Virus record (IMG/VR): IMGVR_UViG_3300009788_000165
Coordinates: 1 to 42,936 of that record
Reading direction: 5' to 3' (one strand)
Source: a virus
Lineage: Duplodnaviria > Caudoviricetes
DNA length: 42,936 nt
The translations under genes were made by a program, and so were the position numbers. Within the stretch, counting starts at the first letter, position 1. Each line of letters begins with the position of its first letter. This document shows positions 1-42,936 of the stretch, one piece after another. The notes below the pieces were generated by a model, which had not been told where the DNA came from, ran no database searches, and saw nothing but the letters and a program-made list of their open reading frames with translations.

Positions 1-354
1 AAGTATAGTTATCTAAAAGAACATGATTATTTTTTAAATAAGTTGAAAGATCATTCTAATTGTGTATTCGTTGATAGATTATATTCTAGATTTGAATATG
101 TTTATATATTTAGAATACCTGAACAATGGTTAAATGATGTTAATTTACTCATACAAGGAAAATATTCTAAAATCTCTCAGGAAGCTAAGAAGAAAATTCT
201 TAACTTTCATAAATTAAAAGTAACAGGTGATACGGGTAAAATTCTTTTTAAAGACAAAGATTATTTACTACAATTACAAAATGAATTTAAGGTAGATTGT
301 GACTTTCCTGAATATGAAGAGAAATTTAATATAAATTTAGAAACTATAAATTAA
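1..354 (+). CDS. Hypothetical phage protein, 5'-truncated (frame open from base 1)
   Basis: The track starts it at a TTG (43), but the same frame has no stop back to base 1 (KYSYLKEHDYF...). Its stop overlaps the next ATG (TAATG). Confidence 0.75.
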   Translation, partial: KYSYLKEHDYFLNKLKDHSNCVFVDRLYSRFEYVYIFRIPEQWLNDVNLLIQGKYSKISQEAKKKILNFHKLKVTGDTGKILFKDKDYLLQLQNEFKVDCDFPEYEEKFNINLETIN

Positions 355-602
355 TGAAAAAATTATTATTAATAATATCAATATTGATATTTATATCATG
401 TCAAAGATATGACACACCTATATTAAATGCTGCAAATAAACCTTTCATCGTAAATAAAGTTGAATCTTATGATAGTAATTTTTCAGCTTATTATAGTAAA
501 CAAGGAAAAGGTACTGGTAAGTATACTATGGTTGTTATTGCTAGAATAATATTACCAACAGGTATGTATAATGTTGGAGATACAATAATATTGAAAAGAT
601 GA
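354..602 (+). CDS. Small putative lipoprotein
   Basis: MKK + hydrophobic stretch + lipobox-like IFISC. Shares KPFIV and YN(V/I)GDT motifs with 3247..3459. Confidence 0.75.
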   Translation: MKKLLLIISILIFISCQRYDTPILNAANKPFIVNKVESYDSNFSAYYSKQGKGTGKYTMVVIARIILPTGMYNVGDTIILKR

Positions 603-1279
603 ATTTAAGAGAAATATTCAATACTTGGTATGAACCTTTAAAACAATTTCTAAATTCTCAGGAATTTATTAATATAGGAAAACAAGTTAATGCTGATAGA
701 GCAAATTACACAGTTATTCCAAAACAAGGCTCTGATTTATTATTCAGAGTCTTTAATATAACTGATTATAACTCTCTAAAAGTTATTATATTGGGACAAG
801 ATCCATATAGTAATCCTTTAGATGCTTTTGATGGGTTAGCATTTAGTAATGCAGCATTGTACTCTCCTCAACCAAGTTTACGAAATATACTTAAAGAGGT
901 AGAAGTTGATATATATGATGGATTTGATTTAAATGCTATAGGAAATTTAGATTTAACTAGATGGTCTAATCAGGGTGTATTATTGATTAACACAGCTATG
1001 TCAGTTAAACAACATTTACCTGATTCTCATACTGCATTATGGCGACCATTTACTTTAGCTGTAATTAAAGCTATTTGTGAAAGGAATGATATAGTTTGGT
1101 TGTTATGGGGTAAAAAGGCTGAAGCATATAAACAATTCATAAAGAATTCCTCTCATAGTGTTATTATCAACGGGCATCCGAGTCCACTCAACACTTATAA
1201 TCCATTTTTAGGGTGTAAATGTTTTTCAAGATGTAACACTGAATTGGAAGCTAGAAATAAATCTAAAATTATTTGGTAA
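599..1279 (+). CDS. ung: Uracil-DNA glycosylase (family 1)
   Basis: Motifs KVIILGQDPY, GLAFS, QGVLLINT, LLWG and GHPSPL, plus the typical C-terminal I-x-W. Confidence 0.97.
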   Translation: MNLREIFNTWYEPLKQFLNSQEFINIGKQVNADRANYTVIPKQGSDLLFRVFNITDYNSLKVIILGQDPYSNPLDAFDGLAFSNAALYSPQPSLRNILKEVEVDIYDGFDLNAIGNLDLTRWSNQGVLLINTAMSVKQHLPDSHTALWRPFTLAVIKAICERNDIVWLLWGKKAEAYKQFIKNSSHSVIINGHPSPLNTYNPFLGCKCFSRCNTELEARNKSKIIW

Positions 1280-1431
1280 TGTATTGCGGATTAATCTTTA
1301 GATTTTGGAGTTTTTGGATAGGAATTTATTATTCAAAATTTCAAAAGAGAATATGTATTAACCTTATACCATGTATAACTTTTTATATAGTATTAAAAGG
1401 TGGAAATAAACCAATTTATAAAAGAATGTAA
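1279..1431 (+). CDS. Small hypothetical protein, 50 aa (not in ORF track)
   Basis: ATG overlaps the ung stop (TAATG). Reads MYCGLIFRFWSFWIGIYYSKFQKRICINLIPCITFYIVLKGGNKPIYKRM* and fills the gap to 1435. Confidence 0.7.
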   Translation: MYCGLIFRFWSFWIGIYYSKFQKRICINLIPCITFYIVLKGGNKPIYKRM

Positions 1432-1434
1432 ATT

Positions 1435-1731
1435 ATGAGTAAAATAGTATACAAATGCAAGGTCTGCAATAGTACAGATGTTGTTAAAGACGCTTGGGCT
1501 GAATGGGATGAAAAGAAACAAAGATGGACATTAGAAAATATATTTGATATGGAATATTGTAAGAATTGTGATGGAGAAACTAAACTTATTGAAGAAGAAA
1601 TTCCAGAAGAATGTCCTAGTTGTGGTAGTTTTCATTTAGATCAAATAGATGATCTTACTTGTTGTAATGACTATCATTCTGATGATCCTTTATGGGCTGA
1701 GTTACAAATTTATTTAAATAGTAAAAAATGA
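1435..1731 (+). CDS. Zn-ribbon hypothetical protein
   Basis: CKVC...CKNC and CPSC...CC motifs; tightly packed with its neighbours. Confidence 0.8.
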   Translation: MSKIVYKCKVCNSTDVVKDAWAEWDEKKQRWTLENIFDMEYCKNCDGETKLIEEEIPEECPSCGSFHLDQIDDLTCCNDYHSDDPLWAELQIYLNSKK

Positions 1732-1988
1732 AAAAAGCAGAAGAATATACAAATAATTCCCTTGATACAGAAATTGATGAAGGTATGACATTTCTTGTAA
1801 ATACTAGATTATATGAAATACATCAACTTATAGAACAGGCTCAAAAAGATGCTTATAATCAAGCCATAGACGATGCAATTAAAAATGCTAAAGTTAGTGG
1901 AGGTGGAGCCAGAAAATCTTCTGAAGGATATTTAGTTAGTAGTCCTATGTATTTAGATAAACAATCAATTTTAAAATTAAAGAAATAA
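1728..1988 (+). CDS. Hypothetical phage protein
   Basis: ATGA overlap with the previous gene; operon packing. Confidence 0.75.
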   Translation: MKKAEEYTNNSLDTEIDEGMTFLVNTRLYEIHQLIEQAQKDAYNQAIDDAIKNAKVSGGGARKSSEGYLVSSPMYLDKQSILKLKK

Positions 1989-1989
1989 A

Positions 1990-2229
1990 ATGGATAATTT
2001 AAGTAATATAGAAGGTGTTGATTCACAACCTGGAGCAGACGTAAATACAATAGAAGAAGAAAAGACTATTGATCTTATTCAGCAAGCTAAAGATATTAAC
2101 AAATTAGAATCTGAAATTAAGTTAGGAATATTGGAACTTAAAGAAAAAGTATTATCTTTGTATAATATTAGTGCTACTAAAGAAACCTATGACAAAATTA
2201 TAGTTTTAGATTCTATACAAAATAGTTAA
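1990..2229 (+). CDS. Hypothetical protein
   Basis: Starts 1 nt after the previous stop; coiled-coil-like composition. Confidence 0.7.
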   Translation: MDNLSNIEGVDSQPGADVNTIEEEKTIDLIQQAKDINKLESEIKLGILELKEKVLSLYNISATKETYDKIIVLDSIQNS

Positions 2230-2232
2230 ATT

Positions 2233-2469
2233 ATGAAAGAATTGTGGAAAAACTTACCAAAATCAAAACATAAAGAAGGTTATACAAATAAAGAAATAAA
2301 AAAAATATTAAAAACATTAAATATTAAAGAAGATTTATTTTCTGAAAAACTTGGAGTACATACAGCAATAACAATAGATGGAATAAGTATAACCTACCAT
2401 TCTGATGTAGAATTAAGTATAAGATGTTGTTTAGAAAATAGAGATCCTAATATATTTGAATTTGATTAA
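2233..2469 (+). CDS. Hypothetical phage protein
   Basis: AATT-ATG start context; operon packing. Confidence 0.75.
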   Translation: MKELWKNLPKSKHKEGYTNKEIKKILKTLNIKEDLFSEKLGVHTAITIDGISITYHSDVELSIRCCLENRDPNIFEFD

Positions 2470-2475
2470 AATATT

Positions 2476-2676
2476 ATGAATAAAGCAATATTTAAATTTA
2501 ACAATGGAAATGGAGCATTATTATGTTCTAATTGTAGGGTAATAATCAAAACAGGTAAAAATTATCCAACTGAAGAAAAAGAAGCTGCATATGGAAAAGA
2601 AAATAATTTACCTGCACAATATTGTGATAAGTGTAAAAAAGAAATTAAACCCAATGAAGGTTTAATGAATAAATAA
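2476..2676 (+). CDS. Small Zn-finger protein
   Basis: ALLCSNC...YCDKC. Confidence 0.75.
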   Translation: MNKAIFKFNNGNGALLCSNCRVIIKTGKNYPTEEKEAAYGKENNLPAQYCDKCKKEIKPNEGLMNK

Positions 2677-2756
2677 ATTATAATATTAACTAATAAATGG
2701 AGAATTTAATTTTTTAGGTAAGATTGTAATGAGTTTATTTTTATATTATGTTTTGT

Positions 2757-2790
2757 AGGAAGAGGAGTGAGTTCCCTCTTCCTTTTTTTT
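2757..2790 (+). terminator. Intrinsic terminator
   Basis: AGGAAGAGG (2757-2765) pairs with CCTCTTCCT (2775-2783), followed by a T-run to 2790. Confidence 0.85.
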
Positions 2791-2807
2791 AATTTAAAAT
2801 TAAATAT

Positions 2808-2999
2808 ATGAAATATTTATTATGGAATTGGGATAATTTTGATAATTTACCAAATGATCCTACAACAATAACAGATGAAGAATTTGAATCAATGGCTAAA
2901 AAAGATGGTCATGTTTATGAATCACCTGATGATTTTGAATCAGCTTTTAATGCTGAATTATTTGGAACGGCAACTCATCAATTAAGAATTATATCATGA
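2808..2999 (+). CDS. Hypothetical acidic protein
   Basis: ORF with A/T-rich leader; ATGA overlap with the next gene. Confidence 0.7.
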   Translation: MKYLLWNWDNFDNLPNDPTTITDEEFESMAKKDGHVYESPDDFESAFNAELFGTATHQLRIIS

Positions 3000-3250
3000 A
3001 ATGCCCATATCAAATAAATAAGGCTTGTATTCAAAGAAATACAGATATTACATGTGATAAATGTAAATTATATGGTGATGGGATAAAACCTACTGGAGGA
3101 ATAGATTTTTTTCACAATTATAAAAAAGATTTTAATAAATTAGAAGGATTAATTCTTCATTATTACGGTAATATGATAGAAGGAGAAGATAAAGATAATT
3201 TTGCTGAATTTTTTAGCATAGAAACTAAAAGAAAGGGAAACACTAAATGA
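2996..3250 (+). CDS. Cys-rich hypothetical protein
   Basis: MKCPY...C...CDKC; ATGA overlaps at both ends. Confidence 0.7.
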   Translation: MKCPYQINKACIQRNTDITCDKCKLYGDGIKPTGGIDFFHNYKKDFNKLEGLILHYYGNMIEGEDKDNFAEFFSIETKRKGNTK

Positions 3251-3459
3251 GAAAATTACTAATATTAATATTGTTTATAGGGTTAATTTCCTGTAATAAT
3301 GAACCACCAAAAAAACCTTTTATTGTTACTTTTAAATTTCCAGATTCAGATAGATGTGCTGGATTAGATTGTAGATATGAATATACAGATCAAAATGGAA
3401 CTATAAGAGGGTTTTGTGATACTCGTGAAAAATATAATATAGGAGATACACTTAAATAA
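3247..3459 (+). CDS. Small putative lipoprotein (paralog of 354..602)
   Basis: MRK + hydrophobic stretch + GLISC lipobox; KPFIV and YNIGDTL motifs. Confidence 0.75.
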   Translation: MRKLLILILFIGLISCNNEPPKKPFIVTFKFPDSDRCAGLDCRYEYTDQNGTIRGFCDTREKYNIGDTLK

Positions 3460-3466
3460 AATAATT

Positions 3467-3619
3467 ATGAAAACAATTCAAGATATATTAGATGCATTAT
3501 TAGAAAATGCTAATGTTGATTGGTCAGAAAATGATCCAACAGTAGAATTTAAAGCTATTTATGATGCTTTACAGACTATTTCAATTAATAAAAAATGTAA
3601 TAATTGTAATTCCAAATAA
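3467..3619 (+). CDS. Small hypothetical protein, 50 aa (not in ORF track)
   Basis: Reads MKTIQDILDALLENANVDWSENDPTVEFKAIYDALQTISINKKCNNCNSK*; AATT-ATG context; fills the gap between neighbours. Confidence 0.7.
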   Translation: MKTIQDILDALLENANVDWSENDPTVEFKAIYDALQTISINKKCNNCNSK

Positions 3620-3621
3620 TT

Positions 3622-3957
3622 ATGACTGATAAAGAAATATTAGAAAATAATAAACTTATAGCTAATTTTTATGACACTTATTTAACAGTTAAATATATTA
3701 CAACTACAGTTCAACAACATATATCTAATTATAAAGATTTAAGATTTCATGAATCTTGGGATTGGTTAATGCCAGTTATTATAAAAATAGAAAAATTAGG
3801 ATTTAGTGTAGATACTAAATATTGTCACTGTATTATCATAAATGGATTAAATTGTGATAAGTATATAAATATAAACACCTTAAAAGAATCTAAAATTAAA
3901 GCGGTTTATGAGGCGATAATTAAATTTATAAAATGGTATAATGAAAAAAATAAATAA
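3622..3957 (+). CDS. Conserved phage protein with NNKLIAxF / FHxSWDWLMPV motifs
   Basis: Motifs recalled as recurring in Bacteroidota phage small proteins; function unknown. Confidence 0.75.
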   Translation: MTDKEILENNKLIANFYDTYLTVKYITTTVQQHISNYKDLRFHESWDWLMPVIIKIEKLGFSVDTKYCHCIIINGLNCDKYININTLKESKIKAVYEAIIKFIKWYNEKNK

Positions 3958-3959
3958 TT

Positions 3960-4103
3960 ATGGGTGAAATACTTCCAGATGGATCAATACAAGGTTATGA
4001 AGGATATTGTCCTAAATGTGGTAAAATCATTAAGACTAATTCTCAAGGTAATGAGATGGGTAAGCATAAATGTGATCCTGATAATAAAAAGCGTGGTAAA
4101 TAA
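3960..4103 (+). CDS. 47-aa CxxC...HxC Zn-ribbon protein (not in ORF track)
   Basis: Reads MGEILPDGSIQGYEGYCPKCGKIIKTNSQGNEMGKHKCDPDNKKRGK*. AATT-ATG lies 2 nt after the upstream stop and it does not overlap the convergent gene. Confidence 0.75.
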   Translation: MGEILPDGSIQGYEGYCPKCGKIIKTNSQGNEMGKHKCDPDNKKRGK

Positions 4104-4115
4104 TCCCACGCTTTT
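4086..4115. terminator. Bidirectional intrinsic terminator at the convergence of the two transcription units
   Basis: AAAAGCGTGG (4087-4096) pairs with CCACGCTTTT (4106-4115); a T-tract follows the GC stem on both strands. Confidence 0.8.
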
Positions 4116-4134
4116 AAAAAAATTTGACCTATTA

Positions 4135-7100
4135 TTAATCTATATATTGTTCAAATGTATCAAAGAAGTCAACTACGTCTGTAATTACTCTTCCTGGAAT
4201 TAATTTACTAGTATAATAAAATTTACCTGTTTTATCTCTAGTTTGTTCCTCCCAAAAGAAAGTATTTTTATATTCTTTACCTGTAAGCATTGTTCTACCC
4301 TCATCTAAAGTATTACTTATAGCATTAGATATATCTGTTACATTTCTAAGTATAGGTAGAGGTTTATTTATAATTTGAGTTACTGAACTAGGATCAAAAA
4401 AGAAGGATATTTCTAGTAAACCTCTATTGGACATTCTATAAGCATTCATAGCTAATGTTTTGCTAATAATATTTTCACCATCTTCATCATCTGGAATAGC
4501 AGCACCTATTAATGCAACAGAACCATACAATCCTAATAAAATTCTTAATTCAGCAGCTATACCTCTAAGTTTTTGTGTTCTTAGTTCAATAAAACTTTCT
4601 AAAGTAATTTTACCTCTTAATTCAGGATGTTCATCCAAGAAAGTTTTAAAATATTTTTCTGCTATTTCAGTATTTTTACTATTACTAAATGTTTTTAAAG
4701 CTCCAATAGAACCTACTTCTAATAATAAACTACTAAATGCTTTCAACTTAGGTAATACTCCTTTTTGTGTAAATTCTCCAAATAATACCTTGAATCTACC
4801 TACATCTAATTCATCAATTTCTTCATTATAAGTTAATGCTTGAAATCTTGAATTAATTAATCCAGGCATCCAATTTCTAAATTGCATAAATAAAGCAGAA
4901 TAGATACTAGTACCTACTAAGTTTTGATCTTCTCTGGACATACTACCTTTAATTTTATTAGAGGCAGTTGTCATTAATTTTCTTACAGTAGTATATTGTT
5001 CCTCTGTCAAAGGTGTAACTACATCTCCTTCTATTTTCATAGTTTCCATTAAAGGTCTAACTCCTTCTTGAACTCTACGTACCCTACCATCATCAGTAAG
5101 TCCCCATTCCTGTAATACACTTGTACCAACCAAAGCATCTACAGCTTTATCAGGGTATTTCATAAACATATAAAATAATTCTTGATTTAAGAACTTTCTA
5201 GCCTTTGTAACTGATAATTTCTTACTCATATCATAAGTAAGATTATGAGCATACGGAGAAAAATAACTTAATAAAGGATTAACAAGGTCTTTATCTTTAC
5301 CTGTTAATAACTTAATAGAATTTGCAACTTGTTTTCTAGTAAAATATTTACCTTCAGATGCAGCCATTATTAAGTTAGATGTTGTACCAACTGCATTACC
5401 AAATCCAGAAATCCAACTTAAACCTAAAGCTTTCAATGAAGTATAACTCATTACTTGATGTAAAGTTTTATTTGAAGATATTTTATCACCTAATGTATAA
5501 TCTTTATTTTGAATCCTTTGTCCATAAATATGCATTTTAACAAATTTCTCAAATGTCTCCATTTCACTATGAGGAGCACCTACTATTTGGGCTACCCTAC
5601 CTGTAATTTTATCAACTAGTTTCTTACCTGATGCAGATGTAGGATCAGTCTTAACGTTTATTAAACTAGATTGTAAAGCTTTTACTTCATCTTCTATTTC
5701 TCTTGAATGAGTATAAGTATATGCTGCATGTGCAAATAATAAAGTACTAGTAAATAAATCCTTAGATTTTACTAAAACTCCTTTTTCACGTTCTTTATTT
5801 GCTACACTCTGAGCTAATGATTCTTCATATTCATATGTACCTTCTTCTAGTCCTTGAGCTGATAGATCATCTTGTATAGCCTTTAATTCTTTACTACTAA
5901 TATTAATAGTTAACGCATCTGTATATAATAAAGGTATATTTGGTAAGATTTCTCCTGTATTAGGATCTCTTGTTGTACTACCCAATAATACATCTTCTTG
6001 TCTGCTTTCAAAAGACTTAGTTAAATTATTTCTTAATACGTCTACACCCAAAGACCAATTAGATAGACTTTCCACCAATTCCTGTTGAATTTCAGCAATA
6101 AATGTAGGTTTAATTTCTTTACCTGTTTTTAAAGCAAATTCTTTATTATAATTAATTAAAGTATTATAAGCATCCAATAATGGTTCATTACCTGCTTCAG
6201 TCATAAATAACCAAGCATCTGAATAAAATCTAGGATTATCAGCAGGTTTAATATAGTAAGGTTGTTGGAATAAAGCATCTAATCCTTTAGATATATCATG
6301 TCTACCTTCCCATTCTTGTAATTTTTTAGCTCTTGTAGCTTCAAAAAAGTTTCCAGGATGATTTAATTTTAAAGTCTCAATGTAATTATTTCTAGACTCT
6401 TCAAATTTTTGTTTAGATTCTTTATCTTCATATGTTAAATTTCCATCTACTTCAATTACATTAGTATTATTTAAAAACCAATCTTTGTCTCTATTCACAA
6501 TAGCTTCAGCTTTTTCTTTCCCATAAACTCCGTTATATCTTGATTGTAAACTACCTTTATTATTTACTAATTTATTTACTGCTTGTTCTAAAGAAAGACC
6601 TTTATTTTTAGCCCAATCATTTAATGCAGTTCTTTTAGTTAATAGATCAGCCTGAATATTTTTTACTTGATCACGTACATGTTTTTCTCTACGGGATATT
6701 AAATTATAAAGGGCTTTAAATTGATGTCTATCGAATTGACTTAATTTTTTAAACATATTACCTACTGTAGAAGATTCTTTAACTGACTGATTAAAATCTA
6801 TATTGTGTTTATCGACTAATAATTCTTTATTTTTCTCACTAATCATACGTAGAGCCTTATCTACATTCATAGCAATTTGATTATATTTTATTTCAATTTG
6901 TTCCTTTTCTTCCTTAGATGTAGTTTTAGCTAATTCAATTTCTTTAGCTTGTCCAAAAAACCCATCATACATTGTAAGATAGTTTTCAGTATCATTCAAA
7001 TATGTATGATCAATACCTTTTTCACTACCTTCTGGACGAGTAATTCTTTCATAAAAATCTCTAAGTACAGCATTTACTTCTAAATGTAGATATCTAGTAT

Positions 7101-9627
7101 CTTGTGTAAGTTGTAGTTTACGTATAGATTTAGTTAATCTTTCTAATTGTGCTCTTAAATTACTGTCTTTATAGTTCTTTTTAACTAATGTAGCTAAAGT
7201 CCTACGTTTAATAAACATCTTTTTAAGTTGCTCATCAATAATAGCAATTCCAGTTAATTCATCTACTACAGGAATTTCTTCTAAATACTCTCTTTCCTTA
7301 CCGTAAACACCTACTTGAACTTGACTTAATTGATTATCCTTGTCAAATTGAATATTAATAGGTATTAATCTAGTTTCAACAAATTCTTCAACACCATAAT
7401 CTTTTCTAAGAATGTCATTATATATAGATAATTGTTCTTCTCCAGTTGTAATTTTACTTAATCTAAAATCTTCTGTTACTGCACCTTGTCTATTTTTAAA
7501 GAATTTTTGTCCCTTATAATCATATATAGATGTTTTTGAATTACTATAAATAACTAATAAGTCAATAGTACCAGCTACATCTCTAACAGGATCATAAATT
7601 ATAAACTCAGGTAATATCTCTGCTTTACCATTTTCTCCAGTTTCTTTATTAATAAACTCTTGAGTGGTTTGTATATGTTTTAATCTACTAACTACATCTC
7701 GTCTTAACTCTCCATACATTAAATCAGAAAGTTCTATAAATTTTTCTCCTCTATCTTTAATATTTGGATTACTAAGTAATTCCTCTTTAGCATCCTTTTC
7801 TATCTTAGATTTAGGAATACTGATAGTATCAATTTTAGTTAAATCTCCATTAGTAGCATTTAAAATATGACGAGTAAGTTGATTCATATAACTATGAACA
7901 ACAGTTCCACCTGCTGCTGCTAACTTAGCAGTAGGGGTTAATTCTGTTTCAGCTTGTCTTTTAAATCTATTAGCATCTAATTTTTTTACTAATTGTGTTA
8001 CTCTTTTAGTAATCCTTCTTCCATTAGGACCAAAATAAGCCTCTTTTTGAGCATCATAATGTATTCCTGTAGACTTTAGACTATTTATGATTTGAGTTGT
8101 TTTTTCAGTGTTTAATTCATAGAATACAGCACTTGGTTCATAAGTCTCTTCTTTCCATTCTTCACTAATCATTGGTTCAACTTGTTCAGTAATAATATTA
8201 GCAGCCATAGTAAACTCTAATAAATCATCCTGTGCAGGAGTACCTATTAATTTTTTTAATCTATTTACTAACCAATTCCACATTTGATTCCATCTATTGA
8301 CCTCTTTAGCTGCTGGCATATTTTCACCAGTTTCTTGAGCTACAATAATTTGAGAAATTAATTTACCAACGGCTTCCTCTCTTAATTTGTCATCATCATT
8401 CTTATATAATTCACCATAAGGACTATTAACTACATCATCATATACTTGATATTGATCTATATTATTCATCATAGCCTTTACTAAGCTATTCTCTATACCT
8501 ATCATTCTAACTAGCATGTGAGCAGCTTCCTCTGGTAAAGTATGTAAGTTTCTTTTACCTTCGACTATTTCAATAGTTTTATTAAGAATATCAGCTTTGG
8601 CAACAGCATCAATTTCAACACCATTTACAGTATATATTTTATCAACAGGATCATATTTAATACCTACTTTTGTTAACCATGATTTAATAATACTCTCTAT
8701 TTTATCATTTGGAGGTGTATTTATATTATTGTCTAATTGATAATTATTACTAGTAATAAATTTTTTAAATCTTTTAATATCCTGTTTAGAACCAAGAATA
8801 TGAATTTGTTCTTCACTTGGAACCATATATTCAAGTATTCTTTTTTCTCCTACTCTGAAATCCTCTTCCTTGTTGAGTTCAATCATTCCATCGAAATCTT
8901 CATCAACTATTTTTTTATGCATCCATTGAGATAATGACAAATTATCAGGATTGCTAGAACCACCTTTGGATGTATATTCTTCCCACCATATTTCTGCTAA
9001 ACTTTTTGTTTCCTCTGCTGTTAAAGGATTTTTTAAATCTAATACAACACTGTATATATTTTTCCCAAATTTTTTTGCTACGGAAGTGTCATTCATAAAG
9101 TAAAATCCTTCTCCATAATAATTACCACCAAGTTGTTTTTCTACTTGTTCTTGACTAGTAATTCTTTTAAATAAATCGAATTTAGAAGGACTACCATGAT
9201 AAACAATATCTTCGACTTTACTATTAGGAAATATAGTTTCTAAATATGCAGAATATTGTTGTTGACTACCTATATTAGATAATTCAGGATCTTCTTCAAA
9301 TATGAAATCTACACCCTCTTTAACTTCATTTAATTGAAAGGATGATATTTCCTTTTGATTTGATCCACCAATAAGTTTGTCCAATTGTTTAAACATATCC
9401 TCATTAGGAATAATCTTAGTACCATTAGCATCTTCTACATATAATCTTCCACTAACATTATATTTATTATTAGCTTCTTTAGACCAATGAGTATTAAATT
9501 TTCTAAATCCAGCTAAATTTAAAACATTATAGAATTCATCTATTAATCCTTTGTCTTTAAACCACTTTTTAGTTCTTACAATACTCTTAGGGTATCTATT
9601 AAATTGTCTGCTTGTGCAAGTTGCCAT
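4135..9627 (-). CDS. Large virion-injected polyvalent protein: ART-like domain, degenerate zincin, PD-(D/E)xK nuclease and helical C-terminus
   Basis: IVYHGS...GEGFYF...VLDLKNP...EYMV (ART-like); LPEEAAH...REEA (zincin-like); GTVVH...E...AGTIDLL...IYDYK (PD-(D/E)xK). Lies directly downstream of the vRNAP, as in crAss-like phages. Confidence 0.8.
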   Translation of the reverse strand: MATCTSRQFNRYPKSIVRTKKWFKDKGLIDEFYNVLNLAGFRKFNTHWSKEANNKYNVSGRLYVEDANGTKIIPNEDMFKQLDKLIGGSNQKEISSFQLNEVKEGVDFIFEEDPELSNIGSQQQYSAYLETIFPNSKVEDIVYHGSPSKFDLFKRITSQEQVEKQLGGNYYGEGFYFMNDTSVAKKFGKNIYSVVLDLKNPLTAEETKSLAEIWWEEYTSKGGSSNPDNLSLSQWMHKKIVDEDFDGMIELNKEEDFRVGEKRILEYMVPSEEQIHILGSKQDIKRFKKFITSNNYQLDNNINTPPNDKIESIIKSWLTKVGIKYDPVDKIYTVNGVEIDAVAKADILNKTIEIVEGKRNLHTLPEEAAHMLVRMIGIENSLVKAMMNNIDQYQVYDDVVNSPYGELYKNDDDKLREEAVGKLISQIIVAQETGENMPAAKEVNRWNQMWNWLVNRLKKLIGTPAQDDLLEFTMAANIITEQVEPMISEEWKEETYEPSAVFYELNTEKTTQIINSLKSTGIHYDAQKEAYFGPNGRRITKRVTQLVKKLDANRFKRQAETELTPTAKLAAAGGTVVHSYMNQLTRHILNATNGDLTKIDTISIPKSKIEKDAKEELLSNPNIKDRGEKFIELSDLMYGELRRDVVSRLKHIQTTQEFINKETGENGKAEILPEFIIYDPVRDVAGTIDLLVIYSNSKTSIYDYKGQKFFKNRQGAVTEDFRLSKITTGEEQLSIYNDILRKDYGVEEFVETRLIPINIQFDKDNQLSQVQVGVYGKEREYLEEIPVVDELTGIAIIDEQLKKMFIKRRTLATLVKKNYKDSNLRAQLERLTKSIRKLQLTQDTRYLHLEVNAVLRDFYERITRPEGSEKGIDHTYLNDTENYLTMYDGFFGQAKEIELAKTTSKEEKEQIEIKYNQIAMNVDKALRMISEKNKELLVDKHNIDFNQSVKESSTVGNMFKKLSQFDRHQFKALYNLISRREKHVRDQVKNIQADLLTKRTALNDWAKNKGLSLEQAVNKLVNNKGSLQSRYNGVYGKEKAEAIVNRDKDWFLNNTNVIEVDGNLTYEDKESKQKFEESRNNYIETLKLNHPGNFFEATRAKKLQEWEGRHDISKGLDALFQQPYYIKPADNPRFYSDAWLFMTEAGNEPLLDAYNTLINYNKEFALKTGKEIKPTFIAEIQQELVESLSNWSLGVDVLRNNLTKSFESRQEDVLLGSTTRDPNTGEILPNIPLLYTDALTINISSKELKAIQDDLSAQGLEEGTYEYEESLAQSVANKEREKGVLVKSKDLFTSTLLFAHAAYTYTHSREIEDEVKALQSSLINVKTDPTSASGKKLVDKITGRVAQIVGAPHSEMETFEKFVKMHIYGQRIQNKDYTLGDKISSNKTLHQVMSYTSLKALGLSWISGFGNAVGTTSNLIMAASEGKYFTRKQVANSIKLLTGKDKDLVNPLLSYFSPYAHNLTYDMSKKLSVTKARKFLNQELFYMFMKYPDKAVDALVGTSVLQEWGLTDDGRVRRVQEGVRPLMETMKIEGDVVTPLTEEQYTTVRKLMTTASNKIKGSMSREDQNLVGTSIYSALFMQFRNWMPGLINSRFQALTYNEEIDELDVGRFKVLFGEFTQKGVLPKLKAFSSLLLEVGSIGALKTFSNSKNTEIAEKYFKTFLDEHPELRGKITLESFIELRTQKLRGIAAELRILLGLYGSVALIGAAIPDDEDGENIISKTLAMNAYRMSNRGLLEISFFFDPSSVTQIINKPLPILRNVTDISNAISNTLDEGRTMLTGKEYKNTFFWEEQTRDKTGKFYYTSKLIPGRVITDVVDFFDTFEQYID

Positions 9628-9630
9628 ATT

Positions 9631-12600
9631 TTAATTTTTTGTTAAAGGACTACTTTTCATCCTACACTCTTTATCTTCTTGTTCAGTTACTTCTTGCACA
9701 TCTTCTTCTAATATTTGAGATGTTGATGTACTTAAATTAGGTAATTCCATTATTCCATATGCATTTAGAGTTGAACTTTCTTTAAAATTTCTAATTGGTG
9801 GATTAATAACTTTAACTGTCTTATTATTGTCTGTCAATGATAAATCACGTTCTGTAATTGGACCTTTGAATGTTTTCTTAATATAAAAATCAAATCCAGG
9901 TTTTTTACTTCTAGGAACTACAGTTTTGTCATGTTGATTCTGTACTGCAAATTGAGCAGGATAATCACTGAAAGTATTATTAGTCTTAGAAAGTACTTGT
10001 AAAACTCCATTCATCATCTTAACATATTCATCTACTGGAGCCAAATTTACAAAATTTAAAGGACTATTTTGTAATCCAGACTGTAAAATTATAAATTTAA
10101 TTAAATCTCTACCAAATTTACTTTCTTCTGAACTACCTTCAATCATATCTTTCCAATCCTTAGTTAACTGATTAGATTCAATATTATCTAAACGAGTAAT
10201 ATACATTTTTAAATTATTTATAGCGTCTTTAGCTGTAGAACTTGAGAATATAGTAAATAAATTATTTAATAAACTATTATGAGGATATTTCTTTTTAAAA
10301 TATTCAACTCTATTAGCCATACTGCTTTTACCTTTAAATAATCTATTTATCTCATCTTTAAGAATAGTTCCAGTTTCATCTTTAGAATAATTCATCATAA
10401 GATAAACTAAAAAATCTTCTTTAAACTTATCCATAGTATTTACTACATCATCTATTTTAAAACTTACATCTCTTTGTAAATATTTTTGCATAAATTCTTT
10501 ATACATATCTACTACTTGAGGATTACGTAAATGAGGTACATAAGCTTCAAATGCTTTACCAAATCCTGCTACTGCTGAATGATAAGGCTGTATAAATCCA
10601 CTATTTATTAATTCTTCATATCCTAATATTATCTTATTATCTATAACTTGTTGAGTTAATCCTAATCTATAAGCCAATTCAGATAGACTTTTACCACCAC
10701 CTTTAGTATCATAAGTAGTACCTTGCATAGCATTACTAATTTCTTTGGCTACTTCTTGGTATCTAATAAAGTCATATAATATTTGTTGTTGCATATTTCC
10801 ACTTTTACCTTTATCTAAAATGGCAGCTTCTAATATACTATCTGTTAATTGAATAGTATCATCAATAGTTATATCTGTTTTACCAGTATATTCACTCTTA
10901 GTTAAAGCTAATATTTGATTTTGATATTTTACTATTTTACCACCTACAGATAATCCAACACTATCAGCCATTAAAGATTCATACTTATTCTGATTAGCCA
11001 TATAAGTATGAATTATAGGTTGATTCATAAATAATCCTATAGTTTTAATAGGTACACCAGCCATAGTTAAATAAAGTACAGTATTCAAAGTCTGAGGAGT
11101 TGCGTTCAATAAAAACATAAAAGGATCTGTTGCAGCATCCACAGAAGCATTAATCCACATATTAAATAATTGAACTATGCTATTCTTATCATTTACATCT
11201 TGTACACCACCTAAGTTAATATATTCACCTTCACCATTATGATCCATATTAATCCTTGTACTTGTAACTATATCCTTATCTTTGGTATGTTTTACATATT
11301 CTTTATTTATTTGTAAATTATGTCTTTGAGCTAATATATGAAATGTAGAGAATAAAGCTGTTATACCTATAGCAGCATTACCACCTAAAAATCTTTTAGC
11401 AACATCCATTAAGTAAGAAGTTTCCACAATATTATTATAAGGAGTATTTAACTCTTCATTTTCAATCCATTCAGTAAAATCTTTAAATTCGCCTGTGTAT
11501 AATCCATTAGCTTTATATTGTAAATATTGATTATAAATAGATTCACTCTTTAATGTATCTACATTATTAGGAATTAATAATTGTTGAATATTATCAGGAG
11601 AAGTTATAATAATTTTCATTACTTCTTTTAATTCATTCTCAATTTGTGCCCTTTCATAAAATCCTTCTTTTAAAGGAGTACCTTCTACTAATTTCAAATA
11701 GTCAGTGTATGACATTTTTGGATCAATATAGTTAGGGTTACCTTTTTTATCATAAAAGAAGTTAATTAAGAAAATCTTTAATGTATCAATATCAAAGTCA
11801 GATCCAGTTTTAGTAACAATTTCTGAAGGTAATACAACAGCATCTCCCATTTCAACAGGTAAAAATCCAGCTATTTTAATAGATTCTATTGAGTTTAATG
11901 CTTGTGTAGGAATTCTAAATCCTATAATATCTAACAATCTCTTATCACTAATATTTTTAGTGGTTATTATACCTTTATAAATAGCAGGTAAATAAACTTC
12001 CATAGATTCTACAGCTATAATTTCACCTTTTTTATTAAAAGTAGGATTGTAGAAATTAAGATCATTACTTACTATATGATTTACTCCATTAATACTAGTA
12101 ACTTCTCTTAAATTGTTACGTTCTAAAAATACACTTGATACCTGTACTTTAGATCCACCATAAGTTTTTTGAGATATAGCTGTCTTATCAGCCATAGCCA
12201 TTAAGATCTGTTCAAATTTTCTACGATTAGGTAATGTATCAATTCCAACTTCTCCTATGTATTTAATACTGTTCATGACATTATCATCCATATCTCTTGA
12301 TCTGGCTGCATCTGTTAATGCTTCTACTAATCTACCATTATCTTCAATTTGATAATTACCATTACTATCTAATTGTAAACCTAATTTAACAATTAACTCT
12401 CTATAACCAGAATTAATTCTTCTGGCATTAAGTTCTAAATATTTATCAATTAATTTTTGAGTTTCTTCAGATGATTTTTCTGTAAGTTTACCATTTATGT
12501 TAAATCTCATAGCTATAGGCTTACCAAAACTATAAAGATTATTCATAATTTGTTTAGCCATCTGAGTACCCCATATAACTTCATTCTTAATTTTATTGCC

Positions 12601-15600
12601 CATATCAACTTGTATACCCCAATACTTATAATATGTATCTTGAGTAATCATCGAATTCTCTTTATTAAAAGCAAACTCTCCAGTTTCAGTATTATAAACT
12701 TCTTGAATCAAATAGTCATCATTTAACTTAGTACCTACTTTATTTCCACTAGCAAATACAACTATACCTGTATTTTGATTCTCCATTTGATTTCTTAATT
12801 TTTCTAAATTAGGAAATTGTCTAGTTAATGATGGTAATATAGGAGCAAGACTTAATTTATATAATGCTGGTACAAATCCCTCTTCTGCAAGAGGTCCAAA
12901 ATGTTGAGGTTTTAAAGGTGTAAAAGCTACTTGACTAACTCTTCTTTTGTCAATTGTAAATTTATTATTTCTATCAAAAGGATCAACATAAGTTTTCTTA
13001 CCTATTTCGTACTGATAAGCTTCTTCTAAAGAACCTTTTCCAAAACTCCAATCACCAGCTCTAAGTAACATTCTTCTATATTCATCTAAATGCACAATAC
13101 CTACAGCATCAGACTCTTCTGATCTATTATATGGTTCTGCTGCTTTCTTTCCTAAAACTTTATTATACTCTTCTAAGTATTTAGATACAGATATTATATC
13201 TTTGAATACAGCAGTTGTAATAATTGGTTGACCATATTTATATTGTTGTTTTAATCTTGATATAGGATCAGTAAAAGTATCTATCCATTGATTTAAATAT
13301 TCACTTACAATAGATATTTTCTTAGTACCTACAGTAGCAGAATGTCTCTTAAATTCATCCTCTACACTTTTAAAGAATCTAGGATTACCAACAAAAACCT
13401 TCATTTGCTCTATATTAGCAATTAGGTTATTAACTGTAAAACTAGATGCTACATTAGTAAATGATTCACCACTTATAACATTTCCCTCTAAATTAATACC
13501 ATTATTTTTATAACCATCATCTACAAGTTCTACTATAGCGTTGGTTAACATTAATTCTTTATTAACTTCAATTTGACTATCTAAATAGTTTATTATAGCT
13601 CCTCTAATAGCCATTCTATTAGTTTCATCTTCAAATAATTCATTAATATCTTGTCCAGGAATAATTAGATCATTATATAAACCTTCATCAATAGCTTTAA
13701 TCATATGTAATACAATTCCTTTATTTTCATTTTTGGACAAATAATTCCACTTTTGACCATTTAGGAAATTGTTTTCATCTAACTCAGCTTTTAAGTAATT
13801 AACAAAACTATCTATATGTTCATTAAGATTAATCTTATTAGAACTAAAGAAAGTTCCAAATTCTATAAATCTTTCTAATGAATTATCAGCAGGTCTTAAT
13901 AATGCATATCTACCTTTCATAGCATTATTAATATATATTCTTAATCTATCAGCAGGTTTTAAATCTTTAAATTCTCTTTTATTAGCATCAAATCCTTCTT
14001 GTTTAGAACCTAAATGAGTAATAAATTCAATTTTATTTTTACCACCTTTAAATAGTCCATTTAATACTAAACTTTCATTTACATATTGTAAATGTGGTAA
14101 TTTTTCAAATAATTCTTCTCTGGATTGAATATTACCATTATTTATTTCATTAATAATTAATGAGATGTAACTATTTAAAGTCTGACCATATATAAGTTTA
14201 CCATCTAAATTATATAAACTATTTTCAACAGCATCTAAAGTAGTCTGTCTTTCAATATCAGCTAATACTTGTAAATCTTCAAATGCATTACCCTCTTCTT
14301 TATTATATATTAATACACCACTTCCTGCATTAATAGATTTTAACATGCCTTGTGCTCTAGTTAAAACCCTAACATCTTTGTTATCCTCAATTCTTTGAGT
14401 ATTAGAAAATTCTATTCCTAACAGTTTAAGAAATTCTATAGCATTAAAGATAGATTCAATATCCCCAATTTTAGCAAATTTAGATAATTTATATTTTATT
14501 TCTCCATTAACACTTTCATAATATCTACTATTTCTGGCTATTTTTTTAGCATTATTGTTCCATTGATTTATTTTACGTTTATTAAATGAATTCTGATTAG
14601 CATTGATAATAGTTGTTTCATTACCCTCTACAGTGTCCATAAAAAATATATTTTCATTCTTAGCCATTGTTTGTTGGAATTGAGTTCTAAGAATTACTTC
14701 ATTAGAATTCATTTCACTACCTGCTTTATCTCCACCTAATCTTCTTAATAATTCAGTTAAAGCTGGCATATCTGTAGACATTTCATTAATAGCTACATAC
14801 ATATCAGACCATTCTGTTAGACCTGATAATTTATTAATTAATACATTAAATACTTGACCAAAATCAGCAGTAGTTTCTAAACCTAATGAATTTAATTCAT
14901 TAAAAGGTAAACTAGCCAATAATAATTTAATATTTTTATTTGCATTTATTTTACTTGAATATTTAAGACTTTCAAATGCCCAAGTTTGTCCAGAATCTCT
15001 TGTTCTACTATTCTCTGATATATCAGCATTCCATTCTGTGTAATCTAATTCTAAATCATATTTTTTTAAACTTTCTGCATGCAACACAACTAATTTATCC
15101 CAATTTTCTTGAGATAGTACTTTACCTATTTCTTTAGCTTGAGCAAATACTTTACTTTTTTCAGAAGATGATAATTTAGGACTTTTATAATTAGCATACA
15201 TAGCTTTATAAGTAGTCAATAATGAAGTATAAGCAGCTACATAAGCTCTTTGCACCATTGGACCATTTCTTTGCTTATCAAACAAAGATGCTACATTATC
15301 ATCTTGTGAAAATATTGATCTAAAGAACACAGCATGAACAGAATCTAAAATCTCTTTAGTATGTAAAGATGATAATCCTGATAGAATACTACTATAATTA
15401 GTTATTCCAGAACCAGCACTTATATAAGGAGCATTAGCATATGATCCAGATTTAATATTATCAAATACTTGTTGTATAGTTACAGGATATTTATTAAATA
15501 CAAATGTTTTAATAAAGTCCAATATAGTTTGAAATAATGATTTCTGTTTAGGAGCTTTAAAATAAGATATATCTTTACCTAACATAAAATCCATAAAATC

Positions 15601-18600
15601 TTCAGCTAATACCTCTTCAATCTGATCATCAGTTAATTTTGATTTGGGATTATAACTTTTCCATTCTTTAACCAAACTTTTAAATTCTTTATTAGTTAAA
15701 AATAAATCTCTTACAGCATGAAAAGTTTCATGATACTCTGTACCTGTCTCACCAGCTTCAAATAACTTAATTAAATTATTTCTGTATGATCCCCAATTAT
15801 TACCATCTATTAAATTTTGTAATACGCCTACTTTAACTCTACCACCAAATGTTCGATGTATCCAAGCTAACGCTCTATTAATATCAATTTGAGTTTTAAC
15901 ATCTGAAGTTGCTTCTTTAAACTTAGTAGAATCTGAATTAGAAGATGATGAAGGTGGAGTTACAGATGTATCTCCAAATATATTAGCATCTGTAGTTGGC
16001 ATATCACCAAAACTATCAGGAGAAGCTAATTCTTGTTCATTACTTTCTTCTGCTATATCAGCCTCTACTTGTTCAGCAAATAAAGCTTCTTGTTCAGGTG
16101 TTAATCCAGAATCCTTTTCAACTTTGTCAACTTTTTTATCTATATCATTTAATATACCATCTTGTTCATCAGGAGTTAAATTTTCATCACTACTTATACC
16201 ATCTAAAGATTCTTCTACTCCTAGAATATCATCCATGCTCAAACTAGCTACCACCTTACCTTTAGGTTTAGTAGTCTTAGCAACAGGTTTTTTTACTTTA
16301 GCATTCTTTTTGATAGGTTTAGGTGGTTTTGGTTTTTCATCATCTATAATACTATCCATATCTACAACAGCATATACTGATCTAAATTGTGGTTCTGTAT
16401 CTATTTTTTCAGGAGTAGTTTCTTCTCTTGGTGTTATTTTACTTGTCAACATTTTATTTGATAATAACCAATTTCTATATCCACCTGTACCTTCATTAGT
16501 TGTATTAGGAGATGCATAGTATTTACCATCAGCATCTTTAGTTATATTATTAACTGTAACTATACCTCTATTATCATTAACTGTAATAGCTCTTACATTT
16601 ATATATTGTCCTTCTAAGAATTTACGTAAAGTTTCCTCAAATAAAGGATTCTCTATATATTGTCCTGTTTCTTTATCTAAAACAAATAAGTCTACTTGTC
16701 TAGGAGTACCTTTATTAGGACCATCTTCAAAATTACCTAATCTTAAAGTTCCACCTGGAATAGTTGTATTCATAAAATAGAATGAAGAAGGACTTCCAAA
16801 ATTTTTATTTAGTCTATTATTAACATCTTTAAGAGCATTAAATCTTGATATCTTACCTTTCTTTACTTTATCAGCAGCATCAGCTCTTAAATTATCCCCT
16901 GCCCAAAATACATATTGACTCATTACTCTAAATATAGATAAATCTTTTCCGTCAGTATCTTTAATAGGTACTATCTTTTCTCCTACTTTGGCACGTAAAT
17001 TACCAGCACTAGTAGAATCTATTTTGACTTTACCATTCTTATCTTTAGTTTGTTTGCTTTCACCGATGAATTTTTTCCATAATTGAGTTATAAGATTAAC
17101 TTCGTTTTCTTCTAAAACTCTCGTACCCAATGGAATAGTATTACCAGTATTTTTATCATTTGTATAAATAAATCCAGGTTTACTATTAGTTATTTCTCCA
17201 CCACTAAAAGCTACAGTATTAGCAGTAGAAACTTTAAACTCTAAATCATTCATATCTATACCTAAATCCTGAATATTAGTTGTTTGGGTTTCACCATTAA
17301 TATCTTTAAATGTTCTAGGAATACCTTTACCTTTACTAAGTACTTTAATACTGACTTCTTCATTAGCATCTAGTTTAGTAATTATAGCAGCTCTAATATT
17401 TCTATAATAAACTTCTAATTCTTGTATATATTTTTTATACTGTTCTTCAGTTATATTTTTAGGTTTGTAAAATAAATAAGATGCTTCTGAAGTTAACAAT
17501 GTAGTAAATACAAATTTACTAGGATCAGTAGTTACATTACCAAATTCATCAACTTTTTGACCTTGTTTGTTGGTAATTGTAGCATATATAATAGGTTTAT
17601 CTACAGTTTCTTTTTTAGTAGCATCAAATTGTTTTTCTTCACCGTATGATAACTCAGCTCTAAAATTGTCTTGATTTATATTAGTTCTTTCAGTAAATCT
17701 AAAATATCTTCTTTGACTAGGATCATCTGATAATGTATCATCATCTTTAACATGTCTACCAGCTAACGCATTAAACCCTATTGTATAAGGGTTTCTTTTA
17801 GATGGTTGAAATCCTTCTTTAATACCCGCTTCATTTAAATTACTTACACTTTCATATTTACCACCAAGCATTTCATTATGATAAGATTGTGAACCTACAG
17901 TTTCAGGAGCTTTTCCTATATTTGCAAGACGAACCTTAGATTCATATAAAGCTAATTCTTCTTCTAATGTATATAATTGTTGTAAAGCTATATTAGTCTT
18001 TTTTTCATATTCTTTTACTTGACTCTGTAATGAATTAATCTTACCTGCTGTAATTAACAACTCTTTATTGTTCTCATTAGGATCGGTAGTATATTTGTCA
18101 ATTCTAGCAATAGCTTTACCTATTTCATTACCAAATCTTTTATCTTCTTCTTTATTTGTTTTAACCCTGTCAGCTATTTCTTTTTTATAAGTATTAGCTA
18201 TCTCTTGTTTACCTATAACATGGTAAGCAGAGTCTAATCCCAATAATTTTAATAAAGCATTTACTATTCTTTTTAGCCCACTAATACTATCTTGAAAATA
18301 ACTAATTAAACTATTATTAGTTTTAATTTCTTCTTCTGTTGTAGCAATATCTTCTTTAATAGTTGTAGCATCTTCTTCTTCTTGAAGTTTATCTAATCTA
18401 ATATATAAATAATCACGTTTATTATTTAATTCATTTAACTCAATATTAAGTTCTTCTAAATAAGCATTTTCTTTTTTTATTTCCTCAGACAATTTCTGAG
18501 ATTGATTAATTAAATTATTGATAGTCTTTTGTGTACGTCTTCTATCAGGTTTATTAAGTAATTCCTTTAAATTGCTTAATTCTTGTTTTAATGTTTTTAT

Positions 18601-21396
18601 ATTACTTAAAGAACTTACATGATCATTTAATTCATTAATTTGTTGTTCAGTTTTTAGAATTAACTCTTCAAGTGTATCTTCTCTAAGTTGTTTATTACGT
18701 TGTTGTTCAATAGTGCTTTCATAAGTAAATTTAAATACATACTCATTATTTAATTGTTCTTTACTTTTTAACTCAGTATATTTAAAAGCTCTTTTACCAT
18801 TTTTTAATAAGGTATCTTCTTCTACTCTATATGTCCCATCTACTGCTTGATATATTTTAACCTGTTTACCATCAGAATTTCTTACATATGCTTTAGCTAT
18901 ATCCTTTTTATTGTTGAATACGAATTCTTCATTTAATTTAGATTCTGTAAGTTCCGTAGTTGTATTACCTATAGTAACTTTAAATAAGTTTTCTCCATCA
19001 TCTGAAGTTTTATTTAATTTAACTACTGATACACCTATCCCATCAGAACGTCTAATATAATTTTTAGTACCTATACCATTACTTTTAATCGGATTAGATA
19101 CTTCATATAAATTAAGCCATTCTTCATTACTAGGAACTGTATAGTCTGTTTCACTAGTATATAATCTTTTCTCACCATCAACTACTTTTACTACTCCTGC
19201 TCTTACTCCCGTAGCTTTGTCTATAACAACAGAACCATTTTCAAACTGAGATATAATAGCTTTATCTTGTAAAGTAGCATCTTTATTACGAGCTTTAGTT
19301 GTTTTACTTTCTAATCCTTGTGGATCTTTAATTGCACTTTCATACTTATCTGCAAATTCTTTTCTTCGCTCTGATAATTTTACATAATCTTCTACTAATT
19401 TATTTAAATCTAATCCTTTAGCTTGATAATTAGGACTTTCTAATTTTATTATTTCATCTAATACAATTTTATTTTCAGAAGTTTGATCTGTTAGGTATGT
19501 ATTTAATGCAGCTTGAACTCCACCAGAAAGTTGTTCATTCAAACTATCCATTCTTTTTCCAGAATTTTCTATATTATATGCATAATCAAATAATATTTCT
19601 CTACTATCATTACTAAGAGTTGGAAATCTTAACTCTAAATTAGTATATAATTGTTCCATTTTAGTAGCTTCTGATTTAAGAAGTGCTACATATTCACCTA
19701 CAGTCTTACTTTCAACTGAAGCATCTATTCCAAATCTTTTATTAAATTCTTCTTGTGGTAAATTAGCTAAGTCATCAAATTCATCCATAAGAGCATCCAT
19801 CTTACCCATTTGAATTCTAGATAAAACATAACTCTTAAATAAGTCATTCTCTAAATTTTTATATTCATATAGATCATCTTTAGCAACAGCTTGTTCCATC
19901 TGACCTTGTATAGTTGCTGATCTAACTGCATTTTCTACTTCAGGTTTAATACGTAAAAAAGATTCTTGTGTTATATCATTAGCTCGGTCTACTAATTTTC
20001 TAGTTATATTATCTCTATTCTTAATTTCTGCAAGTTTTTGACGAGTTTGACCAGTCACCACACCAGATACTAAACCTGTTATAGCACCTAACAACATAGA
20101 TTCTAAACCTTCTTTAGTTCCAAAAGTTTGTTGAAATCCATATAAAGTAGATTCCATTGCATCACCAACTACTCCTTTACCAGCAGCATCAAACTTTTTA
20201 GAATAAAAATCTGTACTACCTTTTTGAGCAACAAATTGAGATCCTTCTTCAGAAGCCTCTGTAATTACTCCACCACCAAAAGCACCTATTTTAGCTGTTG
20301 CTCTACCAACTCTTGTAGTAGTTCCTGCAACATACTTACCACCCTGTCTAGTTATATCATTTAAGACAGCTTTACGTGCTGTATTATTACCTGAAAGTAT
20401 TTTATTAAACTGTATAGCATTAGATACACTTAAAATAGCCATATTAGCTACAAAATCTACATTAGCTGCTGCGGATGATAAATCATCTATTTCAGTTAAT
20501 TTAGCTTCATATTCTTGTAAATTAATATCTCCATTTTGTAATGCAGAATTTAATTCTTCTTCATATTGTCTTTTAGCTTCTTGTTTAGTTCCAAGAGCTT
20601 CTATGCTAGCCTCACTACCAGCAGCAGTAATAGCTGCTCCTGTACTACTAATTGCATTAACAGTTTTAATTCCTTTACCTACTTGATTTAAAGCTTGATT
20701 AAAAGCTTTTGCTTCAGTCATTCCCTGAGTTGTAAATTGTTTTGCTAGTTTAGTAACAGCAGCTAATTCATCTGCATAATTAGCACTCATAGCCAATTTA
20801 CCCAGTACACCTATACCTTTAGCTACTACAGCTCCAGAACCAATTGCTCCAAGAGTAAAACCTGCATTTTTTAATAATTTATCAGATAAGAAATTCATTG
20901 TAAACCAGTTCTTAGGACTAAAAGCTCCAGCATTTTGTTCCTCGTTAGTATAATAATTAGGAAAGTATTCTTCCATCCACTTATTAAAATTGTCATAAGC
21001 ATTGGATATTTCATTATCATATACTTTGGAAAACTCTTCATTTGCTGCTGCTTCTAACATACCATAAGGTAATGATGTAAATGTAGTAAGAAATGTAGTT
21101 CCAGCAAGACCCACACCTTTAAGTAGACCATTAGCAAACTGATCTGCTGAACTTTGATTTTGTGCTCTTTGTTCATTTATATCACTAAAAACTGGATCAA
21201 CACCAGTTTTAAAATATTTTTGATAATGTTCTAATTTATATTGAGAATATTCTGGTAAAGATGTTCCAGTATACTCATTTTGTAATGGCACATTTAATTG
21301 ACTAATATCTTCTTCTTGTGCAACACTGTCCTGTAAAACATCAGCGTCTACAACTAAAGGGATATTTAAATCCCTTATATCCTTAATTTCTCCCAT
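9631..21396 (-). CDS. crAss-like virion RNA polymerase polyprotein with zincin metallopeptidase domain
   Basis: KTGSDFDID at 11785-11799 matches the DFDID signature of phi14:2 gp66-type RNAPs, with GFRIPTQ upstream. EYHETFH...EEVLAEDF zincin at 15718-15732. Gly/Ala-rich hydrophobic N-terminus. Confidence 0.92.
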   Translation of the reverse strand: MGEIKDIRDLNIPLVVDADVLQDSVAQEEDISQLNVPLQNEYTGTSLPEYSQYKLEHYQKYFKTGVDPVFSDINEQRAQNQSSADQFANGLLKGVGLAGTTFLTTFTSLPYGMLEAAANEEFSKVYDNEISNAYDNFNKWMEEYFPNYYTNEEQNAGAFSPKNWFTMNFLSDKLLKNAGFTLGAIGSGAVVAKGIGVLGKLAMSANYADELAAVTKLAKQFTTQGMTEAKAFNQALNQVGKGIKTVNAISSTGAAITAAGSEASIEALGTKQEAKRQYEEELNSALQNGDINLQEYEAKLTEIDDLSSAAANVDFVANMAILSVSNAIQFNKILSGNNTARKAVLNDITRQGGKYVAGTTTRVGRATAKIGAFGGGVITEASEEGSQFVAQKGSTDFYSKKFDAAGKGVVGDAMESTLYGFQQTFGTKEGLESMLLGAITGLVSGVVTGQTRQKLAEIKNRDNITRKLVDRANDITQESFLRIKPEVENAVRSATIQGQMEQAVAKDDLYEYKNLENDLFKSYVLSRIQMGKMDALMDEFDDLANLPQEEFNKRFGIDASVESKTVGEYVALLKSEATKMEQLYTNLELRFPTLSNDSREILFDYAYNIENSGKRMDSLNEQLSGGVQAALNTYLTDQTSENKIVLDEIIKLESPNYQAKGLDLNKLVEDYVKLSERRKEFADKYESAIKDPQGLESKTTKARNKDATLQDKAIISQFENGSVVIDKATGVRAGVVKVVDGEKRLYTSETDYTVPSNEEWLNLYEVSNPIKSNGIGTKNYIRRSDGIGVSVVKLNKTSDDGENLFKVTIGNTTTELTESKLNEEFVFNNKKDIAKAYVRNSDGKQVKIYQAVDGTYRVEEDTLLKNGKRAFKYTELKSKEQLNNEYVFKFTYESTIEQQRNKQLREDTLEELILKTEQQINELNDHVSSLSNIKTLKQELSNLKELLNKPDRRRTQKTINNLINQSQKLSEEIKKENAYLEELNIELNELNNKRDYLYIRLDKLQEEEDATTIKEDIATTEEEIKTNNSLISYFQDSISGLKRIVNALLKLLGLDSAYHVIGKQEIANTYKKEIADRVKTNKEEDKRFGNEIGKAIARIDKYTTDPNENNKELLITAGKINSLQSQVKEYEKKTNIALQQLYTLEEELALYESKVRLANIGKAPETVGSQSYHNEMLGGKYESVSNLNEAGIKEGFQPSKRNPYTIGFNALAGRHVKDDDTLSDDPSQRRYFRFTERTNINQDNFRAELSYGEEKQFDATKKETVDKPIIYATITNKQGQKVDEFGNVTTDPSKFVFTTLLTSEASYLFYKPKNITEEQYKKYIQELEVYYRNIRAAIITKLDANEEVSIKVLSKGKGIPRTFKDINGETQTTNIQDLGIDMNDLEFKVSTANTVAFSGGEITNSKPGFIYTNDKNTGNTIPLGTRVLEENEVNLITQLWKKFIGESKQTKDKNGKVKIDSTSAGNLRAKVGEKIVPIKDTDGKDLSIFRVMSQYVFWAGDNLRADAADKVKKGKISRFNALKDVNNRLNKNFGSPSSFYFMNTTIPGGTLRLGNFEDGPNKGTPRQVDLFVLDKETGQYIENPLFEETLRKFLEGQYINVRAITVNDNRGIVTVNNITKDADGKYYASPNTTNEGTGGYRNWLLSNKMLTSKITPREETTPEKIDTEPQFRSVYAVVDMDSIIDDEKPKPPKPIKKNAKVKKPVAKTTKPKGKVVASLSMDDILGVEESLDGISSDENLTPDEQDGILNDIDKKVDKVEKDSGLTPEQEALFAEQVEADIAEESNEQELASPDSFGDMPTTDANIFGDTSVTPPSSSSNSDSTKFKEATSDVKTQIDINRALAWIHRTFGGRVKVGVLQNLIDGNNWGSYRNNLIKLFEAGETGTEYHETFHAVRDLFLTNKEFKSLVKEWKSYNPKSKLTDDQIEEVLAEDFMDFMLGKDISYFKAPKQKSLFQTILDFIKTFVFNKYPVTIQQVFDNIKSGSYANAPYISAGSGITNYSSILSGLSSLHTKEILDSVHAVFFRSIFSQDDNVASLFDKQRNGPMVQRAYVAAYTSLLTTYKAMYANYKSPKLSSSEKSKVFAQAKEIGKVLSQENWDKLVVLHAESLKKYDLELDYTEWNADISENSRTRDSGQTWAFESLKYSSKINANKNIKLLLASLPFNELNSLGLETTADFGQVFNVLINKLSGLTEWSDMYVAINEMSTDMPALTELLRRLGGDKAGSEMNSNEVILRTQFQQTMAKNENIFFMDTVEGNETTIINANQNSFNKRKINQWNNNAKKIARNSRYYESVNGEIKYKLSKFAKIGDIESIFNAIEFLKLLGIEFSNTQRIEDNKDVRVLTRAQGMLKSINAGSGVLIYNKEEGNAFEDLQVLADIERQTTLDAVENSLYNLDGKLIYGQTLNSYISLIINEINNGNIQSREELFEKLPHLQYVNESLVLNGLFKGGKNKIEFITHLGSKQEGFDANKREFKDLKPADRLRIYINNAMKGRYALLRPADNSLERFIEFGTFFSSNKINLNEHIDSFVNYLKAELDENNFLNGQKWNYLSKNENKGIVLHMIKAIDEGLYNDLIIPGQDINELFEDETNRMAIRGAIINYLDSQIEVNKELMLTNAIVELVDDGYKNNGINLEGNVISGESFTNVASSFTVNNLIANIEQMKVFVGNPRFFKSVEDEFKRHSATVGTKKISIVSEYLNQWIDTFTDPISRLKQQYKYGQPIITTAVFKDIISVSKYLEEYNKVLGKKAAEPYNRSEESDAVGIVHLDEYRRMLLRAGDWSFGKGSLEEAYQYEIGKKTYVDPFDRNNKFTIDKRRVSQVAFTPLKPQHFGPLAEEGFVPALYKLSLAPILPSLTRQFPNLEKLRNQMENQNTGIVVFASGNKVGTKLNDDYLIQEVYNTETGEFAFNKENSMITQDTYYKYWGIQVDMGNKIKNEVIWGTQMAKQIMNNLYSFGKPIAMRFNINGKLTEKSSEETQKLIDKYLELNARRINSGYRELIVKLGLQLDSNGNYQIEDNGRLVEALTDAARSRDMDDNVMNSIKYIGEVGIDTLPNRRKFEQILMAMADKTAISQKTYGGSKVQVSSVFLERNNLREVTSINGVNHIVSNDLNFYNPTFNKKGEIIAVESMEVYLPAIYKGIITTKNISDKRLLDIIGFRIPTQALNSIESIKIAGFLPVEMGDAVVLPSEIVTKTGSDFDIDTLKIFLINFFYDKKGNPNYIDPKMSYTDYLKLVEGTPLKEGFYERAQIENELKEVMKIIITSPDNIQQLLIPNNVDTLKSESIYNQYLQYKANGLYTGEFKDFTEWIENEELNTPYNNIVETSYLMDVAKRFLGGNAAIGITALFSTFHILAQRHNLQINKEYVKHTKDKDIVTSTRINMDHNGEGEYINLGGVQDVNDKNSIVQLFNMWINASVDAATDPFMFLLNATPQTLNTVLYLTMAGVPIKTIGLFMNQPIIHTYMANQNKYESLMADSVGLSVGGKIVKYQNQILALTKSEYTGKTDITIDDTIQLTDSILEAAILDKGKSGNMQQQILYDFIRYQEVAKEISNAMQGTTYDTKGGGKSLSELAYRLGLTQQVIDNKIILGYEELINSGFIQPYHSAVAGFGKAFEAYVPHLRNPQVVDMYKEFMQKYLQRDVSFKIDDVVNTMDKFKEDFLVYLMMNYSKDETGTILKDEINRLFKGKSSMANRVEYFKKKYPHNSLLNNLFTIFSSSTAKDAINNLKMYITRLDNIESNQLTKDWKDMIEGSSEESKFGRDLIKFIILQSGLQNSPLNFVNLAPVDEYVKMMNGVLQVLSKTNNTFSDYPAQFAVQNQHDKTVVPRSKKPGFDFYIKKTFKGPITERDLSLTDNNKTVKVINPPIRNFKESSTLNAYGIMELPNLSTSTSQILEEDVQEVTEQEDKECRMKSSPLTKN

Positions 21397-21397
21397 A

Positions 21398-23242
21398 TTA
21401 TATATTTAAACTTTTTATAACATCAAACATTAATGCTTTTGGCATAGCTCCTTGTTTATCCTTTGTAGTTTTTATAGTTTGGCTTTGAGGATCTATATAT
21501 AAATAATAATCACCAGATTTTAAATAATAAAATGGATCTGTATTTTCTAAATCTTCTTCAATATAAAGTTCATTATCTCTAATAGCTTTGTTAATATCAG
21601 AAGGAACATCTGGCATAGTTGTAATAATGCTACCAGTTTCATCAAAAGATAAAGCTGATGCCTTTAATGATTCTACTAATTCAGGTTGTTTAATGATATC
21701 TCTAACATAATTCATTTGTTTTTCAAAACCCGTATTCCAAGTAGCATCACTAATTGTTCCATCAGGATTTACTACTTTCCAAATTAAACCTGCTATTTCA
21801 TTACCACCTACGCTTAATACTTTTAATTTTTCAGCATTTTTTACACCATAAGCCTCATTTACTTCTTTAATACTCTTACCTGCATTATCTCCATTTAAAA
21901 AAGTAAATTGATCAGATTGGTTAAATCCTTCTTTTCCACTAGTTGCCCAATTATTATAAGCAATTTTACTTTTAGCATTTGTAAAATCAGGTTCATAAAA
22001 ATTTATATTATAATCTGCATCAAAACCTTTTGACGCAATATAAGCTTCAGATTTATTTGCTAACATATTTGAATAATCATTTCTTACTTCAAGTCTATCT
22101 GCATATGCTAAATTATAAGCAAATCCTTTTCCTTTTAATTTACCTAATTCTTCGTCAGTTACACTAGCTTTCTCATATAAATTTCTTAATTCTTTATCTT
22201 CTCTAAGCATTGCTCTTTCAATTGCCATTGATTGAGCTTCTGCATGATTTATATTACCTTTTGTATATTCTAATAAAGGATCAAAATCTGGCTCTATAAA
22301 TTTATGACTCCAATTAAAATTAAATTTTGTATTAATGCTATTTTTTGTAAAATCTTCATGTGTAAAATTTTTATTATTTTCAAATAAACCAGCACTACTT
22401 ATTACACCTGGAGCAACTGTATTAGCTGCTTTTTTAGCTTCTAAAATAGCTTTATCTTTTGCTGATAAATAATCTTTATTTTGTAAATAACCTCTTTTAT
22501 GAACACCAACCATACCCTGTCCTTCAGATATTAAATATTGTCTAGCAAATTCTATTGGATCATGATTATTTACTTCAGCTAATCTGGCTAACTCTGGAGC
22601 AGTTTCTAGAAACTTAGCCATTTTCTCATCTGTTAAATTGCTCATAAAATCTTCTTGGGTAATTTCACTTACTTGTTCATAAAATTGACCGTCTTCAGTT
22701 AATTTTAAAGGTCTTTCTGTAGATTTTATTTGAGATAACCATTGTGCACCTTTAGTTTGTAATTTAGATTTATCATATATTTCATAATCAAATGCTGAAG
22801 GATCTTTCACATTCCCTTGTTCATCTGTTAAAGATGTATCTGGTTTAGATATCTCTATTACATTTCCAGCACCTATTCTATTAACTTGTTGTTGATACTC
22901 TTGTACTTTACCTTGTTGATACTTATTTAAATTGTATATAGGATTATTTCTTTCCTTAACAATAAGTTTAGATAATTCTGGAGCAGCAGCTTCGTAATCA
23001 TTATTATATTTTTTAAGAATGTCATCTTTTTCAGCATTAAATCTACCAAGTGTATTCTGTTTAGCTTGTTCATCTAAAAAGAATATTTCACCTTGTTTAG
23101 CTTGTTCAGCTTGTAATCCTGCAAAACTTTGTTCAAATCTATTACTTCTTTCTTGAAGTATTCTTTGAGTTAAGTCTTGAGCACCTGGATCAAATTGTGA
23201 TACATATCTTGCTGCTTGTACGCTTTGTCTTCTTGGAGCCAT
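21398..23242 (-). CDS. Putative internal virion (cargo/ejection) protein
   Basis: Synteny between the cargo genes and the vRNAP; helical N-terminus; no catalytic motif recognised. Confidence 0.65.
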   Translation of the reverse strand: MAPRRQSVQAARYVSQFDPGAQDLTQRILQERSNRFEQSFAGLQAEQAKQGEIFFLDEQAKQNTLGRFNAEKDDILKKYNNDYEAAAPELSKLIVKERNNPIYNLNKYQQGKVQEYQQQVNRIGAGNVIEISKPDTSLTDEQGNVKDPSAFDYEIYDKSKLQTKGAQWLSQIKSTERPLKLTEDGQFYEQVSEITQEDFMSNLTDEKMAKFLETAPELARLAEVNNHDPIEFARQYLISEGQGMVGVHKRGYLQNKDYLSAKDKAILEAKKAANTVAPGVISSAGLFENNKNFTHEDFTKNSINTKFNFNWSHKFIEPDFDPLLEYTKGNINHAEAQSMAIERAMLREDKELRNLYEKASVTDEELGKLKGKGFAYNLAYADRLEVRNDYSNMLANKSEAYIASKGFDADYNINFYEPDFTNAKSKIAYNNWATSGKEGFNQSDQFTFLNGDNAGKSIKEVNEAYGVKNAEKLKVLSVGGNEIAGLIWKVVNPDGTISDATWNTGFEKQMNYVRDIIKQPELVESLKASALSFDETGSIITTMPDVPSDINKAIRDNELYIEEDLENTDPFYYLKSGDYYLYIDPQSQTIKTTKDKQGAMPKALMFDVIKSLNI

Positions 23243-24783
23243 TATTGATATCTTTGGGTTTTAGTAGGATCTTGAGCTATAGTTGATTTTCTACCAAATG
23301 CTGCTGTATCCCACCATTTTTGATTAGGATCATTATATAGACTTGTAGTTCCTGGTAATTGTTGATATAATTGATTATAAGTCTTAGCTTTTTGAACATC
23401 TCCAAAATAAGTACCTATATCACCTATAATATTTTGTATAGCTTGATCTTTTTGAGCCTGAGCATAATTTTGTTCAGCTCTATTAGCTTCAGATTCTCTT
23501 ATACCTATATTTGCATTAATTATTGCAGCCCTATTAGCAATTTGAGCATTTGTAGTTTGCTCTTGAGTTAAAGATCTGGATATTTGTTCTCCTTCTAATC
23601 TACTAGCAGCAACTTCACCAGAAATTACTCTGTTTGTAAAATCAGCAGCATTAGAACCTACTCCTTTTGCAGTTCTTCTTGAAACATTTCTTAATTGGTT
23701 AGCTCTACTTCTAGCAGCTACTCTTTCAGAAGATAAATCAATGGTTTCAGGTCTTATTCTATCATAACTAACATCCTTTATATTTTTACCAGCTTGACTA
23801 CTTAGTAATACATTACCAGCAACACTAGCAGCTAAAGGTATAAGAGATGTTCCTCCTAATGTAGGATTGTAATATTCAGATTGTGGTTGTCCTTCTAAAT
23901 TAGCTTGTGCTGCATTAACAGGTCTTAAATTTAAATTTGATTCTGTTATAGGTAGTGTAATGTCAACAGGATCTAATCTATTAATTTTTGGATCACTTCC
24001 AGCAACTCTATTATAACCATAATTTACTTCTGGTACATTTGCAAATTGAAAATTACTAATTGAACTAAAATCTTGACCTAAATTTTCCTGTAAATAATCA
24101 GGTAAATATTGATTACTATCATTATGTATATGAATCCCACCACCTTTATGATATTTAGGTAATTTTCCACCATTTATAAATTGTCTAGGATTCTTATTAA
24201 ATTCCTGTTCACTTATTGCTTGAGCTTTAAGTTGATTTTCTCGTACTAATTCGTCAATACCTTGTATAAATGCTGGAGAAGCTGTACTATGTACACCTGC
24301 TGTCTGATTATAAGGTGCGTTATAAAATTCTTGACCTATACCTGCACCTACACCTCTACCTGTAATAGGGAAGTTAGGAATAGAATAAGGAGTACCCTCA
24401 TACTGTTTTCCACCAGGACGTAATTCATAACTACCTTGTTGTATTTTATTTAAATATCTTGGATCAGCTTCTCTCCAATAATTTTTTACTTGTTCTAATT
24501 CTTCGGGGTCTACTGTACCTCCATTTTGATATTCTACTAATCCTTGATCTACAGCTTCCTGATGAGTAGCTCCAGACATTACAGTACCATCAGGCATTAC
24601 ATGAGTAGCTCCAGCAGATTGTTCAGCTTTAACAGCTTCTTGTTTATCTTTAAGTTCATTTAATTCTAATTCCATACCTTTTCTAGCCAAAACATCATTT
24701 TTGGTAAAATCATCTCCAAGTCTTCTTTTATACTTGTTTGTAATTCTATCGGCTTCTTTTGCGAATGTATTTTTCTTTGCCAT
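23242..24783 (-). CDS. Putative cargo/ejection protein (possibly the C-terminal part of a split cargo gene)
   Basis: Starts with KxTFAxxA; contains YQNGG, FINGG and YHKGG motifs, one hydrophobic segment and a Gln/Ala/Asn-rich coiled-coil C-terminus. Confidence 0.7.
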   Translation of the reverse strand: MAKKNTFAKEADRITNKYKRRLGDDFTKNDVLARKGMELELNELKDKQEAVKAEQSAGATHVMPDGTVMSGATHQEAVDQGLVEYQNGGTVDPEELEQVKNYWREADPRYLNKIQQGSYELRPGGKQYEGTPYSIPNFPITGRGVGAGIGQEFYNAPYNQTAGVHSTASPAFIQGIDELVRENQLKAQAISEQEFNKNPRQFINGGKLPKYHKGGGIHIHNDSNQYLPDYLQENLGQDFSSISNFQFANVPEVNYGYNRVAGSDPKINRLDPVDITLPITESNLNLRPVNAAQANLEGQPQSEYYNPTLGGTSLIPLAASVAGNVLLSSQAGKNIKDVSYDRIRPETIDLSSERVAARSRANQLRNVSRRTAKGVGSNAADFTNRVISGEVAASRLEGEQISRSLTQEQTTNAQIANRAAIINANIGIRESEANRAEQNYAQAQKDQAIQNIIGDIGTYFGDVQKAKTYNQLYQQLPGTTSLYNDPNQKWWDTAAFGRKSTIAQDPTKTQRYQ

Positions 24784-24786
24784 ATC

Positions 24787-26469
24787 TTATTTATATTCTA
24801 TATTGTCACTAAATATATATCCATTAAAATTAACTTCTCCATTTTCAGTCAAGGCTATACCTTGTTTACCAGTTATAGCAGTAGGATTACCTTCTTGATC
24901 AACTTCAATACCTCCTTGATTTCCCTCATGACTCTGACCATTATATTTTCTAATTATAGGAGTACCATTGTTTTCAGAAATATTTCCACCATTTTGAAAT
25001 TCTCTTGAAAAATTTTCATATACATTTGAATTTTTATATTGTTCAGAAAACCTTAAAGCTTCTGCTTCATCTTTGAATTCTAAATAATTTTTATTTTGTC
25101 TAGCACGTTCTCTACCAGCACTTCCCTCAAATAATTGTAAACTATCTCCTTGTTGTTGTATCTCAGGATATACTATATTATCACTTTGTCTTAAAAAATG
25201 GCTACCTGAACTACCATATTTTCTATGATCTTCTGGAAAAGTATAGGTTAATGAGGTATCTGGATTATACAATCTATTTACAAAAGGTACATTTCTATTA
25301 GCATTAAATGTAGAATCAATTTGTGCCCTAGTAAAATTTTGTAGTTCTCCACCACCATTTTGTAATTGAACTCTTGCTCCTGCATTAAGAATAAATTCAT
25401 TTAGAGTAGGTTCTCCAATACTACTAGTTCCAGATTGAAATCTATTTGTAGTATTAGCAATAGAATCTAATAATTCTGGAGAATATCTAGCATTAGCATC
25501 TTCTCTTGAAAAATTAAAATCACTTACTAAGGTATCTATTGTATTTGCTTTAGTTCTAGGTCTATATACATTTGGAGTATAACTAGCTGTATTAAATGTA
25601 TCTACTGGATTAGTAGTATAAATAATTTTACCTGTAGCATCTCTACCTATAGGAGTTTTACCTTTATTAGGATCGTTATCTATTGGTCCACCATTTTGTT
25701 TTCTAGGTAAATATCCACCATTTCTTACTTGTATATTTGGATTAGCTCCAAGATTAGCTCCTCTTTGTTGGGATAACTGTAATGATTCGGCTGTTCTTTG
25801 TCTATCTTCAAATTCTTGCTGTGCTTTTTTAGCTGCTTCTTGTTCATCTCTATAATCTGCTAAAGAATTATAAAAAGAACCACCAACTAAATCCCAAGCA
25901 GCATTCCAATATTCACCTTGTTCTAAATCTTTTTGAGCTTGAGCAAATGGATCTATACCAGAAATTGCTGCATAAACAGCATCAGCTTGTAATTCTCTAG
26001 GTACATTTGATTCTTCTTCTCCATATCCTACATTAACACCAAATTCATTATAATTATTTACTAATTGTCCAGCAAGTTCTCCTACAAGACCAGCTCCAGC
26101 AATAGCAGTTCCTACTCCTGGTGCTACTGTACTTGCTATACTAGCAGCAGTAGCAGATCCAGCAGATGTACCTTGATAACCAAATTGTTGATTATAAGGA
26201 TTATCTTCAAATGTAGATAATAATCCTGTAGCAGCACCTAAACCTGCTGTTGCTGCTCCATAATTAAAAGAAGTATCTCCTATATTAGAAATATTATCAC
26301 TACCTAATCCTTGAAGATTACTCTGATCAACACCTCCTGGTATTCCTGATGATTGATATCTTTGATCAGTTGCAAATAAATTTTGATAATATGGATTTAG
26401 TCCACCACCATCTTGTAATTTTCTAAGACGTTGATATCTAGGACGTTTACTTATTTTTTTCTTAGCCAT
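24787..26469 (-). CDS. Putative cargo/ejection protein with GxSHExxxGG domain
   Basis: Basic N-terminus, Gly/Ala hydrophobic helices, five xx(N/D)GG motifs and C-terminal GQSHEGNQGG...ENGE...IFSD. Immediately follows the muzzle gene. Confidence 0.7.
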   Translation of the reverse strand: MAKKKISKRPRYQRLRKLQDGGGLNPYYQNLFATDQRYQSSGIPGGVDQSNLQGLGSDNISNIGDTSFNYGAATAGLGAATGLLSTFEDNPYNQQFGYQGTSAGSATAASIASTVAPGVGTAIAGAGLVGELAGQLVNNYNEFGVNVGYGEEESNVPRELQADAVYAAISGIDPFAQAQKDLEQGEYWNAAWDLVGGSFYNSLADYRDEQEAAKKAQQEFEDRQRTAESLQLSQQRGANLGANPNIQVRNGGYLPRKQNGGPIDNDPNKGKTPIGRDATGKIIYTTNPVDTFNTASYTPNVYRPRTKANTIDTLVSDFNFSREDANARYSPELLDSIANTTNRFQSGTSSIGEPTLNEFILNAGARVQLQNGGGELQNFTRAQIDSTFNANRNVPFVNRLYNPDTSLTYTFPEDHRKYGSSGSHFLRQSDNIVYPEIQQQGDSLQLFEGSAGRERARQNKNYLEFKDEAEALRFSEQYKNSNVYENFSREFQNGGNISENNGTPIIRKYNGQSHEGNQGGIEVDQEGNPTAITGKQGIALTENGEVNFNGYIFSDNIEYK

Positions 26470-26492
26470 TATAAACTTTCTATTTTATGCGT

Positions 26493-26523
26493 TAAAGTTA
26501 CTACAATATTTTTATTATATCAA
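26493..26523 (-). promoter_or_regulatory. Candidate Bacteroidota primary-sigma promoter
   Basis: Minus strand reads TTG-N20-TAACTTTA, against the -33/-7 consensus TTG-N~19-21-TAnnTTTG (one mismatch). It sits in the only sizeable intergenic gap of the late module. Confidence 0.55.
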
Positions 26524-26542
26524 CATAAATATATAAAACTAT

Positions 26543-29500
26543 CTAACGCATCATCTTAGAAGGTTTATAATTTGTTGTTAGATTATATAATATTAATTCT
26601 TTATTTGATACATTAGTAAAGGATAACTCTACTTTTATCCAACTATTAACAAATTTTGGTTTATTAAGTGTATTAGCTCTTAATGTATTTATTCTCCAAG
26701 TTCTAAATCTTCTTATAATATTACTACCTGGAGTAAGAGTTATAGTTCCACTATCTTGATATTCATTGTATATCCTAATAGTATTAAAAGTTTCATATAA
26801 ATCTACTCCTACACTACTAGTAACATTAGTTAGTATTTCTAATACATCAAATACACTAATTATATTTTGTTGTGGTTTAGGATTAATTACCAATGTAAGT
26901 TTAGATGGACTTGCTGATGCACCATGATATCTACATAAATCTCCTTTATCATGTTCATGAAATTCTGTAGTAACATTTGTATTACTAGAAAACAATGTAT
27001 TTTGCATTTCATATATTTTATTAATAAATGGCATAGTAAAGAAATTACTAAAACATTTACTATATTCATCTAATACCAATACATAAGGAGTTGATCCATT
27101 TTTAATAACAAATAAAATTTCATTATTATTTTGATCAAAGACTCCTTGTATACCTTGAAAATTAGTTATAATTTGATCAAACCAACTATCCATACCATAT
27201 ACAAAAGAAACTGGTTCAATTCCACCAGAATATTTACTAATGGTTTTAAATCTATTATCATAAAAATACATATTACTTTTAGATACTACTAAAGCATCAT
27301 GAGAACTAATACCATTATGTTCTGATATATAATCAAACCTATCAAGAATACCAGTAGAACCTACATTTAAAGCTTCATCACCTCCACTTGCTACTAATTC
27401 TTTTTCTCCTACAGGAAACGTACCAAAAGCTCCTTCCTGCCAAAAAGTTAATCTATTTTTAAATGTTTTTAATCTATGAATATCCCCATATCTACTATCT
27501 ATATCTATATAATTACTTGATAAAAATTTTAACCAGCTATCAGCACTTTCTCCATTTATCTTAATATTTGATCTTCTTACTCTTGTTGTAAAAATTTCAG
27601 AACTCTGATAATCAAATGGCTTTGGTATATATGTGTATAAATCATTTAACCTCGAATAAGAATTATTATAAGTATATAATTTACTTAAAGTAATTCCTTG
27701 ATCTAAATCAACAAAACCATCTTCATGCATATTTCTAATAACAGTATCTATATCATAATTTGTAAGTTTATGATAACAATCATCATCTCTTAATGATAAA
27801 TTAACTTGAGTCTCTACTGGAAAATATATTACATTTGTAAAATCTGGATGTGTATCTTCATCTTTCATACTTCTTAAATAATCATACATTTGTATAAATG
27901 TATCACCATAATGACAAGTAATATTACCAACTGAATCTGTTAAATCTGAACAAGAAATATAACTATTTGCTGCTCTTGCTTCATCACTATTTCCACCATA
28001 TTGTACAGATAAATTTCTAATTAAATGTCCATATAAAATAGCTATATTATCAGTTCCTCCATGTGCTGCAATTGTTGGAGCAGATACTTTTATAAGTAGT
28101 GAAGTTCCTTGCATTCCTCTATTAATATTTCCACCACCACCATGATTAATTACATAATGTGTTACCCCTGTACCATCTAAATTATATACTGAATCTCCTA
28201 CTTTATTGGGAGTTGTTTTAACTTTATCAATTATACTTGCTGAAGGACAAGTTATATAATCTGAATAATAATAAGTTTGTTGTATAAATGCAAAAGTAGG
28301 CGAACTTATTGGAGTATATGATGTTGATACTCCTCCAGGATTAGTATAAGTTTTACGAGCATTTGATCCATGAGTTAATGAAGAAGTATATTCTATACTT
28401 TCTGCTAATTGATAATCATCAGAACCAAAATTAATTTCTGGAGATACAAAGTTAGGAAATTGTCTCCAATAGTTAGGAATACCTGGTCCACCAGGAATAT
28501 AATTATTTATATAATCATCTACTGTTGGAATAACATGTTGAAAATCTTTTACACTTCCTTCATCATTTGGAAAATCAAATATTCCAGAAGCTAATATACT
28601 TTTATTTTCTACACCCCTTTCCACATAAACAATTTTCCATTTTAATGGAACTCCTCCAACTGAAGGAAGATTTTTTACAACTGCTACAGGATAAATATAA
28701 GAAGCATTAATATGAGTAGTACTAGTTACATTAGCCATATCATATCCATCTTGTGCTCTTGGAATTCTTAAATCACAACTCCATTTAGTAAAAGCCTTTC
28801 TACCTTTCTCATCAAAAAATTGAATTCCATATCTATATACTTCACCTCTTTGCCAAGTAGTTTTAATACCAAAAGCAGCATCATCTATACTGGAAGTATC
28901 AAAAGAAAATTGTTTTAAAGAATCAAAATTAGTAACATCATAAGTACCTATTCGTTTATTTTCTGTAGTAAATGACCAATCTATATTTGTTCCAGATGCT
29001 CCATAAGTACTTCCATTAGATTGAAACTTATAAGTATCAAAATCTTCATTAACATCTTGTCCATATGTAGCTGGTGCACTACTATAACTCTTAGCTGTAG
29101 CATCCCAAGCATCTATACCTGTTTGTATATCAGTTGTAGTTTCATCTATATTTCCTAAAAATAATATGTTATTCTTTACTTCTATTGTTTCAGGAATAAG
29201 ATCAGGATATATAAATTGTATTTCATCTAAACCATAAGTACCAAATGATTGTCCATAATCAATAATATCAATACTGCTAGTACTATATGCTTGTTCTGTT
29301 ATAATTCTTACTGTAGGAGAAATATATAAATCTTCATATTGTATTGCTAATACTCTAATTCTAGTAAAGGATGTATCTAATCCAGCAATATTAAGTTTAA
29401 CTCCTCTATTAGTAATAGTATCCTTTTCAGTACCTCTTATAGTTACTAAAGATTCTCCAACTCCTATTGCAGTACTTACTGATATTAATTCTCCATTAGA

Positions 29501-30142
29501 AGTAAAAACTGTTTCTGCACCATTTGTTTTAAACAATTGATATACATAAGTATATTTACCAGCATACATAGTACCACCAGTATATCCTGTAAAAGAAATT
29601 TCACTAGTATCAAAAGTTGGAATTTGCTCAAAATCAGATGCATCTGTGTATACACCAGGAGTTTCTATATTCATATAACGTAATGAATGTAGACCATTAA
29701 TCCAATATATTTTTATTATATTTTCTGTTTCAATTCTAGTAACTCCTTTAATAGGATAATTAACATCAAATCCTAATTTATCACTAGTACCAGTGTCATC
29801 ATATAAATTAGTACCTATACTTTGTGCAACATCTGTTCCATCATGAATAAATTTATAAATATAACTAGCACTTGTAGAAGTATTGATTGTAAAAATAATT
29901 GTTTCTGTGGAAGTTATATCTAAAATTCCATTAATTACATGATTAGTAGGTATAGTAATTTTATAATTAGTTCCTAAAATATGATTAGATAAAGCTGTAG
30001 TAGCCTCACCTTCTTTGGAACGCAATCTTAAATTTTCTGCATGTAAATAATTAACATTAGTATAATTATTAAGGGATAAATCTTTATTCATCCCTTTTTT
30101 ATAAGTATTAATATGTTTGAAAGAGTTTCTACTTGCTACCAT
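26543..30142 (-). CDS. Tail muzzle / tail stabilisation protein (crAss-like)
   Basis: N-terminal YKKGMNKDLS...YLHAENLR, RGEVYRYGIQF, GESADSWLKF and C-terminal RRFRTWRI; size and position after the ring protein fit. Confidence 0.85.
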   Translation of the reverse strand: MVASRNSFKHINTYKKGMNKDLSLNNYTNVNYLHAENLRLRSKEGEATTALSNHILGTNYKITIPTNHVINGILDITSTETIIFTINTSTSASYIYKFIHDGTDVAQSIGTNLYDDTGTSDKLGFDVNYPIKGVTRIETENIIKIYWINGLHSLRYMNIETPGVYTDASDFEQIPTFDTSEISFTGYTGGTMYAGKYTYVYQLFKTNGAETVFTSNGELISVSTAIGVGESLVTIRGTEKDTITNRGVKLNIAGLDTSFTRIRVLAIQYEDLYISPTVRIITEQAYSTSSIDIIDYGQSFGTYGLDEIQFIYPDLIPETIEVKNNILFLGNIDETTTDIQTGIDAWDATAKSYSSAPATYGQDVNEDFDTYKFQSNGSTYGASGTNIDWSFTTENKRIGTYDVTNFDSLKQFSFDTSSIDDAAFGIKTTWQRGEVYRYGIQFFDEKGRKAFTKWSCDLRIPRAQDGYDMANVTSTTHINASYIYPVAVVKNLPSVGGVPLKWKIVYVERGVENKSILASGIFDFPNDEGSVKDFQHVIPTVDDYINNYIPGGPGIPNYWRQFPNFVSPEINFGSDDYQLAESIEYTSSLTHGSNARKTYTNPGGVSTSYTPISSPTFAFIQQTYYYSDYITCPSASIIDKVKTTPNKVGDSVYNLDGTGVTHYVINHGGGGNINRGMQGTSLLIKVSAPTIAAHGGTDNIAILYGHLIRNLSVQYGGNSDEARAANSYISCSDLTDSVGNITCHYGDTFIQMYDYLRSMKDEDTHPDFTNVIYFPVETQVNLSLRDDDCYHKLTNYDIDTVIRNMHEDGFVDLDQGITLSKLYTYNNSYSRLNDLYTYIPKPFDYQSSEIFTTRVRRSNIKINGESADSWLKFLSSNYIDIDSRYGDIHRLKTFKNRLTFWQEGAFGTFPVGEKELVASGGDEALNVGSTGILDRFDYISEHNGISSHDALVVSKSNMYFYDNRFKTISKYSGGIEPVSFVYGMDSWFDQIITNFQGIQGVFDQNNNEILFVIKNGSTPYVLVLDEYSKCFSNFFTMPFINKIYEMQNTLFSSNTNVTTEFHEHDKGDLCRYHGASASPSKLTLVINPKPQQNIISVFDVLEILTNVTSSVGVDLYETFNTIRIYNEYQDSGTITLTPGSNIIRRFRTWRINTLRANTLNKPKFVNSWIKVELSFTNVSNKELILYNLTTNYKPSKMMR

Positions 30143-30924
30143 GAGTGAGGAATATATTGTTCAGGATATCCCCAATCTATGAAATCATTTCCATATTGAT
30201 TCATATCTTGATTTATCCTCATAAATCTATTTTTAAATGCTTCCATTTCTGGAATACTATTTATTTTTAGCTGATTACTTGCTGCTTTTTTAAAATATAA
30301 ATATTTACTTTCAATATGATTATAAAGTCTTTCATTAATTTTTTGTTTAGCCCAAAGTTTAATACCAGCTCTTTCAAGAATTGTCCACTTAATTAATTCA
30401 ATAAGTTTTTCTATATCTGGAATTTTAGGAAATCCATTATTATCTAAAGGAAAAGCTTTATATGATAATTCTAATTGTCCTTCTTCCATACTAGTAATGA
30501 TTTCCCCATTTTGAATCATATACTTATCTACAACATTTAATGAACTTGTATTCTTTCTTGCTACAAAATCAAAATCATCATCCAATGATTCATCTACAGT
30601 AATATCATCTGTTATATCACTTAAAAAATAAGGATTAGAAGTAGGTATTAATTTTGTTTTTGTATCATAATTTCTTACACTATGATTTATAATCTCAACT
30701 AAATCTAAAGGTAATAAACCTCTGTAATTAATTATGTCTACAGGTTGAGGTCCTTCAATTCCATTTGTAACTCTAGTTATAAGTATAGAAGGATCATCAA
30801 GTCTGACAATAATATTCCAAACAAGTTCAGCAATCTTATATTTATCTAATATATTTTCAAAGTCTAGAATATCTCTAGCAGCTTCTAATATAAAGTCTAG
30901 TGTTACATATTTTCCTGTGTTCAT
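30136..30924 (-). CDS. Tail ring (tubular) protein
   Basis: YRGLLPLDL and LSYKAFPLDNNGFPKIPD motifs; directly upstream of the muzzle gene as in crAss-like phages. Confidence 0.8.
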   Translation of the reverse strand: MNTGKYVTLDFILEAARDILDFENILDKYKIAELVWNIIVRLDDPSILITRVTNGIEGPQPVDIINYRGLLPLDLVEIINHSVRNYDTKTKLIPTSNPYFLSDITDDITVDESLDDDFDFVARKNTSSLNVVDKYMIQNGEIITSMEEGQLELSYKAFPLDNNGFPKIPDIEKLIELIKWTILERAGIKLWAKQKINERLYNHIESKYLYFKKAASNQLKINSIPEMEAFKNRFMRINQDMNQYGNDFIDWGYPEQYIPHSW

Positions 30925-31238
30925 TATGATATCTCGTTAAAATCTATACTATCAGATACTAGTTCTTCTATAGCATCCATACTTTTTTGAAATTCATCAT
31001 CTTTAGTTGCTAATGGATTAGTTTTAGAAATAAATTCTTTTTCCCTATGTTGATATTCTTTTCCATTACCATCTTCTTTTGGAAAATCCCCATAAGCATT
31101 TAATCTAATAATATAACCATCATTGTCAGCTTCTCTAACTCTAATTTCTTTGGTAATTCCATTAACCTCTACAGACCTACTCCAAGTATCTCTTTCTTTT
31201 TTAGTATCAAATAAACTTTTTTCTGTTAATTCACCCAT
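30924..31238 (-). CDS. Hypothetical protein
   Basis: TAATG coupling to the ring gene. Confidence 0.75.
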   Translation of the reverse strand: MGELTEKSLFDTKKERDTWSRSVEVNGITKEIRVREADNDGYIIRLNAYGDFPKEDGNGKEYQHREKEFISKTNPLATKDDEFQKSMDAIEELVSDSIDFNEIS

Positions 31239-31259
31239 AATTATATAATTTTAATTTTA

Positions 31260-31799
31260 CTATTTTCTTGAATATTGATAATAATCAGTATTAAAATTAC
31301 CAAATGCATTTGATAATATCTGTCTATTTTCTCTAGTCATACCAAGACTATATATTGCTTGATTCTTTACTGTGCATGTAAACTTATCCCATTTCCATTT
31401 TACCTGATATCCATCAGTATGTTCATTTAAATGATATACTGGAACTTTATTTTTTATTTTTGCAATTTCATGTGCATCTTTATCTGGATAATCTCTAATC
31501 CATTTTGCCCAAGATGCTTTATAATTTATACTCAATCTATTTTTAATTACTGTACCATCTTCTTTTACAATAGGTTCAGACTTAATTTTTCTAGCATATA
31601 AAGAACCTAATCTAGCAGGTAAAGCAAAATCAACATTTCTAAATACAATTAATCTAATTATAATTTTTGCAATTTCTAACCACACACTTCTAAATGTTTT
31701 ATAATCTAAAGGTTTTTTAGCATTCTCTTGGTAATATTTATAAATATCTCTAATTCCATAATCAGGATGTATTTTATTTTTTCCTCTACCACAAAACAT
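31260..31799 (-). CDS. HU/IHF-like DNA-binding protein of the crAss tail module
   Basis: Helix followed by VDFALPARLGSLYARK (HU/IHF-like pattern), INYKAS and YHLNEHTDGY; conserved position between ring genes. Confidence 0.75.
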   Translation of the reverse strand: MFCGRGKNKIHPDYGIRDIYKYYQENAKKPLDYKTFRSVWLEIAKIIIRLIVFRNVDFALPARLGSLYARKIKSEPIVKEDGTVIKNRLSINYKASWAKWIRDYPDKDAHEIAKIKNKVPVYHLNEHTDGYQVKWKWDKFTCTVKNQAIYSLGMTRENRQILSNAFGNFNTDYYQYSRK

Positions 31800-31800
31800 A

Positions 31801-32505
31801 TTATCTTCTTCTTTGAGTTTGACTTTCTAATTCATGTTCACCATCATCTTTTTTATCAACTGGTGGATTTAATAATATTCCATATTTATCTCTAAGAATA
31901 CTTGTTACAATGTATCCCTTTAAATCTTCAGGAGTATAATAATTTTCATCACCTGTATATACTGTACTAGCTGCTGTTACTAAATAAGCTGCTTGTGGAT
32001 CAGCAAATACACCATTAATATTTAAATAATATAAACTTTTAAAATAATCTCCTTGTGAAAATAAATAAATATATCCACCATAAGGAAATGCAAATATTTC
32101 TTCACTATTAAATCTACCATATCCAGAACTTATAGCTGTCTGATAATTTGTTATAGTAAAAGAAGCATCTAATTTATCTGCTGGACCAATATGTAATAAT
32201 GTACCTTCATATCCTCTTCTACGTACAGTATTAGGAATAACTTTTGTAGTTCTCATAAAATATCTCTCTGATGGAGCACCAACTATAGTAGATGAATCTA
32301 CTTTTTCAAGAGCTAATCCTTCTAAAGATTGTATAAATGAATTATCAATATCAAAAGGGTTTTTATTAAAACGTTGCATACAAAAATCAGCCCTGTAATC
32401 CTTTACATATGATTCGAGTTGTCTTATATCAATATCTTCATCGTCACTAACATGTGACCTAAGTAATTCAAGTAAATCAAAAACTAACTTATTCCTTGTT
32501 ACCAT
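31801..32505 (-). CDS. Tail ring / structural protein
   Basis: SDD...YRA N-terminus and INGVFADP; syntenic with the second crAss ring protein. Confidence 0.7.
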   Translation of the reverse strand: MVTRNKLVFDLLELLRSHVSDDEDIDIRQLESYVKDYRADFCMQRFNKNPFDIDNSFIQSLEGLALEKVDSSTIVGAPSERYFMRTTKVIPNTVRRRGYEGTLLHIGPADKLDASFTITNYQTAISSGYGRFNSEEIFAFPYGGYIYLFSQGDYFKSLYYLNINGVFADPQAAYLVTAASTVYTGDENYYTPEDLKGYIVTSILRDKYGILLNPPVDKKDDGEHELESQTQRRR

Positions 32506-33083
32506 ATCTTTAATTTTTTTATATCTATAAATCCTTTAACCTCAAAATTACTTCTAAATGGATCATACCCTGCTTCAAAGATATAACCTTTTTTGGATTT
32601 AAACAATAAGTTAGCTGTTAATTCATCCTTACCAGTTCCTAAACCAACATAGAGTTCATTCTGAGAGTATATATTTGTTGTATTATTAATAATTGATGGT
32701 ATCCTATTAAAATTAGTAAAGCTCTTATATTTTGGCTTATTTTGACTTATTTCATAATCTAATATTGCTAAAGCAGAACTATCATTTTGTAAAGTATCTT
32801 TATGAAAATAAACAGAATGATAATCAGTATATAATTTTAAATAAGCTTCAGTTATAGCAGCACTATCAACTGGTAATTTTATTGTATCTATTTTAATAGT
32901 TTCAACATAATATGCTTCCCATACAGTATTAGTTTTAAATTTAATTATTGTTGTATCATTCCAAACAGTATCACTAGTATGTGTAGATACATTTACTACA
33001 GTAGGAAAAAATCTATGTTGTAAAAATATAACAACCCCTACTACGACTAATATGGTTATAATATTAATGATTAATTTCTTCAT
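32499..33083 (-). CDS. Membrane-anchored spanin-like lysis protein
   Basis: N-terminal TM, repeated DT/DS motifs and a beta-rich C-terminus ending in W; follows the endolysin and holin. Confidence 0.55.
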   Translation of the reverse strand: MKKLIINIITILVVVGVVIFLQHRFFPTVVNVSTHTSDTVWNDTTIIKFKTNTVWEAYYVETIKIDTIKLPVDSAAITEAYLKLYTDYHSVYFHKDTLQNDSSALAILDYEISQNKPKYKSFTNFNRIPSIINNTTNIYSQNELYVGLGTGKDELTANLLFKSKKGYIFEAGYDPFRSNFEVKGFIDIKKLKIW

Positions 33084-33321
33084 CTTCTAATTTTTTCTTA
33101 GCAAAATTTTTAAGTAAACTCCATCCTTGAGAACCAGCTTTTTTAAGAGTTATATATATTAATATTATTCCAAATAGAAGTACTGCTCCTAATGGAATTA
33201 ATAATTTAAAATTAAGTTCTTCAGCAAATAAAACTTCTTTAACAATTCTAAAACCAGATGAAGCTACCATAAGCCATCCAACAATATCTAATAATAGATC
33301 TCCATACTTTTTTATAGGCAT
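33064..33321 (-). CDS. Putative holin (2 TM)
   Basis: 85 aa with two hydrophobic helices and a charged C-terminal tail; adjacent to the endolysin. Confidence 0.65.
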   Translation of the reverse strand: MPIKKYGDLLLDIVGWLMVASSGFRIVKEVLFAEELNFKLLIPLGAVLLFGIILIYITLKKAGSQGWSLLKNFAKKKLEDEEINH

Positions 33322-33326
33322 TTTAA

Positions 33327-33836
33327 TTATTTTTTAAATTTATTTATTAATTGTTTTAGTCTTTCTTCTGTATAATATTCATAATGAGTTTCCTCTTTGT
33401 CTACGTACATTATTAATATCTCATTTCTGTTCTTTTCAGGACTAATGTAACTACAATGTATCCACTGTATTCTACCATCTTGCAATCCTTCCAATATCAT
33501 CTGATCCCAATCTAAATGATTTTTAATATAATTAAATATTATTTCGTTAGTGGTATTACCATAAATATCAGCATCAATATCTCCAGCAGCTCCTTTATTA
33601 GCACAATGTTGAGAAGTATCACTTCCCCCAATAGCTTTATTTAATTCAGGGCTTCTGTAAATAGTATGACATCCTAATGGGGTATCTATGAAACTTCTTA
33701 CAGGATCAAATATACCTCTAGCCCATTCAATTATATTTTTTAATTGTCGTTCATTAGGTATATTCTTAATACCTTTTTTAGTAGCAGTATAAGATTTAGT
33801 TACTTCTTTATAAGATAAATATTTACTTATTTTCAT
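33327..33836 (-). CDS. Peptidase M15-family endolysin
   Basis: YRSPELNKAIGGSDTSQH...AGDI...DQMILE...WIHCSY supplies the Zn ligands H, D, H. Confidence 0.92.
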   Translation of the reverse strand: MKISKYLSYKEVTKSYTATKKGIKNIPNERQLKNIIEWARGIFDPVRSFIDTPLGCHTIYRSPELNKAIGGSDTSQHCANKGAAGDIDADIYGNTTNEIIFNYIKNHLDWDQMILEGLQDGRIQWIHCSYISPEKNRNEILIMYVDKEETHYEYYTEERLKQLINKFKK

Positions 33837-33837
33837 A

Positions 33838-36120
33838 TTAATCTATTTTACTATGAAACATTATCATATTTGCATATTCTACTAATGGAGTTCCAGTTAA
33901 TGAACTTGTTTCAAAATTCTGTGTAACTAAAAACATCTGTTTCTTTTCTAAACAGTTAAAGTTTATACCTATAGCTCCAAATCCTCCTGTTTTGTTATAC
34001 TTGGAATCTAAATCATAATAAGAAAAATTATCTCCATAATCTTCTGATTTAAATACATACATTGATGTTCTAATAGCTACAACAGTATTAGTTCCATCTG
34101 CTGTTTCAGTACCAACTGACATAAAAATACCACCTATTGCTACTCCTGGTTTTATACTATTATCAGTTGTAATAATTCTATAATAATTACCAGCAGTTAA
34201 TGTTCCACTACTAATAATTGCATCTGGAGTGATTAAATCTCCAATAGTCTTAGTCATAGTACAAATAACATCTATTAAACCATTTCCATAAGCAATTATT
34301 TTAAAATAAGAAGAAATAACTTCTCCAAATTCATCACCACTTCTAGCAATAGATGGAAGAATATCTTTCTTTATCCAAGCGTGAGTAGCTATGTCATAAT
34401 AATATAAATATATATTTAAATATACATTTCTTTGACCCGTACCACCTGTATCTGTATAATAAGCTGCCATAGTATATGGAATTCCATCTGGATCTATTGC
34501 TCCATTACTACTAAATAATGCAGTATTAACTGGATCAGCAATTGGTCCATCTACTAAATAATTTGTATCCAAATCTGAAGCATCTAATATACCACTTACA
34601 GCTACATCATGAGAATATCCAGTACCTTCTACATATTCTCTAGCATTTTGCCATATATTACCATCATCTGAATGCATAAACATTATTGATTCATAATTTC
34701 CACCTACTCCAATATCAGGATTTAAAATTATATTTATCCCTTGAGCTAATGTACCTATAACTGACCTTGGATATGCAAAATATCCTGCTACATTATAACT
34801 TAGAATTTGTGTTTTTGTATTGAGCACATCTGTTAAACTTCTCCAAGTTGCCCCATCATCCTCACTTTTAAAAATAGCATTGTAATATTCATTTCCTGAA
34901 ATTCTTTCTCTACAGTACAAAAATAGAGTCCCATCAGCTATTTTAAATACTTGTGGATAAGCCAATTCATAACTTAATAATGCAATTTTAGTAAAAGCAC
35001 TTATATCTTCTACATTATCTGATCTCCAAATTTCCATAGGAGAATTATGTGTTCCTGCTGCTGGATTCAATTCTTCTTTAAAAAATAAAATATGTCCAGA
35101 ATCAGCTACTATTAATACTGGAAGATTATGTAAATCATCACTATCAGGATATGTTTCTGTAAATGTTTGTTCTTCTGCAAACATCTTTGTGTCTACATCA
35201 TAATATGTTATCCATGATCTACTTTCTCTACCCCCTCCTCTAACATTTCCAGCAGAATCTTTTCTTCCTTCAAAATATCCAAAATACACTCTTCTATAAG
35301 TTCCTTCAAAATAATAAGCTATTGGACTCATTGTACCAACTAACATATTTGAATTAAATAATCCTTTTTCATGAGTATCATAAAATTTTAAATTTTCATA
35401 TCCAAAGGTATCTCCAAATTTAGCAATTCTAAACCATAATCCAGTAAAATCTGATACTGATAATGTTTCTATTGGAGTAGCTGTATATAATATTGCTATA
35501 TAATCTCTAGCAGTAGAAAAAGTTTCTGTAAATCCAACTCCTGTTACATCATCAGCATATGCTACGTATATATTTTGTTTAGAATATAAATTATCAGTAT
35601 TTATTCCTACACTTATATCATCAATACTTGCTTCTAAAGAACCATTTGCGTTCTGTCCTAATCCATTCCCTGCTACATCAGAATTTATTTTTTCTTTAGT
35701 TACACCATCATCTTTTATACGTACTATATCACTGTTAATTTCTATTGTAGATTCGTCAGTATTAACTTCCAAAGATCCATCTCCTGCCTGTACAATACCT
35801 AATCCAGCTACATCTGGATTTATTTTTTCCTTAACAATTCCATCATCCTTAACTCTTAAAATGTCAGTATTAATTTCTATTGTTGAATCATCAACATTAA
35901 CTTCTAAAGAACCATCTACATTTTGTCCTAATCCATCACCAGCTACATCTGCGTTAATTTTATCTTTATCTACAGCATCATCAAGTATTTTAACTGTTGA
36001 CACTCCATCATCTTTTATACGAAGTACATCATCTACATATTCAATTGTAATGTTGTCTACATTAGCTATTGCTTCAAATACATTTCGCAATACATCTTCA
36101 GGCATTAATTTTCCACTCAT
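33838..36120 (-). CDS. Tail fibre/spike with repeat shaft and BNR/Asp-box beta-propeller
   Basis: Three 45-aa N-terminal repeats, a YVAYADD...DFTGLW module, and Asp-boxes SEDDGATW, SDDGNIW and SEDYGDNF. Confidence 0.75.
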   Translation of the reverse strand: MSGKLMPEDVLRNVFEAIANVDNITIEYVDDVLRIKDDGVSTVKILDDAVDKDKINADVAGDGLGQNVDGSLEVNVDDSTIEINTDILRVKDDGIVKEKINPDVAGLGIVQAGDGSLEVNTDESTIEINSDIVRIKDDGVTKEKINSDVAGNGLGQNANGSLEASIDDISVGINTDNLYSKQNIYVAYADDVTGVGFTETFSTARDYIAILYTATPIETLSVSDFTGLWFRIAKFGDTFGYENLKFYDTHEKGLFNSNMLVGTMSPIAYYFEGTYRRVYFGYFEGRKDSAGNVRGGGRESRSWITYYDVDTKMFAEEQTFTETYPDSDDLHNLPVLIVADSGHILFFKEELNPAAGTHNSPMEIWRSDNVEDISAFTKIALLSYELAYPQVFKIADGTLFLYCRERISGNEYYNAIFKSEDDGATWRSLTDVLNTKTQILSYNVAGYFAYPRSVIGTLAQGINIILNPDIGVGGNYESIMFMHSDDGNIWQNAREYVEGTGYSHDVAVSGILDASDLDTNYLVDGPIADPVNTALFSSNGAIDPDGIPYTMAAYYTDTGGTGQRNVYLNIYLYYYDIATHAWIKKDILPSIARSGDEFGEVISSYFKIIAYGNGLIDVICTMTKTIGDLITPDAIISSGTLTAGNYYRIITTDNSIKPGVAIGGIFMSVGTETADGTNTVVAIRTSMYVFKSEDYGDNFSYYDLDSKYNKTGGFGAIGINFNCLEKKQMFLVTQNFETSSLTGTPLVEYANMIMFHSKID
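35585..36030 (-). repeat. About three tandem 135-nt (45-aa) coding repeats
   Basis: Unit (L/V)R(I/V)KDDG..KEKIN.DVAG.G..Q..DGSLE...D...I.IN.D. Confidence 0.9.
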
Positions 36121-36122
36121 AT

Positions 36123-36398
36123 CTATATTACTTTAAAATCAACATACAGTTTTGTTCCCATTATATCATTCATTATATCTTGCCATTGAAGCATTTCGTC
36201 TTCATCAAAATAATTACGGTCATTATATTCAAATAATGTAATTATTAATACCATTTTAGATAAAATCCAATATTTTGTATCAAATTCATCTTGAATATTA
36301 ATTTTTCGAATTTTAGTTTTTCTAACTAATTTTGAAGCATAATCTTTAAAAGCAACGTATACAGCTACTCTATAAGTATCAAATTCTATACTAGTCAT
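36123..36398 (-). CDS. Putative small tail-hub/structural protein
   Basis: Helical 91-aa protein coupled to the 177-aa gene. Resembles the crAss tail-hub gene pair by position and size only. Confidence 0.5.
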   Translation of the reverse strand: MTSIEFDTYRVAVYVAFKDYASKLVRKTKIRKINIQDEFDTKYWILSKMVLIITLFEYNDRNYFDEDEMLQWQDIMNDIMGTKLYVDFKVI

Positions 36399-36931
36399 TA
36401 TTCTATCCTTTCTAAATAATCTATTAATTCAGTAACGGTAGTTTCATCAGATAAATACTCAGCAACATTTACAGCATACATTAAATTGTCTCTTCTTCTT
36501 ATTTCTTCCAATTTATTAAAATCTAAATTATAATTAAATGCTTTAACTCCTGTCAAAAGATTATATAAATCTGTATTAATATTTTGTTCTAATTGAGTTG
36601 TTACATAAAAAGTACCATTTTTAGTTTGTGTCCAAGGACCTCCTGTATAAGTATATGTAACTGTATATCTATAAATACCATTTGGCATTCCTGTACTAGG
36701 AAATCCAAAGTCATCTACAGCATCAAATTCTACAGCATCATTTAAAATATTATCTGTCTTTGGTGCTGCTAACAAAGATACTCCATCTGAATCTTTTACA
36801 TCAAGGCTAAATACATCTATATCTGCTTTTTCAGGATCTCCACCTTCACCCCAACCAGTTGAATCATCTCTCATAGTTAATGTTCCTGCATCTGAAGAAA
36901 CACTAAAATCTACATCTATTATTAAACTCAT
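36398..36931 (-). CDS. Putative tail-hub/structural protein
   Basis: Ig-like beta N-terminus (LTMRDDSTGW...PNGIYRYTVTY) followed by a helical C-terminus. Confidence 0.55.
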   Translation of the reverse strand: MSLIIDVDFSVSSDAGTLTMRDDSTGWGEGGDPEKADIDVFSLDVKDSDGVSLLAAPKTDNILNDAVEFDAVDDFGFPSTGMPNGIYRYTVTYTYTGGPWTQTKNGTFYVTTQLEQNINTDLYNLLTGVKAFNYNLDFNKLEEIRRRDNLMYAVNVAEYLSDETTVTELIDYLERIE

Positions 36932-36933
36932 AA

Positions 36934-37245
36934 TTATTTATTTTTATCTTCTTCGTTTACAAAGGTAAACAATTTTTTAATACCATTTTCTTTTTTTAAT
37001 ATTTTTGTTTTTAATATTTGATGATATGATTTTATAATATTATATACTATAAATAAAATAGTAGATATAATACCTAAAACTAATGCTAAATTTTTTAAAG
37101 CTTCTATGTCTATACCAAGAAAAGTTGTTTGCACAATCATAAGTTTTGCTTTTAATGCTATATAAAAAGCCCCAAAGTTAGCTACAAGCCAACCAGTATT
37201 GAAAAATTGTTCCATGTTTATAAAAGAGTTTAATTTTATTATCAT
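36934..37245 (-). CDS. Small membrane protein (holin-like)
   Basis: Two hydrophobic segments and a basic C-terminus; the true start may be the second Met (MEQFF). Confidence 0.6.
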   Translation of the reverse strand: MIIKLNSFINMEQFFNTGWLVANFGAFYIALKAKLMIVQTTFLGIDIEALKNLALVLGIISTILFIVYNIIKSYHQILKTKILKKENGIKKLFTFVNEEDKNK

Positions 37246-37249
37246 TTTA

Positions 37250-38176
37250 TTATTGTTTTATTCCATTAGTTATTATTAAATTATCTATTCGATCACCATT
37301 AGTTAATGTAAATTTAAGATATTGTCCATCATGAGATAACCAAGCATGAGTACTTATTAAATTTACTAATGTATCTTCATAAGTTGTCCAGGTTGCCCCA
37401 TCATAATAATCTATACTCGCTGTTCCTAATAAAGTATCTTTATATAATAATTTAGCTACACCATTAATTGTACATTCTAAATATTTATTTCCAGAAGTAT
37501 TTTCTTTAATTTCAAATGCTCCAGATTCTTTTTGCCATTCTATAGGAAATTCTCCTACTGGTTTATTTTGGAAATCTTCAATTATAACTGGATTTACAAA
37601 TTGATTGTGGTATTGTTTTATTTCTTGTTCTGTAAATACTTTGCTAAATACCAAAAAATCTACTATTTGTCCATTAAAATATAAACCAACAAAATCTCCT
37701 CCTCTTCCTATAGATAATGTAGTTCCATTCTCAATAGTTCCTGGATTATCATTATTAGTTCCTGAATTTACTGCATCAATAAAGATTGTTGCATTAGTTC
37801 CATTCCAAGTTAGAATGGCATCATACCATCCCGCAACTTGTGGAAATGATGTAGTTATTGCTACATTTGCTCCACCTGCTGTTCTGACTGAAAATACAAA
37901 ATCATCTACGGCTACTGACCATTCAAAGTAGCATGATTCTCCTGCTCCAATGTTATTATAATCTCCAAATAATATTCTTCGTGATGAGAAATCATCAATA
38001 TAAAATCTTAACGCAACTGTAAATACACCATTATTAACTAAAGAACCAAATCCTCCACTTCCTATAGGTATATAACTTTTAACACCATCAAATGCCATTC
38101 CATTTTTAGTACTAATAGCACCATTGATTGTACCATTATTATGATTTCCTGATATGTCGACCAATATATTACTCAT
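37250..38176 (-). CDS. LamG/ConA-like lectin fibre protein, C-terminal half of an apparently split gene
   Basis: Begins mid-domain (LVDISGNHNNGTING...FDG); FNGQI...FT..EI LamG end motif. Confidence 0.8.
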   Translation of the reverse strand: MSNILVDISGNHNNGTINGAISTKNGMAFDGVKSYIPIGSGGFGSLVNNGVFTVALRFYIDDFSSRRILFGDYNNIGAGESCYFEWSVAVDDFVFSVRTAGGANVAITTSFPQVAGWYDAILTWNGTNATIFIDAVNSGTNNDNPGTIENGTTLSIGRGGDFVGLYFNGQIVDFLVFSKVFTEQEIKQYHNQFVNPVIIEDFQNKPVGEFPIEWQKESGAFEIKENTSGNKYLECTINGVAKLLYKDTLLGTASIDYYDGATWTTYEDTLVNLISTHAWLSHDGQYLKFTLTNGDRIDNLIITNGIKQ

Positions 38177-38870
38177 TATTATCCTCCTTATTTATTTTTT
38201 TATCAAGCTTGTCTTTAAATAAGTAAAATAAATCTCCATGCTCTCCTGCATGACATTCTACACAAAGACTGATCCCATTATCTAAATCCCATAAAGCTTC
38301 ACACTTTTCTCCTTCTTCTAAAGTTTTTATATTTAATTCTTTTACCAATTTGCTAAAATGTTTTATATGATGAATCTGTATATATTGGTCTTCTCCACAT
38401 TTTTGACAAGTATAATCATCCCTTTTAAGTATGTCCTTTTTCCACTGTAAAGCTTTTGGTGTAACTCTTAATAATACAGTTAAAGAAGCTCCTTTTGCAT
38501 TATCTTTTTTATATTTAAAATAACATTCTTTAGAACAGAAATTATTTTTATTTTGTATATACATACAACGGTCTTTTTCATATTCTATACCACAATTATC
38601 ACACTTACAAATAACTCCATTATAATTATAAACAACATCTCCTTTGTAACCTATTTTTTGACATTCTTTACTACAGTAATGATTTTTTCCATGTGATTTA
38701 GATTTTGGTACATAAAATTCTTTATTACAAACATCACATTTAAATTCAACTTTATTTGATTGTTGCCATGCATGTTTACAATCTATAGAACAAAAATTAT
38801 GCTTACTCTTTTTTATAGAATTTAGATCCTTATTAAAATCTTTATTGCATGTTTCACAATTTACTATCAT
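38169..38870 (-). CDS. Free-standing HNH homing endonuclease with three N-terminal Zn-finger repeats
   Basis: Three CxxC...(F/Y)CSxxC units, then RDDYTCQKCG...HHIK...NGISLCVECH. Confidence 0.92.
   Translation of the reverse strand: MIVNCETCNKDFNKDLNSIKKSKHNFCSIDCKHAWQQSNKVEFKCDVCNKEFYVPKSKSHGKNHYCSKECQKIGYKGDVVYNYNGVICKCDNCGIEYEKDRCMYIQNKNNFCSKECYFKYKKDNAKGASLTVLLRVTPKALQWKKDILKRDDYTCQKCGEDQYIQIHHIKHFSKLVKELNIKTLEEGEKCEALWDLDNGISLCVECHAGEHGDLFYLFKDKLDKKINKEDNNE
38183..38190 (-). promoter_or_regulatory. Shine-Dalgarno TAAGGAGG inside the HNH 3' end
   Basis: TAAGGAGG-ATAATA-ATG, preceding the start at 38176. Confidence 0.65.
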
Positions 38871-38871
38871 A

Positions 38872-39558
38872 TTAACTTGGTATAAAGTTATAAGCTGCTA
38901 TAAGTCCGCTTTTATTTGAAAGATCAGTTGGTTTTATTGGAAAACCATTTTTATGTATTGAACTACCTGTTCCTTTATTTCTTAAAAAATCTTTGTATAG
39001 GTTGTTGCGTTCTTGAGTGGATAATATTATATCATATGCCTCGATTTTATTACAAAATCCCTTAAAGGTAAAAGAATTATCTCTTTGAAATAATTGACTT
39101 ACATTATTAGCTTCATTAGATGCTAATATTTTTTCTACGCCTACTATATTATCTATATAAAAATATACAGATGTGTCATTCCTAGTTATAGTTAATAAGT
39201 GCCATTGACCATCAAATAATTCAGGACGTGACTCTGCCGCAAAATTAACTCCATTATGACAATAAATAACATTAGTACTTGGATTAAATCCTATTGGATA
39301 GGATAAATCATTATACCCCATTATTGCAGAAAAAGAAATTGTATTATCTATAATCCTAATTACACATGAAATAGAAAATACAGTGCCTAAAGAAATAGTT
39401 TGATTTAATTCAATTTTAGTGTTACTTCCATTCCCTAACCAAGCATATCCTTTCTCAGTACGCTTAAATACACCATTAGTATTAGTACCTAAAGTACCAC
39501 TTACTGAATCTCTATATGAGCCTAAACCTGAACTATTGAAGTCGAAAATTTTACTCAT
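38872..39558 (-). CDS. LamG/ConA-like lectin fibre protein, N-terminal half of an apparently split gene
   Basis: One complete LamG domain (DGQWHLLTITR...FYIDN...FKG...LS..E), then it ends with the first strand of another (SGLIAAYNFIPS). Confidence 0.8.
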   Translation of the reverse strand: MSKIFDFNSSGLGSYRDSVSGTLGTNTNGVFKRTEKGYAWLGNGSNTKIELNQTISLGTVFSISCVIRIIDNTISFSAIMGYNDLSYPIGFNPSTNVIYCHNGVNFAAESRPELFDGQWHLLTITRNDTSVYFYIDNIVGVEKILASNEANNVSQLFQRDNSFTFKGFCNKIEAYDIILSTQERNNLYKDFLRNKGTGSSIHKNGFPIKPTDLSNKSGLIAAYNFIPS

Positions 39559-40678
39559 AATACCTCCTTGTATTTGTCCAGAATTGGGTTATTTGTTCAG
39601 TACTTAATAAGCCTTTATAAATTACCTCTCTTGGAATTTTACCATCTACTGCTCTTGTACCTGTATTATTATTACCAATTTTAATGGTTTCTGTTCCAGC
39701 TACAGGAACACCAGTATCTTGTCCAGTTACTATTACAATTCCATTTACAGATACTTCTATTAATCCAACACTTGTTCTCGTTATTGCTACAAAACTATTT
39801 TTATTATATGGAACTGCATTATTACTACTAGTCCAATATGTAATTATATTTGAACTAAATTGTATTCTTCCTACAGAAGCAAAGGTGAAATAAAATTTAC
39901 CATTAAATAAAATAAATCCATTATCATTTTCTCCTGCTGTTTTAGGATTAACCCAAGCTAATATAGTAATATCTCCAGTTAGATCATTAAAATTACCTGC
40001 ATCTATTTTACTTGTACTTCCATTAAAATCTGGGCTATATATATTAGAACCTACTTTTTTAATATCAACATCTGTTGGTGTAAGTGTATTACCCATTTTT
40101 TCTTCGAGTACACCACCAAATGCACTAACATCTAAAATCTTATAAGTATTCTCATCAATTACATCTGGAAGTTCATGGTATGTTTTGTTTTCATATAAAT
40201 TTGATATTTCAGAACTTGTTAATTCATTTATATTTAATCCAAATAAATCTACTACTCCATCTAAATAACTTGTTACAAATCCTAATTGAATATCATCTGC
40301 AACAAAAGCTGTTGCTGTTGTAATTATTATTTCTGATTTTGATGTTGTGATAGTTGACGTAGCTATTCCATTTACATAAATAGTAGGGCTACTAAATCCA
40401 TTTGCTGTAATAGTTCCACCACTTACCACAATATTATGTGTAGAACTTAATTTTAATATATTTTCTGTAGTAGTCGTTAATTGTAATTTTAATCTAACAG
40501 ATTTTATTCCATGCCTTATTGGATATAAAATCTTAGAAGAACTACCATCAAATGTAGCTTGTCCTAAAGAGTAATCTATATTTGACGGAACACCTAATTT
40601 ACGAGTATTAAATTCGCTTATTAGGGGTTCATATAAAATCCAATTATTATCTATAGTGTTTAATGATTCTTTACTCAT
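39551..40678 (-). CDS. Tandem LamG/ConA-like domain fibre protein
   Basis: FDGSSSKI and FNGSTSKI domain starts, ITILAWVNP, VAITR...VNG and LSTEQI. Confidence 0.8.
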   Translation of the reverse strand: MSKESLNTIDNNWILYEPLISEFNTRKLGVPSNIDYSLGQATFDGSSSKILYPIRHGIKSVRLKLQLTTTTENILKLSSTHNIVVSGGTITANGFSSPTIYVNGIATSTITTSKSEIIITTATAFVADDIQLGFVTSYLDGVVDLFGLNINELTSSEISNLYENKTYHELPDVIDENTYKILDVSAFGGVLEEKMGNTLTPTDVDIKKVGSNIYSPDFNGSTSKIDAGNFNDLTGDITILAWVNPKTAGENDNGFILFNGKFYFTFASVGRIQFSSNIITYWTSSNNAVPYNKNSFVAITRTSVGLIEVSVNGIVIVTGQDTGVPVAGTETIKIGNNNTGTRAVDGKIPREVIYKGLLSTEQITQFWTNTRRYYE

Positions 40679-41152
40679 TTATTCAGGTTTTAAAGCATCT
40701 CTAAGTTCTTCAAATGAACCTGATTGTGCTGTTATCACATTATCAACTACTCTTGTTACTTGAGTTGTTAGTTCACTAAAATTAGCATCATACACATTTA
40801 CGAAATCTTTTCCAGATAATCCTATCACAAACATAATATTGGATATCAATTGTGGTTTTGTTGTAGGAATTGTTTTTGCTACAAATAAAACTTGTTCATC
40901 TTCATCCAATGGTGGATTATAAACTATACTTGTACCATCTAACATCCTCATCATAGTATCTTCAATCAATTTAATATGACTAAATACTATTTTAATGATA
41001 GTTGTAGATAACTTCTTACCATCTATTCTAAGTACACCTTGTACGTCTGCTTCACTTTTACCTTCAGCAAAATAATCTATTACTTCAATTGCATTTATAC
41101 TTGGTAATACTTTACCAATTGTTTCTATTATTTTTAATCTATCTTTATGCAT
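40679..41152 (-). CDS. Hypothetical protein in the fibre cluster
   Basis: Abuts the downstream gene with no gap. Confidence 0.7.
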   Translation of the reverse strand: MHKDRLKIIETIGKVLPSINAIEVIDYFAEGKSEADVQGVLRIDGKKLSTTIIKIVFSHIKLIEDTMMRMLDGTSIVYNPPLDEDEQVLFVAKTIPTTKPQLISNIMFVIGLSGKDFVNVYDANFSELTTQVTRVVDNVITAQSGSFEELRDALKPE

Positions 41153-41165
41153 AATTTTATATTTT

Positions 41166-41918
41166 TTATTCTCCTAATGTATATTGTCCCATAATACTAA
41201 TTCTTACTCTATCAAGTGTCTGTAAATCATCTCGCACAGTACCTTTAAATATGTCTGGCACTTTAGGGTCTATTCTAATTACAACTCCATAAGCTTTTTT
41301 AATATCAAAAGTTGTATCTACTCCGAAATTTCCTCCACCTCCTGATCTTGGGTTATAAGTTACTTCACCTCCAAATTCTCTAAAATCAGAATTAGTACGA
41401 TAAGTACCTAATCCTTGATCTATAAGATTTTCCTTTAAAACTCTTAATCCGTTAGTTAATGTACCCAAATCTCCAAATTTACCATCGTCACCAGCAGCAG
41501 CATTATTCCATATAGTTATATTTGCATATTGTATATCAATTGGAGTTAAACCTTGCCTCATATTAAATACAAAATCTACTGGAGTACCACCATTAACATT
41601 CATTTCAATACTACCTCTTAAAACACTTGCTCCAGTACTAAATGCATTACCAACAGCAGCTTGAATAGTAATATCATTAGTAGAAATACTAATGACTTTG
41701 GTTTGAATATACGCATCACCTTCCATTATAACCATATATTCACCACCTGCTGTAAATCCATGACTTGCACTTACTGATATTACTGTATCTCCTTTTGAAA
41801 CAGGCGACGTAAGAGTTATATCAGTTTTATCTTCTCTCATTAAATAATATTGAAATGGAGGGGTATGCTGATCTTGTATGGCAACATCTATTTCATTTTT
41901 TCTAAATCCTGGTTTCAT
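41166..41918 (-). CDS. Putative virion structural protein
   Basis: Beta-rich; ITLTSPVSKGDTVISV...HGF module and DGKFG...LTNG. Confidence 0.6.
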   Translation of the reverse strand: MKPGFRKNEIDVAIQDQHTPPFQYYLMREDKTDITLTSPVSKGDTVISVSASHGFTAGGEYMVIMEGDAYIQTKVISISTNDITIQAAVGNAFSTGASVLRGSIEMNVNGGTPVDFVFNMRQGLTPIDIQYANITIWNNAAAGDDGKFGDLGTLTNGLRVLKENLIDQGLGTYRTNSDFREFGGEVTYNPRSGGGGNFGVDTTFDIKKAYGVVIRIDPKVPDIFKGTVRDDLQTLDRVRISIMGQYTLGE

Positions 41919-41932
41919 ATTAATTTATTTTT

Positions 41933-42718
41933 TTATACTGTGGCTATTATATGTAAATTCATTGATTCTACTGCATTGTTAGATGAAGTTATTATTTTTA
42001 ATAAAACTCCCTGACCATTATTTCCTGTGATATCTTGATCTAATGATGCCCGTTTCCATGCAAAATATTCACCATTGGCTAGATTAATTTCAGTATTGTA
42101 ATCTGTATTCATATCATATAAAAACCCTGTTCCTGAAACAAAAGTTGTAGCATGATATGTCCACCCACTAGATTTATGATACATTAAACCCATATTAAAT
42201 CCAGAATCATTTGCACCAGCTCTTCCTACAACTTCAAGATCAGTTACTCTAAAATTTCTATTACCAGCATCTTCATATTTACATAAACCATAATTGAAAG
42301 TAAAAGCTCCTGCTGATCCTGTTAAAGTATAAGTTATCTGACCTATCCATTTTTTACTTGTTTCAAAATACTGGTTAGTTGCAGCAGCATCAGTATCAGC
42401 TACAATTATTTCGTTATCACCTCCTGTTCTAACTCCTGCATCTGTAATACTTGTACCACTCACTGTTAAAACTAAATCTGTACCACCTGCTCCACTAGCC
42501 ACAGCAAAAGCATGAGCACCATGAGCATGATTAGCTCCTCCATAGTCTTGAGTTACAGTTCCTCCTATAGTTAAAATTACATGAGCTGCTGGAGCATCAT
42601 AATAACCAGCAATATAAAAAGTACCTGAAGAACCTACGGGTGCTCTAAAAGAATAATCTTTTATTATAGTATTAGCTACATCACCTGATACTGGAAAACC
42701 TGCTCTTTTATGTCCCAT
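41933..42718 (-). CDS. Putative virion structural protein (Gly/Thr/Ala-rich beta)
   Basis: Composition and location in the fibre cluster. Confidence 0.6.
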   Translation of the reverse strand: MGHKRAGFPVSGDVANTIIKDYSFRAPVGSSGTFYIAGYYDAPAAHVILTIGGTVTQDYGGANHAHGAHAFAVASGAGGTDLVLTVSGTSITDAGVRTGGDNEIIVADTDAAATNQYFETSKKWIGQITYTLTGSAGAFTFNYGLCKYEDAGNRNFRVTDLEVVGRAGANDSGFNMGLMYHKSSGWTYHATTFVSGTGFLYDMNTDYNTEINLANGEYFAWKRASLDQDITGNNGQGVLLKIITSSNNAVESMNLHIIATV

Positions 42719-42728
42719 AAACTAGATT

Positions 42729-42935
42729 TTAATATTCTTTAGTTATTCCGATAGAAACAGTTCCTTCAGTTCCACCTCCAGTATCTACATCTGTAGCTTT
42801 AGTTTGAATTTGTATATATGGTATTCCTTCAACACCAAATTCAAAAAATGGTTTTCTATCCACATTTCCTAAAGTTTTTTGATATTCAGATGAGGTATCA
42901 AGAGTATATTCATCTGTTCCACCACTTTCGTGTTT
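42729..42935 (-). CDS. 3' end of a gene truncated by the window edge
   Basis: Open frame ...KHESGGTDEYTLD...GTVSIGITKEY* ending 10 nt before the next ATG. Confidence 0.7.
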   Translation of the reverse strand, partial: KHESGGTDEYTLDTSSEYQKTLGNVDRKPFFEFGVEGIPYIQIQTKATDVDTGGGTEGTVSIGITKEY

Positions 42936-42936
42936 A

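Follow-up and report, generated by a model that had tools for sequence, protein, structure and literature searches.

A split crassvirus cargo protein C1 whose modules are exchanged at a bulky-x-x-Gly-Gly peptide, a probable maturation site

The window is the whole stretch of DNA analysed, 42,936 nucleotides of virus record IMGVR_UViG_3300009788_000165. On its minus strand two adjacent open reading frames, A and B, lie immediately behind the muzzle gene and ahead of the genes for cargo protein C2 and the virion RNA polymerase, which is the gene order of crassvirus cargo protein C1. The features along A and B, with neighbours for context, are listed in the direction of reading (an arrow within a motif marks the cut predicted in the register of phage T5, discussed below).

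26543..30142, minus strand: muzzle protein (context; PF25731, E 8.4e-135)
24787..26469, minus strand: ORF A, 560 aa, N-terminal part of C1 (gp45-like), adjoining the muzzle gene
26416..26469, minus strand: basic leader, ORF A aa 1-18, ending at motif 1; 9 of the 18 residues are Lys or Arg
26401..26418, minus strand: motif 1, L↓QDGGG
25726..26415, minus strand: segment A, aa 19-248, a conserved Gly/Ala-rich scaffold (family of 13 segments, 211-281 aa)
25687..25728, minus strand: doublet of motifs 2 and 3 in ORF A, V↓RNGGYLPRK↓QNGG
25363..25698, minus strand: module B, ORF A aa 258-369, 112 aa
25348..25365, minus strand: motif 4, L↓QNGGG, one end of the module C deletion
24997..25362, minus strand: module C, ORF A aa 370-491, 122 aa, an alpha/beta domain with invariant His424 and Pro435
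24985..24999, minus strand: motif 5, F↓QNGG, opening the C1 domain; counterpart of crAss001 N424↓A425FGG
24790..24996, minus strand: C1 (portal-binding) domain, first half, ORF A aa 492-560, with near-invariant H514, E542, E545 and S554
23242..24783, minus strand: ORF B, 513 aa, C-terminal part of C1
24619..24783, minus strand: C1 domain, second (helical) half, ORF B aa 1-55, which relatives have joined to the first half
24556..24621, minus strand: 22-aa mini-module, ORF B aa 55-76, in P0002 also immediately behind a motif
24517..24531, minus strand: motif 6, Y↓QNGG; the X3 relative diverges from the first base of this Tyr codon
24178..24528, minus strand: module D, ORF B aa 86-202, 117 aa, an orphan
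24136..24180, minus strand: doublet of motifs 7 and 8 in ORF B, F↓INGGKLPKY↓HKGGG
23245..24150, minus strand: C1 C-terminal scaffold, ORF B aa 212-513 (family of 32 segments)
21398..23242, minus strand: cargo protein C2 (gp46-like; context), 614 aa, without the refined motif
15718..15732, minus strand: HExxH (aa 1889) in the zincin domain of the 3,921-aa virion RNA polymerase polyprotein, a candidate protease

Judged from their sequences, A and B are one crassvirus cargo protein C1 (gp45 in crAss001) in two split halves. Their counterparts form a single ORF in 8 of 15 related loci and are divided at the same point in 7. The C-terminal 60 aa of ORF A match PF25725 weakly (14.7 bits against a cut-off of 27), and this score falls below the cut-off because the C1 domain is split across the ORFs; aa 4-60 of P0008, a homologue of the second half, match PF25725 positions 78-128. 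Profile A2, from the C1-domain region of ORF A, matches gp45 (PDB 7QOG chain M) with E 2.3e-5, and the H, E, E and S of the domain align with gp45 H450, E472, E475 and S484. Further references for gp45 were PDB 7QOI, 7QOJ, 7QOL and 8CKB, with PMC10172136. The neighbouring C2, as a profile of 13 homologues, matches crAss001 gp46 (E 2.6e-6). Like A plus B, gp45 is encoded behind the muzzle and has a C1 domain with H/E/E/S, a Gly/Ala-rich N-terminal part, a helical C-terminal scaffold and repeated x↓AxGG motifs separated by short modules. The arrangement here differs in having two ORFs, split inside the C1 domain, and other modules (B, C and D).

The presence of C1 inside the virion is established for crAss001 (PMC10172136), while the phage of the window is uncultured; C1 is likely the protein that the phage injects first. 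The N-terminal region of gp45 has a predicted membrane helix (PMC10172136). The best 19-aa mean hydropathy in ORF A, 1.53, is at aa 111-129, and this moderately hydrophobic stretch of segment A may be the membrane-inserting part. Searching 50,697 phage records by tblastn with A, B and one module C homologue gave no match, nothing was found in the viral contigs scanned with A, B and the muzzle, and a metagenome scan returned the window's own record (L026) as the sole match.

A preliminary description of this DNA had proposed eight related QNGG motifs in the two ORFs. All eight are present on the minus strand, with the Gly-Gly pairs at aa 21, 251, 260, 372 and 494 of ORF A and aa 88, 205 and 214 of ORF B. 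The three similar spacings that it reported are 112, 122 and 117 codons, the others being 230, 9 and 9. Its two doublets are each exactly 9 aa apart, and 9 aa is the commonest short spacing among relatives (35 cases). The motif 2/3 doublet is kept in place in P0003, P0004, P0010, P0011, P0016, P0017 and P0019; at the motif 7/8 site P0007 and P0008 retain the motif with LPKY/LPQY. The very basic leader described ahead of the first motif is also there, and short leaders ending at a motif recur among relatives.

The repeated Gly-Gly motif is real and far above chance. In the 1,073 aa of A plus B, [N/D]GG occurs 7 times, where shuffles average 1.44 (P = 5e-4, for a pattern picked post hoc), and it occurs once in the ~13,000 aa of the other examined ORFs of the window. 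It is not specifically QNGG, its consensus being broader. Among 526 sites in 156 related proteins, the third residue before the glycines is Y, F, K or M in 69% and the second is A, Q, E or K in 63%. Conservation flanks Gly-Gly on both sides (L at -6, P at -5, K at -4, an aromatic at -3 and an aliphatic at +3), giving a refined motif, (L-P-K)-[YFMK]-[AQEK]-x-G-G-x-[LIV], with 64 copies in C1 ORFs against 2.4 expected and 0 elsewhere against 2.8 expected. No description of it was found in a largely open-access literature. The spacing of ~110-120 aa, first taken for a module size, is real here but is no fixed unit: segments in relatives run from 9 to >300 aa, which rules one out, and a peak at 100-130 aa is due in part to the selection of module C carriers. 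A sample of 652 segments comprised 56 families and 216 singletons.

The modules of A and B are real cassettes, which relatives gain, lose and reorder at the bulky-x-x-Gly-Gly peptide. The shuffling at the motif that had been suggested is thus directly supported by a deletion, by an order reversal and by the flanks of module C. The core of module C was searched without its motifs, and of the 53 other carriers found, 39 of 48 have a motif on the upstream side, 40 of 51 on the downstream side, 34 of 47 on both and 0 of 53 within the module; the motif rate was 10-11% in random windows of the same proteins and 3.5% in shuffles. The module does occur in other contexts: in 47 of the 53 carriers neither a C1 domain nor the scaffold could be detected. 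In P0002 module C precedes module B, opposite to their order in the window. Indel boundaries also meet the motifs: a contig of run X3 lacks module C exactly from motif to motif, skipping 24985-25352 (366 nt, 122 codons, in frame), with 11 letters that fit either side and that are the 11 bases common to motifs 4 and 5. This is one contig in one run, at depth 12 and with pieces ~85-94% identical, and it may represent gain or loss of the module alike. In runs X1 and X2, whose contigs show presence and not absence, no motif-to-motif joint was seen.

The 7 homologues of module B have a motif upstream in 4 of 6, downstream in 7 of 7 and inside in 0 of 7, and in P0004, P0011, P0016 and P0017 unrelated segments occupy its slot. 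Module D is absent from P0006, P0007 and P0008, has no homologue among the 156 proteins and gave no clear match in the ESM Atlas. That a module may fold separately is borne out for module C, whose AlphaFold2 model with an alignment has pLDDT 85.5 and low confidence at the motif ends only (36.8 for a single-sequence prediction). Foldseek found no match to this model in the PDB, the best VIA-align Z was 3.2 among 48,161 chains, and a fold search gave two weak viral matches with E about 1.5e-3; a match in cr108_1 was not recovered by the module C profile within 41 kb. The absence of fold matches is no demonstration of a new fold.

The motif might be no more than a trace, at the protein level, of recombination seams and of flexible linkers, arising by joint duplication and having no specific reader. 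The NGG copies in ORF A have 9-12 identical bases, the X3 deletion joins two such copies, and the motif ends of the module C model are linker-like. However, the amino acid pattern is kept across crassvirus families despite free codon choice, and it stands also at leaders and C-termini that lack a following module. The excess of the refined motif in C1 ORFs is likewise not expected of a mere seam. The DNA word CAAAATGG(T/A)GG recurs at four junctions, and the caveat that codon bias could explain it was right: given QNGG and the genome's codon use, its probability is 0.78 per site and 0.37 for all four. Because codon bias explains it, the word is no evidence of a DNA signal, and such a signal at the seams is rejected. 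GGT is enriched at the first Gly codon (42 of 64 motifs, P = 0.002; P = 0.13 at the second), and this is not read as a recombination site. A motif without a reader is improbable.

Adenain-, ASFV- and ubiquitin-type proteases cut after Gly-Gly, and the adenovirus consensus has a bulky or hydrophobic residue two before the glycines. Processing of this type had been proposed for the cargo. Cleavage is plausible, but a cut after the glycines is unsupported and highly improbable. Though the di-glycine is invariant, the bulky residue is three before it, with A, Q, E or K at two before, an aliphatic residue is conserved downstream, and no such protease family (cysteine/JAB) was found among 24 scanned ORFs of the window, which is part of the genome. 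The tail ruler of T5 points to another register. Its pb2 is cut after R1127 into pb2* and pb2C (PMC10038345), in the context FVPR↓AEGGMM, the only one of five pb2 Gly-Gly pairs that fits the consensus; among look-alike sites this is the single cut mapped by experiment. The cut falls two residues before the glycines, which stay on the downstream piece, and the ordered model of gp45 also begins two before Gly-Gly. The T5 site and the window have x↓A-x-G-G-x-aliphatic in common, with Q, R, I or H here for the Ala. By this analogy the motif would, with somewhat better than even odds, be a cutting site in the T5 register.

In lambda, gpH yields gpH* and gpHC, reported at about 78 and 14 kDa (PMC12617516). 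Lambda gpH has FATGG at 733, and FATGG and YATGG are within the removed region. A cut at FATGG 733 would give 79.6 and 12.5 kDa, although the published estimates of the gpH* end, at ~residue 690-710, are some 20-40 short of it (PMC12617516). The 120 relatives of pb2C among the matches listed are 91-100% identical. Pb2 and gpH are, like C1, ejected virion proteins, but they are siphophage tail rulers with one cut, whereas here there are a short tail, eight sites and swappable inserts. The C1-domain profile has no match on either of them and the link is one site of five residues, so common descent with C1 is not shown.

In gp45, which carries the motif about eight times, the density bound to the portal covers residues 425-552 (PMC10172136). 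It opens with A425 of N424↓A425FGG, which lies just past the T5-register cut. This could simply reflect packing of the motif on the C1 domain. Of the six stretches of gp45 that PMC10172136 names, none spans a predicted cut, which is weak at a chance of 0.10. When the published MALDI peak lists were re-matched, 91-kDa gp45 did not exceed chance in any of the 13 gel bands and the portal was found, a weak result in which the motif-free control gp46 was not convincingly found either, the portal band had 12 matches against 3.7 and two bands were unassigned.

Alternatively, the chain would stay whole. The motif would then be a docking or hinge element, a turn read by a loading factor, a chaperone, the portal or the C1 domain, marking where the chain pauses, refolds or threads during loading and ejection. 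In the virion the motif opening the C1 domain is ordered, 95-96% of 105 aligned C1 domains keep its Gly-Gly, and conservation on either side of Gly-Gly resembles that of peptides that bind a partner. Avidity explains the 9-aa doublets more easily than a release of useful 1-kDa products would, and the published model has gp45 as one continuous chain threaded intact over 420 Å (PMC10172136, in whose main text 'cleav' does not occur and whose passages on gp45 mention no such motif). This reading predicts neither the coincidence, within the motif, of the T5 cut and the first ordered residue of gp45 nor, more weakly, the missing band near 91 kDa. It is possible, though somewhat unlikely. A modelled complex between a peptide that bears the motif and the C1 domain scored 0.00, which speaks for neither reading. 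Ahead of the predicted cut the residue differs widely from site to site (Y, F, K, M, A or L; Asn or Ser at some gp45 sites; Arg in T5), which is unusual for one protease.

Taken as a whole, A and B are a split C1 with modules shuffled at bulky-x-x-Gly-Gly, and it is a little more probable than not that this peptide is itself a maturation site, severed just behind its bulky residue. On the model of crAss001, C1 would be loaded by binding of the C1 domain to the portal wing and would carry its attached modules into the prohead. With T5 and gp45 as guides, the cuts would follow L18, V248, K257, L369 and F491 of ORF A and Y85, F202 and Y211 of ORF B. The pieces of 2-33 kDa would be small enough for storage in head and tail and for ejection ahead of the DNA, and each freed module would have a new [A/Q]-x-Gly-Gly N-terminus within the particle. 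Since near-identical AT-biased codons encode every seam, the seams would also provide microhomology for in-frame recombination, and any insert between two seams may be tolerated because it is cut out. Candidate proteases are the C1 domain itself, with its His/Glu/Glu/Ser invariants, the zincin of the polymerase, or a host enzyme.

The internal proteins IPI-III of T4 have an N-terminal-only capsid-targeting sequence, which is removed by gp21, cutting after Glu. The likeness is in a short, likely removed N-terminal leader and variable cargo loaded into the head; here, unlike in T4, 7 of the 8 sites are internal and repeated, with no acidic residue at the predicted cut, and Glu is outside the eight commonest residues at predicted P1. 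The motif had also been suggested as a capsid-targeting tag, but a general one for all cargo is unsupported in this phage: the refined motif is missing from C2, from the virion RNA polymerase and from the 1,830-aa cargo protein, and 0 copies occur in the 40,790 aa of non-C1 ORFs at 15 related loci. A role of the modules as anti-defence cargo was not borne out either, no family of Pfam or PHROG matching any module of A or B. In 50 related proteins the domains that bear a name are mainly cell-wall enzymes, a histidine phosphatase and DUFs, and cell-envelope targets are better represented among relatives than anti-defence families. Most lysozyme domains in relatives do not sit tightly between two motifs. 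For gp45 aa 261-329 a suggested likeness to DUF6582 met with no Pfam match.

Polyvalent proteins (Iyer et al. 2017, PMC5512222) are injected, have many modules and shuffled domains, and have been proposed to be processed by a zincin. The neighbouring cargo genes of the window hold an ART-PolyVal domain and a zincin; A and B, in contrast, lack both HExxH and any enzyme domain of Pfam. Several effector or zincin domains per polypeptide occur in part in these neighbours and in phi14:2 gp81 (two HExxH), not in A or B. 'GG motif', 'xGG' and 'diglycine' do not occur in the available text of PMC5512222.

A wider proposal, rather unlikely, is that one x↓AxGG maturation system is common to siphophage tape measures and crassvirus ejection proteins, with the His/Glu/Glu domain behind the motif as protease or reader, and that C1 is a plug-in polyprotein platform which loads any module between two seams for injection in free form. 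If so, the lambda gpH cut would be fixed at F733↓A734, and gp45 of crAss001 would be stored in pieces and not threaded through the portal.

Crassviruses are dominant phages of Bacteroidota, and the model of their ejection rests on a single structure with an uncut C1. If the seams are cut, that model would change, many small proteins that phages inject would be defined as a group, and the motif would predict one bond for the cleavage of lambda gpH, making the long-standing question of its site and enzyme testable. Even if they are uncut, the motif is a reliable marker by which to divide cargo proteins into modules.

The window has a G+C content of 28% and is part of a Crassvirales-like phage. 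The sequencing run that holds this DNA best, X1 (share 0.97), carries the label subsurface metagenome and may represent the sample of origin. Genes for ring proteins and muzzle (PF24228, PF25702, PF25731) are followed by ORF A (24787-26469, minus strand; 560 aa), ORF B (23242-24783, minus strand; 513 aa), a 614-aa gene and two larger genes. The product of the first, 3,921 aa long, matches both crAss001 gp47 and the virion RNA polymerase of phi14:2; that of the second has 1,830 aa and a weak exonuclease-like PHROG match at aa 674-782. These two are:

9631-21396, minus strand: 3,921-aa protein in which a gp47-like N-terminus, a zincin HExxH (aa 1889) and virion RNA polymerase are fused
4135-9627, minus strand: 1,830-aa cargo-region protein, ART-PolyVal ADP-ribosyltransferase domain at aa 141-275 (E 1.9e-9)

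An HNH endonuclease gene (38169-38870, minus strand) lies within the tail gene cluster.

A and B together make up a single cargo protein C1, divided over two ORFs. The C1 domain begins at motif 5 (FQNGG) of A and runs on through the first 55 aa of B; the C1 parts are fused in 8 and split at this same point in 7 of 15 related loci (L019 and L021 among them are close relatives, and L007 and L013 are one contig). The C1-domain profile matches gp45, the crAss001 C1, in 7QOG at E 2.3e-5, and a profile of the 614-aa protein with 12 locus homologues matches gp46 (E 2.6e-6), identifying that gene as C2. In contig 18 of sequencing run X3, from a close relative, 1,053 letters replace 65 at the A/B junction (window 24726-24792), which may be a mobile gene that entered at the point where C1 is split. 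By eye, the Glu-Glu and His-Gly-Gly elements of the C1 domain stand in reversed order in the related protein P0002 (aa 420-470) and the locus L003:19007-21106, and may represent a circular permutation.

The eight motifs of the preliminary description are all present as described, and so are the basic leader, both doublets of 9 aa and the spacings of 112, 122 and 117. There are seven [N/D]GG in A and B against a shuffle mean of 1.44 (P = 5e-4, for a pattern chosen post hoc), and one in the other ~13,000 aa of the window ORFs examined. The recurring DNA word is accounted for by codon use (CAA 87%, AAT 93%, GGT/GGA 97%), which gives it a probability of 0.37 at four of four sites. The motif is present in C1 of crAss001, DAC15, IAS and phi14:2, is less clear in cr10_1, and as a pattern is absent from the gp46-type proteins of all five. 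The consensus from 526 sites in 156 proteins is L-P-K-[YFKM]-[AQEK]-x-G-G-x-[LIVMF], its last position having itself been used in site selection. With a refined pattern, tuned on data overlapping the 15 loci counted, C1 ORFs of these loci have 64 matches in 13,100 aa (22 ORFs; 2.4 expected) and non-C1 ORFs none in 40,790 aa (2.8 expected).

That the modules between motifs are cassettes is borne out by the boundaries of module C (A aa 370-491), the homologues of module B (A aa 258-369), slot contents in relatives and a deletion in X3. Searching 1.84 billion representatives yielded 200 matches, of which 150 were listed. Among the matches listed, the module C core, searched without its motifs, has at least 53 other carriers, which are not independent lineages: a motif is within 25 aa upstream in 39/48, within 29 aa downstream in 40/51, on both sides in 34/47 and inside the core in 0/53, while random windows of the same proteins give 10–11%. 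A looser test, for plain GG without the bulky-residue rule, gives 42/48, 41/51 and, inside the core, 3/53 (null 21%). No C1 domain or scaffold (the conserved flanking parts of C1) is detectable in 47 of the 53, and three carriers are proteins of only 109–144 aa; the ESM Atlas has viral clusters of 104–107 aa with the same predicted fold (TM 0.60–0.69). AlphaFold2 with a 37-row alignment models module C at mean pLDDT 85.5 and pTM 0.78, the motif-holding terminal blocks being weakest (pLDDT 54 and 42).

For module B, with 7 homologues, a motif is upstream in 4/6, downstream in 7/7 and inside in none. The closest relatives keep scaffold, doublet and C1 domain and differ in slot content: module B in P0003, P0010 and P0014, and unrelated segments in P0004, P0011, P0016 and P0017. 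P0002 has module C first (69% identity over 163 aa) and module B later. Module D (B aa 86-202) has no homologue among the 156 related proteins and no clear match in the ESM Atlas.

The strongest single datum for cassettes is a motif-to-motif joint in one 2,388-base contig of X3, where 24985 is joined to 25352 with 366 nt missing in frame; the 11 letters fitting either side, CAAAATGGTGG, are common to motifs 4 and 5. In the same contig 171 nt stand in place of 612 nt of ORF B, with one breakpoint on base 1 of the motif 6 Tyr codon and the other at codon 289, a non-motif position. The motifs might be mere recombination seams, which we consider quite improbable.

The commonest small cassette is a basic module of 53–65 aa (IHIK...NARKW type; 24 segments, twice in tandem in DAC15), perhaps DNA-binding, with these carriers:

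L001:4988-7516, locus
L004:16610-19108, locus
L005:16570-19284, locus
P0006, related protein

Modules of A and B have no family match in Pfam or PHROG and no fold match to a solved structure. Named extra domains in the 50 long relatives scanned are phage lysozymes (6 proteins, tail-lysozyme family included), SLT, amidase, YkuD, PG-binding, histidine phosphatase (3) and DUFs; among 19 checked, phosphatases and some DUFs are closely flanked by motifs, whereas lysozymes mostly are not. The phosphatase lies between motifs (23–24 aa upstream, 4–27 aa downstream) in P0078, P0083 and P0094, which also carry module C. Anti-defence cargo had been proposed; no anti-defence family was found in the A and B modules or the 50 long relatives, and as an injected effector of host takeover the 1,830-aa ART-PolyVal protein is a more promising candidate than the modules of C1.

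Proteomics and LC-ESI-TOF-MS place the cut in the T5 tape measure pb2 after R1127 (Linares 2023, PMC10038345). The sequence there is FVPR|AEGGMM, so GG stays with the downstream piece. A cut after GG is, in our estimate, the least probable reading of the motif. The T5 register, a cut two residues before GG, predicts N-termini in crAss001 gp45. This protein is resolved at the portal wing over residues 425-552 and within the tail over 214-245 (Bayfield 2023, PMC10172136). In N424|AFGG the Ala, a new N-terminus by this prediction, is residue 425; the following site, F559|AYGG, comes seven residues after 552. No predicted cut falls inside the six gp45 stretches named in PMC10172136, as random placement also gives 10% of the time.

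For lambda gpH, the cleavage site and enzyme are given as unknown in PMC12617516, with gpH* at ~78 kDa and a piece of ~14 kDa. The candidate sites are:

L006:1043-3604, lambda gpH: FATGG (aa 733) and YATGG (aa 778), in the cleaved region

By analogy the T5 register would predict F733|A734 as the cut, downstream of where the authors place it, at about 690–710 (PMC12617516); F733|ATGG gives 79.6 + 12.5 kDa, compatible within gel error. The available MALDI peak lists of Shkoporov 2018 (PMC6235969), re-matched to 30 crAss001 proteins at 80 ppm, recovered capsid, auxiliary, portal, muzzle, spikes and all three polymerase proteins; gp45 was not recovered (z -1.3 to 0.6 in 13/13 bands), weak evidence since gp46, which has no motif, was not convincingly recovered either. 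The accessible portions of PMC11445458 and PMC10713586 contain no further mapped cut site.

As to a protease, the HExxH of the polymerase polyprotein is one candidate: the phi14:2 zincin has been suggested to process or activate the polymerase or digest peptidoglycan (10.1101/2020.03.07.982082), and zincins of polyvalent proteins are proposed processors (PMC5512222). However, C2 and polymerase of this phage are without the refined motif. In 105 aligned C1 domains H514, E542, E545 and S554 are near-invariant, and at a guess are a putative catalytic or amine-binding site. In phi14:2 gp81 (a C1; L002:23672-25453) two HExxH modules (aa 234 and 461) each have a GG motif before them; these would be zincin-like cassettes in a cultured crassvirus, and gp81 is a good test case for self-processing.

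Several points tell against cleavage. No cut is mapped in any crassvirus; the position just ahead of the predicted cut varies greatly in residue; the C1 profile gives no match to pb2 or gpH; and cut doublets would yield 1-kDa peptides. Further, the motif at gp45 425 may owe its order to docking on the domain. Cleavage in the T5 register is accordingly given slightly better than an even chance, and an uncut docking joint is rated unlikely, if far from negligible. Docking and cutting are compatible: a piece beginning at A425 would stay portal-bound.

C1, tape-measure maturation and polyvalent proteins are already known, and a literature search found no description of the motif, of the C1 cassette design or of C1 cleavage. 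The motif and cassette feature is real. What this window contributes is a close relative's deletion from one motif to another, a mobile module that can fold and whose boundaries are quantified, and a gp45 model that agrees with the T5 register.
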